A stretch of 64,000 bases of DNA from Candidatus Eiseniibacteriota bacterium (GTDB lineage Bacteria > Orphanbacterota > Orphanbacteria > Orphanbacterales > Orphanbacteraceae). The notes beneath the pieces are model-generated. The model had not been told where the DNA came from and did not search any database. It was given only the letters and a program-made list of their open reading frames with translations. This document shows positions 1-64,000 of the stretch, piece by piece. The position numbers and the translations under genes were made by a program. How positions within the stretch are numbered: the stretch's first letter is position 1; the number at the start of each line of letters is the position of its first letter. The DNA is taken from NCBI GenBank assembly GCA_043809585.1, contig JBDROZ010000064.1, positions 1 through 64,000 on the forward strand, in the 5' to 3' direction.

Positions 1-233
1 CGAAGCCTCCTTTCCTTCGCCGCCTCCTCGACGGGGCCCGTCGGGCGCTTGGACTTATCGCGACGGCTAGGAGCGATAAGTGGTAACGCCCGGGGGGAGG
101 CTCTTATGACTACGCCTCCGGTGGCGGAAGTCCGACCGCGCCGGGGTACCCGCCGGAGCGAAGCGTCGGCGGGTCGGCGCCGGGAGTACCCGGAGCGCGG
201 CAGCGCGAAGGGTGAAAGTCGGCTTCTCGTCAG

Positions 234-279
234 GCGATCCGAGCCCTCGTGAAGGAGATTCATGCATAATCCAGGCTAG
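234..279 (+). repeat. Copy 1 of a ~46-bp direct repeat (GCGATCCGAG-N8/9-AGGAGATTYRTGCATAATCCAGGCTAG)
   Basis: 253-279 matches 5612-5638 at 25/27 nt; GCGATCCGAG is shared 8-9 nt upstream in both copies. Confidence 0.8.
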
Positions 280-378
280 CCGAACCTCTTCTGGTAATCT
301 CCCCAATAATTTGATAAGATTGCAGTTGACTACATTGCCCCTGCTCCGCTACGCTGCATCGGGCACGAGGGAGGCACC

Positions 379-627
379 ATGAGAGAGCCGCCGGTCCAGA
401 GAAATCCGACTCCTCCGCCGGAGGAGAAGCACGGCTGCGAGCATTGCCTTTGCTGCGCTTGCGAACGGACTTGCACCCGGTGCCACAACTGCTCGCCCAT
501 GAACAGCCGGTACATCCCCTTGATCGGCTGCAACGACTTCATCGACATGAGGAAGCTCGAGCCCCTCCGTTACATCTACTTCGCCGACCGTTCCGTGGAA
601 TACAAGCTCCATCTGAAGCTCCCCTAG
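379..627 (+). CDS. Small cysteine-rich protein (82 aa, 9 Cys), putative metal-binding
   Basis: GAGGGAGG RBS before ATG; GC-ending codons; CEHCLCCAC-ERTC-TRCHNC cluster; possible TTGACT-N18-TACGCT promoter at 326-355. Confidence 0.75.
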   Translation: MREPPVQRNPTPPPEEKHGCEHCLCCACERTCTRCHNCSPMNSRYIPLIGCNDFIDMRKLEPLRYIYFADRSVEYKLHLKLP

Positions 628-862
628 AACTCGTTTCAGTGTCGCGTCCCGGGAGTGCCTTGCCCATCCGGGGGGGCGATCGTGGTTCCCGGGTTCTACC
701 CCGCACGGATTCGTTCCGAACTGTGCTTTGCGCGGTTCTTTGTGTACCATATGGTTCGCCTTGGGACTTCGGATCCGGGGCCCCACGAGAGACGGTTCCG
801 GCTCAAGCCCGTATTTCCATATGACGAAAAGAGATAATGGAGAGGTCCCGGGGCGGCCCGCC

Positions 863-877
863 TGGCATGCCCCTTGC
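863..877 (+). promoter_or_regulatory. Sigma54 (-24/-12) promoter
   Basis: TGGCATGCCCCTTGC has GG-N10-GC spacing, is close to the TGGCACG-N4-TTGC consensus and lies 32 nt upstream of the kinase ATG. Confidence 0.8.
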
Positions 878-909
878 GGTTTCCTCGGGGTGAGGAGGAG
901 GAGAAGTCG

Positions 910-2292
910 ATGGCCGAAGACGGGAAGTTCCCCTCGATTCCGCGAATCGAGGTGCGCTTCACCCTTGGCCTCGTGCTGATCACCCTCCTCGGAATCAACG
1001 TGGGGGGCTGGGTCTTCTACGGGGAAGCGAGGGAGTACATGGAAGGGCTCTCCAGGAAGCGTCTCGTCACGGTCGCCCAAGCGGTCTCCGCCCAGATCGA
1101 CCGGGACCGGGTGCTCGGGTTCCTCCCCGGCGACGAGGGGGGGGAGGCGTACGAGGAGGAGCGGGACCGCCTGATTCGGCTCAGGGATGAGGCGGAGCTG
1201 GACCGCGTTTTTCTCGTGGCCCCTTACCTGGGGAGCCTCCTCGACACGAGGGGGGAGACCCCCGTGGGAGAGGACGATCCCCACGTCGACATGAACGCGG
1301 AATCGATGGCGCCCCTCTGGGAAGGGCGGCCGGTCGGCCTCCCGGTCTACGAGATCGAGGGGGAGCGGTTCCAGACCGCCTTCGCTCCCGTTCTCGCCGA
1401 GAACGAGCTCCGGGCGGTGGTGGGGGTCGACGCGAGCGCCCGGTTCCTGGCGGACCTCGAGATCCTCCGCCGGGGCCTCTTCGCGACCGCCCTCCTCAGC
1501 CTCGTGATCGCCTCGGGGCTCGGCTGGTTCGTCCACCGGAACACGCGGCGCGTCGTCGCCCTCCAGGGGGAAATCAAGAACGCGGAGAAACTCGCCGCCC
1601 TCGGCACGCTCACCGCCGGACTCGCCCACGAGATCCGGAACCCCCTCGCCATCATTCGCGCTTCGGCGGAACTTCTGGACGAAGAGGAGGGGGAGCCCGG
1701 TGGCGGCCGGGGCTACGGCGCACCGATCATCGAAGAGGTCGACCGGCTCGGCGCCCTCCTGACCCACTTCCTCGAATTCGCGAAACCCTACGGCCGGGGC
1801 GGGCCGGGGCGGGAGGACCTGAACCGGGTGGTCCGGGAGACGACGGAGCGGGCCGAGCCGGAGTTCCGGGAGCGGGGGATCCGACTCGAGCGGCGCATTC
1901 CGGCGGGGGAAACGATGGTGGTGATGGACCTGGGGCGGATCGCCCAGGCCCTCCTCAACCTGCTCTGGAACGCGCGGGACGCGGCGGCCGCCGGGGGAGG
2001 AAAGGTGGAAGTTTCCGTCGCGACCCGCAGGCGCGTTCCCCCCTCGGCGAGGCTCCTGGCGGAGAAGCCGAACCGCCGGGGCTACGCCGAAGTGCGGGTG
2101 GCCGACGACGGCGGGGGGATTCCGGAGGGGATCCGGGACAAGCTCTTCGACCCGTTCTTCACGACGAAGGAGAGGGGAACGGGGCTCGGCTTGTCGATCG
2201 TTCACGGAATCGTGCGGAGTCACGAAGGGTACGTTCTCGTCGAGAACGGCCAGGGCCGCGGAGCCGTGATCGGCTTCGGAATCCCCCGGTAG
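910..2292 (+). CDS. Membrane sensor histidine kinase (NtrB/ZraS-like)
   Basis: Two TM helices flank a periplasmic domain; H-box [10 protein letters not shown]-box [10 protein letters not shown]1 DDGGGI, F-box PFFTTK, G2 GTGLGL. Start moved to ATG 910 after the GAGGAGGAG RBS. Confidence 0.93.
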
Positions 2293-2304
2293 GAGATCGC
2301 AACG

Positions 2305-3687
2305 ATGCGCATTCTTGTCGTCGACGATGAACCGAAAATGCGGGACCTGATTGCGCGGGCTTTGGAGAAGGACGGGAACCAGGTGGATCTCGCCGCCTCG
2401 CTCGCGGAGTCCCGGGGGCGGATCGCGGCGGACACCTACGACCTCGTCGTCACGGACCTGAAAATGGAGACCGACGAGGCGGGTCTCGGCGTACTCGAAG
2501 CGGCGAAGGAAAAAGACCCGTCCACGGAGGTGATCCTGGTGACCGGGTTCGCGACGATCGAGGTGGGAGCCCGGGCGATCGACCGGGGGGCCTACGACTA
2601 TCTGATCAAGCCGTTGAAGATCGGCGATCTCCGGGGGCGCGTCGCGGCGATCGCCCGGAAACGGACCGATCCCGCGGGGGCCGCGGCGGCCGAGAGGCCC
2701 CCCGAGGGCCCGGTCGTCTTCGACGACATCGTGGTCGGCGGCAGCGCGGGCATGCAGAAGGTGTACGAGACGCTCCCCCGGGTGGTGGGCTCGTCTTCCA
2801 CGATCTTGATCCGGGGGGAGAGCGGGACGGGCAAGGAGCTCATCGCCCGGGCCATCCACCGCGCGAGCCCGCGCAAGAACGGACCCTTCGTGGAGGTGAA
2901 CTGCGCGGCCCTTGTCGACTCCCTCCTCGAGAGCGAACTCTTCGGCATCGAGAAGCGGGTCGCCACCGGCGTCGACCGGCGGGAGGGGAAATTCGAAACC
3001 GCGTCGGGAGGGACCCTCTTCCTGGACGAAGTGGGGGACATGAGCCTCGCCACCCAGGCGAAGGTCCTCCGGGCGATGCAGGAGAGGAAGATCGAGCGGG
3101 TCGGCGGCCGCGAGGCGGTCCCCGTGGACGTCCGCATCGTGGCGGCCACGAACGTCGATCTCGAGGAAGCAGTCCGGGAAGGCCGTTTCCGGGAGGACCT
3201 CTTCTACCGCCTGAACGTGATCACCATCGCGATCCCGCCGCTCCGCGAGAGGATCGAGGACATCCCCCACTTCGTGGAGCACTTCCTCGGCAAGTTCAAC
3301 CGGGCTTTCTCCCGCCGCATCGACGGAGTCGATCCGGCGGCGATGGAGGCCCTCGGCCGCTATTCGTGGCCGGGGAACGTACGGGAGCTCGAGAACGCCA
3401 TGGAGCGGGCCTTCCTGATGAGCCGGGACTCGGTGATTCGCCCCGAAGACCTCCCGGAGAAGATCGGAGGGGCCGCGCCCGCCGCGCGGGGCGGCTATCT
3501 GTTCACCCTGCCCGAGTCGAGCATCCGGCTCGAAGAGGTGGAGCGGGACTTCATCGTCCAGGCCCTCGAGAGAACGGGCGGCAACCGGACCCGGGCGGCG
3601 AAGCTGCTCGGCCTGACGCGGCGGATCCTCGGCTACCGGATGGAGAAGTACAAGATCGAGGGGGACGAGGACCCCAAGAACCGATGA
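2305..3687 (+). CDS. NtrC-family response regulator (REC-AAA+-HTH) with atypical RVATGV loop
   Basis: REC domain (VVDDE, VTDLKM), Walker A GESGTGKE, ESELFG, Walker B FLDEVG, WPGNVREL and a Fis-type HTH. Confidence 0.93.
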   Translation: MRILVVDDEPKMRDLIARALEKDGNQVDLAASLAESRGRIAADTYDLVVTDLKMETDEAGLGVLEAAKEKDPSTEVILVTGFATIEVGARAIDRGAYDYLIKPLKIGDLRGRVAAIARKRTDPAGAAAAERPPEGPVVFDDIVVGGSAGMQKVYETLPRVVGSSSTILIRGESGTGKELIARAIHRASPRKNGPFVEVNCAALVDSLLESELFGIEKRVATGVDRREGKFETASGGTLFLDEVGDMSLATQAKVLRAMQERKIERVGGREAVPVDVRIVAATNVDLEEAVREGRFREDLFYRLNVITIAIPPLRERIEDIPHFVEHFLGKFNRAFSRRIDGVDPAAMEALGRYSWPGNVRELENAMERAFLMSRDSVIRPEDLPEKIGGAAPAARGGYLFTLPESSIRLEEVERDFIVQALERTGGNRTRAAKLLGLTRRILGYRMEKYKIEGDEDPKNR

Positions 3688-4512
3688 GGCGGACCACCAT
3701 GAACGGGCGACGGGCCATCACGATCTCGCTCCTCGGGCTGGCGCTGCTCTCCCTCCCCGCGGGGGTGGCGGGGGGGGGCGACTCCCCGGAGGACCGGATC
3801 CTCGCGTCCCTGCCTATGGACGACATGACACCCCGGGAGCGGGAGCGGGTCGGCGAGGCGGTCCGGAGGCTTTACCGCCTCCACGCCGCGGCCGGCGACG
3901 GCGGGGGGGGGGGAAGTGGGGGCGTACGTAAAAGTGGTGGAAGAGCTTGCCCGGTACCTGAAAAGGGAAACCGTCGAAGAGAGCCGAAGGCTGCTCGGCG
4001 AGGCCGCCCTCGCTTTCGAGCGGGTCGACCGCCGGTGGATCGACCGCGCCTTCGTGATCACGGGCGAAAACGACTTCCCCGTGAACGAACAGAGCCTCGG
4101 GATCCTCCGGGACCAATCCGAGGCGCTCCGCGCGGTGGGCACCCTCCTGAAAGAGGAACAGGGGATCCTGGCCCGCCAGAAGGGCCTCGCCTCCGGGGCA
4201 GAGCGTCGCTATCGGGACATCCTCCGTCTGCAGCAGGAGGCCCATCGCGCGTTCGATTCCATCGGACACGAGGGCATCAAGTCCGCGATCCGCTGGCTCG
4301 TGGACGAAATCGACCGGACCCACGCGAGCGTCGTCCGCCCGGCCCACGACCGGCAAGAGAGGCTTCTCGCCCTCTTCGATCAGGTGGTGCGATCGACCGG
4401 TTCGAGTTCGGCGGGGGCCCTGGTCAAGGACTTTCGCGAGTACAGCTCCAAGATCCGCGTCATCGAGCAGAGGGTCCATCGGGCCGCCGGCCGCGCGGCG
4501 GGTTCGGAGTGA
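3684..4512 (+). pseudogene. Exported alpha-helical protein split by a frameshift in a G11 tract (3903-3913)
   Basis: ATG overlaps the regulator stop; signal peptide AITISLLGLALLSLPAGVA; protein-like sequence continues in the +1 frame (ORF 3916..4512). G10 would give one ~275-aa ORF. Confidence 0.7.
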
Positions 4513-4513
4513 C

Positions 4514-4542
4514 TTGACGCGCACCGCTCTGCCGCCTACCAT
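4514..4542 (+). promoter_or_regulatory. Sigma70-type promoter
   Basis: TTGACG-N17-TACCAT directly upstream of the small membrane protein and TPR gene. Confidence 0.6.
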
Positions 4543-4568
4543 CGGGGAGAAACGGGGAGGGAAGATCC

Positions 4569-4730
4569 GTGGCGAAACCGAAGAAGAAGGAGAAGTCGGG
4601 CCTGCCCGTGGACGCCCCGCGGAAGGGGCCGAGGGATGACGGGGACGACATCGATTTTCCGACCGTGGTCTGGTCTCTCGTGATCCTGGCGGTTCTCGTG
4701 CTCGTCCACCGTCTCGTCTGGGGCGGGTAA
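4569..4730 (+). CDS. Small single-pass membrane protein (53 aa; absent from the ORF track)
   Basis: GGGGAGG RBS, GTG start, MAKPKKKEKSG...FPTVVWSLVILAVLVLVHRLVWGG*; stops 10 nt before the next ATG. Confidence 0.65.
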   Translation: MAKPKKKEKSGLPVDAPRKGPRDDGDDIDFPTVVWSLVILAVLVLVHRLVWGG

Positions 4731-4740
4731 GGCTGCGCTC

Positions 4741-5478
4741 ATGCACTCGAGTCGATCGGCGGCGTTCTCTCTCGCCCTGGCCATTCTGGTCGCAGCGGCC
4801 TGCTCCCGGGGTCCCTCCTTCGAGGAGCGGAGGGCGGAGGGCATCGCGGCGTTCCAGGAGGGCCGGTTCGACAAGGCGATCATCACGCTCGACGCCCTCT
4901 CCCTGGAAAACCCGCGGGACTTCGAGACCCGGTACTACCTCGCCCGCTCTCTCGAATCGGACCAGCGACTCCCCGCCGCCCTCCGGGAGTGGGACGACGT
5001 CCTCCGGCTCCGTCCCTCCCTGGTGGAGGGCCACTACCGGCGCGGGAACGTCCTCGCCATCATGAAGGATACGCAGGGTGCGATCGACGCCTGGAACCGG
5101 GCGCTCGAAATCGATCCCACGTTTCACAAGGCCTATTTCAATCTGGCCAACGCCTATGAGGAAATGGAGATGTGGGACGAGGCGGTTCGGCACTACCTGC
5201 TGACCATCGAGGCCGATTCGAGTTTCGTTCCCGGCTATCTCAACCTCGCGCTTCTGCTCCAGCGGGCCGAGCAGTGGGACTTCGCCCTCGACATGTTCGA
5301 CCGCGCCATCGAACTCGATCCTGACTACGCGCCCCCTTACATGAATCGCATCAACATCCTCGCCGCCACGGGCCGCGGGGAGGAGGCGACCGCCCGCGTC
5401 GACGAGCTCCTCGCCATGGAGAACCTCGACTCTACCCTGGCCGACTCCCTCCGCGCCCTGCGGGGACGGATCGAGTAG
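4741..5478 (+). CDS. TPR-repeat lipoprotein
   Basis: Lipobox-like ILVAAAC; repeated TPR patterns (ALEIDP..AYFNLA, AIELDPDY). Confidence 0.88.
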   Translation: MHSSRSAAFSLALAILVAAACSRGPSFEERRAEGIAAFQEGRFDKAIITLDALSLENPRDFETRYYLARSLESDQRLPAALREWDDVLRLRPSLVEGHYRRGNVLAIMKDTQGAIDAWNRALEIDPTFHKAYFNLANAYEEMEMWDEAVRHYLLTIEADSSFVPGYLNLALLLQRAEQWDFALDMFDRAIELDPDYAPPYMNRINILAATGRGEEATARVDELLAMENLDSTLADSLRALRGRIE

Positions 5479-5593
5479 AAGCCTCGGATCGTCTCTCAAC
5501 TCGCTCTTGTTCTCGAATCCCCTCCTATTCTCCGTCCACCTCGTTTCCGCCGGACCGAGGACCGAACACGACGGAAGGAGGGGCCCGCGTGCC

Positions 5594-5638
5594 GCGATCC
5601 GAGATCGCAGTAGGAGATTTGTGCATAATCCAGGCTAG
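5594..5638 (+). repeat. Copy 2 of the ~46-bp direct repeat; its CTAG end contains the TAG stop of the convergent Omp85-fusion gene
   Basis: Matches 234-279. Confidence 0.8.
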
Positions 5639-8415
5639 AAGTCTCTTCCGATTCGAAAATAGCCGGAGAGAGGACCGAGGTTCCGGCGTCCGTCGCTCAT
5701 CTGCGGGAAGTCGAGCATGAGTTGGAAGGGCCCGAAGAACGCGCGGATTCCGGGGCCGTAGGCGATGCGGGGACGCTCTTCGCCCGCGAAGTACCCCGCG
5801 TCGGCGAAGAGCACGCCCCGGATGCCGCCGAAGGTGATCGGGAAGGGCCATCCGAGACGGAGGGCATCGACGAGGGGGAAGCGGACTTCCGCACTCTGCA
5901 CGGCGTAACCCCGTTCCCGGTCGGTGAGGTCGGGAAACCCGCGGACCAGGCTCCGGAAACCTAAACCGAAGACCGGCCCCCCCGCCCCGGCCGAACGGCC
6001 GGCGACGGTCCGCGACGCGATCACCACCCGTTCCCCCGCAGGCTCGTAGAACCGGGCGTCGACCCGGGCCCACCCGCCGCCTTCCCCTTCCATGACGAGG
6101 GGCTCCAGGGAGAGGCGGAGGCGGCGGCCTCGGCGCGGGCCGTGCCACGACCACCGCGCGTTGTCGTGCACATAGGCGATCTCGGCGCCGGCGAAGAGAG
6201 AGGTCTCCCCCTCGCCCAGATCGCGGAGCACTTCGTCGTTTCCTTCGCCGATCCGCCCCCCCCACTCGAAACGCCGGTACCGGTCGAGAGGGTAGAGCAG
6301 CCGGAACCGAAGACCCCGGTAAAGCGCCTCCCGTCTCACCCCGTTCCAATCGACGAGGGCCCGCCGGAACTGGAAGACCGATGCTTCGTACTCGGTCCGC
6401 CCCACACGGTTCTTGTACGCGGCGAACAGGTCGGAATTCCCCATGGAACCGTAGATCCCGAAGGCGACCTCCATGCGATGGCCTCCGAGGAGATCGGAGA
6501 AGTAGATCGAAGAACCCGAGGAGAAGCCTCCGTCCGGTCCCGCCCCCGCGCCGGCCGCGCGAACGTCCGCCGTGAGCCGAGCCCGGTACGGGAGAACCCG
6601 GTAGGGGGGGAGGTAACCGGCGCCCTCCGGCGGCGTGCCCGAGGCGAGGGCGAGGGCCGGACCCATGAGATCCCCCGGGGGGAGCGAGGGATCGCCCGGC
6701 GCGTAGCCGGGATCGGGCATGACGTGCACGGTCCAGCTCTGTCGCCGGAACGAGACGAAAGAAAAGTCGCCGCTCTCCCGGCTCCAGGAGAGGACGGGGG
6801 ATTCGGACAGGAGGCCGGCCGCTCCCCCCTCGAGCCGCGTGATTCGCCGGACCGACGCGGCGGCGAGGTCGTGAAGGTAGACGTCCGGCGTTCCCGCCCG
6901 GTCCGAGACGAAGAGGATCCGGTTCCCCTCGGGGGACCAGACGGGGGAGTGGTTGTTCCCTTCCTGGCCGGGCAGAACGGTCCAGCGGCCGGTCCGCAAG
7001 TCGAGCACGCCGATCCGGAGGGTGCGATCGGGAGGGGCCGCCTCGCCGTCGACGATCCGGTCCGTGGCGCAGACCACCCGATTCCCGTCCGGCGACCAAT
7101 CGGGATGAATGTACAGGAACCGGTCGGCGGTCAAGGGGGCGGCCTCTCCGGTCTTCCCGTCCACACGGTAGAGATCGGTCCGCCCGTCGGCGAGTCCCGC
7201 GGCGATCAGCCGACTTCCGTCGGGCGACCACGACACGCCCCGGATCTCCTCGAATCCGGGGCGGAGGGTGCGGATTCGGTCTCCCGACCGGGCGTCCAGG
7301 ACGTGGATCACGTCGCCCCCCGAACCCTGGGCCGGGAGAGCGACGAGGCCGCCGTCCGGCGACCAGCGGCCGCCGCCGTGATAAGGCCGGAGGGAAACGA
7401 GGTCCCCCGAGCCCCCCTCGCGGGCGAGGAGCCGGCCCTTCCCCCCCCCCGCTTTCACGGGATCGCGGTAGAGGCCGAATCCGCCCTCCCGGTCGGAAAG
7501 GACGAGCAGCTCGGCGCCGTCCGGAGAGAGGTCGGCCCCCACATTCACACGACCCTCCGCGTCCACCGGCTCGGCCACGCGGCCCGCCCGATTGAGGCGG
7601 ACCACCTCGGGCAGATACTCCCGGCGAAGGGCGTCCGCCCATTCCTCCGAGAGCTCCTCGTGCTCCCTGCCGAACACCATGCGCATCGCCTTTTCCGCGT
7701 CCCGGGAGAGAGCGAGGGCGCGCAGGAAATCCCCCGCCGAAGACTCGCCGCGCTCCGAAGCGAGCCAGGCCCAGGCGGCCTGGCCGAAGCGGTAGATGCG
7801 CACGTCCCCCATCCGCGAAAGGCCGGAGAACGACGGGGGCGGGCCGTCGAGCAGAGAGTCCCTGAGCCACATCCGGGTGAAGGGATCGACCCCTCCCCGC
7901 GAGAGGTACTCCGCCATCCCCTCGATCATCCAGAGGGGAACCGTGGTCCCGTTCAGTCCGGCCGTTCCCTCGGGATCGAGGATGTCGATCTGGAAGGCGT
8001 GAACCAGCTCGTGGTGAAGGACGTGGCGGAATTCCTCCCGGGATCCGGGATAGGGGAGGAAGACGCGACGCTTCAGGAACTCCGTGATCCCGCCGGTCCC
8101 CTCGTCGATCACGTAGGGGGTGATCGGCGTGCTCTGGAACTCCGGATGGGACCCGTAAAGGACGACGGGCACGGGCCGGGCGATCTCGTGATCGAGGCGG
8201 GCCGAAAGATCCTCGTAGATCGCTTCGGCGAGAGCGACCGTTTCGAGCGCCAGGTCTTCCTCCTCCCGGTAGAAGTGGATCCGGAAGTGGGCGGTCTCGA
8301 GGACCCTCCATTCCCGGTCATGATAGCGGACCTTGTTCTGGCCAAAGTACGACGCTTTCGCCGGCGGGGCGGCCGCGAGGCAGAAGAGGACCGTGAGAAG
8401 TGCGGTTCGCTTCAT
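5635..8415 (-). CDS. Gluzincin peptidase (MA-like) + TolB/PD40 beta-propeller + Omp85/BamA-type barrel fusion
   Basis: Signal peptide MKRTALLTVLFCLAAAPPAKA then FGQNKV; HELVH and WMIEGMAEY; repeated WSPDG; Omp85-like VRGF, SAEVRFP, LFADAG; C-terminal FRIGRDF. Start moved to ATG 8415. Confidence 0.85.
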   Translation of the reverse strand: MKRTALLTVLFCLAAAPPAKASYFGQNKVRYHDREWRVLETAHFRIHFYREEEDLALETVALAEAIYEDLSARLDHEIARPVPVVLYGSHPEFQSTPITPYVIDEGTGGITEFLKRRVFLPYPGSREEFRHVLHHELVHAFQIDILDPEGTAGLNGTTVPLWMIEGMAEYLSRGGVDPFTRMWLRDSLLDGPPPSFSGLSRMGDVRIYRFGQAAWAWLASERGESSAGDFLRALALSRDAEKAMRMVFGREHEELSEEWADALRREYLPEVVRLNRAGRVAEPVDAEGRVNVGADLSPDGAELLVLSDREGGFGLYRDPVKAGGGKGRLLAREGGSGDLVSLRPYHGGGRWSPDGGLVALPAQGSGGDVIHVLDARSGDRIRTLRPGFEEIRGVSWSPDGSRLIAAGLADGRTDLYRVDGKTGEAAPLTADRFLYIHPDWSPDGNRVVCATDRIVDGEAAPPDRTLRIGVLDLRTGRWTVLPGQEGNNHSPVWSPEGNRILFVSDRAGTPDVYLHDLAAASVRRITRLEGGAAGLLSESPVLSWSRESGDFSFVSFRRQSWTVHVMPDPGYAPGDPSLPPGDLMGPALALASGTPPEGAGYLPPYRVLPYRARLTADVRAAGAGAGPDGGFSSGSSIYFSDLLGGHRMEVAFGIYGSMGNSDLFAAYKNRVGRTEYEASVFQFRRALVDWNGVRREALYRGLRFRLLYPLDRYRRFEWGGRIGEGNDEVLRDLGEGETSLFAGAEIAYVHDNARWSWHGPRRGRRLRLSLEPLVMEGEGGGWARVDARFYEPAGERVVIASRTVAGRSAGAGGPVFGLGFRSLVRGFPDLTDRERGYAVQSAEVRFPLVDALRLGWPFPITFGGIRGVLFADAGYFAGEERPRIAYGPGIRAFFGPFQLMLDFPQMSDGRRNLGPLSGYFRIGRDF

Positions 8416-8655
8416 GGGATGGGGTGCCGGGAGTGGAGATCTCAATCGACTCGAGAAGTTCATTATACCGGATCTCTTGCGCCATCTCAAGAACGGAAAG
8501 ACGAGAAGTCGTTTTCATCGGCAACGGGAGCGAGGCAGAGGGGGCGTGAGGGGGCGAGGGACCTCTCTCGCCTCCTCGCGGTTTGTTCCGGGCGGTCCCG
8601 GCGGGGCCGATCGCCCGACCCGCCGCGGGGAGGTCCGGTGGCGGGGAAGGTGGCG

Positions 8656-8671
8656 GGGCATGGCCCTTGCA
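8656..8671 (+). promoter_or_regulatory. Sigma54 (-24/-12) promoter
   Basis: GGGCATGGCCCTTGCA (GG-N10-GC), followed by a GGAGGAGG RBS and ATG 8694. Confidence 0.6.
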
Positions 8672-8693
8672 CCGGAGGAGGGGAGGAGGACCG

Positions 8694-9683
8694 ATGGGAG
8701 ATCCCGTGACGATCATCAGTGGCGATCCCGGTTTCCGGCTCGTCCTCGAGGAAGCGGACCGGGTGGCGCCGACCCCGGTCCCGGTTCTTCTCGAAGGGGA
8801 GTCGGGGACGGGTAAGGAGCTCGTCGCCCTCCGGATCCACGAGCGGAGCGACCGTTCGGACCGGCCCTTTTCGGCGGTCAACTGCGCGGCCCTCTGTGAG
8901 ACCCTCGCCGAGAGCGAGCTGTTCGGCCACGTGGAAGGGGCATTCACCGGCGCCGTGAGGGACCGGAAGGGGATCTTCGAGGAGGCCGGAGGGGGAACCC
9001 TGTTCCTCGATGAGATCGGGGACCTCTCCCCGTCGATCCAGGCGAAGCTTCTCCGGGTCTTGCAGGAGGGAGTGGTGCGGCGCGTCGGTGAGTCGATCCC
9101 CCGGCCGGTCCGGTTCCGGCTCCTGGCGGCCAGCCACAGGGATCTCACGAAGGAAAAGGACGAGGGAAGGTTCCGGGAGGACCTGTTCTACCGCGTGCAC
9201 GTCGTCCGTCTGCGCATTCCGCCCCTGCGGGAGCGGGAAGGGGACATCCCCCTTCTGGTGGGACGGCTCCTTCCCCGCCTGGCCCGTCTCTACGGCAAGC
9301 GGATCGCGGGCGTCCGGGTGGGGGTCACCCGAATTCTCGAGCGCTACGCCTGGCCGGGCAACGTCAGGGAACTCGAGAACGAACTGAAGCGTCTCGTCGC
9401 CCTCGCGGAAGAGGACGGCTGGATCGAGCGCCACCATCTCTCCGAGACGATCCGCACGGAAACCTCGGAACCGAATTGGGAGCCGGTAACCCTCCAGGAG
9501 AAGATCGACCGGCTGGAACGCTCCGAGATACTCCGTATGCTCGATCGCAGTCAGGGGAACAAGACTCGAGCCGCCCGGGAACTCGGTCTCTCCCGGCAAG
9601 GTCTCAAGAACAAACTCGCCCGCCACGGGCTCGGGGAAGAAGGATATGAGAAAAGCAACGAGGTAATCTCTGTAGAGCGTTGA
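8694..9683 (+). CDS. Sigma54-dependent activator lacking an N-terminal regulatory domain (PspF-like architecture)
   Basis: Begins directly at the AAA+ domain; GESGTGKE, intact GAFTGA, FLDEIG, WPGNVREL, C-terminal HTH. Confidence 0.9.
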   Translation: MGDPVTIISGDPGFRLVLEEADRVAPTPVPVLLEGESGTGKELVALRIHERSDRSDRPFSAVNCAALCETLAESELFGHVEGAFTGAVRDRKGIFEEAGGGTLFLDEIGDLSPSIQAKLLRVLQEGVVRRVGESIPRPVRFRLLAASHRDLTKEKDEGRFREDLFYRVHVVRLRIPPLREREGDIPLLVGRLLPRLARLYGKRIAGVRVGVTRILERYAWPGNVRELENELKRLVALAEEDGWIERHHLSETIRTETSEPNWEPVTLQEKIDRLERSEILRMLDRSQGNKTRAARELGLSRQGLKNKLARHGLGEEGYEKSNEVISVER

Positions 9684-9687
9684 AAAC

Positions 9688-9806
9688 AAAAAAAAAGCCC
9701 CGCTGAAAGCGTTTCACTCACTCCGGCAAACCAGAGATTCCTCCGGTCAAGAGCGCCAGAAACGCGAGGTCACGGCAGTCGCAGGGCTTGTATCCACCTT
9801 CTTGGA
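9688..9806 (-). ncRNA. Candidate ~120-nt small RNA of unknown family
   Basis: Lies between a strong sigma70 promoter and a GC stem ending in a U-run; no convincing CDS; nested pairings AGCCCUGC/GCGGGGCU, GCGUUUC/GAAACGC and CCGGAG/CUCUGG. Confidence 0.55.
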
Positions 9807-9812
9807 TTGACG

Positions 9813-9841
9813 AATATAACGCCCTTCGCCCCCAAAGTCAA
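9813..9841 (-). promoter_or_regulatory. Sigma70-type promoter
   Basis: Minus strand TTGACT-N17-TATATT with an AT-rich upstream region. Confidence 0.7.
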
Positions 9842-10160
9842 GTGGGGGTTATAAATCGTTGTGAATAAAAGCATTAAACAGAGCCTCGGGGAAGCGAATC
9901 GAGGAGGGAAGCGTGGGGTGGCCGGAGGGTCCGGATCCCCGGAGTCGCCCCGCTCGATTCGCCCGCTCCGGCCGTTCCGACGGGAGGTGTTCCTGAGAGC
10001 TTCCGGCCTGCACCCGAACCGGCTGCGAACCACCCTCGGTATGCCGGCCCGACACTGAGGAGGAGCCGTCCGATCGAACCGGAACGGCCATGCCACGCCC
10101 CCGCAGGCGTTGCGTGGGAGGAATGAGGGTTCGGGCTCCGGGCAAAGCGACGCAACTCTG

Positions 10161-10997
10161 TCAACGAATCAGCGTCATCCGCCGGGAGATGATCCCATCG
10201 GGCGTCGGCCACCGGAGGAAGTACATTCCCGCCGGCGCCAAAACCCCTCGGGAATCGCGACCGTCCCATTCCGCAAATACCGGTCCGCCGCCGGCAGATG
10301 CGCCGAGATCCTTAACCCGGCGTCCTCTCGTGTCGAACACGGCCACGCTGCCCGCGGAAGCACCCCGGGAAGGCCCCGTGAGCCGGAACCGCACCGCGCC
10401 GCGGCTCGGGTTGGGGACGGGGGGGCCGATCTCCCAGGCCAAGGGCGGGCGGTCGTCGCGAACGCCGGTGGCCTCGTCGACGAAGACGACGCCGTTCGAC
10501 CAGATCAGCGGATCGAGGGGAACGCGGTCCCGGTCGGTGACGACCGCCGAGACGAACTCGACCACCGACACGCCGAGAGAGAGCGCCTCGAAGCGGATCC
10601 GGGCGAGCTCCCCCGGCGCGACCACGTACGCCTGGCCGTGGAGGATCACGTCGAAAACCTCCCACGTGCCCAACGACTCTTCTTCGACGTGAAACCAGGT
10701 CGGAAGTCCGGTCTCCACGTAGAGAGACCCTTCCAGAGCCTGCAGGAACTCGATGATCGACGGGTCGAACCGGAAGATTACCTGGAAGTTCGCGAACGTG
10801 TCCGCCTCCTCGTTGATTCGGAGGGCGAACTCGAACTCGTCCCCCGGCGCCACGAGCACCGAAGCGGGAGCCAGACTGACCGTGGGCGCCCCGTGGGCGG
10901 GAAGAACGTTCGAGGTCCATAGGACCGAGGCGAACACGATCGGAAGGCCGACCGCCCGGATTCGGATTCTCCGGAGAGAAACGATCTTCGTCATCAC
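10161..10997 (-). CDS. Secreted cohesin-domain protein with FlgD-Ig/T9SS-type C-terminal domain (small subunit 2)
   Basis: Signal peptide; VSLAPASVLVAPGDEFEFALRI..FQVIFRFDPSIIEF..EGSL is cohesin-like; C-terminal PNPS..FDTRGRRV..WDGRDSRG..GMYFLR; paralog of 13317..14129. Confidence 0.75.
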   Translation of the reverse strand: MMTKIVSLRRIRIRAVGLPIVFASVLWTSNVLPAHGAPTVSLAPASVLVAPGDEFEFALRINEEADTFANFQVIFRFDPSIIEFLQALEGSLYVETGLPTWFHVEEESLGTWEVFDVILHGQAYVVAPGELARIRFEALSLGVSVVEFVSAVVTDRDRVPLDPLIWSNGVVFVDEATGVRDDRPPLAWEIGPPVPNPSRGAVRFRLTGPSRGASAGSVAVFDTRGRRVKDLGASAGGGPVFAEWDGRDSRGVLAPAGMYFLRWPTPDGIISRRMTLIR

Positions 10998-11058
10998 ATC
11001 TGCCTCCCTTCCGGGCGGCCGGCGGAAGTCGCAAGGCCCGCCCCGGCCCGCGTCCCCC

Positions 11059-13269
11059 TTACTTCAGAAGCAACAGCTTCGATGTCTTCACGTAGTCTCC
11101 CGCCTCCAGGCGCACGAAGTAGACACCGCTCGAGAGGGTCCGTCCCCTCTCGTCCCGGCCGTCCCACAGGGCCTCTCCCGCCCCCGCCTCGCGCTGGCCG
11201 TCGAGCAGGGTTCTCACGAGCCGGCCCTTAGGATCGTAGACGCGCAGAGACAGATGGCTCGGCCGCTCCAGCTCGAAACTCACTTTCGTGACCGGGTTGA
11301 ACGGGTTGGGCCAGGCCCCGGCGAGGCGGGTCGCCGCGGAGCGGGGCGCCGGGGATCCGCCCTCCCTTGCCTGGATCGCCACTCCGAGGGGCTCGTTGGC
11401 GGCTCCCCGAAGATCGGCGGAGGCGATGCGAAGATCACCGGTCTCGTCGCCCGTCATTCGGAAGCGGAGCCGAGCGATCTCCCCGTTTCCTTCGACCGTG
11501 GCCCCGATGCCTAGGGCCGCGAAGTCGAACCAGCATTGCCCCCTTCCCTCCCGGCCCGCGAGGAAGAAGAGGGTCCCCGATTCGGACCAATCCGCCCCCC
11601 GGTCGGTCCCGAGCCACTCGAGGCGGTCCGGATCGTAGTCGATCCGCACGCCCGCGCCTTTCAGTTCGCCGGCGTTCCCCCCGATGCGGCAGCAGACGAG
11701 CAGATCCCGCTCCCCGCCGATGCCCTCCTCCACGATTCGGAGGCCGAGCCGGGGGGGACCCGCTTCCGCTCCTCCCGCGAGCCGGACGGGCCCCTTCTTC
11801 GTCGTGGGCGACAGGTCGTTGAAGCTGAGCGCCGTGATCATCAGCTCTTCGAAGTCCACCAAGTCGTCCGGCACGGGAATGCCGAAACGTCTCCCGTCGC
11901 TCGTGGGGGCGAAATCGAGTTCGTTGAACGGCGGCGGAGGGGGATTACTCCAGGGGCTGAACAGGTGGTAGCCCGAGCTGAGGCGGTTCACGTCGAAGAA
12001 GTCGACGTACCCGTCCCGGCCCCCGCCGGGCGCATCGATATCGGCCAGGAAGTAGTCCGTGGCCCGGTCCTTCGATCCCGTGCCTGCCGCGCTGTAGTTG
12101 CCCGCCTCGTCCACGGCCCACACCGTGTAGTAATACACGTCCCGGTTCGCATTGTCGTTCGGGAAGTCGTCGTCGTAAGCAGCCCCGGGCGCGAGGACGA
12201 GACCGACGTAGTCCGTCTCACCGGGCCCCGGCGTTCCAGGATAGGCGGGCCCGGGAGGCGCGTACTCGGGGTAGTCGTTCCACCGGTTCCGATGGATCTC
12301 GATCCCCTTCAGGACCCCCCACGAATCGGCGGGCGCGCTCCAGGCCAGGTTCACGCGATGAAAATGGGGAGTGGCGTCGAGGTCCGAGACCTCCGCCGGG
12401 GGCGTGTTGTCCGCAACGATGTCGTCCGACCCTGCGCCGGAGTTCCCCACGGCGTCGGTCACGTCGACGTCGACCGTCACCGTCCCGTTCGACGGCGAAC
12501 ACACGGCGGCGCCCAGGGGGACCGTCCAGGTGTAGGTCGGGTAGGCGCCGGAGGCCGGAGAATCCGCGTCGTGCCCCGAGCCGCCGTAGAAGCCGTTCAG
12601 GTCCGCCGTGACGGTCATCCCGTCGCCGGAAACGTAGTCTGCGTCGCTGACCGTGGCGACGATCTCTACTTCGTCTCCATCCTTCACCCAGACCGTGCTC
12701 CCGATCGCCGTGTCTGTGATGGTCACGTCCGTGACGGCGGGGGCGTTCAGGTTGACCACCAGAAGACCGTCATCGGGAACGAAACCGGTGAGCTCCTGGT
12801 TCGCGTTGTCCCGGACGTTTACCACCGTGAGCGCCACCGGGCTCGTCCCGTAGGCCACGCCCGTGAATTCGATGGAGAACATGGTCCCCGGCCCGCTAAC
12901 CCCGGGCTGGACTCCGAGAAGGACGCAATCGACGATGATCGTGTCCGTTCCCGTCTCGTGCACCTCGAACCAGGTCAGCCCCTGGTCGGAGAGGAGGTTC
13001 CCCTCCGTGACCGCCGCCGTCGACGTGGACGCCACCGAGGAGTCCCAGGTAAACCGGATCGAAAACCCGTAAAGGAGCCCGGACCCGCCGCCGAGGTAGT
13101 CGACGTTCACCGTCTGCACGTCTCCGGGAGAGGCGGACAAGGTCTGCGGGCTCGGATCACATACGATATTGGCGCCCAGGGCGGCTCCGGCCGCCGCGAG
13201 CGTCGCGAATCCGACGAGGAGCGCGGCGGACGCCGCGGAATCCCATCGGCTCCTCCACCATTTTCTCAT
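11059..13269 (-). CDS. Secreted cohesin/Ig/FN3/dockerin-like/cohesin protein with FlgD-Ig C-terminal domain (736 aa, large subunit 2)
   Basis: GAGGAG RBS and ATG 13269; signal peptide; two dockerin-like repeats (ADID..DGYVDFFDV, LDF..PDDLVDFEEL); PNPFNP..WDGRDERG..SGVYF tail. Confidence 0.75.
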   Translation of the reverse strand: MRKWWRSRWDSAASAALLVGFATLAAAGAALGANIVCDPSPQTLSASPGDVQTVNVDYLGGGSGLLYGFSIRFTWDSSVASTSTAAVTEGNLLSDQGLTWFEVHETGTDTIIVDCVLLGVQPGVSGPGTMFSIEFTGVAYGTSPVALTVVNVRDNANQELTGFVPDDGLLVVNLNAPAVTDVTITDTAIGSTVWVKDGDEVEIVATVSDADYVSGDGMTVTADLNGFYGGSGHDADSPASGAYPTYTWTVPLGAAVCSPSNGTVTVDVDVTDAVGNSGAGSDDIVADNTPPAEVSDLDATPHFHRVNLAWSAPADSWGVLKGIEIHRNRWNDYPEYAPPGPAYPGTPGPGETDYVGLVLAPGAAYDDDFPNDNANRDVYYYTVWAVDEAGNYSAAGTGSKDRATDYFLADIDAPGGGRDGYVDFFDVNRLSSGYHLFSPWSNPPPPPFNELDFAPTSDGRRFGIPVPDDLVDFEELMITALSFNDLSPTTKKGPVRLAGGAEAGPPRLGLRIVEEGIGGERDLLVCCRIGGNAGELKGAGVRIDYDPDRLEWLGTDRGADWSESGTLFFLAGREGRGQCWFDFAALGIGATVEGNGEIARLRFRMTGDETGDLRIASADLRGAANEPLGVAIQAREGGSPAPRSAATRLAGAWPNPFNPVTKVSFELERPSHLSLRVYDPKGRLVRTLLDGQREAGAGEALWDGRDERGRTLSSGVYFVRLEAGDYVKTSKLLLLK

Positions 13270-13316
13270 ACCCGTTCTCCTCTCTGAGCGGCGAAACCGG
13301 CCCGCCGTTCCTGCGA

Positions 13317-14129
13317 CTATCGAATGCGGACGACGCGCCGGACTGCGGACCCTCCCTCGTGGTCCCACCGGAGGAAATAAACTCCGGGGGGGACGGGCCG
13401 GCCCCGAGAATCGGTCCCGTTCCAAATGCATTCCGCCGATCCACCGGCGCCTTCCGCAGGAATCGTCGTCATGCGCCTGCCCCGGGCATCATAAACCTCC
13501 ACGACGGCGCCTCCCGCTCCGTCCCCCCGAAGCCCGAACCGCACCGAATGGCGGAAGGGATGGGGCCGCGGGAAGTCGATGCCTCGGAGGGGCGCTCCGA
13601 TGAGGTCACCGTCCACCCCCGTCGGGACGTCGCCCACCCAAACGTACCCGTCGATCCACGAGACGTCCGGCACCGGATCCCGGCCGATGTCTTTCAGATT
13701 CACGGCCCCGAAACGGATGCCCGAATATCCGTCCGCGAGCGCCTGGAATCGGAGCCTCGCGAGCTCACCGGGGGGGAGGATGAAACTGAGGGCGGGGAAA
13801 ATGACGTCGAAAACCTCGAGGCTTCCGGGAACAATCTCCTCGAAATAGAACCAGGTCTGATTCCCCGATGCCGTGTAGAGGGAACCTTCGAGCGCAACGT
13901 CGAACCGAATCACGGCCGGATCGAACTCCACGAAGACTTGAAAATTAGAGATGGTGTCGACGCCGTCGTCGATCCGGAGACCCACTTCGAAGTAGTCGGA
14001 CGGATCGGCGAAAGTCGCTCTCGGTTCGACGAATACGGATGGGCCCGCCGGGGCGGGCTGAACAGTGCCGATCACGAGCGCCGTGGAGACTAATAGCGCC
14101 GCGGCCCCAGCGGGAGTCCGTAATTTCAT
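13317..14129 (-). CDS. Secreted cohesin-domain protein with FlgD-Ig C-terminal domain (small subunit 1)
   Basis: Signal peptide; NFQVFVEFDPAVIRF..EGSLY; YDARGRR..WNGTDSRGRPVPPGVYFLR. Confidence 0.75.
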   Translation of the reverse strand: MKLRTPAGAAALLVSTALVIGTVQPAPAGPSVFVEPRATFADPSDYFEVGLRIDDGVDTISNFQVFVEFDPAVIRFDVALEGSLYTASGNQTWFYFEEIVPGSLEVFDVIFPALSFILPPGELARLRFQALADGYSGIRFGAVNLKDIGRDPVPDVSWIDGYVWVGDVPTGVDGDLIGAPLRGIDFPRPHPFRHSVRFGLRGDGAGGAVVEVYDARGRRMTTIPAEGAGGSAECIWNGTDSRGRPVPPGVYFLRWDHEGGSAVRRVVRIR

Positions 14130-14200
14130 TATTCACCTTTCAGACTGAAGGGAGCGCCGGGGGGGGCGGTGCATCGCCCCCCCGAGGCGTGACAAAGGAG

Positions 14201-17200
14201 CTATCGGAGCATCACCACCTTGGCGCTCCGCGAGTAGTCGCCGGCGACCATCCGGACGAAGTAAACGCCGCTGCCGGCGCTATGTCCCCGATCGTCCCGA
14301 CCATCCCAGACCGCGTCGAACGCGCCCGCGCTCTTGCTCTCGTCCACCAAGGTCCGAACCATCCGACCCTGGGCGTCGTAGATCACCACCGACACGTGGC
14401 TCGGCACGTTCATCTCGAACCGGATCGTCGTGGTCGGGTTGAACGGGTTCGGCGCCGCGCCGACGAGGCGGGTCACCGAGGGAATCGTCCCCGGAAGGAC
14501 ACCCGTCGCGTTGTCGGTCTGGAAGTCCACATTTCCGTTTTCGGCGTCCCGGAGGATCACGTCACCGAAGCGAAGGTCCCCGTCCCCCTCGGCCCGCCGC
14601 GTGAACGACAGAACCGCCAGGTCCCCGGAACCATGGATCGACCGCTCCGTACCGAGAGCCGCCAGGTCGATCGTCACCCGGCCCGAAGAACGTTCCTCGG
14701 AGATGAAGAAGACCTGTCCCGAGGAGAGGTCCTGAGAAGGAACGGCCGAGACGAACTCCAGGACCGATGCGTCGAAGAGGAGTTCCACGCTCGCCCCCTT
14801 CACCTCGCCGTCGTTCCCCTCGAGAACCAGGCGGACCGGAAGGTCGGCGGTCCCCTCGTCCGCGGGGAGAAGCCGGAGCGTAGGCGAGGAGGCCTTGGAC
14901 GCTCCCGCCAGCACCACCGGAGGCGAGGCCTTGCCCGAAGGATCGACCACGTTGAAGTTCATGGCGAAGATCAGGAGGTCCTCGAAGTCGACCACGTCGT
15001 CCGGACGCGGGATGCCGAGACGGCTCCAGTTGTCCGTCGGGCCCACGTCGCACTCGCCGTTCCAGTCGAGGCTCCCGTCCACTTCCCAGTACGTGTCGGA
15101 GAGATCGTTGATGTCGGCGAACTTCACCTCGCCGTCGTACGGGGAGGCCACGTCGCCGAGCCAGTAGTTCGTCGCCCGGTCCCCCTGGGCGAACGAACCG
15201 AGAATCGGATCGCCCGGAGGGGTTCCGCCGCTGTAGTTGTCCGCACAGTCGTACGTGAAAGCCCGGTAGAACCAGATCGAACGGTCGGTCAGGGGATCGT
15301 CGTCAAAAGACGAGGCCGTTCCACTGTAGACCGTGACCCCGTCCGACGGGTCCGCCGGATAGGAAGGGCTTCCCAGGTAGTCCGGATAGCCGTAGGGGCT
15401 CGAAGCGTCCCACGCCTTCCGCACCACCACCACGTGGTCGAAGTCGTCGGAGACCGGATTGGTCCACGAGAGGTGAACCTTGCCGTTCCCCGGCGCCGCG
15501 TCGAACGCCGTCGCCACCGGGGGGGCCACTGTGTCCTTCGTGAAGGTCCAGGAGACGGTCGCGCTCGAGTCCCCGAAGTCGTCGGTGCAGTAGAAATCGA
15601 CCGTGTGCTCCCCTTCACCGAGGCCCGCGAAGCCGGGAAGGGTCCACGTCGCGTTGGTCCACGCCACCCCGGCGTAGTCCGTGAAGAGACCGGCGTCCGC
15701 CGTCCACGCACCGCCGTCGACCCGATAGAACGCGTCGTCCAGATCCCCGCACGCCTCCGAAGCCTCGAGGTCGAGGACCGGAGCCGCTGCGTAGCACTCG
15801 CCGACCGCCGGGCCGTTCACCGTGAAGACCGGCGCCGTCAGGTCGACGTAGATCGCCCCGTCGTCCGCGTAGAAGCCGGAGAGGGGCTGGTTGTTGTTGT
15901 CACGCACCGCCACCACCGTCAGGTCGATGACGCTCGTGTCGCAGGAGACCCCGTCGAACTCGACGGAGAACATCGTTCCCGGACCGCTCACTCCCGGCTG
16001 GGCACCGAGGAGTACGCAGTTCACCGTGATCGTGCTCCCCACCTGGTTCGCGAAGAACTGGGTCGTCCCCTGATCGGAGAGGAGGTTCCCCTGAGTCACC
16101 TGGCCGACGCTGGTCGAGACAGACGGGTCCCAGGAGAAGGTCATGTTGTAGCCGTAGACCAGGCCACTGCCGCCGCCGAGGTAGTTCACGTCGATCGTCT
16201 TCGTCGGCGACGCAACGGTTAGGACCTCCGGATCCGGGTCGCAGACGATGTTTTCACCGCCCTCTTTCCCGATCCACGGATCGACGGCGACGTTGCCGGT
16301 CACGTTGTCGCCCGAACCCCGCTTCGCCACGTTCGGGCCCGAGCTGTCTCCCCACCAGTTGAAGCGCGCGTCCACCGTATCCGAAGCGCCGTCCTCGCGG
16401 ACACCGAAAGTGGTGTTGCCGACGATGCTGTTGTACGATAACGTTACTCGCTTGGTGTCGATCACGTGATACCCCACATCAACACCGATGTCGTTGTCCT
16501 CGATGATATTGTTCTCGATGTCGATGTCTTGTCCCTTGACATTGACGCCGGCCGAGGAACATCCCGTCAGTTGGTTGCCCGCAATGGTGATGAACGTCGT
16601 GGCGCCCCAGAAGTTCACACCCTTGCGGCACGAGGCGAACTCGTTGCCCAGAACCTGCACATTGGTCAGGTTGCTGCCGCCGACACCGTTGCCGCCGGGA
16701 AAACCGTTCGCTACGTTTCCGGAGACCTCAATCGCCGTACATCCCGTCATATAGATGCCGGAAGCGTCCGAGGCCGGCCCCGTGCCGGGAATCAGGTGAT
16801 TGCCGGCAATCACGCAGCCATCGTACGTCCCAGGCTGGAAGGTCACCCCAACCTTGTTGATGGTCATCCGGTTCCGGAGTACGTCGATTCCGCTACCGCC
16901 CTTATGAAGGAGGGCGAAGTAGCCGTCGATGATGTTGTCGGCGACTGTCAGATCGTTCCCCCAGGCACGGACCACCGTCTCATCCGCGTAGTGGGACGTC
17001 GGGGAGCCGATCAGGGTGAATCCCGCGATCGAAGCTCCGTCCACGCCGCCCAGAACCTCGACGGCCACGTTCGGATTCGTGACGGGAAGACCCGTAATGT
17101 CGACAATGGACTCGGCGCCCGAGTCCGTTCGGGCTCCCAAAGTGGTTGGGTCCACCCCGTACTGGGCTCCCCGGAGATCGACGGCTTTGTGGACCGACAA

Positions 17201-19855
17201 GCGCTCCTCATAGGTGCCCGCCGCAACGTTCACCGTGCTGCCATCGACGAGATCGATCCCTTCCTGGATTCGACCGCCGGCACCGGTCTGCGGGCTGTCG
17301 TCGTCGACCCACAGTTCGGAGAGGTCGATTTCGAAGCCCTTCGTGAAAACCGTTCCGCCCACGGCCCAGGGCGTGTAGTCGACCGGTCCGTCGATGAGGG
17401 CCGCCACCGCCGCGGGCGCGACGACACCGTAGAAGTTCCACGACGCGTCGACGATGTCCGCCAGCGTCGACGAAGCGACAACGGCGTAGGTACTGGAGGT
17501 GAAGCTGTTGCCGTGGAGCTCCGCGGAGATCGGTCCACCGTAATCATAGGCATAGAAGCCCGTGTCCCAGTCCAAGAAACGGCAACCGGTCACGGTGATG
17601 TCCACCGCGTCGGGGGATGTAGAGAAGGCGCCCATCCCCCAACTGTATTCGAGGTCCGTTCCGAAGAAGTCACAGTTGTCGACCGTGACGGCCATGGATG
17701 CCTTCGCGCCCCCCCCGAGTCCCTCGTCGATGGGGGAGGGGAGTGGACGGTCGAAGTCGGACTTCTTCGCCGAGGCATTGTAGGCGTAGAAGCCGTCGCC
17801 TTCCGGATTCGTGACCGTCCCTTCCGAGAAGGAACCGCTCATGCTGATCCAGTAAACGCTCGTCTGATTCCCGTCGAGCGCCATCCCCGTCACGGTGATC
17901 GGGGCCCCGTCGGAGGGGAGAAAACCGCTCGCCGTATAGGTCTCCCCGGTGTACGAGTTCCCGGAAATGTCGCAGTCCGCGATCGTTCCGCCGGAACCGT
18001 AGCCGACCTGAATCCCGTTCTGGGCGGTCACACCCGTGGCGCCTTGGCCGACCGTGGTCACCCGGGTGAGGTCGACGGTCAACCCGTCGCCGAGGAGGGC
18101 GACGCCCGTCTTCTGGTAGTCGTCGACGAGGACGTCCGTCATCGTGATCGTATACGGTCCTCCCGTGTCGTTGTACGAATAGACCCCGACCCCGTGCTGG
18201 GCGCCGCTGAAGGCGCTGTCCATGACGTTCAGCACCTCCATGTCGGTCATGGATCCGTCACCGTTCCAGAAGCCGACGCCGACGAACCGGTAGTTCGTGT
18301 CTCCCTGGTTCGCCCCGTCCACGGTGAGGTCGGCGAGGGCCACCCCCGTCGCCCCGTCGATGAAGACTACCGGGTAATTGTCGTCGCTGCTCGTGAAGAA
18401 CTCGGTGAGGGTCACCGGCGACTCGATTACCGTGAGGCCCGTCCCCGCGCCCGCCAGTGACAGGTTGCTCTTCGTCACGTGGACCTGCTCGACATACGTT
18501 CCCTCCGCGATGTCCACCGATCCGCCGGCGAGGACGCCGTCGACGCCCCCCTGGATCGTCCCGAAGGCATCGTAACCCCAGACGTAGTTCGTGGCGTTGG
18601 CCGTGTTGTAGGCGTCCACATCCGCCTGGCTCGTGAAGTCGTCGTCCACGAGGACCGTGGTCACGGCGTTGGTGGTGAAGGAGAGACCGCCGCCGAGCTC
18701 GCCGCACTCCTCGGGATAGTGGTTGCCGGAGCCGTAGAGCCAGCCGCCGCTCGCGTCCTGGGTGGCGCCCGCCCAGTATCCCATGTGGTTGATCTCGGTC
18801 TGGTAGGTCGCCTGATCGAGATTGCCGAGGGTCATCATGGCGTACGCGGTGGATTGCCAATCCGCGTCGTCGTCGTTCGCCCCGTAGCTGAAGCTGATCG
18901 CGCCCCCCGTGTACTGGCCGTCGAGGAGCCTCGTCACGAGCCCCGCGATCTCGGAGGTATGGACGCCCGCCGATGAAAAGGCGTCGATGAGCCCCGTGAT
19001 GCCGAGGTTGTACCAGTAGTAATCGAGATTCGAGTAGGTCGGATCCCATCCCGCGTCGTCGACGATATCGAAGTAGCCGGGATTGTCGTTGAACGAGTCC
19101 TCCCAGAGGACCTCCGCGATGTCGTCCGCATCGGTGTCGTACCCGTTCCCCGAATACCGGTCGTCGAGCATCGCCGCCGCCCGGGCCCACGCCCCGACGT
19201 CCCACGCGATGATCCCGTTTTCGTATCCCTGACCCGCTCGTACGTCACGGATGTGCTTCGCCAGAGAGTCGGCCGAACCGTAGATGGCCATCCGGCCTTC
19301 GTACTTGGCTCGGGCCGAATCGGCGTACGTCGTTCCGCTCACGGCCGGAAGGTCGTCATACAGCATGAGAAAGATCAGATCGCCCGCCGAGCGGATGTCC
19401 GCGTCAGCGATCATCACGTCCGCCGCGTCGGTGAGGGCGGTGAATAGGCCGGCGTCCCCCGACTCCATGTAGGCGTAGAGGAGGCCGATCCCGGTCGCCC
19501 CGTAGATGTTCTTCGGGCTCGCCGACGTGGAGTGAAAGAACGGGTCGGCCGGTGAGTTCCGCACCCAATCCCAGCCGCCGTCGTCCGGATCGTCCGGCGA
19601 CTCGTCGACGCCGTCCGTTCCGTTCCCGGCGTTGTCCTCGGTCACGTCCGCCGCCATCTGCTGCAGATAGGAGCCGAGGGATTGAAGTGCCTGGTCCAGG
19701 TCGACCGGGTCTCCGACCGCGCGGAGGGGCACGCGGATCTCCTCCCGCACCGGCGGCCGGAGGGGAATATTCTCGTCCAGCGGCTGGGCCTGGTTCGCCA
19801 GGATCGCTCCGGCGCCGAGGGCCAGGAGCGCCAGCACTTGAATCAGTCGTTTCAT
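14201..19855 (-). CDS. 1884-aa secreted multidomain protein: alpha-toroid, beta-helices, cohesin, Ig/FN3, dockerin-like, cohesin, FlgD-Ig CTD (large subunit 1)
   Basis: Signal peptide MKRLIQVLALLALGAGAILA; QDASGGW-type repeats; two beta-helix caps (TIQGGVD..IAEGTYVE, RIQEGID..VAAGTYEE); DARFNWWG; last ~680 aa collinear with 11059..13269. Confidence 0.8.
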   Translation of the reverse strand: MKRLIQVLALLALGAGAILANQAQPLDENIPLRPPVREEIRVPLRAVGDPVDLDQALQSLGSYLQQMAADVTEDNAGNGTDGVDESPDDPDDGGWDWVRNSPADPFFHSTSASPKNIYGATGIGLLYAYMESGDAGLFTALTDAADVMIADADIRSAGDLIFLMLYDDLPAVSGTTYADSARAKYEGRMAIYGSADSLAKHIRDVRAGQGYENGIIAWDVGAWARAAAMLDDRYSGNGYDTDADDIAEVLWEDSFNDNPGYFDIVDDAGWDPTYSNLDYYWYNLGITGLIDAFSSAGVHTSEIAGLVTRLLDGQYTGGAISFSYGANDDDADWQSTAYAMMTLGNLDQATYQTEINHMGYWAGATQDASGGWLYGSGNHYPEECGELGGGLSFTTNAVTTVLVDDDFTSQADVDAYNTANATNYVWGYDAFGTIQGGVDGVLAGGSVDIAEGTYVEQVHVTKSNLSLAGAGTGLTVIESPVTLTEFFTSSDDNYPVVFIDGATGVALADLTVDGANQGDTNYRFVGVGFWNGDGSMTDMEVLNVMDSAFSGAQHGVGVYSYNDTGGPYTITMTDVLVDDYQKTGVALLGDGLTVDLTRVTTVGQGATGVTAQNGIQVGYGSGGTIADCDISGNSYTGETYTASGFLPSDGAPITVTGMALDGNQTSVYWISMSGSFSEGTVTNPEGDGFYAYNASAKKSDFDRPLPSPIDEGLGGGAKASMAVTVDNCDFFGTDLEYSWGMGAFSTSPDAVDITVTGCRFLDWDTGFYAYDYGGPISAELHGNSFTSSTYAVVASSTLADIVDASWNFYGVVAPAAVAALIDGPVDYTPWAVGGTVFTKGFEIDLSELWVDDDSPQTGAGGRIQEGIDLVDGSTVNVAAGTYEERLSVHKAVDLRGAQYGVDPTTLGARTDSGAESIVDITGLPVTNPNVAVEVLGGVDGASIAGFTLIGSPTSHYADETVVRAWGNDLTVADNIIDGYFALLHKGGSGIDVLRNRMTINKVGVTFQPGTYDGCVIAGNHLIPGTGPASDASGIYMTGCTAIEVSGNVANGFPGGNGVGGSNLTNVQVLGNEFASCRKGVNFWGATTFITIAGNQLTGCSSAGVNVKGQDIDIENNIIEDNDIGVDVGYHVIDTKRVTLSYNSIVGNTTFGVREDGASDTVDARFNWWGDSSGPNVAKRGSGDNVTGNVAVDPWIGKEGGENIVCDPDPEVLTVASPTKTIDVNYLGGGSGLVYGYNMTFSWDPSVSTSVGQVTQGNLLSDQGTTQFFANQVGSTITVNCVLLGAQPGVSGPGTMFSVEFDGVSCDTSVIDLTVVAVRDNNNQPLSGFYADDGAIYVDLTAPVFTVNGPAVGECYAAAPVLDLEASEACGDLDDAFYRVDGGAWTADAGLFTDYAGVAWTNATWTLPGFAGLGEGEHTVDFYCTDDFGDSSATVSWTFTKDTVAPPVATAFDAAPGNGKVHLSWTNPVSDDFDHVVVVRKAWDASSPYGYPDYLGSPSYPADPSDGVTVYSGTASSFDDDPLTDRSIWFYRAFTYDCADNYSGGTPPGDPILGSFAQGDRATNYWLGDVASPYDGEVKFADINDLSDTYWEVDGSLDWNGECDVGPTDNWSRLGIPRPDDVVDFEDLLIFAMNFNVVDPSGKASPPVVLAGASKASSPTLRLLPADEGTADLPVRLVLEGNDGEVKGASVELLFDASVLEFVSAVPSQDLSSGQVFFISEERSSGRVTIDLAALGTERSIHGSGDLAVLSFTRRAEGDGDLRFGDVILRDAENGNVDFQTDNATGVLPGTIPSVTRLVGAAPNPFNPTTTIRFEMNVPSHVSVVIYDAQGRMVRTLVDESKSAGAFDAVWDGRDDRGHSAGSGVYFVRMVAGDYSRSAKVVMLR

Positions 19856-20715
19856 GGGAGCCTCCTTCGAGAGAAAGGAACTCGACGTTTCGATCGTTGG
19901 AGGGTCAGGACGGGCGCCGCCCGGGCGCCCGGATTCGGCCGTCGCCTTGCCGTGGGTCGCCCCGGGGTCACCGGTCCCGGGCGTGGGCGTTCCCCCGGCG
20001 CGGCGGCCGGTGGGGAGCGGTCATGGGTACCTCCTCCTGTTCGGCTAAACGGGGGCGACCCCGAAGAAGTCCGGGGGAACCTTCATGTCTGGGCCCGCCC
20101 GGGGCCGCCCTTCATGTTTGATGCTCCGGACGGGGGGAACACCCCGTCCGGGGCCCCGGAGCCGCTCACGCACCTCCGGAATCGTGGCCCAAAAAGAAGA
20201 GGCGCCGAGTCTCGATGCTCGACGCCGAACCGTTCGGGCCGCTCCCCGCATCCACGACTCCGGGGCCGGCATCGCGGGGGCATCGATCTCGATCTTGGTA
20301 TGCTTCTTCTCTCATTGGCAATTCCGAAGCTTCAGCGGATCGGACGCCCACGACGAGTGTGTCCGAACCTGCAAACAAGGCTTACCGCCCCGTTCTGATC
20401 GATTAGGATCGAAACATGGAGAATTCGGCTATTCGTACGGCATTCACACGCGTTCTGTCCATCAATAAATCAATGGACGGCGCGCAAGAATTCCATCATA
20501 TTGTGGTATTGATGTCAAGACAATTGCATTGCATCTGCATTACTCGCTACCGAATCTTCTAACTATTGATGATACAGATCTTTCTGGCATGCTCTTCGAG
20601 TCGTTTCAACATGACGACGGTTGCGCCGTCTCTTCCGGCGGGTTACGATGTTCGTGGCGGCCCTCCGAATCCCGGGGGGCCGGAGCGCTACGAGCCGCAG
20701 TCGGAGATCGAGGCC

Positions 20716-22608
20716 ATGGCCGGACAGGGCAAGAAGACCGCCCGCTTCCTCGGGACGCTCTGTCTCGCGGCGCTGATCACGACGGGCTGCGGGGGGGGCG
20801 GAGGGCGTCCCGCCGGCCTCGGGGACGGGGGGGGGCGGGCCACCATCGAACCGGACGGGCCCGTCGTCGTCGGATCCCGGGGCACCTGGACGGTCCGGTA
20901 CGTGGCCGGCGACGAGGGGGTCGCCCGGGGGGGAGGAGTGGTCGTCCACTGCCCCGTCTTCTGGGAGTGGTCGGAGCCCCAAACCGTCTCTCCCGGATAC
21001 CCGGGGTATTGCACCGTGGCCGTCTCGAACCGGCGGGTCCGTCTCGGTGTGTACGCCCATCCGGAGCTCCACTATCTCAGCGCCAAGGTGGAGGACGGGT
21101 TCCTCTCCCCGGGGGACTCGATCCGGTTCGTTTACGGGGATACACTCGGCGGTGACGCCCCCGAGGGGAGGGCTCGGGCCGATTCCTATGCCGAGAGGGT
21201 CCAGGAGTTCCTCGTCAAGGTAGACGGCGATGGGGACGGGGTCTTCGCCGAGATCGCCGAATCACCCGATCTCACCCTGGTCCCCGGCCCGGCGGCCGCC
21301 CTCCGCATCTACGTCCGCGCCGAAGCGGACCTGAACGACTCCACCCGCGTCACCGTCGCCGCCCTGGACCGGTTCGGCAACCGGGCCCGGGGCTATGCCG
21401 GGACCATCCGCTTCTCCCACAAGTGGGACGTGCTCGACGCACCGATCAGCTACGCCTTCGAGCCTGAAGACTCGGGGGCGGCGGCGTTCACGGTCCGATT
21501 CACCGCCCCCGGGTTCCAGACGCTCGGCGTGGTGGAGGAGGGGGGAACCCTTCAGAGCCAATCCAATCCGATCCGCGTCCGCCCCCCCGGGGACGGGACG
21601 CCCTACCAGGTTCTGTGGGGCGATCTGCACATGCACTCCCGCCTTTCCGACGGCACGGGAGAACCGGACGACCTCTATCGGTACGCCCGGGACGTGGGGA
21701 ACCTCGACGTGGCGGCCGTCACCGACCACGACCACCACGGTCTCCGTCCCCTCGGGGCCGAATCGTGGAAGGCCATGGAGGAGTGGGCCGCCGAGTTCTA
21801 CGAGCCCGGGCTCCTGGTGACCCTCCTCGGGTACGAGTGGACGAATTGGGTGTACGGCCACCGCAACGTGTACTACGGGGGCCCCTCGGGCCCGCTCCAT
21901 TCCACCGCGGACTCCGCCACGAACACGCCGGAAGAGCTCTGGGCCGCTCTCGAGGGGGGTTCGGCCATGACCATCGCCCATCACACCGGCGGGGGACCGG
22001 TGCCCACCGACTGGAGCGTGCCCCCCCCCGCGGAGTGGGAAACCCTCGTCGAGATCAGCTCGATTCACGGCTCCTCCGAGCAGATCGGAGGTCTCAAAGA
22101 GATCTACGACCCGGCGCCGGGATCCTTCGTCCGGGACGCCCTCGCTCTCGGATACCGCCTCGGCTTCATCGGATCGGGCGACGGCCATGTCGGCCATCCG
22201 GGGGAGACCGAGTCCCCGTCGGGGGGGCTCGCGGGGATTCTCGCCGAGGAACGGACCCGCGAGTCGGTGTGGGAAGCCCTCCGGGCCCGCCGCACCTACG
22301 CCACGTCCGGAGAGCGCATTTGGCTCCGATTCCGGCTCGGCGAACATTGGATGGGGGAAGAGGTGGTCGGAGGAGAGTTGCCCGACCGTCTCTCCTTCCA
22401 CCTGGAGGCGGGGGGGACGGCCCCGATCGACGTGGCCGAGCTGATCGGCAACGGGACGACCCTCGACACGCTTTTCGGATCGGAAGAGACCCTCGAAGGA
22501 ACATTGGAGGCGGACAATAATCGATCCGAATCTTCCTATTACTACGTCCGTGTCCTCCAGATGGACGGCGGGATCGCCTGGTCCAGCCCGATCTGGATCA
22601 ATCCCTGA
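20716..22608 (+). CDS. Lipoprotein PHP-like metallohydrolase (DUF3604/CehA-McbA-like)
   Basis: Lipobox LITTGC; WGDLHMHS..SDG, VTDHDH, GYEWT, HRNV, GSGDGH and terminal AWSSPIW. Start moved to ATG 20716. Confidence 0.82.
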   Translation: MAGQGKKTARFLGTLCLAALITTGCGGGGGRPAGLGDGGGRATIEPDGPVVVGSRGTWTVRYVAGDEGVARGGGVVVHCPVFWEWSEPQTVSPGYPGYCTVAVSNRRVRLGVYAHPELHYLSAKVEDGFLSPGDSIRFVYGDTLGGDAPEGRARADSYAERVQEFLVKVDGDGDGVFAEIAESPDLTLVPGPAAALRIYVRAEADLNDSTRVTVAALDRFGNRARGYAGTIRFSHKWDVLDAPISYAFEPEDSGAAAFTVRFTAPGFQTLGVVEEGGTLQSQSNPIRVRPPGDGTPYQVLWGDLHMHSRLSDGTGEPDDLYRYARDVGNLDVAAVTDHDHHGLRPLGAESWKAMEEWAAEFYEPGLLVTLLGYEWTNWVYGHRNVYYGGPSGPLHSTADSATNTPEELWAALEGGSAMTIAHHTGGGPVPTDWSVPPPAEWETLVEISSIHGSSEQIGGLKEIYDPAPGSFVRDALALGYRLGFIGSGDGHVGHPGETESPSGGLAGILAEERTRESVWEALRARRTYATSGERIWLRFRLGEHWMGEEVVGGELPDRLSFHLEAGGTAPIDVAELIGNGTTLDTLFGSEETLEGTLEADNNRSESSYYYVRVLQMDGGIAWSSPIWINP

Positions 22609-22824
22609 GAATGATAGATCCCCGCCCGGAGAGCGAGACCCCGGACTTCGCACCTTGATTCCGCTCCGTTGCAAAAGGCCAGTAGCCTCCGGATCGCCGC
22701 GGGGCGGCGCCTGACAACTCTTTCGCGAACAATCTGTTGCGCCTGAGGTCCCTTTCCGCTTTGCTGGTACGACTCTTGCGGAGTTGGAATCGGCGGTCGG
22801 TTCATTCGAGGGAGAACGGGGTCC

Positions 22825-24003
22825 ATGTCGCTCTACGCCGCGGAAACGCACGCCCGGACATCAAGGGAAGAAGTGCTCCTCTCCCGCCTTTTCGGCACTC
22901 TCGACCTGCTCGACCGGGATGCCTACCTCGGCGGCCTGCTTCGAGAAGCCTCGGTCGACATCGCCTCCGGCGATCTCCCGTCCGCCCAGATCCAGTTCTG
23001 GCCCGAGCTCGGGACCTGCCGGCCCGATGTGGTGATCGAGAGCGATTCGCTTCTCCTCTTCGTCGTCGGACGGGGGCGGAACGAGATCGATGCCGATGCA
23101 CTCCTGCTCCTCGCGGAGCGGGGTTGGAAATTCTCCCCACGGTTCAACCTTCTCGTGATTACGGACGGCAACGATTCGCCTCCGGAGCTCGAGACCATGG
23201 CGACACGGTTTCCGCAAAAGAAGGAACCGCCCCTCCGCTGGATCTCCTGGTCCTCGGTTTACCGGGTTCTCCACCGGCGGCTCCGGGAAACCGGCGCCGG
23301 GCCGCCGACGCGGGAGGTGCTCCAGGACCTGCTCGGTCTCCTCGCCGCGGAGGGGCTTGCCCCGTTCGTCGGCTTCGATCCGTCCGTGCTGCGCGCCTAC
23401 CGGGAGTCGCTGCCCGCTTTCGACCGCCTCCACGGGTCGGCCCGCCTCTTCGTCTCGGATCTCGAGGCGCGGCTCCAGGCGGCGGGGATCCGGCGAATCT
23501 CGATGAGAGGGGAGGGGGACGGCGACCTGTCCGCCCAGGCGCCCCGGGAGGTGGACCTCGACTTCGTCGACGAATCATGGAATCCGGGCATCGTCTCCGT
23601 GGGGGGGCTCTTCGTGCACGTCGATTACATGCTCGGCGAAGTGCGGGCCGGTTTCCGGGCGAATCTCGCCGACTCCTCCGCGAAGGCGCTGCTCGTCGAG
23701 GGGCGGAGCCGGATCGCCGAGGTGTTTCGGGAGAACGAAGAGGTCTTCATCCGCATGACGGGGGAAGAGGCTTCCCCGGTGCCGGGACGGGACCCGTCCC
23801 TGCTCGCCCGCCTCGAAACCAGAAACGGCGCGGGAAGGCTCGAGCGGGTCGAGCTCCTTTCCACCTTCGACGGGTCCGAGGTCGACGTGACCGAACGAGT
23901 GGTCGGAGCCCTCGTCGCCTTCCGGGACATCGCCGTGAACGTCCCCCTTCTTCCTATCCACCGCATCGACGGCGAGAGCCCCTTCGTCGTTGCCGGCCAA
24001 TAA
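22825..24003 (+). CDS. Hypothetical protein with a degenerate PD-(D/E)XK-like N-terminal domain
   Basis: GGGAG RBS; FWP..RPDVVIE..LLLFV and WISW motifs, but no E-x-K. Confidence 0.6.
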   Translation: MSLYAAETHARTSREEVLLSRLFGTLDLLDRDAYLGGLLREASVDIASGDLPSAQIQFWPELGTCRPDVVIESDSLLLFVVGRGRNEIDADALLLLAERGWKFSPRFNLLVITDGNDSPPELETMATRFPQKKEPPLRWISWSSVYRVLHRRLRETGAGPPTREVLQDLLGLLAAEGLAPFVGFDPSVLRAYRESLPAFDRLHGSARLFVSDLEARLQAAGIRRISMRGEGDGDLSAQAPREVDLDFVDESWNPGIVSVGGLFVHVDYMLGEVRAGFRANLADSSAKALLVEGRSRIAEVFRENEEVFIRMTGEEASPVPGRDPSLLARLETRNGAGRLERVELLSTFDGSEVDVTERVVGALVAFRDIAVNVPLLPIHRIDGESPFVVAGQ

Positions 24004-24206
24004 CGAACCCGCGGCCCCTCATCGAAATCGATTGCGGCCGAAAATCGCGGGCTGCGAGGCCCCCTTTCCTTCGTCGCTTCCTCACCGTAGCTTCGGCTAC
24101 GCCTCCGGGAGTTCCTCGTCCAAGGGGGCCTCTCGCCACGCTCCCTGACGGCCTCATGACGATTTCGAATCGGGTCCGCGGGTTCATCGGACGGAGGGAC
24201 CGAATC

Positions 24207-25673
24207 TCATCGCTTCAACCGCGCCAGGCGCAGCAACGAGTCCTTGTCGGTGGCGGTGAGGGGGCCGAAGCGCCAGAGGAGGAGGGCGGCGGGGAAGAAA
24301 TAGAGGACCGAGCCGAGGGCGAGCAGGGGGAAGGGGCCGAGGGGGAGCCGGGCGAGGGCGACGAGGGGGAGGGCGGGGAGAAGGGCGAGGCCGAGAAGCC
24401 GCCCGGCGCCTCCCCAAGGGAAGACGCTCCGCCAGGGGACGCCGAGGAGTTTCGACGTCACCACGAGATAAAAGATCGCCTGGGCGTAGGTGGCGATCAC
24501 CGTGGCGATGGCCGGTCCGAGGTAGGAAAACCGGGGGATCAGCAGGATGGAGAGCCCGAGGTTCGCGAGCACGTCGACGAGGGCGACCGCCGCCACGAGC
24601 TTCGACCGCCCGAGAGCGAGAAGGACCGGCGTGTAGGTGGCGCTCCGGAGGGGGAGGAGCAGGAGGTAGACCCGGAAGGGCCCCGCGCTGTCGGCGTAGG
24701 CGCTCGAAAAGAGAAAAACGAGAAAGGGAACGGCGAGCACCATGAGGAAGGCGAAGAGGGGGATCAGGATGGCCCCTGCCTTCAGGATCGCCCGGTGCCA
24801 GAGGGCGAGCATCTCCTCCTTCTTCCCCTCTTCGGAGAGCCGGGAAAACTCCGGGATCACCACCGACGAAATCGCGCCGGCGAGAACGTTGACGAAGGGG
24901 ATCTCCACGGCGCCGTTCGCGTAGATCGCGAAGGTCTCCGGATTGAAGAAGGCGGAGACGATGTTCTTGTCGAGCCATCGCGCGAGAATGCGGAGGAGAT
25001 CGTTGAGCGCCACCGGAAGGGAATAGCCGACGAAGGCCCGGAGGAGCCCCGGCTTCGTCTCCGCGGCGACCCCCGCCACCGTATGCGCCGAGGCGCCGAG
25101 GAGCAGACCCGCCCGTACGAGGCCGTAGCCGACCAGGGACCAGAGAATCGCCGAAAGGGCGAGCCCGAGGAGGGCGGGAAGGAAGACGGCCGCGACGAGC
25201 ACCGCCGAATGGGCGATCGTCACGACACCGAGAAGACGGTGCCGGTTTTGGGTGATGAGAAACGCGTCCATCGGCATGCCCGGCACGACGAACAGCGCGT
25301 AGAGGGCGAAGGTCCGGAGCGTCCCCAAGAGCATCGGGTTCCGGAACGTCCGGGCCACGAAAGGGGCGCCGAGAAAGAGCCCGAGGGCGAGAAGGGCGCC
25401 GACCAGGGCGAGGAGCGCCGTCACCCGGATCAGGAATCCCTTCCGCTCCCCCGGTGTCAGCTTCGGCCCGAAATAGAGAATGCCCACGGGAAAACCGAGG
25501 AGGGCGATCTCGATGCACATGTTGGTGAAGAACCAGGTCTGCTGGAACGTGCCGTAGAGCGCCCGGTCGAGGTGGCGGGAGAGGAACATGCTCACCACGA
25601 GCACGGTGACCGAGGTGGCGACCAGTCGGGAAGATCCTATGATCCCGACCTTCTTGGTGAGTCCGCCGTTCAA
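24207..25673 (-). CDS. Wzx/MOP-family oligosaccharide flippase
   Basis: Many TM segments; LSRHL..YGTFQQ, LDKNIVSAFF..FAIYANGA; TTG start overlaps the upstream stop. Confidence 0.85.
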   Translation of the reverse strand: MNGGLTKKVGIIGSSRLVATSVTVLVVSMFLSRHLDRALYGTFQQTWFFTNMCIEIALLGFPVGILYFGPKLTPGERKGFLIRVTALLALVGALLALGLFLGAPFVARTFRNPMLLGTLRTFALYALFVVPGMPMDAFLITQNRHRLLGVVTIAHSAVLVAAVFLPALLGLALSAILWSLVGYGLVRAGLLLGASAHTVAGVAAETKPGLLRAFVGYSLPVALNDLLRILARWLDKNIVSAFFNPETFAIYANGAVEIPFVNVLAGAISSVVIPEFSRLSEEGKKEEMLALWHRAILKAGAILIPLFAFLMVLAVPFLVFLFSSAYADSAGPFRVYLLLLPLRSATYTPVLLALGRSKLVAAVALVDVLANLGLSILLIPRFSYLGPAIATVIATYAQAIFYLVVTSKLLGVPWRSVFPWGGAGRLLGLALLPALPLVALARLPLGPFPLLALGSVLYFFPAALLLWRFGPLTATDKDSLLRLARLKR

Positions 25674-26197
25674 CGGTCCCCGCCGTCCGCTTTCTCGTCG
25701 AGCCCGCGGATCACCTTGGCCGGATTGCCGCCGATGACGCACCGTCCCTCGGGAAAGCTCTTGGTGACCACCGCCCCGGCGCCCACGATCGTTCGGTCCC
25801 CGAGCTCCACGCCGGGAAGGAGGACGGCGTTCATGCCGATCCAGCAACGGTTGCCGATCCGAATCGGTGGAGCGGGCAGGTGGCGCGTGTTGTCGTCGAG
25901 ATCGTGGTTCGCGCTGATGAGGCCGACGCCGGGCGCCATGTTGACGTCGTCGCCGATTTCGATCCCGTTCAGCGCCTGGATGTAGGTCCCCGGCGAATCG
26001 CCCGGGTAATTCGGGCCCTTCCCGAATCGGATCTTGTCCGGGTGGTGGATGGTGCTCGTGAAGTGCACGGGCCAGGGAACGGAGGAGTTGATCCGGAGGA
26101 TCTTCTTCGCCCACCAGTTCATCCACCAGAACGAGAGGGGGACGCCGGGGGGCACCCGGAAGAGGGCGAGTATCGAGCGCCGGAGAAGGGATCTCAT
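25670..26197 (-). CDS. Hexapeptide-repeat (LbH) sugar O-acyltransferase
   Basis: IEIGDDV..ANHD..IRIGNRCWIG..VGAGAVVTK..GGNPAKVIR; ATG overlaps the upstream stop. Confidence 0.9.
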   Translation of the reverse strand: MRSLLRRSILALFRVPPGVPLSFWWMNWWAKKILRINSSVPWPVHFTSTIHHPDKIRFGKGPNYPGDSPGTYIQALNGIEIGDDVNMAPGVGLISANHDLDDNTRHLPAPPIRIGNRCWIGMNAVLLPGVELGDRTIVGAGAVVTKSFPEGRCVIGGNPAKVIRGLDEKADGGDR

Positions 26198-27900
26198 CGG
26201 GTCCTTCCGTTCTTCCGGGGCCGGAGGGAGAGGACGATCTCCGCGCCCGTCCCCGCGTCCCGGATCGACACGCGGGGCCCCGCCGGACCGGCGAAGACCT
26301 CCGCCTTCAGGCCCTCCGCCGATTCGATCCGAATATCGGACGCCGTGGGTGCCGGGGTGAGGGTCGCCGCGGCCACCCCCTCTTCGAACCGGTGGCGGAC
26401 GAAAGTCCTCCCCGCCGCCCGCCACGCGCCGGCGGAGGCGGCCCGCCGCCGTGCGTTCCACCAGGCGGCGACCTCGTCGAGGGTGGCGATCCAGGCTTCC
26501 CCCCGCCATCCGGCCATCCACGCGAGCAACCCCCGGAGCTGGTGCTCCCGTTCCTCTCCCAGGTCGGTATCCGTGAAGTAAGGGTGCCAGAGGATGTCGA
26601 GAAGTCCTCCCACCCGCCGGGCCGGCGCGGACCAGATGTCCCACGCGCCGTGGTTCGTGATTCCCTCCGCCACGAGGGCCCGGTCCATCCCGTGGAGAGG
26701 AATCTCGACGAAGTCTTCGATTCCGAAGGGGGAGAAGGGGAAGCTCGTCCCCCCCCGGAAGCCGGGCGTGTCCGGATACCCGAGGGAGGCATCGTAGCGG
26801 AAGCCGGCCTGCCGCTGGGCGGCCCAGGTCTCCGGCACCCGGAGGCGGATATAATGCTGACGCACCCCGGCGATCTCCCTTCCCACCGATTCCTCCACCT
26901 TGGCCCGCTCCCTCCGGAGCGTGTCGGCGGAGAGATACGAGTCGAGGCCGCCGTGGAGACCGACGGCGAAACCCCTCTCGGCGAGGTCCCGGAGGAACCG
27001 CCGGAAAGGGGGGGATTCGACGCGGTAACGCCGGTCGAAGCGGTCCTTATCTACGGCGAGGAAGAAGAAGGTCGAGCGAATGTCGTGGTCCCCTTCCCAC
27101 CGGAGAATCCGTTCCGAGAGCAACGTGGGGGAGACGGCGCCGTCCCGGAGGTCCCTGAGGGCGAGGCGGAGGCCTTTCCGGCGCCCCCCCGTCCCCCCAC
27201 GGAGCGCCTGAAGGCCGTGCCGGGCGAGACGGCGTTCCCAGCGAAGCGACTGGTCCTGGTCATGGCTGAGGGAGACGGCGAACTGCTCCCCCCGGGGCCA
27301 GGGGAGGAGGCGGACCATGGCCATGCCCGCGCCGACGAGGGCGGACTCGATGGCGGCCCGAAGCATCGACCCGAGCCGGTCCACCACCGGTTCCCCGAAA
27401 AGGTCCCATTCGGCGAGCCAGGAACTCTCGGGCCTGTAACGGTCGAGAATGTCCCGAGGCCCTTCCTTCTCCTCCCGGCGCGAGAGCAGGCGGCGCGCCG
27501 GCAGCGCCAGGTCGAAGGCGAAGCGGACCCGGTTCGGCCACGCCCCCTCGCGGACCGCCGCCACGCCCCCCCGGCGGTCCCGCCAGAGCGCCTCCCCGTG
27601 GGGTAGGGCGTCGAAGGGGGGAAAGGCGAGAAACGTGTCCCCGTCCCGGTCGTACACTTCCACCGGGTCGGGGAGCCGTCCTCCCTCGCTCGCCGCCCGC
27701 TCGTGTTTCGGGATGAAGACGAGGGGGGCCCCGCCGGGCGCGTCCGCTCCTTCGGCGCCGTAGGCGATGGAGAGGTACGGCTCGTCCCCCTCGGGGCGCC
27801 CGCCTACGGCGAGGCCGAGGACTTGGAGCATTTGACCGAGGACCCAGCGGGATTGTTCGTCCCGGGGGTCCGTGCCGTGGGCGGTGAGGACGACTCTCAA
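26194..27900 (-). CDS. Polysaccharide deacetylase-family protein
   Basis: LSHDQD, STFFFL, VGLHG, GVRQHY, YDASLGY, GFRGGT, LWHP; TTG start after GGAAGG (start uncertain). Confidence 0.78.
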   Translation of the reverse strand: MRVVLTAHGTDPRDEQSRWVLGQMLQVLGLAVGGRPEGDEPYLSIAYGAEGADAPGGAPLVFIPKHERAASEGGRLPDPVEVYDRDGDTFLAFPPFDALPHGEALWRDRRGGVAAVREGAWPNRVRFAFDLALPARRLLSRREEKEGPRDILDRYRPESSWLAEWDLFGEPVVDRLGSMLRAAIESALVGAGMAMVRLLPWPRGEQFAVSLSHDQDQSLRWERRLARHGLQALRGGTGGRRKGLRLALRDLRDGAVSPTLLSERILRWEGDHDIRSTFFFLAVDKDRFDRRYRVESPPFRRFLRDLAERGFAVGLHGGLDSYLSADTLRRERAKVEESVGREIAGVRQHYIRLRVPETWAAQRQAGFRYDASLGYPDTPGFRGGTSFPFSPFGIEDFVEIPLHGMDRALVAEGITNHGAWDIWSAPARRVGGLLDILWHPYFTDTDLGEEREHQLRGLLAWMAGWRGEAWIATLDEVAAWWNARRRAASAGAWRAAGRTFVRHRFEEGVAAATLTPAPTASDIRIESAEGLKAEVFAGPAGPRVSIRDAGTGAEIVLSLRPRKNGRTR

Positions 27901-28049
27901 GGCACCTTCCCGCGCGTGAGGAGTTTGTCGCGCCGGAGTGTACTCCCCCGTTCCCGGGCGTGTCAACGCGGCGCACCGTGGAAGGGTTTACCGCGGGGGA
28001 TGGAGACTGATATCCTTGCCGGAGCCGCGGCGCGGGCCGCAAGGAGGCG

Positions 28050-28982
28050 ATGGTGAAGATCCTCGTCTACGGAGCGGGGGCGATCGGGTCCCTTTTCGGC
28101 GGGCTCCTTTCCCGGTCCCACGACGTCACGCTCGTCGGACGACGCCCCCACGTGGAGGCGATCACCCGGGAGGGACTGGTCGTCGCCTCCGAATCGGGCG
28201 AAGAGACTTACCACCCCCGCGTTTCGGAGCGGATCCCGTCCGGACGATCGTGGGACCTGGTCGCGGTCGCCGTGAAGGTTTTCGACCTCGAAGAGGCCGG
28301 GCTCACGCTCGCCGGTCTCGATCCGGCTCCGGAGTCGGTCCTTCTCCTTCAGAACGGCATCGGAAACGAAGAGGTCCTCCGGGCCCACGTCCCGGCGGAG
28401 AAGATCGTGCGCGCCGTCGTCTATCACGGCGTGAGCGTGGCGAATCCCGGCCGTCTTCTCTGGTTCGGCCGGGGCATGACGCTCCTCGGGCGCCCCCTCG
28501 TGGCGGGGCCCGCGGGCCCCCGGACCGAAGGGTACGCCCGTAGCTTCACGGACTCCGGGTTCCCCTCCCGGATCGCGGAAGACATGGAACGGGAGATCTG
28601 GCGGAAACTCGCCGTCAACGCCGGCATCAATCCCCTCGGCGCGATCACGGGCCTCGCGAATGGCGAACTCCTCCGGTCCCCCTTCCTTCTCCGGCTGCTC
28701 CGGTCCGTGGATCAGGAGGTGGAGGCGGTCGCCCGGGCGGTCACGGGCCGGCCGGTGGAGACGGCCGGCAAGGCGGAGGAGATCGCGGAGAACACCGCGG
28801 GGAACCGAAACTCGATGCTCGTCGATCTCGAAGAGGGACGGCGGACGGAGATCGATTTCCTCTCCGGCGCCGTCGTCCGGCACGCCGACGTACATGGCAT
28901 CCCCGTACCCGTCAACCAGGTCCTCGAGGGCCTGGTGAAGGGGAAGGAAGAGGCGATGAGGAGGAGGATGGGGAAGGGGTAG
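28050..28982 (+). CDS. panE: 2-dehydropantoate 2-reductase
   Basis: GAGAIG Rossmann motif, LQNGIG, WRKLAVNAGIN, SMLVD, TEIDFLSG. Confidence 0.93.
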   Translation: MVKILVYGAGAIGSLFGGLLSRSHDVTLVGRRPHVEAITREGLVVASESGEETYHPRVSERIPSGRSWDLVAVAVKVFDLEEAGLTLAGLDPAPESVLLLQNGIGNEEVLRAHVPAEKIVRAVVYHGVSVANPGRLLWFGRGMTLLGRPLVAGPAGPRTEGYARSFTDSGFPSRIAEDMEREIWRKLAVNAGINPLGAITGLANGELLRSPFLLRLLRSVDQEVEAVARAVTGRPVETAGKAEEIAENTAGNRNSMLVDLEEGRRTEIDFLSGAVVRHADVHGIPVPVNQVLEGLVKGKEEAMRRRMGKG

Positions 28983-28997
28983 ACTGCCCGAAGCGGC

Positions 28998-29043
28998 TAT
29001 CTTCCTCGGACCCCTCTTCTGCACTCGGGAACTGTCGTGCTCG
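28998..29043 (+). repeat. Dispersed repeat motif A, copy 1
   Basis: 41/46 identical to 49515-49560; ungapped similarity to 43227-43272. Confidence 0.8.
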
Positions 29044-29103
29044 ACTCTTTTCGGTACCAGATTCTCCCGGAGCGAAGCAAAGGGGTATCTGGTTCCGAAA
29101 GGC

Positions 29104-29208
29104 CGATATTCGGGGGACACAATACCTAATTCGATATTCGGGGGACACAATACCTAATCGATATTCGGGGGACACAATACCTAATCGATATTCGGTATTG
29201 TGTCCCCC
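29104..29208. repeat. Three tandem 27-bp units (CGATATTCGGGGGACACAATACCTAAT) plus an inverted 15-bp core (motif B-related)
   Basis: Units at 29104, 29132 and 29159; GGTATTGTGTCCCCC at 29194-29208 is the reverse complement of the core. Confidence 0.92.
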
Positions 29209-29238
29209 AAACCGCGCAGGTAGGACAAGGGACCTGCC

Positions 29239-29322
29239 CCCGTTCGTCCTGAGTGCCGCCCGGTCCTCCGGGCGGTGTATCGAAGCCTGTCCTGAGTAGG
29301 ACCGAAGGTCCGTATCGAAGGG
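29239..29322 (+). repeat. Two head-to-tail REP-like units, motif C (GTCCTGAGT-hairpin-GTATCGAAG)
   Basis: 29285-29322 matches 45040-45077 with one mismatch; the first unit resembles the reverse complement of 45216-45270. Confidence 0.8.
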
Positions 29323-29386
29323 GATGAACAGAGGAAGCGCAGCCCGTGATCCGGATCCGCAGCAGAATCGACCCGAACATCGCGGG

Positions 29387-30739
29387 CTAGAAGCGATAAC
29401 CGACGCTGAGCAGGTAGTCATTCATCTTCCGCTCTTCCGAGTACGGTGCGTTCACCGGATCCTCGGTCACCCGCTCGTAGCTCCCCGTCTGCCACGTGAA
29501 ATCGACGGCGAGTACCTGGTCGAACAGATACCCCGCGCCGAGGGAGAAGTACTGCCGCTCCCGGTCGATGGAGATGTCGATCTCCGACGGGTCCCGGCCG
29601 TTCTCCACGGTCAGGGCCGACTCGTTCGGGATGTAGGTGAGTTGGAAGGGGGCCGGATCGTACCGGTACCCTCCCCGGAACCGGAGCGGGAACCAGGGGA
29701 GCAGCGTCTCGGCCCCCACGGCGAACGAAGTGCCGTCTCGGTAGTAGGGCCGATAGTAGAACTCCTCGCCGTCTACCTCGCTTTCCAACTTCTGCCAATC
29801 AGTCTGCCGGATATCAGCCGCCAAAATCAGTCCCTGGATGGAATACGAAAGGCCAAAGCCGATCCACCAAGGGTAAGTGATCTTGTCGTTCGTAATGACC
29901 GGATCACCAGGATCGACAGATGGTGATCCGTCATCGAGACGATCCCGGAGTTGAAGACGGCGATAGGAGTCAAGCGAAAGATATCGCGGCGCACCGAGCA
30001 CACCACCGAAGCGAACGCGAGGAGACGCCTTATAGAGGATGCCAAGTGAACCGGTCCATCCGGTTACCGTGGCGTCCCAAAGATAGAAGTCCTCGTAAGA
30101 AGCATAGACCGGGCTCGTCCCGAAGAGGTCCTCGGTCTTGAACGACTGCTCGTCGTAGAGATCCCCTCGCAGATACGAAAGGCCAACGCCGAGGGAGAGG
30201 CGGGCCGTCACGTCCCAACCCACGGCGCCGGTGTAAGCAGAGAGCTTGCCGTCCCGAAGATGGGTGTCCGTGAGCAGGGCCGACCCGTTCGAGTCGTCGG
30301 GGAATTCGATGTCGCCGTCCTGCCCGCTTCGCTCGTATCGCGTGGTGTAGTCCTGAAGCCGGTCGACGCCGAAACCGATGACCAGGGAACCCCGGTATGT
30401 CGGAAACGGGTAGAGAAAGTGCAGGCTACCGATCTGGTTCTCGAAGGTTCCCCGGTCGGCGCCGCTGCCGTGCCAGACCGTCTCCACCTCCCGGTCTCCC
30501 CGGGCGATCGTCGTCGAGAGCTCGATCCGCCGCACGTTGACGAGTCCCGCCGGGTTCCAGAGGAGCGCGGACGCGTCCTCGGCGACGGCGATGTGGGCGC
30601 CTCCCATTCCAAGGGCCCGGGCGTGGGAGCCGGTCAACTCCGCAACGGGAAGTTCCAATTCTGTGTATGGGTGACCTGCGCCGAAGGCGGCGCCGGCCGC
30701 GGCCAGGACGGACACAGTACCGAACAGGATGTTCCTCAT
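29387..30739 (-). CDS. FadL/OmpP1-family outer-membrane beta-barrel
   Basis: Signal peptide; ARALGMGGAHIAVAEDASALLWNPAGL hatch motif; terminal VGYRF. Confidence 0.85.
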   Translation of the reverse strand: MRNILFGTVSVLAAAGAAFGAGHPYTELELPVAELTGSHARALGMGGAHIAVAEDASALLWNPAGLVNVRRIELSTTIARGDREVETVWHGSGADRGTFENQIGSLHFLYPFPTYRGSLVIGFGVDRLQDYTTRYERSGQDGDIEFPDDSNGSALLTDTHLRDGKLSAYTGAVGWDVTARLSLGVGLSYLRGDLYDEQSFKTEDLFGTSPVYASYEDFYLWDATVTGWTGSLGILYKASPRVRFGGVLGAPRYLSLDSYRRLQLRDRLDDGSPSVDPGDPVITNDKITYPWWIGFGLSYSIQGLILAADIRQTDWQKLESEVDGEEFYYRPYYRDGTSFAVGAETLLPWFPLRFRGGYRYDPAPFQLTYIPNESALTVENGRDPSEIDISIDRERQYFSLGAGYLFDQVLAVDFTWQTGSYERVTEDPVNAPYSEERKMNDYLLSVGYRF

Positions 30740-30772
30740 CGTTCGCTCCGCCTCCGGGCTCGGGGTTAGTCT

Positions 30773-31300
30773 CTATCTTCGGGGCTTCTTCTTCTGGTCA
30801 GAGGGGGCCGGTTCCTTCGAGTCCTTCGAGTCCTTCGAGTCCGACGATTCAGCAGACGGCGCCGCGGGCGTTCCCGGGTTCGATCCGCCCGGAGACGCAC
30901 CCGGGTAGACGCCGCCGCTCGGCGCGTCGCTCGGGCTCTCCCCCCGGCGGAGGCCCCGCTTGTCCCAGACGGACCGGCCCGATCCGGTCGGCGAGGATTC
31001 ATCGTACCGGCCGTAGTCGATCCAGTAGTCCTCGTACCACCAGGGGCGCCGGTAGTAGTCGTCCCACCAGGTGTAACCGTCGTAGGCGACCATGCCGGGC
31101 CACCCCCAGATCAGCGGATGATCGAAGGCGCCGAACCACTCGCTTTCGTAGTGGCAATCGCCGCACGGAATGGCGTCCGATCCTTCGTCGTGGATCACCG
31201 CCAGAGGGACGCCGGAAGGATGATGGAAAACCGTGTAGCATCCCGGAAGAAGAAGGGAGACGAGCGCGATCAATCCCAAAGTCGTCGCCGTCGTACGCAT
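30773..31300 (-). CDS. Lipoprotein with a CxxCH motif, W/Y-rich core and disordered tail
   Basis: GAGGAG RBS; lipobox LLLPGC; CGDCH; DSKDSKDSK encoded by a 9-bp tandem repeat. Confidence 0.8.
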   Translation of the reverse strand: MRTTATTLGLIALVSLLLPGCYTVFHHPSGVPLAVIHDEGSDAIPCGDCHYESEWFGAFDHPLIWGWPGMVAYDGYTWWDDYYRRPWWYEDYWIDYGRYDESSPTGSGRSVWDKRGLRRGESPSDAPSGGVYPGASPGGSNPGTPAAPSAESSDSKDSKDSKEPAPSDQKKKPRR

Positions 31301-31336
31301 GATCGCTCCTCGCTGGGGGTTTCACGAATCCCATTC

Positions 31337-31365
31337 AATGTACTCGATCGGGCCGTTGCCGTCAA
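31337..31365 (-). promoter_or_regulatory. Sigma70-type promoter
   Basis: Minus strand TTGACG-N17-TACATT upstream of the lipoprotein-FadL pair. Confidence 0.6.
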
Positions 31366-31559
31366 CGATTGTCCCGGACGAGGTTACGCCCCCCGGCCCC
31401 CGGCAGGGGTCCGTCGTTTCCCCCGGCCCGTCCCTGTGCTAAGGTTCGGGATCGGCACCGGATTCCGATAGCCCGAACGTTCGGAGAGAGTGAAGTCAGC
31501 GGAGGGAAGTTCCCAGGGGGCGCCGGCATCCCGGGGGAGGCCTCCGCGAGAGGGAGACG

Positions 31560-33281
31560 ATGGGAAAGGACGGCACGATTCCAAGGGCGATCTTCCCGCT
31601 CCTCCTCGCTCTACTCTCCGCCTGCGCCGGGCCGCCCCCCCCGGGAGACCCTTTCGATGACCTCCGGTTCGAGGAGAGGTCGGACGACGACGGGGCCCGG
31701 GCGTACACGCTCTACCTCCGCGCCCGGTTCCAGGAGCAGTCGGGGGACGAGGAGGGCGCCATCGAGAGCTACCGGGAGGTGGTGAAGCTCGACCCGGAAG
31801 CGGTCGACGCCTATGCCCGCCTCGCCCAGATCCACTTCGACCGGCTCGAGTTCGAAGCGGCGGCCCGGTACGCGAAGGAAGCCGTCGACCGCGACCCGAC
31901 CCGGGAGGAGGCGCTGACGGTCCTCGCCAGGGCGTACATGGAGACCGGCGAGACGGACCGCGCGGTCGCCCGGTTCGAGAGCCTCGCCGCCTCGGAGTCG
32001 GAAGGGGGGACGGCCCACTACTTTCTCTCTCTCCTCTACAGGGCCCGGGGCGAGGAAGGAAAGGCGGTCGCGGCGCTCGAGCGGGCCGTCGCCGTCGCCC
32101 CCGAGAACCCCTTCTATCGTTACCGCCTCGCCGAAACCTACAAAGACGCCGAGGACTTCGACCGGGCCGAGCGGGAGTACCTCAAGGCCGCCTCCCTCGC
32201 CCCCGACGACGGTCCTATCCTGTACGCCCTCGCCCGGCTCTACACCTCCCTCCAGCGGTGGGACCGGGCGGCGGAAGTTCTGGAAGAGCTCGCCGGCCGG
32301 GGATTCCGTCCCCGGGACGTCCATTACCGTTTGGTCGGGATCTACCTCCAGCTCGGCGCCCCCGAGGACGCGGTGCGCCACGCGGAAGCCCTCAAGGAGC
32401 TGGACCCGACGAATCTGAAGATGCGGGGCGAGGTGGCCGACCTCTTCCTCCGTCTCGGCCGGGAAGAGGAGGGGGTGGAGGAGCTGAACATGATGTGGAA
32501 GGCGGCGCCAGACAATCCGGCCCCCGCCCGCCGGCTCGCCGAGTTCTACTTCTCCCGAAATCGCCTCGGCGAAGGGGAGAGTGTGGTTCGCCGGGTGCTC
32601 GCCGGCGACCCCGGAAGTGTCTGGGCGTGGACATCCCTCTCGTACGTCCAGTTCCGGCGAGGGGATTACGCGGGATCCGTCGCTTCCCTGGAAACGGCCC
32701 TCTCCCAGGACCCCGAGAACGGGGAGATCCTCTATCTCCTCGGCGCCTCCTGGCTCGCCGCGGACCGGGAGGAGGAAGCCCTCCGCCGCTACCGGGAGGC
32801 GTACGAGAAGGGATTCCACCCCTCGGACCTGCTCTTTCGTTTGAGCGAGCTCGAGGAGAGGAGTGGGGACCCGGACCGGGCGGTGGAGCTCCTCCGGGAG
32901 CTCGTTCGCGCGGAGCCGGAGAATCCCCAGGCCCTGAACACCCTCGGGTACCTGCTCGCCGAGAGGTCGAGGGACTTGGATGAGGCGGAGGAGCTCGTGC
33001 TCCGCGCTCTCGGCGCCCAACCGGACAATCCCTTCTACCGGGACAGCCTCGGTTGGGTCTACTACAAGAGAGGCGAGTTCGACGACGCGATCCGGGAGCT
33101 GGAGAGGGCCCACGCCGGCCGCCCCGAGGACCCGGTCATTGCCGACCATCTCGCCGGCGCCTACACCGCGGCGGGACGCCCATCGGACGCCGCACGGATC
33201 TACCGGAGGCTCCTCCGCGGGGAAGCGGAGATCGACCGGGAGCGGATCGAGGAGAAGCTGAGATCCTTGGAGACGAACTGA
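31560..33281 (+). CDS. TPR-repeat lipoprotein
   Basis: Lipobox LLSAC; many TPRs; ALNTLGYLLA, DSLGWVYYK, VIADHLA. Confidence 0.9.
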   Translation: MGKDGTIPRAIFPLLLALLSACAGPPPPGDPFDDLRFEERSDDDGARAYTLYLRARFQEQSGDEEGAIESYREVVKLDPEAVDAYARLAQIHFDRLEFEAAARYAKEAVDRDPTREEALTVLARAYMETGETDRAVARFESLAASESEGGTAHYFLSLLYRARGEEGKAVAALERAVAVAPENPFYRYRLAETYKDAEDFDRAEREYLKAASLAPDDGPILYALARLYTSLQRWDRAAEVLEELAGRGFRPRDVHYRLVGIYLQLGAPEDAVRHAEALKELDPTNLKMRGEVADLFLRLGREEEGVEELNMMWKAAPDNPAPARRLAEFYFSRNRLGEGESVVRRVLAGDPGSVWAWTSLSYVQFRRGDYAGSVASLETALSQDPENGEILYLLGASWLAADREEEALRRYREAYEKGFHPSDLLFRLSELEERSGDPDRAVELLRELVRAEPENPQALNTLGYLLAERSRDLDEAEELVLRALGAQPDNPFYRDSLGWVYYKRGEFDDAIRELERAHAGRPEDPVIADHLAGAYTAAGRPSDAARIYRRLLRGEAEIDRERIEEKLRSLETN

Positions 33282-34060
33282 TGGTCCGCCCCCCGCGGAT
33301 CGCCCTCGCCCTCCTCTTGGCCGCCGGATGCGCCGCTACCCGGTCGGGGGAGGCTCCGGACCCCGGCGCCGTCGATCCCGGACCCGCCCTCGACTCGCTC
33401 CGGGTGCGGTCGGAGGAGACGGGCGCCGCCCTCCTCGCGGGGACCATCCTCCTCGCGCTCCCGGCGGAAAAGCACTTCCTCCATTTCGAAGCGGCGCTCC
33501 TCATGCCCGACCGCTTCCGTTTCGACGTGGATCTCTCGGGACCGCTGGGATTCGGGAAGGGGCGGCTCACCGTCGTCCGCCGGGGGGAGACGATCGAGGC
33601 CCTCCGGCCCGATGGCGAGATTCCGATCCGGGGGGGGGAGGGGGACGAGGAGTTCAGGTTTCTCGACGCCTACGGACTCACCCCCTCGACCGCCCCTTAT
33701 CTGGTGGCGCCCTACGGGGGGCCCGTCGATCTCTTCCGGGAGGACCGTGTGGTGGCCTCCGGCATCGACGCCAGGAGCGGCGCCCACCGCCTGATCCTCC
33801 GGCGGGAGGACGGCCGCCGGGAAGTTCTCATGCTCGAGCCCTCCGGCGGGGACCTTCTCGAGCGCCGGGTCGTTGAACCGGGGGGCGAAGTCCACCTCGT
33901 CTGCGAATACCGGTACGACGACGAGGATGAAGGCCGGAGGCTCGCCCGGGAGGTGAAGACCCGGGTCGTCGCGGAAGATGCCTATCTGACCGTCCGGTTC
34001 TCCCGGCGGGAGAGAGACGTCCCCATCCACGCGGGTCTGTTCTTCATCGAGAGTCCCTGA
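33281..34060 (+). CDS. Lipoprotein, possibly LolA/LolB-fold (DUF4292-like)
   Basis: ATG overlaps the upstream TGA; lipobox LAAGC; beta-rich; located after a TPR lipoprotein. Confidence 0.6.
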   Translation: MVRPPRIALALLLAAGCAATRSGEAPDPGAVDPGPALDSLRVRSEETGAALLAGTILLALPAEKHFLHFEAALLMPDRFRFDVDLSGPLGFGKGRLTVVRRGETIEALRPDGEIPIRGGEGDEEFRFLDAYGLTPSTAPYLVAPYGGPVDLFREDRVVASGIDARSGAHRLILRREDGRREVLMLEPSGGDLLERRVVEPGGEVHLVCEYRYDDEDEGRRLAREVKTRVVAEDAYLTVRFSRRERDVPIHAGLFFIESP

Positions 34061-34156
34061 GCGGGAGCGGGCGGTCCTTGCGGCGAGGCGCCCGGGTGAC
34101 TACCATGCGGAAGACGGCGTCCCGGCGGGCGGGGGGCCCGTGGGGGAGAGGGACCG

Positions 34157-34780
34157 ATGAGTCCGAAGGGCGAGAGCGGGCCGGTGGGGGAGCGTACGGA
34201 CGAGGAGCTCATGTTCCTCTACCGGGACGGGGTGGAGGAAGCCTTCACCGAGCTCGTCCGGCGCTACAGGAACAAGATCGTGAGCACCGCCTACCGGGTG
34301 GTCGGGGACTACGCCAAAGCGGAGGATGTGGCCCAGGAGACCTTTCTCCGTGTCCACCGGAACGCGGACCGGTACCGCTCCATCGCCAAATTCTCCACTT
34401 GGATCTATACGATCGCCCTCAACGTCGCCCGCAACGAGCTTCGGAACACGAAACGAAAGCGGCTCGTCTCCTTGGAGGCCTTCGGACGCGATTCCGATTC
34501 CGAGCCGGGCACCTACGACATCCCCGACGAAACATCCCGGCCCGATCAGGACGTGGAAGTCCGGGAGCTGAGGCGGATCTTCAACGCCGCCATCAAGAAG
34601 CTCCCACCCCGGTACCGGACCGTCTTCGTTCTCCGCGACGTCCAAGGGCTGACCTACGAAGAAATGGCGGAAATCCTCAAGGTGCCGAAAGGAACGGTGA
34701 AGTCCCGCATGAACCGGGCGAGGCTAAAATTCAGGGAACTCATCGAACCGATCCTGGGTGAAAGCCCTGTGGATCGTTGA
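34157..34780 (+). CDS. ECF sigma factor (RpoE/SigW-like)
   Basis: AEDVAQETF, FSTWIYTIALN, TYEEMAEIL..GTVKSRMNRAR. Confidence 0.93.
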   Translation: MSPKGESGPVGERTDEELMFLYRDGVEEAFTELVRRYRNKIVSTAYRVVGDYAKAEDVAQETFLRVHRNADRYRSIAKFSTWIYTIALNVARNELRNTKRKRLVSLEAFGRDSDSEPGTYDIPDETSRPDQDVEVRELRRIFNAAIKKLPPRYRTVFVLRDVQGLTYEEMAEILKVPKGTVKSRMNRARLKFRELIEPILGESPVDR

Positions 34781-34807
34781 GCAACCTCGTTGGTGGGTAG
34801 GAGCGCG

Positions 34808-35431
34808 ATGAATACGAAGTTCTGCGGTAAAGCGAAGGAGTGGTTTTCTCCCTATTTCGACGGGATCCTTGACCGGGACGACTGTTCGAAACTGGAAGAG
34901 CATTTCCATGTATGCTCTTATTGCAAAATCGATTACGATAAGTTCAAGTCTCTGTTCGAGCAGGTGCGGTCCCTGCCGGAGGTGCCGGCGTCGGAGATGT
35001 TCGAGGCCCGGCTCCGGGCCCGCATCCGGAGGGAGGGGGCCCCGACCCGCCGCTCCTGGTGGCAGGACTTTTCCAGGATCCCTCTCCCCGTCCCCCTCGG
35101 CGCGGCCGCGGTTCTTCTCGTCGCGGTATTCGCCTACACCCGTTCCGGTAACGAAGGGGGCCCGGCCCGTGCTCTCCCCGAGCCCGCCCGGACGGCGGAG
35201 GTATCCGACACGATCCGGACCCGGACGAACACTCTTCCCAGTTTCCTCGAAGGGACGGGTCCGAACGGCGGCGTCGGCCGCGTCGCCTCCGCCGGGGGGG
35301 GGCTCGCTCCCGTGCGGCACCACCTCGTCGACATGAACGGCGTCCCCCTCGAGGGCCCCTACTTCGAAACGGAAAGCCCCCCGGTTCCCCGGGGGGGCGG
35401 CAGTTCCGTTGACACCTCCCGCGGGCGGTAG
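34808..35431 (+). CDS. Zinc-binding (ZAS) transmembrane anti-sigma factor
   Basis: N-terminal Cys plus HFHVCSYC (HxxxCxxC), one TM helix, directly after the ECF gene. Confidence 0.88.
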   Translation: MNTKFCGKAKEWFSPYFDGILDRDDCSKLEEHFHVCSYCKIDYDKFKSLFEQVRSLPEVPASEMFEARLRARIRREGAPTRRSWWQDFSRIPLPVPLGAAAVLLVAVFAYTRSGNEGGPARALPEPARTAEVSDTIRTRTNTLPSFLEGTGPNGGVGRVASAGGGLAPVRHHLVDMNGVPLEGPYFETESPPVPRGGGSSVDTSRGR

Positions 35432-35494
35432 TACGGTTCCGGCGCCGGGATGCCCCCGGTTCCCGATGCGATGCCGTCCGTGAGGGAGGGTCCC

Positions 35495-36544
35495 GTGCGC
35501 GCTCGGAATGGAATTCACGCCCTTCTCGTTCCCCTTCTTCTCCTCGCCGGCGTCGCCGCTCTCTCCTGCGATAGCCTGATGCCCGCCATGGGCTCGTACG
35601 ACGAGATCTTCGTCGTCTCCGACAGAGGTCCCGGGGAGGAGCTGATGGCCCCCCTCCGGGGTTGTTTCGAAATCGCCTTCGAGACGGTCCAGGAGGAGAC
35701 GCTCTTCCATCTCGTCCCGCTCAGCGTCCGGCAGCTCAAGGAAGCGCAGAACCGGAAGAACTACCTCGTCCTCGTCGACCTCTCCGACCGGAACGCCACG
35801 TTCGACATGGCGACGAAGCTTCTCGGCCGGGCGACCATGAACGAGGCCCTCCGGGCGGGGAAGCCGGCGGCGTATTTCGTCGACAACGCCTACTCCCACC
35901 AGCAGGTTCACGCCTTTCTGCTCGCGCCCCGGAGCAGCGCGTTCCCGAAGGCGATCGGCGACCAGGGACCGTCCATCCGGAACCAGTTCCTCCAGGCGAA
36001 CCGGAGGCGCATTCTCGAGTTTCTTCTCTTCCGGGGAGAGAAGAGGACCCTGGCCCGGAACATCTACGAGCGGTTCGGCTGGTCGATCCGCATCCCCTCC
36101 GGATTCACACCGACCCTGGACCATCTGGGGGGCGACTTCTTCTCCATGATGATGGACCGCCCCGGAAGGCGCTTCTTCGTCTGGTGGAAGGACTCCGTCG
36201 AGACGCTCCCCGAACCGGGGGAGGTGATGGCCCTCCGGGATAGTCTCGGGCGGCTCTACTACGAGGAGGACTTCGTCGAGCCGAGCCGAACGACAACGAC
36301 CCGCGCCGACTTCCAGGGGCGGGAGGCGGTCCGCGTGACGGGACTCTGGCAGAACGATCCCAAAGTCATCGGCGGGCCCTTCCGCTCGATCGCGTTCGTG
36401 GACGCCGCGAAGAGGCGCCTCTACCTGCTCGACTACGCGGTGTATGCGCCGGGTTTTACGAAGAAGTACTACCTCTGGGAGTTGGAGTCGGTCCTCGGGA
36501 CGTTCAGCCTCGAGCCCCCTCCGGACCAGGAGGAAGGCTCTTGA
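35495..36544 (+). CDS. DUF4837-like lipoprotein
   Basis: GGGAGG RBS and GTG; lipobox ALSC; RDSLG, GLWQN, GGPFRS, VYAPG. Confidence 0.7.
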   Translation: MRARNGIHALLVPLLLLAGVAALSCDSLMPAMGSYDEIFVVSDRGPGEELMAPLRGCFEIAFETVQEETLFHLVPLSVRQLKEAQNRKNYLVLVDLSDRNATFDMATKLLGRATMNEALRAGKPAAYFVDNAYSHQQVHAFLLAPRSSAFPKAIGDQGPSIRNQFLQANRRRILEFLLFRGEKRTLARNIYERFGWSIRIPSGFTPTLDHLGGDFFSMMMDRPGRRFFVWWKDSVETLPEPGEVMALRDSLGRLYYEEDFVEPSRTTTTRADFQGREAVRVTGLWQNDPKVIGGPFRSIAFVDAAKRRLYLLDYAVYAPGFTKKYYLWELESVLGTFSLEPPPDQEEGS

Positions 36545-37641
36545 AAGAGGTTCTCGTCCGTCTCGGGAACCGGTCCTATCCGATTCTCGTCTCCCCCGGC
36601 ATCCTCGATCGGGCGGGCGGGGAGATCGCGGCCCGGGTCGGCGCGGAACGCCTCTTCGTCGTCACCGACGAGCACGTGGATTCCCTCTACGGACCGCGGG
36701 TCTCCCGCTCCCTTCGCCGTGCGGGCTTCCGGGTCCACCGTTTCGTGATGAAACCGGGCGAAGCCCGCAAGTCCCTCGCCACGATCCGGAGAGTGTACGA
36801 TGCCCTTGCCGCCGCCGGGGCGGACCGCTCCACGGCGGTGGTCGCGCTCGGGGGGGGCGTGGTCGGAGACGCCGCCGGGTTCGCCGCCGCCACATGGCAC
36901 CGGGGAATCCCCCTCGTCCAGATCCCGACGACCCTTCTCGCCCAAGTCGATTCCTCGGTGGGGGGGAAGACGGGGGTGAACCTGCCGTCGGGAAAGAACC
37001 TCGTCGGCGCCTTCCACCAACCCGCCCTGGTTCTCGCCGATCCCGATTGCCTCCGCACCCTGGCGGACCGCGAGTACGCCTCCGGCCTCGGCGAGGTGGT
37101 GAAGTACGGGATGATCCGGGACGAGCCGTTCTTCCGCCGTCTCGAGAGGCATTCGGCGGCCGTCCTCGCCCGGGACCCGGAGGAGATGGGCCGGGTGGTG
37201 GAGCGCTGCTGCCTTCGGAAGGCGGAATACGTGGTCGCCGACGAACTCGACCTCTCCGGGCGCCGGGCCCACCTGAACTACGGACACACCTTCGGCCACG
37301 CCGTGGAGAGCGCCACCGGATACCGCCGCTACAGGCACGGCGAGGCGGTCGCCCTCGGGATGACCGCCGCGAGCCGGGTCTCGGTTCTTCTCGGCGATCT
37401 CGCCGGCGAGGAGCGGGAGCGTCTCGTCGGGCTGCTCCGTTTCTTCCGGCTTCCCACGAGCGGCGTACCCGTCCGACCCGCCGACCTCCTCGCCCGGTTC
37501 CGGAAGGACAAGAAGAGCCGCTCGGGACGAGTAAGAATCGTATTGACAAAGGGTATCGGCTCCGCTATCGTCTCCGAATCGGTACCGAGACCGCTGCTTC
37601 TCCGCGGCCTGCGGGAGATCTGTGCTCCCCTCCGGGGCTAG
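36541..37641 (+). CDS. aroB: 3-dehydroquinate synthase
   Basis: ALGGGVVGDAAGF, PTTLLAQVDSSVGGKTG, LNYGHTFGHA, HGEAVA. Confidence 0.96.
   Translation: MKEVLVRLGNRSYPILVSPGILDRAGGEIAARVGAERLFVVTDEHVDSLYGPRVSRSLRRAGFRVHRFVMKPGEARKSLATIRRVYDALAAAGADRSTAVVALGGGVVGDAAGFAAATWHRGIPLVQIPTTLLAQVDSSVGGKTGVNLPSGKNLVGAFHQPALVLADPDCLRTLADREYASGLGEVVKYGMIRDEPFFRRLERHSAAVLARDPEEMGRVVERCCLRKAEYVVADELDLSGRRAHLNYGHTFGHAVESATGYRRYRHGEAVALGMTAASRVSVLLGDLAGEERERLVGLLRFFRLPTSGVPVRPADLLARFRKDKKSRSGRVRIVLTKGIGSAIVSESVPRPLLLRGLREICAPLRG
37543..37571 (+). promoter_or_regulatory. Internal sigma70-type promoter in the aroB 3' end
   Basis: TTGACA-N17-TATCGT in a locally AT-richer codon patch. Confidence 0.5.
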
Positions 37642-37687
37642 CCCGGGCTACGGCCACGGGGGTATATCCATACAGCGCCAGGGGGTC

Positions 37688-38242
37688 GTGTTGGGCGAGA
37701 ACACCGCTGTGGATCGTCTGCGAAAAGCCGTAGCCGATGACGCGGGATCACTCTCGTTCGTCGCGCTGGCCCACGTCCTCCTCGAACGGGGGGAGCCGGA
37801 CGAGGCGATCCGGATCTGCGAAGAGGGGCTCCAGAGACACCCCAACCACTCGACGGGGCACCTGATCCTCGGCCTCGCCCTCGAGGGGGCCGACCGGGAG
37901 GAGGATGCCGTCCGGTCCCTCCAGGAGGTGCTGAATCTCGATCCCGGAAACCGGATCGCGGTGAAGAGGCTCGGCGAGGCGTACAGGCGCCGGAACAAGA
38001 AGTCCCCCCCCGGAAAGAAGAAGGAGAGCGAGTTCCCTCCGGAGGAGGGGGAAGAGGCGGTGGAGGTCGATCTCGGCCAGGAGATCGCCTTCTTCACGTT
38101 CTCCATGGCCGAGGTGTACGAAAAGCAGGGCTTCTTCGAGAAGGCCCTCGCCATCTACCGCAGGGTTCTCACGATCCAACCGGGCCGCGACGAGGTGCGC
38201 GACCGGATTCAGGAACTCAAGCGGAAGATGAGCGCCGCTTAG
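37688..38242 (+). CDS. TPR-repeat protein
   Basis: FVALAHVLLERG..EEGLQRHP..GHLILG; C-terminal SMAEVYEKQG..ALAIYRRVL; start uncertain. Confidence 0.8.
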   Translation: MLGENTAVDRLRKAVADDAGSLSFVALAHVLLERGEPDEAIRICEEGLQRHPNHSTGHLILGLALEGADREEDAVRSLQEVLNLDPGNRIAVKRLGEAYRRRNKKSPPGKKKESEFPPEEGEEAVEVDLGQEIAFFTFSMAEVYEKQGFFEKALAIYRRVLTIQPGRDEVRDRIQELKRKMSAA

Positions 38243-38255
38243 GCGGGGGAGAGCA

Positions 38256-38723
38256 TTGACCGAGCCGGGAACCCGTCGTATCACCGTTCTCCACGGGCCG
38301 AACCTCGATCTCCTCGGTACGAGAGAGCCCGAGATCTACGGCCGGGACACGCTGGAGACCATCGACCGGGAGATCCGGGATCTCGCCCGCTCTCTCGGAT
38401 GGGAAGCCGAGACGCACCAAACCAACGACGAAGGGGAGATGATCGGGCTCCTTCACCGGGCCGGCGAGGAGGCCGCGGGCATCATACTGAACGCGGGGGC
38501 GTGGACGCACACGAGCTACGCCCTCCGGGACGCGGTCGCGTCGGCGCGGCCGCCGGTGATCGAAGTCCATCTGTCCAACGTCTACGCCCGAGAGGAATTC
38601 CGCCACCGCTCGGTGATCGAAGACCTGGTGGCGGGGAAGATCCTCGGGTTCGGCAAGGAGAGCTACCTGCTCGCCGTGCGGGCCATCGTCGCTCTTCTCG
38701 GGAGGAACGGTCAGGGGCCATGA
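38256..38723 (+). CDS. aroQ: Type II 3-dehydroquinate dehydratase
   Basis: LHGPNLDLLGTREPEIYG, HTSYALRDA, IEVHLSNVYAREEFRH. Confidence 0.96.
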   Translation: MTEPGTRRITVLHGPNLDLLGTREPEIYGRDTLETIDREIRDLARSLGWEAETHQTNDEGEMIGLLHRAGEEAAGIILNAGAWTHTSYALRDAVASARPPVIEVHLSNVYAREEFRHRSVIEDLVAGKILGFGKESYLLAVRAIVALLGRNGQGP

Positions 38724-39283
38724 TCGGAGCGATGGAACTGAAAACGGGGAACGTGATCCGTCTCGAGGGGGAGCTCTGGACCGTCATCGAGCGGAATCAC
38801 GTGAAGCCCGGCAAGGGGGGCGCTTTCGTCCGCATGAAGCTGCGCCAGGTGAAATCCGGAGCAGTAGTGGACAAGACGTTCCGGGGGGGCGAGAAGTTCG
38901 ACGACGTCCGCCTCGAGCGCGTCAAGATGCAGTTCCTCTACGAGTCGGGGGACGAATACCACTTCATGAACAATCAGACCTACGATCAGGTCGCACTGAC
39001 CCGGGATTTCATCGGCGAGGACGTTCAGTACCTCAAGGAGAACCTGGAGATCGAGGTCCTCATGCACGAAGGCAATCCGGTCAGCTGCGAGATCCCGAAC
39101 TTCGTGATCCTCAAGATCGTGAAGACCGACCCCGGCCTGAAGGGCGACACCGCTTCGGGGGGCTCCAAACCGGCAACCCTCGAGTCGGGCGCCGTGGTGC
39201 AGGTTCCCCTCTTCATCCAGGAGGGGGAGGTCATCAAGGTGGACACCCGGTCCGGTACCTATGTGGAGAGGGCCTCAAGTTAA
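38720..39283 (+). CDS. efp: Elongation factor P
   Basis: HVKPGKGGAFVR, KGDTASGGSKPATLESG, VPLFI, VDTRSGTY. Confidence 0.97.
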   Translation: MIGAMELKTGNVIRLEGELWTVIERNHVKPGKGGAFVRMKLRQVKSGAVVDKTFRGGEKFDDVRLERVKMQFLYESGDEYHFMNNQTYDQVALTRDFIGEDVQYLKENLEIEVLMHEGNPVSCEIPNFVILKIVKTDPGLKGDTASGGSKPATLESGAVVQVPLFIQEGEVIKVDTRSGTYVERASS

Positions 39284-39293
39284 GGAGCGCGCC

Positions 39294-39764
39294 GTGAGGA
39301 GCGACGAAGTCCGAGAGCTGATTCGCATCGTCGAAGAGAGCGAGATCGAGGAGATCGAGATCTCCTCCTGGGGCAGGAAGATCCGGATCTCCAAACGGGC
39401 GGCCCCCCAGGTCCTCGCTGCGGCCGCTCCGGTGGCGATTCCGGCCGCCCCTGCGGCAGCGCCCCTCTCGGCCGATAAGAGGGATGGGGAGACCTCCGCC
39501 TCCGCCGGGGAGGACGTCACCGACCTCGTACCGATCAAGTCCCCCATGGTGGGCACGTTCTACGCCGCCCCCGCCCCGGACTCCGATCGGTACGTGAAGG
39601 TGGGCGACCACATCTCGAAGGGGGCCGTGGTTTGCATCGTCGAAGCGATGAAGCTCATGAACGAGATCCGTTCCGAGTCGGACGGCCGTCTCGTCAAGGT
39701 CCTCGTGGAAAACGGCCAGCCCGTCGAGTACGGGCAGACCATGTTCTTGCTCACACCGGCCTAA
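39294..39764 (+). CDS. accB: Biotin carboxyl carrier protein
   Basis: SPMVGTFY, EAMKLMNEI, Ala/Pro linker; AAGGAG RBS and GTG. Confidence 0.96.
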   Translation: MRSDEVRELIRIVEESEIEEIEISSWGRKIRISKRAAPQVLAAAAPVAIPAAPAAAPLSADKRDGETSASAGEDVTDLVPIKSPMVGTFYAAPAPDSDRYVKVGDHISKGAVVCIVEAMKLMNEIRSESDGRLVKVLVENGQPVEYGQTMFLLTPA

Positions 39765-39816
39765 GGCCCCCCGGCGACCGACGCGGGCGGCCGAGGCCGC
39801 GCGCGGGAGGTACGGC

Positions 39817-40986
39817 GTGATTGATCTGAAGGCGTTGCTCAAGGAGATGACCCAGCTGAGGGCTTCGGACCTCCACGTGAAGGCGGGCTCCCCGCCCATT
39901 TACAGAATCGACGGCGATCTGAGAAGAACGGACCTCGAGGAACTGACGCCGGAGGACATGCTCGCCCTCGCCGACCAGGTCCTCATGCCCGCCCAGAAGG
40001 ACATCCTGAACGACGAGATGCAGGTCGACTTCGCGGTCAGCCTGAAGGGCGTGGGGCGGTTTCGGGCGAACTTCCATTCCCAGCGGGGGAGCCTCGCCAT
40101 GACCTTCCGGCTGGTTCCCTTCGAGATCGCGTCGACGGCCGACCTGAACCTGCCGCCCGTCGTGGGAGAGATCGCCGACAAGCCCCGGGGGCTGGTGCTC
40201 GTGACCGGCACCGTGGGGAGCGGAAAATCGACCACCCTCGCCGCCATGATCGACCGCATCAACCGGGAGCGGAACGCCAAGATCATCACCATCGAGGATC
40301 CGATCGAGTTCATCCACGAGGATCGGAAGGGGCTGATCATCCAGCGGGAGGTCGGAGAGGACACGCGCACGTTCGAGGCCGCGCTCCGCCACGTACTCCG
40401 GCAGGACCCGAACGTGATCCTCATCGGCGAGATCCGCGACGTGACGACCATGATGGTGGCCCTTACCGCGGCGAACACGGGCCATCTGGTGCTCACCACG
40501 CTCCACACCATCGACGCCATGCAGACGATCAACCGGGTGATCTCGTTCTTTCCGCCCCACCAGCACAGGGAGATCCGGTTCCTGCTCGCCTCGAGCCTGC
40601 AGGCGATCGTCTCCCAGAGGCTCGTGAGGCGGAAGGAATCGGAGGGGCGGATTCCCGCCGTGGAGGTGCTGCTTTGCACCGCCACGATCCGCGACTTCAT
40701 CCTGGATCCGGAGAAGACGCCGTTGATCCGACAGGCCATCCAAGAGGGATTCACCGAGTACGGGATGCAGACGTTCGACCAGTCCCTCATGCAGCTTCAT
40801 AAAGAGGACCGGATCACCTTCGAGGAGGCGCTCCGCCATTCGTCGAACCCGAGCGAGTTCGACCTCAGGGTGCGGGGGATCGAGTCGGCATCCGACAAGA
40901 CCTGGGATTTCTTCGAGGGAAGAAGCGAGGAAGGCGAACTCGCCGAGGGAAGCGCCCTGCCCCTCCGTGGAGGCGACGGGGGCTGA
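39817..40986 (+). CDS. pilT: PilT/PilU-family type IV pilus retraction ATPase
   Basis: ASDLH, VTGTVGSGKSTTLAAM, TIEDPIE, LRQDPNVILIGEIRD, TGHLV..TLH, GMQTFDQ. Confidence 0.88.
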   Translation: MIDLKALLKEMTQLRASDLHVKAGSPPIYRIDGDLRRTDLEELTPEDMLALADQVLMPAQKDILNDEMQVDFAVSLKGVGRFRANFHSQRGSLAMTFRLVPFEIASTADLNLPPVVGEIADKPRGLVLVTGTVGSGKSTTLAAMIDRINRERNAKIITIEDPIEFIHEDRKGLIIQREVGEDTRTFEAALRHVLRQDPNVILIGEIRDVTTMMVALTAANTGHLVLTTLHTIDAMQTINRVISFFPPHQHREIRFLLASSLQAIVSQRLVRRKESEGRIPAVEVLLCTATIRDFILDPEKTPLIRQAIQEGFTEYGMQTFDQSLMQLHKEDRITFEEALRHSSNPSEFDLRVRGIESASDKTWDFFEGRSEEGELAEGSALPLRGGDGG

Positions 40987-41106
40987 TCCCCTTCCACGAG
41001 CCGCGCCCGGTTCTCTCGAAAGCCGTTCGAAAGACCAAGTCCGCCCGGCGGGATTCCGGCGGGACGGTTTCCGGAGCGCGCCGCGCGCTGGGGAAAGGAG
41101 AGCACC

Positions 41107-42477
41107 GTGTTCCGCAAGGTGCTGATCGCCAACCGGGGGGAGATCGCCCTCCGCGTCATACGGGCCTGCCGGGAGCTCGGCGTTCGGACCGTCGCGGTTT
41201 ACTCCGAGGCGGACCAGGACTCGCTCCACGTGCGTTTCGCCGACGAAGATGTCTGCGTCGGCGGCGCGGCGAGCACGGAAAGCTACCTGAACATCCCCCG
41301 CATCATCGCGGCGGCGGAAGTCTCCGGCGCCGACGCCATCCACCCGGGCTACGGGTTCCTCGCCGAGAACCCGCGGTTCTCGGAAATCTGCGAGTCGAGC
41401 GACATCACTTTCATCGGACCGACGGCGGAAGTGATCCGGCGGATGGGGAACAAGGCCGCCGCCCGCCGCACCATGATGGAGGCCGGCGTCCCCGTGGTCC
41501 CCGGGAGCGAGGGACTCATTCAGTCGGAACCGGACGCGCTCCGCATCGCCCGGGAAATCGGTTATCCCGTGATGATCAAGGCGAGTGCCGGCGGCGGCGG
41601 GAAGGGCATGCGCGTGGCCCGGGACGACGCCTCCCTCCGGGAAGGTCTCAAGATGGCCCGGAACGAGGCGGAGTCCGCCTTCGGCGACTCGAGCGTCTAC
41701 CTCGAGAGGATGATTATGACGGCCAAGCACGTCGAATTCCAGATCATGGCCGACGACTACGGCAACGTGGTGCACCTCGGGGAACGGGACTGTTCCGTTC
41801 AGCGGCGCCACCAGAAGCTGATCGAGGAGTCCCCCTGTCCTACCCTCGACGACCGCACCCGGCGGGAGATGGGCGAGGCGGCGGTTCGCGGGGCGAGGGG
41901 GGTCGACTACCGCGGCGCAGGCACCATCGAGTTCCTGCTCGAACCCTCGGGCAACTACTACTTCATGGAGATGAACACCAGGATCCAAGTGGAACATCCC
42001 GTGACCGAAGAGGTCACCGGATTGGACCTCGTGAAGACGCAGATCCTCGTCGCCGCCGGCGAGCGGCTCCGTTTCACTCAGGAAGACGTGAATCTGGTAG
42101 GGCACGCCATCGAGTGCCGGATCAACGCCGAGGATCCGGATAACGGTTTCATTCCCTCGCCCGGGACGATCGAGACCTTTCACGTTCCCGGGGGCCCGGG
42201 CGTTCGCGTCGATTCCCACGCCCACGCCGGCTTCGTCGTCTCGCCCCATTACGACTCCCTGCTGGGGAAACTGATCACCCGCGGCTCGGACCGGGACGAG
42301 GCGATCGCACGCATGCGCCGCGCCCTCTCCGAGTTCATCATCGAGGGGGTCCGGACCACCATTCCCTTCCACCTTCGCATACTGGATCACGAGCGATTCC
42401 AGGCGGGCGACACGGACGTCCGTTTCGTGGAGACCATGGGTGAGGCCGAGGCGATGAAGGAGAGCCGGGTTTCATGA
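41107..42477 (+). CDS. accC: Biotin carboxylase
   Basis: [43 protein letters not shown]. Confidence 0.97.
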
Positions 42478-43208
42478 GCGACGGGAAGACCCGGTTCCAC
42501 GTCTTCTTTACTCCCCACGAACTCGGCGACGCCTCCGTCAAGGGGAAGGGCGTCGTCGTGGTCGACGTGCTCCGATTCGGGACGACCCTCGCCAGGGCTT
42601 TCGAAATGGGCGCGGATCTCGTCATTCCCGTCGCCTCCACCGAGGACGTGACCCGCCTCGCCTCCACTCTCGACCGGAAGCAAATCGTCCTCTGCGGGGA
42701 ACGGGACGGCGTGCGAATCGAGGGATACGGCCTCGGCAACTCCCCGGAGGCGTACTCGGAGGAGGCCGTGATGGGGAAGACCCTCGTCATGACCACCACG
42801 AACGGCACCGCCTCCGTCGCCCGCGCCGAAGGGGCGAAGGAGATCCTCGTCGCGTCCCTCGTCAATCTCCACGCCGTGGTGAGCGTTCTCACGGCCGACC
42901 TCGAGTGGATCGTCCTCTGCTCCGGACGGCGGGGCCGGTTCGCCCTCGAGGATGCCCTTTGCGCCGGCGCGATCGTTGCCGGACTGCGCGAGCGGGGCAT
43001 CAAGCCCTCCCTGAACGACGCGGGCCGCAGCGCCGAGTTCCTCTTTCGCTCCGCCGGGGATGACCTGCCCCGCATTCTCGCCGGAACCGAATCCGGCGAG
43101 CTTCTCCACGATCTCGGGTGCGCGGACGACATCGCTTTCTGCGCGCGCGTCGACTCGATCCCCATCGTGCCCCGCGTGCAGGACGGGAGAATTCCGCGGC
43201 CGGAGTAG
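42474..43208 (+). CDS. comB: 2-phosphosulfolactate phosphatase family protein
   Basis: [37 protein letters not shown]. Confidence 0.9.
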
Positions 43209-43226
43209 GGTCACCTCCGAAGTTCC

Positions 43227-43272
43227 TGTTCTCCTCCGACTCCTCCTCTGCACCTCGGAGCAGTCGTGCCCG
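43227..43272 (+). repeat. Dispersed repeat motif A, diverged copy
   Basis: 35/46 ungapped identity to 49515-49560; 18 nt after the comB stop. Confidence 0.65.
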
Positions 43273-43349
43273 CTCATTCCAAAGTCCGAGCCTGGAATTT
43301 GCACAAACCTCCTACTGCGATCTCGGATCGCCGCCTGCCATTAAGAAGC

Positions 43350-43378
43350 TTGACCTAAGCGAAGTGACCGGATAGAAT
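43350..43378 (+). promoter_or_regulatory. Sigma70-type promoter
   Basis: TTGACC-N17-TAGAAT upstream of the AT-rich gene. Confidence 0.65.
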
Positions 43379-43421
43379 TCCTTATGGATAGTCTATGGAT
43401 AGTGAATCATGATAAATAAAG

Positions 43422-44828
43422 GTGATAGTCATGGCTATAATTTCCCCTGAACAATATGATCGTGAATTAAAGGATGAAGCAGCAAGAAGGTCGCTTGAAG
43501 CTGAGGTAAATGCAACTTCTGGAACATTAAGGGAAGCGATCGTGCCCCAGACAGATGGGATTGTTCCGGTTTATGAAGGGTTCAGCGATCCTAACGCTAC
43601 AGGAAAAGAGCCTGTCCGGCCAAATACTGGCGTAAGGCCGATAGGGTCAAGAGGTGGAAGGATTGCTGTTGTTGGATCTGCTGCTTTAATGGCATTAGCG
43701 CCTTTCTTACTTGCCTCAGATGCAGAAGGGAAAACATACATTGTCCCAGCTGGAGGCGATGTTCAAGCTTATATTGACAGCACGACCGGGAGCGTTGGGG
43801 ACACTATAGAACTTGGACCGAATGTTTATACTGGCGCTGGGTTGAAGATTGATCCGACTGGAGCGATCTCGGGAGGAAACCCAAGAGGTGGATTAGATTT
43901 ACTAATAACCGGATCAGGTCCAGATTTAACTGAATACCAAGGAAATGGATTATCTTCTGCATTAAGAGCGTATAGAGCAGGAAATATAATCATATCTGGA
44001 ATTTCTTTAAATAATCAATTATCAATGGATTTTCCAGTAATTTTAATCGATTATGACACTCCATCATTAGTAAATTGTAAATTAGTGAATAGTGGGGCTG
44101 GTGCTTATATTCGTACAACTAATGAAGGTACAAGAATGACTCATTGCATTGTAACTAATGTCGATATTGCAGGAGTTGTAAATTACCATGCAGTCGGCGA
44201 CACATTACCCCATCTCCAAATCGACTCGACCTCAATCAGCAGAGGGACGGCATATCCTGCATTGGGACCGTGGATAGCTTATCTCAAAGGCTGGAACAAC
44301 GCTGTGCTCACCGGCGAGGGCAACACCTTCGGCGAAGGTGATGGCGAGCTGTTTGCGGGCAAGACCGCAACTGATTTACCGATACTTATAGACTACAACA
44401 GCAACCGCGACGCAGAGTTCAGGCTGGGCGACAACACATATGCCGAGCCCTACTTGTCAGAAATAATAGCTCACGGTGACAGCTGGAACCACGCGTTCGT
44501 CAAGGACGCATTGGACGGGCAGGGCACTGGAAGGTATCTGGTTGCGAGCCCTCTGACATGGGTCGAGGAAGGCGGCAGAGCAAGACCGGTAGCCTCGGGT
44601 AGATTAGTAACTCCGGTGAGCGATGGCCAGCTGAGGTTTGCGAAGGACGCTCCTCCGCAGGAAGCCCTGGTAGCGATCTACGGCGTGAACGGCAGGCAGT
44701 ACCTCGAGCAGCAGGTCCGGCCAGGGCAAGTGATAGACCTGGGCGGGCTCCCTCCGGGAGGCTATCTCGCCAGGATCCTTGTTCCGGGACAGGAGCCCGT
44801 GATGCAGAAGTTCGTCAACGTCAACTGA
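43422..44828 (+). CDS. AT-rich secreted beta-helix-like protein with a T9SS (Por secretion tail)-like C-terminus
   Basis: Only long ORF in an AT-rich patch; hydrophobic segment near aa 80-100; VQAYID..GDTIELGPNVY beta-helix cap; IYGVNGR..IDLGGLPPGGYLARI..KF tail; start may be ATG 43431. Confidence 0.75.
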   Translation: MIVMAIISPEQYDRELKDEAARRSLEAEVNATSGTLREAIVPQTDGIVPVYEGFSDPNATGKEPVRPNTGVRPIGSRGGRIAVVGSAALMALAPFLLASDAEGKTYIVPAGGDVQAYIDSTTGSVGDTIELGPNVYTGAGLKIDPTGAISGGNPRGGLDLLITGSGPDLTEYQGNGLSSALRAYRAGNIIISGISLNNQLSMDFPVILIDYDTPSLVNCKLVNSGAGAYIRTTNEGTRMTHCIVTNVDIAGVVNYHAVGDTLPHLQIDSTSISRGTAYPALGPWIAYLKGWNNAVLTGEGNTFGEGDGELFAGKTATDLPILIDYNSNRDAEFRLGDNTYAEPYLSEIIAHGDSWNHAFVKDALDGQGTGRYLVASPLTWVEEGGRARPVASGRLVTPVSDGQLRFAKDAPPQEALVAIYGVNGRQYLEQQVRPGQVIDLGGLPPGGYLARILVPGQEPVMQKFVNVN

Positions 44829-44858
44829 TGATTTTTCCACCATTAGAAGATATCTTAT

Positions 44859-44996
44859 GAGTCAATCCCATTCCTAGTTGAAAATCTCCACGGCTCATGA
44901 CTGGCTAAGCGACCTTCCTCTTCGACGACTTCTCTTCGATCTTCCGTTCTTGCTTCAAGGCTTCGCGGAGCTTGGGGAGGTGGCGGTAGGAAAGAC
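44859..44996 (-). mobile_element. Probable IS256-family remnant (transposase C-terminus plus terminal inverted repeat)
   Basis: Minus frame YRHLPKLREAL..KVA* resembles IS256 transposase ends as I recall them; followed by TTTCAACTAGGAATGGGATTGACTC; truncated at a motif B palindrome. Confidence 0.5.
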
Positions 44997-45077
44997 GGGG
45001 GACACGAAACGAGTTCATGTCCCCCGCATTCCGCCCGAGGCCTGTCCTGAGTAGGACCGAACGTCCGTATCGAAGGG
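44997..45077 (+). repeat. Motif B palindrome (GGGGGACACGAAACGAGTTCATGTCCCCC) followed by motif C
   Basis: B matches 49628-49672 and 50110-50149; C matches 29285-29322. Confidence 0.85.
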
Positions 45078-45215
45078 CTCGAGCGGAACCAGTCCCCCGC
45101 TCACTCCGAAGCTCTAATCGCGGTTTGACTGATGAGGAGCCCACGGGCCCAAGCGGGCGGACGCCTTCCCTTCCCCCTCTCGAATTCCATGGGCGCCCAT
45201 GCCTACCGCTCCCCG

Positions 45216-45270
45216 GTTCATCCTTCGATACACCACCTCGCTTCGCTCGGCGGCACTCAGGACGAACGGG
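45216..45270 (-). repeat. Inverted motif C copy
   Basis: Reverse complement CCCGTTCGTCCTGAGTGCCGCC...GGTGTATCGAAG matches 29239-29285 on both flanks. Confidence 0.8.
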
Positions 45271-45691
45271 AGAAGGTATTCCATCGGTAGTCCTTGCCGA
45301 TCATTCCCAGCCACGGGCGGGTGGCCGGGGTGTTGGGTGGGGGGATGAAGCGGCGAGTTGCCGGGAGCGCCGGTGAGCCTCGAGCCGGACGTCGGAAGAT
45401 CGAGTAGGCGCGGACGGCATGTTTGAGCCGCCATCCCTCCACCCACGCCCCGGGCGGGTGGCGCCGGCGGGGGCCCGCGAGGAGCGCAGGCACCAAGCGC
45501 CAGATCCCGACGAACAGGAACCAAACCGAGAGCGAAAGGTGCGGTTCTCGCCCTGCAGAACCCCTCAGGACAAGGCGCGACTGCCGAGCACTGCAGCGGG
45601 CGGCCGGCGACAGGTCCCGCCCGTACGAGGACCGGGCGACCGCCCTCATTCCCGTATTGCGGAAGTCCTGCGGCCGGAGTACCATGCACCC

Positions 45692-46324
45692 ATGAAATTC
45701 GACCCCACCCTCCTCGCCATTGTCGACGCCGCCCACGTTCCCCCGGACCGCCTCGAAGAAGGGATTCTTCGAGCCGTGCGGGGGGGCGTCACCTGGATCC
45801 AGGTGCGCGCGAAAGACCTTGCGACCGCGGAGATCATCGGCTACGCTCGCGCCGCGGGCTCTGCAGCGCGCAAAGCCGGCGTTCCTTTTCTCGTCAACGA
45901 CCGGGCCGACGTGGCGATCCTCGCGGGCGCCGACGGCGTTCACATCGGGGCGGACGACCTCCCGGTCGCCGAGGCGCGCCGGCTCCTCGGCCCCCGCGCA
46001 CTGATCGGGGCGACCGCGCGGGATCCCGGGAGGGCACGCCGGGCCGAGGCGGACGGCGCCGACTACCTCGGCGTCGGCCCCCAGTTCGCGAGTCCGGTGA
46101 AGCCGGAGCTCGTCCCCCTGCCCGAGGGGAGGTCGGCGGAGATCGGACGGGCCGTTTCTCTCCCCCTCGTCGGCATCGGGGGCATCCACGCCGGAAACGC
46201 GGGGCGCGTCGCCGCCCGGGGCCTTCAAGGCATGGCGGTCATCTCCGCCCTCTGGCGATCGCCGGACCCCGAGGAAGCGGCACGGAACCTGGTGCGGGCC
46301 TTTCGCCGAGGAGAAACCGAGTGA
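45692..46324 (+). CDS. thiE: Thiamine-phosphate synthase
   Basis: IQVRAK, VNDRADVA..ADGVHIGADD, GADYLGVGP, VGIGGI, AVISA. Confidence 0.9.
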   Translation: MKFDPTLLAIVDAAHVPPDRLEEGILRAVRGGVTWIQVRAKDLATAEIIGYARAAGSAARKAGVPFLVNDRADVAILAGADGVHIGADDLPVAEARRLLGPRALIGATARDPGRARRAEADGADYLGVGPQFASPVKPELVPLPEGRSAEIGRAVSLPLVGIGGIHAGNAGRVAARGLQGMAVISALWRSPDPEEAARNLVRAFRRGETE

Positions 46325-48723
46325 AGCGGGGAGCATCGAAGAGGGCGAACGGGGCGGAGAGGGTGGACCGGGAGCAGCGCATTCTCGGCATCCTGCTTCT
46401 CTCCCTCGGCCTTCTCATCGCCCTCGGCCTCGTCCAGCACCGGGGGGACGCCGCGGAGGACATCCGCCGCTTCAACCGCCTCCTCTCACGCACCCTTCGC
46501 GACTCTCTCGGCGCGGGGGCCTGGCTCGTACCGGTCTTCCTGCTTCGCGTGGGATGGAACCGCCTCTACGCCGGCTCTCTCCGGAACCTCGCCCGGGCCC
46601 TTCTCCTCTTCGCCGCACTGCTGCTCACCTTTTCGGTGCTCGTCTTTTCGACCGGGCTCTTCGGTATCGGACGAAGCCTCGATCTCGGCGGGGCCCTCGG
46701 CGCGATCCTCTTCACCTTCACGGAGCGCTATTTCGGCGCCCTCGGAAGCACGCTGATCGCCTTCACCTTTCTCGCCGTCGTCGTGACCGCCCTCTACGAT
46801 CTCTCCCTGCCCCGGCTCACCCTCCCCGGCCTCGACGCCTTCCTCCGCCGCCTGCCGGTCCTCCTCGCCGCGGGCCTTCGCGCCGCGGGGAGCGTGATCG
46901 GGGAGAAGGTCGCCGAAGGGAGGGAGCGCCTGAGGACCTGGATGGCGGAATACGCCGAGGCTCGGGAGGACCGCCGGGCCGAGCGGGAAGAGGAGGCGGA
47001 GGCGGAAGCGGCCGCCGCGGAAGTGGTGGAGACCATCGTCGTGGCGGACCGGGAGACGACGCCGGTCGCCGAGAACGAAGAAGAAGAAGAATACGAAGGA
47101 GAAGAAGAAGAGGAGAGGGGGGAGGAAGGGGACGAAGAAGAGGAGGGGCCCGAGCCCGGCGGACCCCGGATCTACTCCGCCGCCGAGGTGAAGAGGACGA
47201 GCGACGGGGTGCCGAAGAAGAGGAAGGGGGGACGGGGGGAGAAGACCTACCTCTTTCCTCCGATCACGCTCCTGAAGGATCCGGCGGAGAGGGAGCCGGG
47301 CGTGGAGGAGGAGTACCTCCGGGAGCAGTCGGCCCGCCTCGAGGAGGCGCTCACCCACTTCGGCGTAAGGGCGAGGGTGAAAGAAGTGCACCCCGGCCCG
47401 GTCATCACCCGCTTCGAGCTCGAACCCGCCCCCGGAGTCAAGGTCCAGCAAATCGCCGGCCTCTCCGACGACCTCGCCCTCGCCCTCCGGGCGAAGCGCA
47501 TCCGGATCGTCGCCCCGATCCCCGGCAAGGGGGCCGTGGGGATCGAGATCCCGAACCCCGAGAGCCGCACGGTCTACCTGAAGGAGGTGCTCACCTCCAC
47601 GGAGTACGCGAACCGGAAGAGCGTGCTCACCATCGCCCTCGGCAAAGACATCTCGGGCGCCCCCTTCTGCACGTCCCTCGAGTCGATGCCCCACCTGCTG
47701 CTCGCGGGGGCCACCGGCGCGGGGAAGAGCGTTTGCATCCACGCGATCCTGACGAGCCTCCTCTACGGCGCGACGCCGGAGGAGGTGCACCTCCTCATGA
47801 TCGATCCGAAGATGCTCGAGATGACCACCTACAACGGCATTCCCCACCTCCTGACGCCGGTGGTGACCGACGCCAAGGAGGCGGCCCGGGTGCTCCGCTG
47901 GGGCGTCTTCGAGATGGAGCGGCGCTACAAGCTCCTCGCCCGGGTCGGCGTCCGGAACATCCTCGACTACAACCGCCAGCTCCCGAAGCTGAGGGCAAGC
48001 CGGGATATCCAGGAAGAGGGGCTGGTGCTCGAGCCCCTGCCGTACCTGGTGATCGTGATCGACGAGTTCGCCGACCTCATCCTGACCGCGCCGAACGAGA
48101 TCGAGGATTCCGTGGCCCGCCTCGCCCAGATGGCCCGGGCCGTCGGCATCCACCTCGTCATCGCGACCCAGCGGCCGTCGGTGAACGTCATCACCGGCGT
48201 CATCAAGGCGAACTTCCCCTCCCGGATCGCGTTCCAGGTGGCGTCGAAGATCGACTCCCGGACCATCATCGACGCGAACGGCGCCGAGAAACTCCTCGGC
48301 AACGGGGACATGCTCTTCGTCTTCTCCGGTCGCCCCGAGGTGCACCGGGTCCACGGCGCGTTCATTTCCACGGAAGAGACAAACGAAATTGTTTCGTTCC
48401 TAAAAGAGCAGGGGTACCAGCCGAAAGACCGGCGCACGGTGCTCCTCGAAGCCGAGGGGGAGGGGGGAATGGACAACGGCGTCGACATCGACATGAGCGA
48501 CGAGCTCTTCGACGAGGCGGCGAAGATCGTGATCCGCTCCGAGCAGGGCTCGGTCTCGCTGTTACAGAGGCGCCTCCGGGTCGGCTACTCCCGGGCGGCG
48601 CGGCTCGTCGACCTTCTCGAGGACGCCGGCGTGGTCGGCCCGTTCGAGGGGTCGAAGGCGCGGGAGGTGCTCGTCGGCGAGGAGTGGATCGAGGCCCGGG
48701 AGGCGGAGAAGGCCGGAGGGTAG
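46321..48723 (+). CDS. ftsK: DNA translocase FtsK
   Basis: N-terminal TMs, acidic linker, PHLLLAGATGAGKS, IDEFADL, ATQRPS, gamma domain LLQRRLRVGYSRAAR. Confidence 0.96.
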   Translation: MKRGASKRANGAERVDREQRILGILLLSLGLLIALGLVQHRGDAAEDIRRFNRLLSRTLRDSLGAGAWLVPVFLLRVGWNRLYAGSLRNLARALLLFAALLLTFSVLVFSTGLFGIGRSLDLGGALGAILFTFTERYFGALGSTLIAFTFLAVVVTALYDLSLPRLTLPGLDAFLRRLPVLLAAGLRAAGSVIGEKVAEGRERLRTWMAEYAEAREDRRAEREEEAEAEAAAAEVVETIVVADRETTPVAENEEEEEYEGEEEEERGEEGDEEEEGPEPGGPRIYSAAEVKRTSDGVPKKRKGGRGEKTYLFPPITLLKDPAEREPGVEEEYLREQSARLEEALTHFGVRARVKEVHPGPVITRFELEPAPGVKVQQIAGLSDDLALALRAKRIRIVAPIPGKGAVGIEIPNPESRTVYLKEVLTSTEYANRKSVLTIALGKDISGAPFCTSLESMPHLLLAGATGAGKSVCIHAILTSLLYGATPEEVHLLMIDPKMLEMTTYNGIPHLLTPVVTDAKEAARVLRWGVFEMERRYKLLARVGVRNILDYNRQLPKLRASRDIQEEGLVLEPLPYLVIVIDEFADLILTAPNEIEDSVARLAQMARAVGIHLVIATQRPSVNVITGVIKANFPSRIAFQVASKIDSRTIIDANGAEKLLGNGDMLFVFSGRPEVHRVHGAFISTEETNEIVSFLKEQGYQPKDRRTVLLEAEGEGGMDNGVDIDMSDELFDEAAKIVIRSEQGSVSLLQRRLRVGYSRAARLVDLLEDAGVVGPFEGSKAREVLVGEEWIEAREAEKAGG

Positions 48724-48729
48724 GCCCAG

Positions 48730-49497
48730 GTGCGGGCGAAGGCGGTGCTCCTCGACATCGACGGCGTCCTCTTCTTCAACGGCGAGCCGATCCCCGGGGC
48801 CGCGGAGGCGATTCGTGGCCTTCAGGAGCGAAACCTCCCCTTCAAGCTGGTGACGAACATCACCCGCCACACCCGGGCGGCGATCGCCGGCCGGCTTCGG
48901 GAGGCGGAGATCGTCGTCGAACCGGAAGTCATTCACACGGCCCTCGCCGCCGCGGCGGAGACGCTCCGCTCCCGGAACGCGAAACCCCTCTACCTCATCA
49001 CGCCGATCGCCCTGGCCGATCTCCCCCCCGAGGCTTCGGAAGACGAAGCGGACACGGTCTTCGTCGGCGACGTGGGGAAGGACTTCGGCATGGACGACCT
49101 GAACCGGGCCTTCCGCGTTCTCCACCGGGGGGCGTCCCTCCTCGCCGGGCATAAGAACCGGTTCTGGATCACCCACGGCCTCCCTACGGTCGATGCCGGA
49201 GCCCTGGTCGCCGCCCTCGAGTACTGCTCGGGAGTGGAGGCGGAGCTGATCGGGAAGCCCGAGCCCGGCTTCTTCCGCACCGCCGCCCGGTCCCTTCTCC
49301 CCGAAGGCGCCACGCTCGGCGACGCCGTTATGGTCGGCGACCGATGGGAGAGCGACGTCGAAGGCGCCCGCGCGGCCGGCCTCCGGGGCGTGCTCGTCCG
49401 GACCGGGCTGTATCAAGAGGGGGATGAGACGAACGGATCACCCGACGGCGTGCTCGATTCCATCGCGGGGTTGATGGATTGGTTGGAAGGGGATTAA
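48730..49497 (+). CDS. HAD-superfamily IIA hydrolase (LHPP-like)
   Basis: LLDIDGVL, VTN, IGKP, MVGDRWESDVEGA, VRTG. Confidence 0.9.
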   Translation: MRAKAVLLDIDGVLFFNGEPIPGAAEAIRGLQERNLPFKLVTNITRHTRAAIAGRLREAEIVVEPEVIHTALAAAAETLRSRNAKPLYLITPIALADLPPEASEDEADTVFVGDVGKDFGMDDLNRAFRVLHRGASLLAGHKNRFWITHGLPTVDAGALVAALEYCSGVEAELIGKPEPGFFRTAARSLLPEGATLGDAVMVGDRWESDVEGARAAGLRGVLVRTGLYQEGDETNGSPDGVLDSIAGLMDWLEGD

Positions 49498-49514
49498 GCC
49501 TCCGCCCGAAGTTT

Positions 49515-50149
49515 TATCTTCCTTGGACTCCTCTTCTGCACCCTGGAACGGTCGTGCTCGCGCGCGATATCCGTCCGGAGGGGCTTGAGGGTCCTCCGAG
49601 GAATGGGGGGACGGGAAACGAGCTCAGCGGAATGGGGGGGACACGAAACGAGTTCATGTCCCCCCCATTCCGCCCGTCAAGAACTCCCCGGTCGTGCCCC
49701 GCCCCCTCCCGATGCCGACCCCCTGACCCGCCGGTTTTCTATCGGGAGCGCATGTGCGCACACGCGCTCCCCCCCATCATTCCGCTTCCCCTCCTTCCGG
49801 CGGGGCGGGGGATCGGAGGAGGGAGGGGGATGGGGCAGGCTGGAACGCTCGTCGTGGTGCGGGAGAAAGCCCTCCCATTCTCCGGACTCGCGGAGGCAGC
49901 GTTGCGGAAGCCATCAAGAACTCCCCGGTCATGCCCCGCCCCCTCCCGATGCCGATCCCCGTCCCGCCGGCCAGCTTTCAGGAGTGCGTGTGCACGCACG
50001 CGCTCCCCCCGATCATTCCGGACTTCTATCCCTCTTGACCCCTCCTGCACTCCGGAATATTGATCGTAGATGGTTGTATCCGTCCGGACGGGGACAGACA
50101 CCGCTGAGAAATGGGGGGGACACGAAACAAGTTCATGTCCCCCCCATTC
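49515..50149. repeat. Mosaic repeat cluster: motif A (49515-49560), motif B (49628-49672, 50110-50149), 42-bp direct repeat (49677-49718, 49914-49955)
   Basis: Direct sequence comparison; the 42-bp copies differ at one position. Confidence 0.85.
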
Positions 50150-50266
50150 CTCCGGAGGCTCGGGGGGTGCATGTCCCCCGCCCACTCCGAGGTGGCCGTC
50201 TTCCTCCGTCTGCTCTTTCGTGCGGTCCTCTACCGTGATACCCTGATTTCAGGAGGTTCCTTTTCC

Positions 50267-51613
50267 ATGGGCGCAATGCGCAAAGTCTACATCCACACTC
50301 TCGGATGTCCCAAGAACGAGGTGGACAGCGAGGTGATGGCCGGCATCCTCGCCCGCCGGGGCCTCGAGACCACCGACTCCATCGACGAGGCGGACCTCCT
50401 CCTCGTCAACACCTGCACCTTCATCGACGACGCCAAAGAAGAGTCGATCCAGGCGATCCTCGAGGCGGGGGAGGCGAAGGGGAAGCGGAAGCTCCTCGTC
50501 ACCGGCTGCCTCGCCGAGCGCTACGGCAACGAACTCCGCAAAGAGATCCCCGAGATCGACGGCCTCGTCGGTGTCCGCTCCCTCCACCGGGTGGGGGAAG
50601 AAGCGGAACGGCTCCTCGGCGGCCTCCCCGTCTGCGACCCGGCCGAAGCCTCGGGAGACGAGAACCGCCTCGGCCCCGGACGCTCCCTCCTCGGCCCCGT
50701 CCACACGGCGTACCTCAAAGTCGCCGAGGGGTGCGACCGCCCCTGCGCCTTCTGCTCCATCCCTTCCTTCCGGGGGGGGCTCGCGAGCCGCACCTTGGAT
50801 TCCTTGGAAAGGGAAGCCCGGGGTCTCGCCCTCCGGGGGGCGAAGGAGATCGTCATCGTCGGGCAGGAGACCACCGCCTACGGGAAGGATCTCGGCGAAG
50901 ACGCCTCCCTCGCCACGCTTCTCGACCGGCTTCACCCGATCGAAGGGCTCCGGTGGGTGCGCATCCTCTATGCCTACCCGACCGCCGTAGAGGACGACCT
51001 GATCGAGCGCCTCGCCGCGGGCAAAGCGTGCCGCTACATCGACGTCCCGATCCAGCACGTCAGCGACTCCCTGCTCCGAGCCATGCGCCGCGGAACCTCG
51101 GGGAAAGGCGTGCGGGAGACGATCCGCCGCCTCCGGGAAGGGGTCCCCTGCATCGCGATCCGGACGAGCCTCCTCGTCGGATTTCCCGGCGAGAGCTCCG
51201 AGGACTTCGACGAGCTCCGGCGCTACGTCGAGGAGACCGCCTTCGACCGGCTCGGCGTTTTCCGCTTCTCCCCCCAGGAGGGGACCGTCGCGGCGACCCT
51301 CCCCGATCCGGTGCCCGAGGAGGTCGCCCTCGAGCGGCAGCAGATCCTGACGGACCTTCAGGAGGCGATCGCCGACGAGCGGGGCCGGGCCCTCGTCGGA
51401 ACCCGGACCGAGATCCTCGTCGACGAAGCGGACGAGAAGGGCGTCTGGGGACGGACCGAGTCGGACGCGCCGGAGATCGACGGCGCCGTCTTCCTTCCCG
51501 GCGTCACCGCGAAGCCCGGCGACTTCCTTCACGTGCGCATCACCGAGGCGGGCGGATCGACCCTGATCGCCGAACCACTGGAGCGCCAGCCATGGCCAAG
51601 CGCCTCTTCCTGA
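50267..51613 (+). CDS. rimO: Ribosomal protein S12 methylthiotransferase
   Basis: LGCPKNEVDSE, VNTCTFI, TGCLAERY, EGCDRPCAFC, DAPEIDG TRAM domain; AGGAGG RBS. Confidence 0.95.
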   Translation: MGAMRKVYIHTLGCPKNEVDSEVMAGILARRGLETTDSIDEADLLLVNTCTFIDDAKEESIQAILEAGEAKGKRKLLVTGCLAERYGNELRKEIPEIDGLVGVRSLHRVGEEAERLLGGLPVCDPAEASGDENRLGPGRSLLGPVHTAYLKVAEGCDRPCAFCSIPSFRGGLASRTLDSLEREARGLALRGAKEIVIVGQETTAYGKDLGEDASLATLLDRLHPIEGLRWVRILYAYPTAVEDDLIERLAAGKACRYIDVPIQHVSDSLLRAMRRGTSGKGVRETIRRLREGVPCIAIRTSLLVGFPGESSEDFDELRRYVEETAFDRLGVFRFSPQEGTVAATLPDPVPEEVALERQQILTDLQEAIADERGRALVGTRTEILVDEADEKGVWGRTESDAPEIDGAVFLPGVTAKPGDFLHVRITEAGGSTLIAEPLERQPWPSASS

Positions 51614-54288
51614 TCGACGGCTCGGCCCTCGTCTTCCGCTCCTTCTATGCCTTCATCCGGAACCCGCTCCGGACGTCGAAGGGGGAGGAGACGAGCGCCG
51701 TCTTCGGCGTGGTCTCGGCCCTCATCCGGGTTCTGAAGGAGCGGAGGCCCGACTACATCGCCTTCGTTCTCGACACCGCGGCCCCCACGTTCCGGAAGGA
51801 GATGTACCCCGAGTACAAGGCGAACCGGATCGAAATGCCGAAGGAGCTCGCCGAACAGTACCCGCGCATCATGGAAACGGTGAAGGCCCTCTCCGTGCCC
51901 CTCCTCATGAAGGAAGGATGGGAGGCGGACGACCTGATCGGAACCCTCGCCCTCCGGGGGGCGGAAATGGGCCTGGAGGTCGAAATCTACTCGGGGGACA
52001 AGGACTTTCTCCAGCTCGTCCGGCCGGGCGTGAAGCTCGTCATCCCCGGCAAGGCGGGGGACGACACGGAAGCCGCCACGGGCGAGGATGTGATCGCCCG
52101 GGCCGGCGTCCCGCCGGAACGGATCGTCGACCTCATGGCCCTCACCGGCGACTCCAGCGACAACGTGCCCGGCATTCCCGGCGTCGGCCCCAAGACGGCG
52201 CGGAAGCTTCTCGAGGAGCACGGCACCCTCGACGATCTCTACGAACACCTGGACGAGGTGGGAGGGAAGCTCGGCGAGAGGTTGAAGGAGAACAGAGAGA
52301 GCGCCTACCTCTCGAAGGATCTCGTCACGATCCGAACCGACGTGGAGATGGACGAGGGGATCGAAGACCTCGTCCGCCGGGAGATCGACATCGAGACCCT
52401 CGCGCCGCTCCTTCGGGAACTCGAGTTTCACAGCCTCCTCACCGAAGTCGGCCGGGGGGGTGAGAAGGAGGCGGAGGCGGCCTACCGGGTGGCGCGGACG
52501 AAGAAGGACCTCGAGGACCTCGCCTCCCGATTGAAAGGGGCGAAGCGGTTCGCCTTCGACACGGAGACCACCTCCACGGAGCCGATGCGGGCGGTGCTCG
52601 TCGGTCTCTCGGTGGCGGCGGCGGCGGGGGAGGCGTGGTACGTTCCGGTCCGTCACGCCGACAAGAACAACGCGGACCTCGGCGACGTGAAGGAGATCCT
52701 CGGGCCCCTTCTCGAGAACCCGTCGATCCCGAAGATCGCCCAGAACGCCAAGTACGACATCCTCGTCCTCCGCCGGGCGGGCATCGAGGTGGCGGGCCTC
52801 GCCTTCGACCCGATGATCGCCTCCTATCTCATCGACCCCGGGCAGCGATCCCACGGCCTCGACCATCTCGCCCTCGTCCACCTGAACCACAAGATGATCC
52901 CCATCGAGCGGGTGATCGGCGCCGGGCGGACCCAGAAGACCATGGACAAGGTGACGACGGAGGAGGCGTACGAGTACGCCTGCGAGGACGCGGACATGAC
53001 GCTCCGCCTCGCCGATCGCCTCGCGCCGCGGCTCGAGGAGGGGAAGCTGACGAAGCTGATGGACGAGGTCGAGATTCCCCTCGTCGGCGTGCTCGCCCGG
53101 ATGGAGGAGGCGGGCGTCTCGGTGGACGTGGAGTTTCTCGGGGAGATGTCCGTGGAGCTCGCCTCCGAAATCGAACGCATGACCGTCGAGATCCAGGAGA
53201 TCGCGGGTGTTCCGTTCAACCTGAACTCGCCGAAACAGCTCGCCGAGATCCTCTTCGACCGGATCGGCCTGAAGCCGGTCCGGAAGACGAAGACCGGCTT
53301 CTCGACGGACACGAACGTACTGCAGGAACTCGCCCCCCGTCACCCGCTCCCGGCGCGCATCCTCGAATACCGCCAGCTCGAGAAGCTCCGGGGGACCTAC
53401 GTCGACGCCCTGCCGAAGATGATCCACCCGGAGACGGGCCGCATCCACACATCATTCAACCAGACCGTGGCGGCCACGGGGCGCCTCTCCTCGTCGGACC
53501 CGAACCTCCAGAACATCCCGATCCGGACCGAGATCGGGCGGCGTATCCGGAAGGCCTTCGTCGCGGGGGGGAGAAATCGGTCCCTCCTCTCTCTCGACTA
53601 CTCCCAGATCGAGCTCCGCCTCGTCGCCCATCTCTCGGAAGACGAGGCGCTCATTCGCGACTTCGGCGAGGGGACCGACATTCACCGCCGGACGGCGGCG
53701 ACCCTCTTCGGCCTGAAGGAGGACGAGGTGACCGGCGAGATGCGTTCCCGGGCGAAGGCGGTGAACTTCGGCATCATTTACGGCATGGGCGCCTTCGGCC
53801 TCGCCGGCCGCCTCGAGATCCCGCAGTCGGAAGCCCAGCAGTTCATCGACGAGTACTTCGCCGCCTACCCCGGCGTGAAGGCGTACCTCGACGGCACCAT
53901 CGAAGAGGGCCGGGAGAAGGGCTACGTGGAGACCATGCTCGGCCGCCGCCGCTACCTGCCGGAGCTGACGAGCAAGAACGGGAGGCTCCGCTCCTTCGCG
54001 GAGAGAACGGCGGTGAACACACCGATCCAGGGCTCGGCGGCGGACCTGATCAAGCTCGCCATGATCGCCGTGGACGAGGAACTCTTGCGAAGCGGTCTCC
54101 GGGCTCATATGATTCTCCAGGTTCACGACGAGCTGGTCTTCGAGGGGCCCGACGACGAACTCGGCCGGGTCGAGAAGATGGCCCGGAAGATCATGGAGAG
54201 CCGGATGGAACTCCGGGTTCCCCTCGTGGTCGATGCGGGCCGGGGGAAGAACTGGCTCGAAGCCCACGGCATGGAGGGGGCCTCGTGA
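51592..54288 (+). CDS. polA: DNA polymerase I
   Basis: LIDGS, EADDLIG, GDSSDNVPG, FDTETT, TGRLSSSDPNLQNIP, DYSQIELR, AKAVNFGIIYG, QVHDEL. Confidence 0.98.
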   Translation: MAKRLFLIDGSALVFRSFYAFIRNPLRTSKGEETSAVFGVVSALIRVLKERRPDYIAFVLDTAAPTFRKEMYPEYKANRIEMPKELAEQYPRIMETVKALSVPLLMKEGWEADDLIGTLALRGAEMGLEVEIYSGDKDFLQLVRPGVKLVIPGKAGDDTEAATGEDVIARAGVPPERIVDLMALTGDSSDNVPGIPGVGPKTARKLLEEHGTLDDLYEHLDEVGGKLGERLKENRESAYLSKDLVTIRTDVEMDEGIEDLVRREIDIETLAPLLRELEFHSLLTEVGRGGEKEAEAAYRVARTKKDLEDLASRLKGAKRFAFDTETTSTEPMRAVLVGLSVAAAAGEAWYVPVRHADKNNADLGDVKEILGPLLENPSIPKIAQNAKYDILVLRRAGIEVAGLAFDPMIASYLIDPGQRSHGLDHLALVHLNHKMIPIERVIGAGRTQKTMDKVTTEEAYEYACEDADMTLRLADRLAPRLEEGKLTKLMDEVEIPLVGVLARMEEAGVSVDVEFLGEMSVELASEIERMTVEIQEIAGVPFNLNSPKQLAEILFDRIGLKPVRKTKTGFSTDTNVLQELAPRHPLPARILEYRQLEKLRGTYVDALPKMIHPETGRIHTSFNQTVAATGRLSSSDPNLQNIPIRTEIGRRIRKAFVAGGRNRSLLSLDYSQIELRLVAHLSEDEALIRDFGEGTDIHRRTAATLFGLKEDEVTGEMRSRAKAVNFGIIYGMGAFGLAGRLEIPQSEAQQFIDEYFAAYPGVKAYLDGTIEEGREKGYVETMLGRRRYLPELTSKNGRLRSFAERTAVNTPIQGSAADLIKLAMIAVDEELLRSGLRAHMILQVHDELVFEGPDDELGRVEKMARKIMESRMELRVPLVVDAGRGKNWLEAHGMEGAS

Positions 54289-54908
54289 TCGTCGCCGTCA
54301 CGGGGAACACCGGAAGCGGCAAGACGGAGGTGGCGGAGCGCTTCGTCCGCTGGGGCGGCCGGCTCATCGACGCCGACCGGATCGGCCGGGCCGTGTGGGA
54401 GGAGGACCCCCTCGTCCGCTCCGAGATCGTCCGTGAACTCGGAGCGGATGTCGTGGGGGCCGACGGGGAGATCGACCGCGCCCGGCTCGGCGCGGCGGTC
54501 TTCGGCGACCCCCGGAAGCTCGCCGCCTTCGACCGGATCGTGCAGCCCCGGCTCCGGGCGAGGATGGCGGACGAAATCCTCCGGGCCCGCCGGGAACCGG
54601 AAACGACCTGGGTCCTCGACGCGGCACTCCTCTTCGAGTGGGGTCTCGAGGGGCAGGTGGACCTCGTGGTCGCCGTGACCGCCCCCGAAGAGATCCGGGC
54701 CGCCCGGATCGCCGGGCGCCACGGCCTCTCGGCGGAGGAATCGAACCGCCGCGTGGCGAGCCAATCGAGAGAAGGCGAAAAGGCCCGGCGGGCCGACCGG
54801 GTCATCGTGAACGACGGGTCCCTCCGGGACCTCGACAAGAAAGCCCGCGCCCTCTGGGACGAAATCGAAGGCGGTACCGGGCGCCGCCCCCAAGGAGAAG
54901 AATCATGA
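54285..54908 (+). CDS. coaE: Dephospho-CoA kinase
   Basis: AVTGNTGSGKT, IDAD, IDRARLG, LDAALLFE; follows polA. Confidence 0.93.
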   Translation: MIVAVTGNTGSGKTEVAERFVRWGGRLIDADRIGRAVWEEDPLVRSEIVRELGADVVGADGEIDRARLGAAVFGDPRKLAAFDRIVQPRLRARMADEILRARREPETTWVLDAALLFEWGLEGQVDLVVAVTAPEEIRAARIAGRHGLSAEESNRRVASQSREGEKARRADRVIVNDGSLRDLDKKARALWDEIEGGTGRRPQGEES

Positions 54909-56006
54909 TCGACGTCAAGGAGATCAACCAGACCCTCGAAGAGAACCGCCGCCGCATCGACGAGCTCGAGGGGTATCTTTGACATCGCCGGGCGGCGGAA
55001 GAAGATCGAAGAGCTGGAAAACAAGATGTCCACGCGCGACTTCTGGGACGACCGGAAGGTGGCGGAGGAGACGACCCGGGCCCTCTCGGTCGAAAAGCGC
55101 GTGATCGAGGGGTTTCGCAAGGTGCGCACCGCCGAGGAAGAGGCGGGCGTCCTTCTCGACATGGCCCGGGACGCCGGGGAAGACGAGGAGATCGCCTCGG
55201 AACTGAAGAACGGGATGAAGAACCTCGCCCGGCTCGTCTCGGACCTCGAGGTCCGGTCGCTCATGAACGAGCCGGAGGACTCGGGCGACGCGATCCTCAC
55301 CATCCATCCCGGCGCGGGGGGGACCGAATCCCAGGACTGGGCGGAGATGCTCCTCCGCATGTATACGCGGTGGGCGGAGCGCCACGATTTCGGCCGGGAA
55401 ATGCTCGACTACCTGGCCGGCGAGGAGGCGGGTCTGAAGAGCGTCACCCTCGAGATCCGCGGGGAGTACGCCTACGGCCAGCTGAAAGCGGAGATCGGCG
55501 TCCACCGCCTCGTGCGGATCTCCCCCTTCGACGCCGCCCACCGGCGCCACACCTCGTTCGCGAGCGTCTTCGTCTTTCCCGAGACGGAGGAGATCGAGGA
55601 GGTCGAGGTGAAGGAGTCGGAGATACGGGTCGACACGTTCCGGGCGAGCGGCGCGGGGGGCCAGCACGTGAACAAGACCGACTCGGCGGTCCGGATCACC
55701 CACGAACCGTCGGGCATCGTGGTGAGCTGTCAGAGCGAGCGTTCCCAGCACCGGAACCGGGCGAACGCGATGAAGGTGCTGAAGGCCCGGCTCGTGGCGG
55801 CCCGCCTCGAAGAGGAGCGGGAGAAGCGGGCGGAGAAGGAAGAGGAGAAGAAGGAGATCGCCTGGGGGAACCAGATCCGGAGCTACGTCTTCCACCCGTA
55901 CAGCCTCGTGAAGGATCACCGGACGGGCCGGGAGACGGGCAACGTGCAGGCCGTGATGGACGGCGCCATCGACGACTTCGTCGATGCCTGGCTCCGGTCC
56001 CGATGA
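54905..56006 (+). CDS. prfB: Peptide chain release factor 2 with programmed +1 frameshift
   Basis: GAGGGGTATCTTTGAC slippery site (CTT TGA C at 54977-54983); SPF and GGQ motifs. Confidence 0.97.
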
Positions 56007-56086
56007 GGGACCCGCTCATCGGGACAATGCGGAATCCTACTTACGGGAAGTCGTTGTAAAAAAAAGGATTTCGCGGGCGGCCTTCC

Positions 56087-56115
56087 TTGACGGGGGGCCG
56101 CCCGGCCCGTATTAT
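56087..56115 (+). promoter_or_regulatory. Sigma70-type promoter
   Basis: TTGACG-N17-TATTAT upstream of lysS. Confidence 0.65.
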
Positions 56116-56159
56116 TGAGGACCATCGACGGCCCGAACCCACCCGCGGAGGAGACCGGT

Positions 56160-57632
56160 TTGGCGGAAGACAAGGCCCTGTTCCAGGTTCGACTCGACAA
56201 ACGCCTGGCCCTCGAGGAGAAGGGGGTCGATCCGTATCCGACCCGCTTCGACAGGCGTCACGACGCGGCGGAAGTCGCCGGGCGGTTCGACGAATTGAAC
56301 GCGGGGGGGGAAGAGGTCTCCCTCGCCGGGCGGCTGATGACGGTCCGCCGCATGGGGAAGGCCTCCTTCGCCCATCTGCAAGACCGTTCCGGCAGGATCC
56401 AACTCTACTTCCGGAAGGACATCGTCGGCGAGGACGCCTACGACACGTGGAAGAAGATCGAACCGGGCGACCTCGTCGGCGTCCGGGGTGTGCCCCTCCT
56501 CACGAAGACCGGGGAGAAGTCGATCGAAGTCCGTTCCTTCGAAGTGCTCGCCAAGTCGCTCCGGCCGCTGCCGGAGAAGTGGCACGGCCTGACCAACAAG
56601 GAGACCCGCTACCGCCAGCGATACGTCGACCTGATCGTGAACCCCGACGTGGCGGAGGTCTTCGCCCGGCGGGCCGCGCTGGTCCGCTCGATCCGGGCCT
56701 TCCTCGATCGCAGGGGCTTCCTCGAGGTGGAGACGCCCGTGCTCCAGCCGATCTACGGCGGCGCCTCGGCGCGCCCCTTCGTCACCCACCACAACGCCCT
56801 CGACATGAAGCTCTATCTCCGCATCGCGGACGAGCTCTATCTCAAGCGCCTCATCGTCGGCGGCCTCGAGAAGGTGTACGAGATCGGCAAGGACTTCCGG
56901 AACGAGGGCATCGACCGGACCCACAACCCCGAGTTCACCCAGCTCGAACTCTACCAGGCGTACACCGATTTCCGCGGAATGATGGAGCTCTTCGCCGAGA
57001 TGCTCCGTACCGCCGCGATGGACCTCCACGGGAAGACGGAGATCACCTTCGGCGGCCGGACGGCGGACCTCGGCAATCCGTGGAAGGAGCTCTCCTTCGT
57101 CGATGCCCTGTCGGAGCGGCTCGGGGCCGACGTGATGGCCATGGAGGAGGGAGCCCTCCGGGCCGCCTGCGCGGAGCGAGATATCGATGTTCCTGGCGAC
57201 GCCTCGAGGGGGGCGATGATGAACGAGCTCTTCGAGACCCTCGTGGAGCCGTCGATCGACTCGCCCACCTTCGTCACCGATTACCCGAAGGAGATCTCGC
57301 CCCTCGCGAAGGAGAACCCCCGCCGGGCGGGGGTCGTGGAGCGGTTCGAGCCGTTCCTCTTCGGCATGGAGGTCGGTAACGCCTTCTCGGAGCTGAACGA
57401 TCCTCTCGAGCAGCGGGCCCGCTTCGAGGCCCAGCAGGAGCTTCGGGGGGCCGAGAGGGAGGAGGCCCAACAGGTCGACGAGGACTATCTCCGGGCCCTC
57501 GAGTTCGGGATGCCGCCGACGGGCGGTCTCGGCATGGGCATCGACCGGATCGCCATGATTCTCACGGACCAGCCTTCCATCCGGGACGTGCTGCTCTTCC
57601 CCCAGCTCCGCCCGGAGACGACGGAGCCGTAA
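56160..57632 (+). CDS. lysS: Lysine--tRNA ligase (class II)
   Basis: RYRQRYVDL, YGGASARPF, FRNEGID..HNPEFT, GMPPTGGLGMGIDR; TTG after GGAGGAG. Confidence 0.97.
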   Translation: MAEDKALFQVRLDKRLALEEKGVDPYPTRFDRRHDAAEVAGRFDELNAGGEEVSLAGRLMTVRRMGKASFAHLQDRSGRIQLYFRKDIVGEDAYDTWKKIEPGDLVGVRGVPLLTKTGEKSIEVRSFEVLAKSLRPLPEKWHGLTNKETRYRQRYVDLIVNPDVAEVFARRAALVRSIRAFLDRRGFLEVETPVLQPIYGGASARPFVTHHNALDMKLYLRIADELYLKRLIVGGLEKVYEIGKDFRNEGIDRTHNPEFTQLELYQAYTDFRGMMELFAEMLRTAAMDLHGKTEITFGGRTADLGNPWKELSFVDALSERLGADVMAMEEGALRAACAERDIDVPGDASRGAMMNELFETLVEPSIDSPTFVTDYPKEISPLAKENPRRAGVVERFEPFLFGMEVGNAFSELNDPLEQRARFEAQQELRGAEREEAQQVDEDYLRALEFGMPPTGGLGMGIDRIAMILTDQPSIRDVLLFPQLRPETTEP

Positions 57633-57635
57633 ACC

Positions 57636-58868
57636 ATGGGATACGAGCTCTTCATCGCCCGGCGCCATCTTCAATCGAAGAGCGCCCTGGGCTTCGTGCC
57701 GATCATCAGCCTCATTTCGGTGCTCGGCGTCTTCGTCGGCGTCATGGCCCTACTCGTGGTGCTCGCCGTGATGAACGGCTTCGAGCAGGAAGTGAAGTCC
57801 CGCATCATCGGGACCAACGCCCACGTCATCCTGCTCCGCTACGGGAACGAGCCGTTCGAGCCGACCGAGGAGCTTCTCGAGAAGGTGCGGGGCACCGAGG
57901 GAGTCCTCGGCCTCTCGCCCTTCGTCTACACGAAGACCATGATCCAGATCGGCGACAGCCAGGACGGCATCGTCCTCAAAGGGATCGATCCGGAGCGGGA
58001 GAACGAGGTGTCCGACCTGCTCAAGAGGACGATTCCCGCCGACGCGGATCTCGCGTGGGAGGAGGGGATGGCACCGCCCCTTCTCCTCGGCACCGAACTC
58101 GGCCTCGATCTAGGCGCCCTCTCGGGGGAGACGGTGGTGCTCGCCTCCTTCACGAACACCGCCCGCACGCCGTTCGGCACGGTGCCGAAGATGCGGCGCT
58201 TCCGGGTGGCCGGGACCTTCGATTCGGGCATGTACGAGTACAACTCGACCATGGCCCTCGCGCCCCTCCGGGCGGCCCAGGAGTTCCTCGGGATGGGAGA
58301 GAACGTGACGGGCGTCGCGATCCGGGTGGACGACGCGTACCGGGCGCCGGAGATCGCCGACCGGATCCTCGCGAGGGTGGGGCACCCGCCCTACCGGGCG
58401 AACAACTGGATCTTTCTGAACCGGACCCTCTTCTCCTGGATGAGCACGGAGAAGCGGGTCATGTTCGTGATCCTCGCCCTCGTGGTCCTCGTGGCGGCGT
58501 TCAACATCGCGAGCACCCTCATCATGGTGGTGATGGAAAAGACGCGGGAGATCGGCGTGCTGAAGTCGATGGGGGCGAGCATCCGGAGCGTCCTCACCAT
58601 CTTCGTGCTCGAGGGACTCACCATCGGCGCCGTCGGCACGGCACTCGGCCTCGCCGGCGGCTACCTCCTCTGCTGGCTCCTCGAGAAGTACAAGTTCATC
58701 CCGCTCCCCGGCGACATCTACTTCATCGATTCCCTGCCGGTCCGGATGGAGGCGATCGATTTCGTGCAGGTGGCCGTGGCGGCGATGGTGATCTGTCTGG
58801 TCGCGACGCTTTATCCGGCGTGGAAGGCGTCCCGCCTCGAACCGGTGCGGGCGATCCGGTACGAGTGA
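57636..58868 (+). CDS. lolC: Lipoprotein-releasing ABC permease LolC/E
   Basis: AVMNGFE, VAAFNI..EKTREIGVLKSMG, YPAWKASRLEP. Confidence 0.9.
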   Translation: MGYELFIARRHLQSKSALGFVPIISLISVLGVFVGVMALLVVLAVMNGFEQEVKSRIIGTNAHVILLRYGNEPFEPTEELLEKVRGTEGVLGLSPFVYTKTMIQIGDSQDGIVLKGIDPERENEVSDLLKRTIPADADLAWEEGMAPPLLLGTELGLDLGALSGETVVLASFTNTARTPFGTVPKMRRFRVAGTFDSGMYEYNSTMALAPLRAAQEFLGMGENVTGVAIRVDDAYRAPEIADRILARVGHPPYRANNWIFLNRTLFSWMSTEKRVMFVILALVVLVAAFNIASTLIMVVMEKTREIGVLKSMGASIRSVLTIFVLEGLTIGAVGTALGLAGGYLLCWLLEKYKFIPLPGDIYFIDSLPVRMEAIDFVQVAVAAMVICLVATLYPAWKASRLEPVRAIRYE

Positions 58869-58872
58869 TGCG

Positions 58873-59595
58873 ATGAACGGCGAGAAGAGAATCGTCCTGA
58901 AGACGGAGGGGCTCGAGAAGAGCTTCCCCTCGGGGAGGGAGGAGCTTCGGGTCCTCCGCGGCGTGGATCTCGAGATCGAGGCGGGGGAGATCGTCTCGAT
59001 CGTCGGCGCTTCGGGGGCGGGAAAGAGCACCCTTCTCCACATCGCCGGCGGCCTCCTCCGGCCGACGGCCGGGCGGGTCTGGATTTCGGGGGAGGAGCTC
59101 TTTCATCTCGGCGACCAGGCGCTCTCGCGGCTCCGGAACCAGAGGGTCGGCTTCGTCTTTCAGTTCCACCACCTCCTGCCGGAACTGACGGCCGAGGAGA
59201 ACGTGATGATGCCGCTGCTCATCGGGAACGGGGGGCGGCGGGAGGCGGCGGCGCGGGCGAAAAGTCTGCTCGCGGAGGTCGGTGTTTCCGGGCGGGCCCA
59301 CCATCATCCCCACGAGCTCTCCGGGGGGGAGCAGCAGCGGATCGCGGTTGCCCGGGCGGTCGCGGCCCGGCCGGAGATCGTTCTCGCCGACGAGCCATCG
59401 GGGAACCTGGACGACCGGAACAGCGAGGAGCTCCACAGGCTCCTCTGGAGCCTGCGGGAGGAAGAAGGCCAGGCCTTCGCCATCGTCACCCACGACGACC
59501 GTCTCGCGAACCGGGCGGACCGGAAGCTCCGTCTCCACGAGGGGCGGCTGATTGACGACACCGGGGGGGCACCCCGGGGGAGCGGCGTGTCATGA
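58873..59595 (+). CDS. lolD: Lipoprotein-releasing ABC ATPase LolD
   Basis: GASGAGKST, GFVFQFHHLLPE, LSGGEQQR, ADEPSGNLD. Confidence 0.92.
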   Translation: MNGEKRIVLKTEGLEKSFPSGREELRVLRGVDLEIEAGEIVSIVGASGAGKSTLLHIAGGLLRPTAGRVWISGEELFHLGDQALSRLRNQRVGFVFQFHHLLPELTAEENVMMPLLIGNGGRREAAARAKSLLAEVGVSGRAHHHPHELSGGEQQRIAVARAVAARPEIVLADEPSGNLDDRNSEELHRLLWSLREEEGQAFAIVTHDDRLANRADRKLRLHEGRLIDDTGGAPRGSGVS

Positions 59596-60107
59596 AATGC
59601 GACGGCTGCGGCCAGCGGGAGGCGACCGTTCACTACAAGGAAATCAAGGACGACCGGGTGAAGGAGATGCACCTTTGCCAGGAGTGCGCCGAGGAACGGG
59701 GCTTCGGGGGGGTCGCCGGGCCGGCTTCGAACCCCCAGTTCTCGATCCCCGAGTTTCTCGGGGGCATGGCCGACTCCCCGGAGGAGCGCGAGGGGAAGGG
59801 AGAAGGGGCCCCGGCGGCCTGTCCCCGGTGCGGCCTCACATACGCCGAGTTCAAGGCCGCGGGGAGGCTCGGCTGCTCCGAGTGTTACGAAGCGCTGAGG
59901 AAGCCTCTTGTCCCGCTCTTGAAGCAGATCCACGGGAGCGAGCGGCACGCCGGCAAGATGCCCGAGGGCCCCGGAGAGGAGCACCGCCGGAAACAGCATG
60001 TGCGCATGCTGAAGCGCCGCCTCGCGCGCCTCGTCGAGCGGGAGGCGTACGAGGAGGCCGCCCGTCTCCGGGACGAGATCCGGAGCCTGGAGAACCCCGA
60101 TGAGTGA
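59592..60107 (+). CDS. mcsA: McsA (CxxC motifs plus UVR domain)
   Basis: Four CxxC motifs; GRLGCSECY; EAYEEAARLRDEIR. Confidence 0.93.
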   Translation: MKCDGCGQREATVHYKEIKDDRVKEMHLCQECAEERGFGGVAGPASNPQFSIPEFLGGMADSPEEREGKGEGAPAACPRCGLTYAEFKAAGRLGCSECYEALRKPLVPLLKQIHGSERHAGKMPEGPGEEHRRKQHVRMLKRRLARLVEREAYEEAARLRDEIRSLENPDE

Positions 60108-61155
60108 GCTCCCCCTTCTCACCCATCCGGGCTGGTTGGACGCCTCGGGGCCGGAGGCGGAGATCGTGCTTTCGAGCCGGATCCGCCTCGCCCGGAACCT
60201 GACCGGCCTCCCCTTCGCCCACCGGGCGAACCCGGACGAGCGGGCCCAGGTCTTCGAGCAGATCAAGGAGGCGATCGGGCGGTCGGCCCTTCTCGGAAAA
60301 GCGCGGGTCGTCCGGATCGACCGGACGTCCTCGGTGGATCGCCAGTATTTGACCGAGCGTCACCTGATCTCTCCCGATCTGGCGAACGGGAGCGGGCCCC
60401 GGGGCGTCGTGATCGGCGACGGGGAGACGCTCAGCGTGATGATCAACGAGGAGGACCATGTCCGGATCCAGTCGGTCTTCTCCGGGTTCAACCCCCTCGA
60501 GGCGTGGCGCATCGCGGACAAGGCGGACGACGAGATGGCCCGGGAGATGGAGATCGCCTGGTCCGAGGAATGGGGCTATCTGACCACATGCCCCACCAAC
60601 ACCGGCACGGGGCTCCGCGCGTCGGTCCTCATCCACCTTCCCGCCCTGGTGCTCACCAAGCAGATCGCCAAAGTGCTCCGGGGCATCACCCAGGTGGGTC
60701 TCGCCGTCCGGGGGATGTTCGGCGAGGGGAGCGAGGTGATGGGCAACTTCTTTCAGATCTCCAACCAGACCACCCTCGGCCTTTCCGAGGGGGACACCCT
60801 CGATTCCCTCTCCCGGGTGACGCGGCAGATCATCGACCACGAGCGAAGCGCCTCGGAGGTGCTCCTCAAGAACGCGCGGCTCCAGGTGGAGGACAAGGTC
60901 TTCCGGTCCTGGGGCCTCCTCACTCACTGCCGGGTCGTTTCCTCCCAGGAGGTCCTCAGCCTCGTGTCGGCGGTCCGCTTCGGCCGCACCATCGGACTCC
61001 TCGGAGACGTCGGCTACGATGTCCTGAACCGGGCCATGATCGAAACCCTCCCCGCCCACCTCCAGAAGGGGGCGGGGGAGAGGCTCGACCAGGCGGAACG
61101 GGACTACCGGCGGGCCAGGCTCGTCCGGGAACTTCTCGGCGAAAAGACCTCCTGA
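60100..61155 (+). CDS. mcsB: Protein arginine kinase McsB
   Basis: LSSRIRLARN, ERHLISP, MINEEDH, GYLTTCPTNTGTGLRAS, QISNQTTLG. Confidence 0.95.
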   Translation: MSELPLLTHPGWLDASGPEAEIVLSSRIRLARNLTGLPFAHRANPDERAQVFEQIKEAIGRSALLGKARVVRIDRTSSVDRQYLTERHLISPDLANGSGPRGVVIGDGETLSVMINEEDHVRIQSVFSGFNPLEAWRIADKADDEMAREMEIAWSEEWGYLTTCPTNTGTGLRASVLIHLPALVLTKQIAKVLRGITQVGLAVRGMFGEGSEVMGNFFQISNQTTLGLSEGDTLDSLSRVTRQIIDHERSASEVLLKNARLQVEDKVFRSWGLLTHCRVVSSQEVLSLVSAVRFGRTIGLLGDVGYDVLNRAMIETLPAHLQKGAGERLDQAERDYRRARLVRELLGEKTS

Positions 61156-61348
61156 GGGGTGGCGAAAACGGGTGATTCGGCCGATCTTAGGAGGGCGGGG
61201 AAGGCCCGGCGAGCTTCCCCGTCTCCGGCCCCCGGTGGGGTGGCGCCCCGACGGACGGACCGGCGCAATACCGGTTAATTGATTAGCCCGATAGGGATTA
61301 GGTCTGCAAGCCCCGTTCGAGGGGGCCATAAGCCCGGGAGGCGACGAC

Positions 61349-63853
61349 ATGCACGATCGATTCACGGAACGGGTGCGAAAGGTGATGTACCTCGCCCGCG
61401 AGGAGGCGGGGCGCCTTCAGCACGACTACATCGGGACCGAGCATCTTCTCCTCGGGATCGTCCGCGAAGGGGAGGGGATCGCCGCCACGGTGCTCAACAA
61501 CCTGGGCCTCGATCTCGACCAGATCCGCCAGGCCGTGGAGAACATGGTCTCCGGCAGCGGCGGCACCCTCACGATCGGGGAGATCCCCTTCACGCCCCGG
61601 GCGAAGAGGGTGCTCGAACTGGCGGTGGAGGAGGCCCGTCTTCTCGGCCACAACTACGTGGGGACCGAGCATCTCCTCCTCGGTTTGATCCGGGAAGGGG
61701 AAGGCGTCGCCGCCCGGGTCCTGATCGACCTCGGCGCGGACAAGAAGAAGGTCCGGGAGGAGACGCTGAAGCTTCTCGGCGGCCATCCCGTGGGTAGCAC
61801 CCAGACAGCCACGACGCAGAAGAGCGAGACGCCGGCCCTCGACCAGTTCGGCCGGGACCTGACGACCCTCGCCCGGGAGGGCAAGCTCGACCCGGTGATC
61901 GGCCGGAACGACGAGATCGAGCGGGTCGTTCAGGTGCTCTGCCGGCGCAAGAAGAACAACCCGGCCCTGATCGGGGAGCCCGGCGTCGGCAAGACCGCCA
62001 TCGCCGAGGGGCTCGCCGAACGGATCGCCGAGCACCGGGTGCCCCACATCCTGATGAACAAGCGGCTCGTCACCCTCGACCTCGCGTCGATCGTGGCGGG
62101 CACCAAGTACCGGGGCCAGTTCGAGGAGCGGCTGAAGGCGGTGATGAACGAGATCCGGGAGTCGGACAACGTCATCATCTTCATCGACGAGCTACACACC
62201 ATCGTCGGAGCCGGCGGCGCCGAGGGGGCCATCGACGCGTCGAACATGCTGAAGCCGGCCCTGGCGCGGGGCGAGCTGCAGTGCATCGGCGCCACCACCC
62301 TCGACGAGTACCGGAAGCACATCGAGAAGGACGGCGCCCTCGAGCGCCGGTTCCAGCCGATTACGATCAACCCCCCCTCCACGGCGGAGACGATCGAGAT
62401 CATCCGGGGCCTTCGGGACAAGTACGAAGCCCATCACCGGGCCGAGATCACCGACGAGGCGATCGTGGCGGCGGTGAACCTGTCGGACCGGTACATCAGC
62501 GACCGGTTCCTCCCGGACAAGGCGATCGACATCATCGACGAGGCGGGCTCGCGGGCGCGCCTCTCGGTTTCCGCGATCCCGAGCGACCTGAACGAGCTCG
62601 AGCAGAAGCTGGCGAAGACGACCCAGGAAAAGGAAGCGGCCATCTTCAACCAGGAGTTCGAGAAGGCCGCCGCACTCCGGGATCAGGAGAAGAAGATCCG
62701 GCAGGAGCTCCAGTCGTTCCGCAAGGACTGGGACGTGCAGAAGAAGGAAGACAAGGCGGTGGTCGACGCCGAAGCCGTGGCGGCCGTGGTCTCCTCCATC
62801 ACCGGCGTGCCGGTGAAGAAGCTCGAGCAGGCGGAGGCGGAGAAGCTCCTCCACATGGAGGACGAGATCCAAAAGAAGATCGTAGGCCAGGAGCCCGCGG
62901 TGGTCGCCATCTCCAAGGCGATCCGGCGGAACCGGGCCGGCATGGGCGACCCGAACCGCCCGACGGGGTCGTTCCTCTTCCTCGGCCCCACGGGGGTCGG
63001 GAAGACGGAGCTCGCCCGGGTTCTCGCCGAGTTCCTCTTCGACGACCGGGACGCCCTGATCCGGATCGACATGTCCGAGTTCATGGAGAAGTTCGCCGTC
63101 TCCCGCCTCGTGGGGGCCCCTCCGGGCTACGTGGGTCACGAGGAGGGGGGACAACTGACCGAGAAGGTGCGGCGGAAACCGTACTCGATCGTCCTCCTCG
63201 ACGAGATCGAGAAGGCCCACCCTGACGTCTACAACATCCTCCTGCAGGTGCTCGAGGACGGCCAGCTGACCGACAGCTTCGGGCGGCGGGCGAACTTCCG
63301 GAACACGGTCATCATCATGACTTCGAACCTCGGAACCCGCCAGATCAAGCAGGGGGGCGTGCTCGGCTTCCAGAAGGCGGACGAGGCCTCCCGACACACC
63401 CAAATGACCAACAAGATCATGGACGAGGTGAAGAAGACCTTCAATCCCGAGTTCATGAACCGGGTCGACGAGACGGTCATCTTCCGCTCCCTCGACCGGA
63501 ACGACATGTTCGAAATCGTGGACATTCTGATCCGGGAAGTGCAGAATCGCCTGATCGATCGTGACTTCTACCTGCGCCTGACGGCGGCGGGGAAAGAAGT
63601 GATCGTGGACAAGGGGTTCGATCCGTCCTTCGGGGCCCGGCCGCTCCGCCGGACCATCCGCCAGTTGGTCGAGGATCCTCTCTCGGAGGAGATCCTGGCG
63701 GCCAAGTTCCGGGCGGGCGACGAGGTGCTCGTGGACGGAGAGAACGGCGAAGTGGTGTTCAAGAAGGGAACCCTGAAGAAGAAAAAGGCGTCCAAAGAAG
63801 AGGAAGTGGGCGCCGCGCCATCCCCCGCGAAGGAGGAGTCCTCCGAAAGCTAG
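61349..63853 (+). CDS. clpC: ATP-dependent Clp protease ATPase ClpC
   Basis: Two Clp-N repeats, two AAA+ modules ([16 protein letters not shown]), UVR middle domain, LGF loop. Confidence 0.97.
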
Positions 63854-63961
63854 GGAGCGCGGCTCCCTTCGATCCGCGGAGGTCCCCCGAGGACGCCCCT
63901 GACCGGGAAGGCCATGGTTCCGACAAGGCCCTTTACAAAAACCACGGTCTCCGTGAATCCG

Positions 63962-63996
63962 AAGAGAGGGGGGAGGCGTCTCCTTCCCCCTCTCTT
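63962..63996. terminator. Stem-loop, possible terminator
   Basis: AAGAGAGGGGG...CCCCCTCTCTT inverted repeat at the window end. Confidence 0.4.
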
Positions 63997-64000
63997 GCTT

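Follow-up and report, generated by a model that had tools for sequence, protein, structure and literature searches.

A conserved Phe-less loop in an NtrC-family response regulator of Candidatus Eiseniibacteriota and its sensor-less GAFTGA neighbour: evidence for two probably separate sigma-54 modules

In the usual view, ATP hydrolysis cannot be coupled to sigma-54 remodelling without the phenylalanine of the GAFTGA motif. Among the systems closest to the locus under study, ZraSR, with ZraP as the exported accessory protein of the unit, and AtoSC share with it a kinase, a REC-AAA+-HTH regulator, a sigma-54 autoregulated layout and an exported accessory protein. Co-dependent activator pairs are represented by HrpR/HrpS in Pseudomonas syringae, two canonical, sensor-less paralogs that are transcribed together, and by FleQ/FleT in Rhodobacter sphaeroides, where FleT has no DNA-binding domain. 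PspF is a sensor-less bEBP under in-trans control by PspA, and NtrX, TyrR, HupR and R. capsulatus NtrC are atypical, sigma-54-independent EBPs in which the loop has been lost or shortened. One study of PspF states F85 and T86 as the contacts to sigma-54 Region I, and reports that pBpa at any GAFTGA position abolished open-complex formation (PMC3467059). A VAT-type loop is already flagged in one paper: Kazakov et al. (2015; PMC4641369) inferred that DVUA0100, which bears GVATGV, controls type III secretion sigma-54 promoters in D. vulgaris Hildenborough, the protein being judged functional from comparative genomics alone.

We have analysed a stretch of 64,000 nucleotides (the window) from a Candidatus Eiseniibacteriota genome in which a profile search finds one rpoN (a single Sigma54_DBD gene) and 25 PF00158 genes, and have compared it across ten genomes of the phylum, belonging to only two families, the second consisting of one genome (G009). 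All features lie on the forward strand unless stated. What we term Module A begins with a palindromic enhancer-like site, GTGTACCATATGGTTCGC (742-759), located 104 nt 5' of the -24 element of a -24/-12 sigma-54 type promoter, TGGCATGCCCCTTGCG (863-878), which in turn ends 31 nt 5' of the ATG of a sensor histidine kinase gene (910-2292; Pfam HisKA and HATPase_c, two TM segments). The response regulator gene (2305-3687) follows, and the third gene of the operon encodes an exported helical protein (3699-4512), whose reading frame in the window is interrupted near 3903, in a run of poly-G, the contig of run X1 being one base short at that position. Kinase orthologs (36-65% identical) are present in all ten loci; those of the exported protein have 270-286 aa and a hydrophobic signal-like N-terminal segment, and start directly after the regulator stop. 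The differences to ZraSR and AtoSC are that the regulator loop is not GAFTGA and that the exported protein returned no family in a Pfam and NCBIfam search.

The preliminary description of this DNA had credited the operon with a good sigma-54 promoter and its regulator with RVATGV where GAFTGA belongs, and both observations hold. The GG and GC elements of the promoter are kept in 10/10 orthologous loci; the distance to the start codon is 24-56 nt in nine of them and 245 nt in G003. A relaxed -24/-12 pattern matches three times in the window against 0.75 expected, a number reached in 6 of 100 shuffles, so that support for these elements rests on conservation rather than on match count; in the whole genome (4.24 Mb, both strands), no more than 146 sites reach a score of ≥13. 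The palindrome, with the family consensus TGTACC-N4-GGTACG, occurs with at most two mismatches to GTACCNNNNGGTAC at the equivalent position in 8/10 loci and is more divergent in G004 and G009. The whole genome has 55 sites within two mismatches of this 16-mer, three of which have a -24/-12 site scoring ≥12.5 within 260 nt, and the one at 742-759 has the strongest such partner.

The regulator (460 aa) has the Pfam domains REC, Sigma54_activat, AAA_lid_14 and HTH_8. In an alignment with homologs of known structure its loop, ELFGIEKRVATGVD (aa 218-223; nt 2956-2973), is placed on the GAFTGA of Aquifex NtrC4 (4L4U) and ZraR (1OJL), and its L1 tip departs from this motif even when the tolerated F/Y and T/S variants are included. 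Across 15 aligned orthologs (58-75% identity) only the first loop residue varies, E211-L-F-G-I-E216 and V219-A-T-G-V-D224 being without change; as the mean column identity is 68%, this invariance of loop and flanking residues indicates that the loop is under constraint. The Walker A/B, sensor and arginine residues are equally invariant (GESGTGKE, DE, R294/R296/R302, R360), the Sigma54_activat domain having Walker A/B, sensor I/II and arginine fingers, and so are D51, T80 and K105 of REC. The regulator scores 218.6 bits against PF00158, compared to 215.9 for its canonical neighbour; in NCBIfam it matches AtoC, NtrC and ZraR best, all under their cut-offs and with no equivalog cut-off reached. 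Its identity as a bEBP is consistent with the presence of rpoN in the genome and with a -24/-12 promoter and upstream palindrome conserved at its candidate target, its own operon.

Judged from sequence comparisons, the variant loop is that of a distinct, old, widespread and conserved class. In this class [I/V]-E-x-x-(V/T/A)-A-T-x-V, which the regulator fits, replaces H-E-x-G-A-F-T-G-A. The query and its best 119 homologs comprise 31 xVATxV loops, 87 of canonical type and 2 unparsed, with no intermediates, and the spacing from the hexapeptide to Walker B is 12 residues in 37/37 VAT rows and 13 in 35/35 others. In an unbiased set, the best 150 of the 50%-identity representatives, a spacing of 12 holds for every one of the 21 xVATxV loops and of the 17 close variants (GTATGV etc.), and one of 13-14 for 107 of 109 canonical loops. 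This segment, shorter by one residue, is the class signature as defined in the present analysis, and it is found in the regulator. When the loop columns are removed the VAT rows still cluster, with 8 changes against 24.5 in shuffles and none of 500 shuffles as low. A scan with the class pattern returned at least 119 stretches, the phyla among the matches listed being Acidobacteriota, Thermodesulfobacteriota, Myxococcota, Nitrospirota, Nitrospinota, Bdellovibrionota, Bacteroidota and Pseudomonadota.

Analysis of the DNA around these genes (median 20 kb per locus) evidences no second activator gene in 75 of 80 VAT loci, and a GAFTGA-type neighbour in only three (L057, the family of the window, L068 and L071). 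Strong -24/-12 sites number 88 in 79 VAT loci, against 27-44 in shuffles; 23 of the 88 fall in the single 500-nt bin directly 3' of the VAT gene on the same strand, and a sigma-54 site lies at the stop codon of the VAT gene in 36/79 loci, although these loci belong mostly to one GAF-type subfamily and are not independent. The regulator likewise has an adjacent sigma-54 promoter. No bEBP was found among the neighbouring genes examined of the two other VAT-class genes of the window genome. Five checked carriers of VAT genes have 8-45 bEBP genes per genome, so that a canonical partner encoded at another locus may act in trans. DVUA0100 shares the xVATGV loop motif with the regulator, and its gene is likewise within or next to sigma-54 promoters; it is, however, a one-component protein with an N-terminal region of unknown type, whereas the regulator, a REC protein, is paired with a cognate kinase and carries Arg at position 1 of the loop.

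The second set of genes, Module B, starts with a putative sigma-70-like promoter (TTGACG-17-TACCAT, 4514-4542), proposed from TTGAC and -10-like blocks conserved in the alignment of nine loci. It precedes a gene for a tail-anchored small membrane protein of 53 aa (4569-4730), found in 10/10 genomes and consisting of a conserved D-[DE]-I-D-F-P-T motif, a TM segment and a HRL[IV]WGG end, and one for a TPR lipoprotein (4741-5478; Pfam TPR families, lipobox-like N-terminus), syntenic in the nine family loci. A secreted PD40/beta-propeller protein is encoded on the reverse strand (5635-8415; GC3 frame choice and Pfam PD40), and a second -24/-12 sigma-54 type promoter, GGGCATGGCCCTTGCA (8656-8671), ends 22 nt 5' of the ATG of the short activator (8694-9683). 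The domain search and promoter conservation bear out what had been proposed for this protein, namely an intact GAFTGA, no regulatory domain and its own sigma-54-like promoter. It has 329 aa from the ATG, with Sigma54_activat beginning about 9 aa past it, a lid, HTH_8 and GAFTGA at aa 82-87 (nt 8937-8954), the N-terminal domain being absent; among the 25 bEBPs of the genome it alone has its AAA+ domain less than 131 codons past the upstream stop. Its promoter (consensus yGGCAyG-N4-yTGC) is conserved at 22-30 nt in 9/9 family loci and also before the G009 copy, and neither the comparison of upstream regions nor the PWM scan found an enhancer for it.

The short activator shares with PspF the AAA+ and HTH architecture without an N-terminal domain and a position near small membrane or envelope proteins. 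Unlike PspF, its own promoter is of the sigma-54 type; PspA_IM30 (PF04012) has no match in the window genome (97.5% complete), and with the pspF model of NCBIfam the short activator scores 242.6, where the cut-off is 443.55.

The two sets of genes are neighbours in one family only. Regulator and short activator are present in 10/10 genomes of the two families, adjacent in the 9/9 of the first family and 270 kb apart in G009, where the small membrane protein, the TPR protein, the sigma-54 promoter and the short activator keep their order away from the kinase, regulator and exported protein. Where adjacent, the two have separate promoters and 3-4 genes between them, the regulator having REC. The PD40 gene is a variable insertion between the modules, with a matching reverse-strand gene in G001, G005 and G002, a similar gap without a match in G006, and no such gene in G003, G004, G007 and G008. 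Presence in ten genomes and adjacency in nine would also be predicted by a functional link. Given that members of the variant-loop class usually lie by sigma-54 promoters and have no gene for a canonical activator close to them, the short activator looks like a separate module rather than the missing half of the regulator.

The reading that we lean towards, with somewhat more confidence than doubt, is thus that of two separate modules, in which the regulator activates sigma-54 alone and autoregulates via the palindrome, its variant loop being a working alternative contact. Motifs, conservation, synteny, promoters and class distribution are the observed basis of this two-module model, from which we infer the activity of the variant loop, the binder of the palindrome and the switching of Module B. 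In Module A, the sigma-54 promoter and palindromic enhancer would drive the kinase, the response regulator and the exported protein; the phosphorylated regulator would assemble on the palindrome and activate sigma-54 RNA polymerase by itself, autoregulating the operon. If it does act alone, the variant loop would be a working alternative sigma-54 contact. In Module B, the sigma-70-like promoter would serve the small membrane protein and the TPR lipoprotein, followed by the sigma-54 promoter and the canonical activator, whose control may lie in how strongly it is expressed, in regulation in trans, or in both. A link between the modules is more likely to be regulatory (a shared envelope signal or a cascade) than a shared hexamer. 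That a Phe-less loop acts alone runs against the textbook view, given the PspF substitution results (PMC3467059). In the literature, sigma-54 activation by the VAT class has the support of one computational regulon inference, that of DVUA0100 (PMC4641369). The alternative in the preliminary description, that RVATGV is a functional lineage variant, gains support from a conserved loop, a widespread class with an indel signature and sigma-54 promoters without GAFTGA neighbours.

A cascade or cross-regulation, in which one activator drives its counterpart from that gene's sigma-54 promoter, is unlikely, but accounts for several features; the regulator, once phosphorylated, might for instance switch on a constitutively active short activator that acts on output genes. 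A sensor-less protein whose own sigma-54 promoter is conserved in 10/10 genomes, G009 included, must be switched on by some bEBP; adjacency in one family fits, and for domain-less EBPs Kazakov et al. propose either a cascade or a protein partner (PMC4641369). However, the palindrome of the kinase operon was found upstream of the short-activator promoter in none of the nine family genomes, its PWM scoring -2.6 to 4.8 there (null level) against 17-27 at the kinase promoters. In G009 the two promoter regions share no 13-mer apart from one match with two mismatches, and no motif common to both upstream regions was found. Furthermore, the short activator could switch itself on, or be switched on by any of the remaining 23 bEBPs.

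We consider it quite unlikely that the regulator is sigma-54-independent, in the manner of NtrX, TyrR or R. capsulatus NtrC, acting as a repressor or sigma-70 activator while canonical activators serve the sigma-54 promoters of the locus. As in the atypical EBPs GAFTGA is absent, the phenylalanine being missing and L1 one residue shorter, and NtrX is among the better matches (NCBIfam 350.8 bits against a cut-off of 600; PDB 5M7N). However, the 5M7N chain is three residues shorter over the loop segment and scores 38.5 bits, against 71 for ZraR. Rather than decayed, the regulator loop is a specific alternative motif of nearly full length, strongly conserved across phyla; ATPase and arginine-finger residues are intact, its own operon has the textbook layout of enhancer and -24/-12 promoter, and the class is enriched beside such promoters.

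A distinctly improbable reading, which the preliminary description had put forward as possible cooperation, is that of a split activator, in which the regulator supplies phosphorylation control and DNA binding while the loops of the GAFTGA protein remodel sigma-54 within a mixed hexamer. The regulator lacks the phenylalanine and has Arg for the first Gly, its neighbour is the only bEBP of 25 without a regulatory domain, and the two remain adjacent in 9/9 family genomes despite a variable insertion, both being present in 10/10 genomes of the phylum. Mixed hexamers are mechanistically possible. When an inactive L1 variant was mixed into PspF hexamers, ~55% of activity remained (PMC3467059), which indicates that not all subunits need a working loop. 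HrpR/HrpS and FleQ/FleT, which are precedents, likewise have two bEBP genes per neighbourhood, one of them sensor-less. Unlike HrpR and HrpS, however, the pair in the window has separate promoters and different domain sets and is unlinked in G009, and unlike FleQ/FleT both proteins have a complete HTH_8, with different recognition helices. Between the two genes lies a sigma-70-like unit, in many cases with a divergent gene as well, the palindrome is unshared, and the genes conserved beside the short activator, in G009 too, are those of the small membrane protein and of the TPR lipoprotein. In 75 of 80 loci the VAT gene has no canonical neighbour, and the class nonetheless lies by sigma-54 promoters; the two further VAT-class genes of the genome would require the same partner, and a third bEBP of roughly 1040 aa directly upstream in at least three genomes (G001, G005 and G006) makes the choice of partner arbitrary. 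That a division-of-labour hexamer arose within the Eisenbacteria family by joining once-separate modules, still apart in G009, is highly doubtful.

A split pair, if true, would be a new way to build an activator; the present evidence does not favour it. What is defined here is a broad class in which the GAFTGA phenylalanine is replaced by alanine with a constant one-residue deletion, and which has sigma-54 promoters alongside. For annotators, the motif alone is no ground for calling such proteins sigma-54-independent. For experimenters, the locus offers a well-delimited system, in which a simple two-component regulator comes with a promoter of its own and a candidate enhancer. The VAT class suggests that there is another structural way to engage sigma-54 Region I.

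The regulator, a REC-AAA+-HTH response regulator encoded at 2305-3687 on the forward strand (called, as were the other genes, by GC3 guidance and Pfam), carries the loop segment ELFGIEKRVATGVD, whose RVATGV pairs in a HMMER alignment with the GAFTGA of Aquifex NtrC4 (4L4U) and of ZraR (1OJL), which bears out the preliminary description in placing RVATGV at the GAFTGA position. An alignment of 15 regulator orthologs (58-75% identity) shows no variation in ELFGIE or VATGVD, nor in the residues of the Walker motifs, sensors and arginine fingers or in the phospho-acceptor set of REC; judging from these alignments, RVATGV looks like design rather than decay. The regulator and its best 119 homologs comprise 31 proteins with an xVATxV loop (these being the closest ones), 87 with canonical-type loops and 2 unparsed ones, and within this set there are no loops intermediate between the two kinds. 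The segment from the hexapeptide to Walker B measures 12 residues in 37/37 members of this VAT class and 13 in 35/35 others. An unbiased AAA+-domain search of 1.84 billion representatives, of which the best 150 were analysed, gave the 12-residue spacing for every one of 21 xVATxV loops and of 17 loops close to them, most of which read GTATGV, and a spacing of 13-14 residues for 107 of 109 canonical loops. When the loop columns are left out of the tree, the class clusters, with 8 changes vs 24.5 for shuffled labels (0/500 shuffles as low), and no single VAT clade is resolved; a better argument than the tree for a common origin is the indel that its members share. Two more VAT-class genes, with loops NVATSV and GVATDV, are present in the same genome, and the pattern E-L-F-G-I-E-x-x-V-A-T-x-V, searched at the DNA level in species genomes, is found in at least 119 stretches from at least 8 phyla by record title. 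In metagenome contigs, generic peptides of the ortholog alignment (GESGTGKE, PF[VI][ED]VNCA) led, among the matches listed, to 80 loci at 38-48% identity and to no orthologs. The only mention of the motif that we found in the literature (GAFTGA and VATGV; GVATGV) is in the available text of Kazakov et al. 2015 (PMC4641369).

The regulator gene lies between those of a histidine kinase (910-2292) and an exported helical protein (3699-4512), all on the forward strand, and this operon was compared with its orthologous loci in all eight of the other family genomes and in G009, which alone represents a second family; with the present one these make up all 10 phylum genomes available. A -24/-12 element (863-878), TGGCAy-N5-TTGC, precedes the kinase gene in 10/10 loci, and the palindrome TGTACC-N4-GGTACG (742-759, enhancer-like) is located about 104-131 nt further upstream, with at most two mismatches to the core in 8/10 loci and a conserved A-rich block between it and the promoter. 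The genome (4.24 Mb, 97% complete, one rpoN copy) contains 146 -24/-12 sites of this strength or better and 55 palindrome-like sites, of which 3 are no more than 260 nt from a promoter-like site, the strongest being that of the window. The conserved element and the upstream palindrome give the operon the textbook layout of autoregulated, enhancer-dependent transcription. The reading that we favour, with somewhat better than even confidence, is that the locus consists of two modules and that the regulator is a self-sufficient sigma-54 activator of the VAT class, which alone would activate sigma-54 and would switch its own operon through the palindrome. ZraPSR is an envelope-facing sensor system, and by analogy the kinase and the exported protein may form a sensor of this kind. 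The gene of the exported protein changes frame at an 11-G run (3890-3915) and so falls into two parts, and the orthologs of this gene are single ORFs of 270-286 aa; since an independent Logan contig from run X1 is one base shorter there (at 3903, depth 4), the frameshift is probably a homopolymer assembly error and not the mark of a pseudogene. Neither Pfam (best E 0.009) nor the protein atlas (best score 0.77, pTM 0.22) assigned this protein to a family, and of 12 proteins compared with NCBIfam none reached an equivalog. Parts of the window are present in only three DNA runs, all from one study, and in no listed RNA run.

Some further observations were made around these elements. An 82-aa Cys-rich ORF of no family (379-627) lies upstream of the palindrome, and most aligned orthologous loci conserve the DNA that encodes its C-terminus (…EYKLHLKLP). 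Several contig ends of the genome have the 16-mer TGTACCTATTGGTACG or its complement at a distance of about 50 nt (C14:50, C47:51, C54:51, C56:219, C84:76261, C112:22736, C115:55557, C117:314); it probably marks where a multi-copy mobile element ends, and its likeness to the kinase-operon palindrome is possibly due to chance. A third -24/-12-like site, TGGTACGACTCTTGCG (22765-22780), stands 45 nt before a 392-aa ORF (22825-24003) without Pfam family, a possible further sigma-54 target.

The second module begins, after a predicted sigma-70-like promoter (TTGACG-17-TACCAT, 4514-4542), with the genes of a 53-aa tail-anchored membrane protein (4569-4730) and of a TPR lipoprotein (4741-5478). The small protein, unannotated and of no Pfam family, has a basic N-terminus, D-[DE]-I-D-F-P-T, a transmembrane segment and a ...HRL[IV]WGG end, and it is conserved in 10/10 phylum genomes, always directly 5' of the TPR lipoprotein gene. 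There follow on the reverse strand a divergent secreted PD40 protein (5635-8415; the frame 5525-8311 was discarded, as GC3 and Pfam favour the former) and, again on the forward strand, a second -24/-12 element (8656-8671) and the 329-aa AAA+-HTH short activator (8694-9683). As had been proposed, the latter has an intact GAFTGA and no regulatory domain, its AAA+ domain beginning about 9 residues past the ATG, and it is the sole one of the 25 PF00158 genes of the genome without room for an N-terminal domain. A longer frame that starts at TTG would include the promoter-like element, which favours the ATG at 8694 as the start. This element (yGGCAyG-N4-yTGC) is found 22-30 nt from the start in 9/9 family loci, and the earlier claim of a sigma-54-type promoter at each activator thus holds by conservation. 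The short activator may serve the small-membrane-protein/TPR module as its output, independently and in the manner of PspF; unlike in the PspF system, however, a pspA gene is absent from this genome.

The operon of the regulator and the short activator are syntenic in 9/9 family genomes including the present one. The short activator directly follows the TPR gene in G003, G004, G007 and G008, and a reverse-strand gene is inserted before it in the others (in G006, a similar gap without match). Upstream of its promoter the kinase-operon palindrome scores at random-window level (PWM -2.6 to 4.8, against 17-27 at kinase promoters), and palindrome and k-mer scans, the PWM and a k-mer comparison with G009 detected no enhancer motif common to both promoters. 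A cascade between the two modules, to which these neighbouring positions might point, appears unlikely. A GCGCAC..GTGCGC palindrome upstream of the G009 short activator is loosely similar by eye, with other spacing.

That the regulator might act independently of sigma-54 is a reading we regard as unlikely, and the surroundings of VAT-class genes bear on it. Of 80 VAT loci with flanks (median DNA 20 kb; full ±10 kb in 43), the 79 scanned for promoters contain 88 strong -24/-12 sites vs 27-44 in five block shuffles, and 23 of the 88 fall in one 500-nt bin just past the stop codon of the VAT gene, on its own strand. Such a site follows the gene in 36/79 loci, often with a 50-58-aa hydrophobic ORF thereafter; these 36 are not independent cases, because one GAF-AAA+-HTH subfamily, different from that of the window's regulator, dominates. 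Five genomes reached through L060, L050, L095, L121 and L072 have 13, 45, 8, 9 and 29 PF00158 matches, and in none of the five is a VAT-class gene the sole bEBP. The invariant loop, its own indel and the nearby sigma-54 sites support, at the level of sequence, the suggestion that RVATGV is a functional lineage variant.

A GVATGV-loop activator of the GAF-AAA+-HTH type has, in Acidobacteriota and others, a strong TGGCA-N7-TTGC within about 80-300 nt of the end of its gene and, beyond that site, the 50-58-aa ORF (L043, L051, L055, L059, L070, L071, L075, L077, L080, L086, L088, L097, L099, L100, L109, L110, L112, L114, L116 and L122), a layout that comes immediately behind the stop codon of the bEBP gene and, in full loci, near 10.7-11.1 kb. 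These ORFs have family-specific C-terminal ends (…YLLQLYLxF, …SLQLFLRF, …LAWTLxRVLxQL) and no Pfam family, and possibly represent an undescribed sigma-54-controlled small-membrane-peptide system. In the window's genome, a strong -24/-12 site is found within 4 kb of 13 of the 25 bEBP genes, and many such sites are located some 1.09 kb beyond the point where the AAA+ match starts, on the same strand, that is, just after the gene; a site just 3' of a bEBP gene is a common layout in this genome.

A distinct arrangement is observed in G009, where the kinase-regulator-exported protein operon is at C28:~292 kb, and a second group, near C28:18-20 kb, comprises the small membrane protein (identity 48%, 48 aa), the TPR protein (27%, 230 aa), the element TGGCACGTCGCCTGCT and an activator of 344 aa with GAFTGA. 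In the window's genome this activator matches the short activator best, by a narrow margin (251 vs 248 bits), and the conserved neighbours and promoter make their orthology likely. The constant companions of the short activator are therefore the small membrane protein and the TPR lipoprotein, not the regulator. In PspF, F85 and T86 contact sigma-54 Region I and rings with loop-dead subunits remain active, according to the available text of PMC3467059, and a mixed ring of regulator and short activator is thus mechanistically possible; however, given these companions, the lack of the palindrome at the short activator's promoter and a complete HTH_8 in both proteins, we consider it the least probable reading. 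The split pair envisaged in the preliminary description thus finds no support: the G009 activators are far apart, the palindrome is not common to both promoters, and in 75/80 VAT loci tblastn within the fetched DNA revealed no second bEBP gene. A GAFTGA-type neighbour is present in L057 (that is, G006, of the window's own family), L068 and L071. A third bEBP, of about 1040 aa, is encoded directly upstream of the Cys-rich ORF and kinase operon in at least three family genomes (G001:C80:33711-34625; G005:C13:212670-213584; G006, L057:4107-7214, where the loop reads GAFTDA). The window's contig starts too late to include this place, and a 1046-aa frame with GAFTDA at a contig end (C32:620-1120) may be the counterpart in the same genome.

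Taken by its sequences, the VAT loop class is real and broad, and its activity in sigma-54 contact is predicted; it is this class, rather than the pairing of the two activators, that constitutes the interesting part of the locus.

Follow-up and report, generated by a model that had tools for sequence, protein, structure and literature searches.

Diverged cohesin and dockerin-like modules on putative type IX-secreted surface proteins of a Candidatus Eiseniibacteriota bacterium

Four co-oriented genes on the minus strand of a Candidatus Eiseniibacteriota contig (A to D), separated by intergenic gaps of 47-71 bp in the ORF list of the window (the analysed stretch of 64,000 nucleotides), encode proteins that join cohesin-like modules, and in two cases a dockerin-like module, to C-terminal sorting tails. 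They raise the question of whether these proteins plug into one another at the cell surface, as a sequence-only reading had proposed, or use their modules in some other way. That reading described four co-oriented genes with signal peptides and FlgD-Ig/T9SS-type tails, in which the small proteins B and D carry a single cohesin plus tail and the large proteins A and C have two cohesins flanking a duplicated dockerin-like motif with loop insertions; the layout was recovered in full (Table 1), with the tail scores of B and D falling just under the cut-offs. The N-termini of all four proteins, read by eye from the translations, have a charged start followed by a hydrophobic stretch, resembling signal peptides. 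The start of gene C was taken at MRKWW, which gives the 736-aa form on record, and a longer ORF from 13431 overlaps gene B. Protein C contains no cargo.

Table 1. Position and composition of the genes and modules of the locus (window coordinates; coh, cohesin; CTD, C-terminal sorting domain)
Feature	Position	Strand	Description
Gene A	14201..19855	-	1884 aa; signal peptide, N-terminal domain, two beta-helix regions, coh1-Ig-FN3-dockerin-like-coh2-CTD
A N-terminal domain (residues 23-400)	18656..19789	-	prenyltransferase/squalene-cyclase-like alpha/alpha toroid, lead only
A beta-helix regions (residues ~400-1200)	16256..18658	-	right-handed; Pfam Beta_helix 73.3 bits, 3 stretches; weak NosD-family match
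A coh1, N-proximal cohesin (residues 1202-1340)	15836..16252	-	Pfam Cohesin E 4.4e-4, 20.9 bits, under cut-off
A Ig-like (1341-1440) and FN3-like (1441-1555)	15191..15835	-	family HMMs; in Pfam a weak Big_13 match only
A dockerin-like (residues 1558-1640)	14936..15184	-	two loop+helix repeats, insertion in each loop
A coh2, after dockerin-like module (residues 1655-1795)	14471..14893	-	Pfam Cohesin 23.0 bits; Foldseek; VIA
A CTD	14204..14470	-	FlgD_ig 45.6 bits, TIGR04183 32.5 bits; T9SS type A
Gene B	13317..14129	-	270 aa; signal peptide, one cohesin 13614-14045, CTD-like tail 13320-13577
Gene C	11059..13269	-	736 aa; signal peptide, coh1-Ig-FN3-dockerin-like-coh2-CTD
C coh1	12745-13170	-	
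C Ig	12412-12744	-	
C FN3	12076-12411	-	
C dockerin-like	11812-12072	-	
C coh2	11332-11763	-	
C CTD	11062-11331	-	
Gene D	10161..10997	-	278 aa; signal peptide, one cohesin 10452-10889, CTD-like tail 10164-10415

The cohesin modules of A-D are genuine, highly diverged cohesins by profile and fold. Pfam Cohesin matched five of the six segments at E≤10, of which D alone passed the curated cut-off (24.4/26.7 versus 24.1 bits); the two cohesins of A, C coh2 (13.5 bits) and B (12.7 bits) stayed under it, and C coh1 gave no match at E≤10. The profile of the small cohesins returned 34 PDB matches at E≤1, the top 30 being cohesin or scaffoldin chains with 3l8q_A as the best (1.7e-7); within that family, Pfam Cohesin reaches E≤0.01 for 32 of 43 members. 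The HMM of the coh1 family also matches coh2 and the small cohesins. The coh2 profile found no solved cohesin by sequence alone. Foldseek search with the model of A coh2 gave 6kgd_A as the top match, with an E value of 7.8e-10, and the best 20 rows of the VIA search were all solved cohesins with Z scores of 13.2-8.9, against 7.3 or less for pilins and adhesins. Together with the PDB matches of the profiles, these scores bear out the kinship of the modules with cohesins and dockerins, as opposed to generic Ig or CBM folds.

The dockerin-like module is a highly diverged relative of dockerins. Across 58 aligned relatives, D17, G27 and D33 of loop 1 are invariant, and conservation reaches 90% or more at D59, G61, P62, D75, E81, D82 and L83 of loop 2 and helix 3; in Zixibacteria relatives the first loop has the canonical form GDxDGDGxVxFxDL. 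The proposed check against dockerin HMMs gave a divided answer. Pfam Dockerin_1 did not match the modules, and hhalign against five dockerins of the same genome reached a probability of 8% only, whereas the profile of the 58 modules found eight PDB matches at E≤10, of which the best five are dockerin-bearing chains (4wi0_B at 1.3e-4, 4u3s_B, 2y3n_B, 5k39_B and 4fl4_A). The alignment covers both repeats, and its gap falls exactly at the loop-2 insertion.

Curated models detect the tails of the large proteins better than those of the small ones. With FlgD_ig (cut-off 27 bits), A and C (41.7) lie above and B (24.1) and D (25.8) just below, so the predicted match stood for the first two and narrowly failed for the others; with TIGR04183 (cut-off 23 bits), A and C (29.8) again lie above, and B (18.5) and D (18.2) below. 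The assignment of the tails to type IX secretion agrees with the core genes: profile search found SprA (532.7 bits) and two PorU genes above cut-off in the genome, one of them adjoined by a PorV-like gene, and roughly 45 further CTD-bearing frames. The GldM search gave no match, its controls likewise matching nowhere. Proteins A-D are probably exported by type IX secretion and anchored at the cell surface.

The relation between the dockerin-like module and coh2 was addressed by modelling and covariation. Folded alone with AlphaFold2, the module of C had a pLDDT of 57, with its second repeat below 50, whereas the module of A together with coh2 gave a mean pLDDT of 88.3 and a pTM of 0.86 (dockerin part 91-97, linker 81-91), a contrast confounded by the different protein and by alignment depth (58 versus 90 rows). 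Mean-field DCA was run on 244 unique sequences (Neff 214). The pair of dockerin position 80 (L1628, helix 3) with coh2 position 36 (G1687 in the near-invariant VKG motif) scored 1.87, the fifth best among pairs at least 6 apart. FN3 positions 47 and 48 paired with dockerin position 70 at 1.78 and 1.60. Domain pairs with no expected contact reached maxima of 0.80 (FN3-coh2), 0.89 (dockerin-CTD) and 1.29 (FN3-CTD); at this Neff, the noise reaches ~1.3 and is exceeded by only one dockerin-coh2 pair and by three or four FN3-dockerin pairs. Moreover, coh2 follows the dockerin-like module in nearly all large genes, several of which are without coh1, and helix 3 and the covarying coh2 motifs are nearly invariant across phyla. 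The confident fold with coh2 only and the covariation with coh2 and FN3 point to a clasp inside the protein, although AlphaFold2 and DCA do not distinguish within-chain from identical-chain contacts and would yield equal results for a head-to-tail polymer. These observations, and the position of coh2, give no support to the earlier idea that the module is a free plug for polymerisation or branching.

We propose that the conserved helix 3 (FEDLMIFAMNY) packs on the following coh2 and the second loop insertion on the preceding FN3, so that FN3, dockerin and cohesin would clasp one another into a single compact pedestal, which would sit immediately on top of the C-terminal sorting domain. The pedestal may act as a portable tail that brings varied N-terminal cargo, mostly beta-helix, to the outer surface. 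The unoccupied surface sockets would be coh1 in A and C and the lone cohesin in B and in D. Their ligands are likely to be other surface proteins with dockerins, or possibly helix 1 of the pedestal dockerin, which is variable. As a whole, this picture of T9SS-exported surface proteins with a cis-clasped dockerin pedestal and other cohesins as free sockets is the best explanation, and we give it an even chance of being correct.

The family reaches far beyond this locus. At thresholds of E≤1e-3, 1e-10 and 1e-30, the dockerin+coh2 profile matched 3961, 1530 and 825 cluster representatives, respectively; among the 150 listed, most have ~86 residues between the end of the unit and the C-terminus. 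In no fewer than 825 protein clusters, dockerin, cohesin and tail make up an obligate unit. Among 39 scanned representatives, 37 have FlgD_ig and 21 Beta_helix/NosD, other cargo comprising HYR, RCC1, BNR, Laminin_G_3 and similar domains. The pairing of large and small genes, expected to be conserved, recurs in a third pair outside A-D in this genome and in 48 of 86 testable large genes of other genomes, where the small cohesin gene lies directly downstream; another large gene follows in 15 and neither type in 23, the latter still keeping dockerin+coh2. Many lineages retain free single-cohesin proteins that have export and sorting signals of their own. The search for other dockerin-bearing proteins also yielded possible ligands: five other large CTD proteins of the genome match Pfam Dockerin_1, one above the cut-off of 22.9 bits, two weakly (E ~1e-3) and two very weakly (E ~0.2). 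On contig C88, the gene of a canonical-dockerin CTD protein precedes a small signal-peptide/cohesin-like/CTD gene.

Assembly in trans, as favoured by the sequence-only reading, in which the dockerin of a large protein plugs the downstream small cohesin or coh1/coh2 of another large protein, is an unlikely alternative but the strongest of those weighed. It would build surface chains or a lattice with the small proteins as anchors or caps, comparable to ScaE of Ruminococcus flavefaciens, whose gene sits within a scaffoldin gene cluster. The recurrent large-then-small order, shared by the canonical-dockerin gene on C88, is the expected look of a dedicated trans partner, and contacts between identical chains would yield the same DCA and AlphaFold2 signals. 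In addition, dockerin helix 1 and the matching strand of the small cohesins both vary by subfamily, which would suit co-diversifying partners. Yet large genes with neither neighbour retain dockerin+coh2, the near-invariant helix 3 and coh2 motifs suit a constant interface inside the protein more than one that determines specificity, and the linker is confidently modelled in a one-chain fold. The same sorting tail on both partners also makes an extra anchor unneeded.

A purely structural stalk is less probable still. Here the modules would be relics, serving as rigid, possibly Ca-stabilised spacers that lift beta-helix cargo off the outer membrane without plug-and-socket docking, and the small proteins abundant surface-coat or filler proteins. 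The neighbouring Ig and FN3 spacers, an adhesin-like rather than enzymatic cargo, and the drift of the dockerin-like module beyond Dockerin_1 and of coh2 beyond sequence recognition of solved cohesins are consistent with such a role; the closely retained cohesin fold, the Dockerin_1 proteins elsewhere in the genome and the widespread free single-cohesin proteins, hard to explain without a ligand, argue against it. Polysaccharide degradation of the cellulosome type, with the beta-helix and toroid-like domains of A as lyases or hydrolases gathered on cohesin scaffolds with other enzymes, is very improbable. Pectate lyases do occur among beta-helix and alpha/alpha-toroid folds, and Pectinesterase and GH43 matched weakly in 2 of the 39 relatives. 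A cellulosome-like complex with a T9SS CTD has been inferred for the Cloacimonadota 'Ca. Stygibacter', as far as the consulted part of the source goes (PMC8542988). However, no glycoside hydrolase, lyase or CBM family was found above threshold in A-D or neighbouring genes, in line with the prior claim that no glycoside hydrolase is recognisable; Pfam shows only Beta_helix in A, and C carries no cargo. The N-terminal domain of A (~380 aa) has no Pfam family, and its toroid match has Atlas feature scores of 0.77-0.85, below the level of 0.9 above which a match counts as more than a lead. The relatives mostly carry NosD-like beta-helices, HYR, RCC1 or BNR. On the favoured reading, the locus encodes a cohesin-dockerin surface architecture of the non-cellulosomal kind rather than a cellulosome that gathers enzymes.

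Cohesin and dockerin modules outside cellulosomes were reportedly surveyed by Peer et al. in 2009. Solved examples are 2xdh from Archaeoglobus fulgidus and 2vo8, 2jh2 and 2w1n from Clostridium perfringens, the last of which is a cohesin-FN3 pair. The top structural matches of A coh2 include two of them, 2xdh (Z 12.5) and 2vo8 (Z 11.6). These examples are isolated modules or toxin-complex linkers; as far as searched, they include no counterpart of the conserved five-module cassette with its sorting tail and paired small cohesin gene. Like B and D, R. flavefaciens ScaE combines one cohesin with a cell-surface anchor, but in the portion of the source consulted it is attached to a Gram-positive wall by sortase and has known dockerins as ligands (PMC12270676), whereas the tails of B and D are T9SS-type CTDs scoring just under curated cut-offs. 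'Ca. Stygibacter', an FCB-group diderm relative, likewise has proteins with cohesins and with dockerins, and its cohesin-bearing protein carries a T9SS-type CTD. As described in the consulted part of that report, its dockerins belong to recognisable hydrolases and peptidases, and a 3755-aa scaffoldin contains tandem cohesins and CBMs (PMC8542988), in contrast to the fixed FN3-dockerin-cohesin-CTD tail, Pfam-invisible dockerin, small single-cohesin genes and lack of recognisable enzymes here. The clostridial adaptor and anchoring scaffoldins (e.g. Acetivibrio cellulolyticus ScaA/ScaB; PDB 4u3s, 4wi0, 3l8q) resemble A and C in holding cohesins and a dockerin in one protein, share the cohesin fold, and are the best PDB sequence matches of both the dockerin-like (4wi0_B, 4u3s_B) and small-cohesin (3l8q_A, 4u3s_A) profiles. 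No enzymes with matching dockerins were seen in the present locus. Compared to these scaffoldins, the dockerin here has insertions in both Ca loops and directly precedes a cohesin of the same chain that apparently clasps it, and anchoring in this diderm would rely on a T9SS sorting domain instead of on SLH or sortase.

The four minus-strand genes A to D are separated by intergenic gaps of 47-71 bp, and the genes around them are ordinary chromosomal genes. A and C encode large proteins, B and D small cohesin proteins. For gene C, the 736-aa form is the one on record, and a longer alternative would extend into B. In all four translations, judged by eye, basic residues at the N-terminus precede a hydrophobic stretch, and A in addition contains a Pfam Beta_helix match of 73.3 bits. 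The N-terminus of A gave Atlas scores of 0.77-0.85, which serve as a lead only. The full domain order in the large proteins, termed here the cassette, runs coh1-Ig-FN3-dockerin-like-coh2-CTD, in which coh1 is the N-proximal cohesin, coh2 the cohesin that follows the dockerin-like module and CTD a C-terminal T9SS-type sorting domain.

Coordinates of the genes and loci discussed (positions in the window, unless another contig of the source genome is named)
Feature	Position	Strand	Description
Gene A	14201-19855	minus	1884-aa ORF
Gene B	13317-14129	minus	270-aa ORF
Gene C	11059-13269	minus	736-aa ORF, start MRKWW
Gene D	10161-10997	minus	278-aa ORF
Kinase and regulator pair	838-3684		histidine kinase, NtrC-type
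Secreted-looking protein	5638-8514	minus	951 aa
Sigma-54 activator	8550-9680	plus	AAA+, HTH_8
G+C dip	42000-46000		G+C 0.59-0.60
ORF within the G+C dip	43422-44828	plus	468 aa
Three consecutive genes	59556-63850	plus	UVR-motif protein, McsB-like, ClpC-like
Dockerin_1-like CTD protein (L083-L087)	C106:186-4190
Dockerin_1-like CTD protein (L083-L087)	C106:12059-19411
Dockerin_1-like CTD protein (L083-L087)	C88:40682-47605
Dockerin_1-like CTD protein (L083-L087)	C69:68421-73691
Dockerin_1-like CTD protein (L083-L087)	C73:55328-61744
Small gene after the C88 dockerin gene	C88:39835-40686
Third large-plus-small pair (L088)	G000:C109:43284-47001
Third-ORF loci in relatives			L015, L017, L018, L025-L029, L031, L033, L034, L036, L037, L040, L049, L052, L054, L063, L074

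Several other features of the window were recorded. The sigma-54 activator, which runs convergently to gene D, has no receiver domain; elsewhere in the window, a histidine kinase and an NtrC-type regulator form a complete pair. A search for a sigma-54 promoter pattern with at most 2 mismatches found 9 sites where 8.0 were expected, with none upstream of A on the minus strand. The 951-aa protein has PD40/WD40-like β-propeller repeats in its middle, flanked by long N- and C-terminal parts that have no assignment. The G+C content dips from ~0.66 in a patch whose 468-aa ORF matches no Pfam family, and no Rfam family was found within the window. Near its end, consecutive genes for a UVR-motif protein, an ATP:guanido phosphotransferase and an AAA+ chaperone follow what we take to be an mcsA-mcsB-clpC-type arrangement, best known from Gram-positive bacteria.

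The sequence-only reading had assigned a FlgD-Ig/T9SS-type tail to all four proteins. This was confirmed for A and C, which scored 32.5 and 29.8 bits against TIGR04183 (cut-off 23 bits) and 45.6 and 41.7 bits against FlgD_ig (cut-off 27 bits), whereas B (18.5 and 24.1 bits) and D (18.2 and 25.8 bits) fell slightly under both cut-offs, although their tails align with the same CTD as A and C. The search for T9SS core genes that this reading had called for succeeded in part. A single 2058-aa frame reached a summed SprA score of 532.7 bits, and two PorU sortase genes scored 551 and 520 bits (cut-off 420); by contrast, the PorV-like gene adjoining one PorU reached 107 bits, below its cut-off of 250, and GldM had no match in the genome, nor in the control genomes. 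About 45 further frames in the genome carry the CTD tail.

Pfam Cohesin (PF00963, curated cut-off 24.1 bits) gave a mixed result. Only D exceeds the cut-off, with 24.4 bits for the whole protein and 26.7 bits for the domain, while coh2 of A (23.0), coh1 of A (20.9), coh2 of C (13.5) and B (12.7 bits) remain below it. When the proteins were cut into domains, five of the six segments matched at E<=10, the exception being coh1 of C. The family-level evidence for cohesin identity is much stronger than these single-segment scores. Among 43 small-cohesin sequences (B, D and their relatives), 32 match Pfam Cohesin at E<=0.01, the best at 3.9e-10, and their alignment retrieved 34 PDB sequences at E<=1, of which the top-ranking 30 belong to cohesins or scaffoldins (first 3l8q_A, 1.7e-7) and the other four are unrelated. 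Moreover, HMMs of coh1 and coh2 match one another and the small proteins, so the three cohesin classes are related.

Structural similarity searches were performed with an AlphaFold2 model of the dockerin-like module and coh2 of A in one chain, in which solved cohesins match residues 104-239. Foldseek ranked 6kgd_A at the top with an E-value of 7.8e-10, and all rows listed are cohesins. The 20 best rows of VIA are likewise all cohesins, with Z-scores of 13.2-8.9 and rmsd of 2.1-3.2 over 124-134 residues, followed by a CLIPPER domain (Z 8.3) and then by pilins and adhesins (Z<=7.3). The modeled coh2 of A thus has the nine-stranded β-sandwich of solved cohesins, ranking above generic Ig-like folds, so that for coh2 the generic Ig/CBM fold named in the sequence-only reading as a refuting outcome did not emerge. 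In the same searches, cohesins dominate the rows and residues 1-95, the dockerin part, were barely probed. A 90-row profile of the dockerin+coh2 unit, that is, the module plus the next cohesin, retrieved from the PDB dockerins alone, the same ones as the module profile described below, and zero cohesins.

The module itself escapes the standard profile. Pfam Dockerin_1 (PF00404), a match to which is a detection test and not a structural definition, returned nothing on the modules of A and C at E<=10; genome-wide it gave eight matches at E<=1, none on the contig of the window. We compared the module with the definition of a dockerin as two tandem Ca-binding loops (D-x-[DN]-x-D-G-x-[VI]-[DN]-x-x-D), each followed by a helix. 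Alignment with 56 relatives (58 rows) revealed a conserved module of ~85 residues with two recognizable repeats, whose consensus sequences are [ST]NYWLGDV-(insert)-YDGxVDxxDxxxLSxxY and E.DVGPT-(insert)-PDDxVDFEDLMIFAMNY, respectively. Loop positions 1 (D), 6 (G) and 12 (D) of repeat 1 are invariant and D...DDxVDFED of repeat 2 is conserved, and the loops of both repeats are broken by an insertion between positions 3 and 5. The most distant members, from Zixibacteria records, have an uninterrupted loop 1 with the canonical GDxDGDGxVxFxDL.

Searching the PDB with the 58-row profile yielded eight matches at E<=10, led by five dockerin-bearing chains, namely 4wi0_B (1.3e-4), 4u3s_B (1.7e-4), 2y3n_B (9.2e-4), 5k39_B (0.048) and 4fl4_A (0.21), and the other three are unrelated (E 0.56-0.76). 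The alignment with 4wi0_B covers both repeats, with a gap that falls at the loop-2 insertion. Comparison of the module alignment with five dockerins of the same genome by hhalign gave a probability of 8% and an E-value of 0.0043, but the poor template alignment makes this comparison uninformative. At the sequence level, the PDB matches lend weak to moderate support to a kinship of the module with solved dockerins. Because of the conserved repeats, the canonical Zixibacteria loop and the PDB dockerin matches, we read the module as a probable dockerin, diverged in sequence and with both Ca loops interrupted by insertions, which bears out the duplicated dockerin-like motif with loop insertions described in the sequence-only reading.

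The one-chain model of A has a mean pLDDT of 88.3 and a pTM of 0.86, with pLDDT of 91-97 in the dockerin part and 81-91 in the linker; both helices (residues 28-37 and 73-82) come after a loop and are modeled with pLDDT above 90. Compared to this, the module of C modeled alone reached a pLDDT of only 57, with the second repeat below 50, a contrast that is suggestive only, as neither the protein nor the alignment depth was the same in both jobs. Mean-field DCA of FN3, the dockerin-like module, coh2 and CTD was performed with 258 of 283 proteins (244 unique, Neff 214). The strongest between-domain coupling, dockerin 80-coh2 36, has a score of 1.87 and ranks fifth of all pairs at least 6 apart; it pairs a helix-3 residue, L1628, with G1687, which belongs to the near-invariant VKG motif. 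Further couplings link dockerin 79 with coh2 83 (1.17), FN3 47/48 with dockerin 70 in the second loop insertion (1.78 and 1.60) and FN3 24 with dockerin 60 (1.52), while the control domain pairs peak at 0.80 (FN3-coh2), 0.89 (dockerin-CTD), 0.99 (coh2-CTD) and 1.29 (FN3-CTD). The couplings above noise are few, and they are placed where a compact FN3-dockerin-coh2 unit would need them. Model and couplings both suggest that the dockerin-like module would touch coh2, be it within one chain or between identical chains, a distinction that neither AlphaFold2 nor DCA makes.

The pairing of large and small genes recurs beyond A-D. In the same genome, outside the window, a large gene on contig C109 (926-aa frame) combines the full cassette with another type of N-terminal domain, and directly after it comes a 310-aa frame encoding a signal peptide, a cohesin and a CTD. 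Among relatives, a one-genome-per-species scan identified 263 relatives among 612 candidate stretches, from which 72 loci were kept, labeled as Eisenbacteria, Krumholzibacteriota, Zixibacteria, Fibrobacteraceae, Gemmatimonadota, Poribacteria and others. These loci hold 98 large genes, 86 of which have at least 700 bp downstream; the next gene is a small cohesin ORF in 48 cases, another large gene in 15 and neither in 23. The pairing proposed from A-D is therefore conserved in 48 of the 86 testable genes. Several large genes lack coh1, and dockerin-coh2-CTD is almost always complete. In many relatives, particularly Krumholzibacteriota-type loci, the small cohesin-CTD gene is followed by a third ORF, either a ~187-aa cohesin without CTD or a ~325-aa double cohesin, which is absent from the source genome.

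A word-indexed search found 33 proteins, most of them unnamed, and the named full-length cassette relatives are all called hypothetical. The dockerin+coh2 profile matched 3961, 1530 and 825 cluster representatives (50% identity) at E<=1e-3, 1e-10 and 1e-30, respectively, among 1.84 billion. Among the 150 representatives listed, the host proteins span 327-3759 aa, and in most the unit ends ~86 residues before the C-terminus, leaving room for a sorting domain. In the small phylum of the window itself, the unit occurs in 7 of the 10 genomes examined. The best match of the profile, P0037 (2234 aa), contains four matching stretches, so the unit may be repeated in some relatives.

In the search for further dockerin-bearing proteins that the sequence-only reading had proposed, Dockerin_1 matches were found in five other large CTD proteins of the genome; one of these matches clears the 22.9-bit cut-off, another two are weak and the last two very weak. 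Each match is located 130-160 residues before the CTD tail. The intervening segments contain no Pfam family, and the cohesin HMMs built here gave only noise-level scores on them, leaving the idea of a dockerin-cohesin-CTD order general to all dockerin proteins of the genome unsupported. Downstream of the C88 dockerin gene lies a small one whose product combines a signal peptide with a weak cohesin (14.9 bits) and a CTD.

Four readings of this architecture were weighed. The most likely, to which we give an even chance, is that FN3, dockerin and cohesin of the large proteins form a self-clasped pedestal over the sorting domain, in which the dockerin-like module would be held by coh2 of its own chain, and that coh1 and the small proteins would serve as free surface sockets. 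The between-domain couplings and the one-chain model are consistent with such a clasp, and they would also accommodate the self-assembly in trans of the sequence-only reading, in which dockerin and cohesin join separate chains; we consider this possible but distinctly less probable than the self-clasped pedestal. That the unit is a purely structural stalk seems unlikely to us.

An enzyme complex is the most improbable of the four. Cohesins and a dockerin-like module are indeed present, but a cellulosome would place dockerin-bearing carbohydrate-active enzymes on a multi-cohesin scaffoldin, and no GH, PL, CE or CBM family passes the threshold in A-D or the flanking genes, as the sequence-only reading had noted for glycoside hydrolases. 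The cargo of the relatives also argues against it: in a Pfam scan of 39 of the 150 listed representatives, hand-picked for total length, FlgD_ig was found in 37, Beta_helix or NosD in 21 and Pfam Cohesin in 10, Dockerin_1 in none at E<=1e-5, the remainder having HYR, RCC1, BNR, Laminin_G_3, Big_13 or DUF domains, and the only two CAZyme-like matches were sub-threshold. Returning to the self-clasped pedestal, a bolder and rather doubtful extension is that FN3-dockerin-cohesin-CTD might be a general, previously unrecognized anchoring pedestal for T9SS cargo in FCB-type candidate phyla. The adjacent cohesin in the same chain would then hold the dockerin permanently via the invariant helix 3, leaving the variable helix 1 free for the small surface cohesin encoded downstream, so that one dockerin would bridge two cohesins and knit the cargo into an ordered surface lattice.

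The cohesin-dockerin pair, known from textbooks as the plug-and-socket of Gram-positive cellulosomes, is also in wide use for protein engineering. Here the pair appears to be turned inward, as a self-clasped module on a T9SS sorting domain with extra free cohesins beside it. The locus reveals a large family in diderm candidate phyla, with at least 825 clusters, whose named members are all hypothetical. If the proposed arrangement is true, an intramolecular cohesin-dockerin unit would join the known binding modes, a dockerin class with loop insertions, missed by current Pfam models, would be defined, and a handle would be gained on outer-surface organization in uncultured Eisenbacteria-, Krumholzibacteriota- and Zixibacteria-type bacteria. 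Our searches found no literature linking cohesin or dockerin with Eisenbacteria, Krumholzibacteria, Zixibacteria or Latescibacteria, and no description of the cassette in the literature searched, including the parts consulted of PMC8542988, PMC4704652 and PMC12270676. The nearest known systems are the clostridial adaptor and anchoring scaffoldins, the single-cohesin anchor ScaE, as far as the consulted part of its report describes it (PMC12270676), and the inferred cellulosome-like system of Cloacimonadota, which in the consulted part of the source likewise has a T9SS CTD (PMC8542988).
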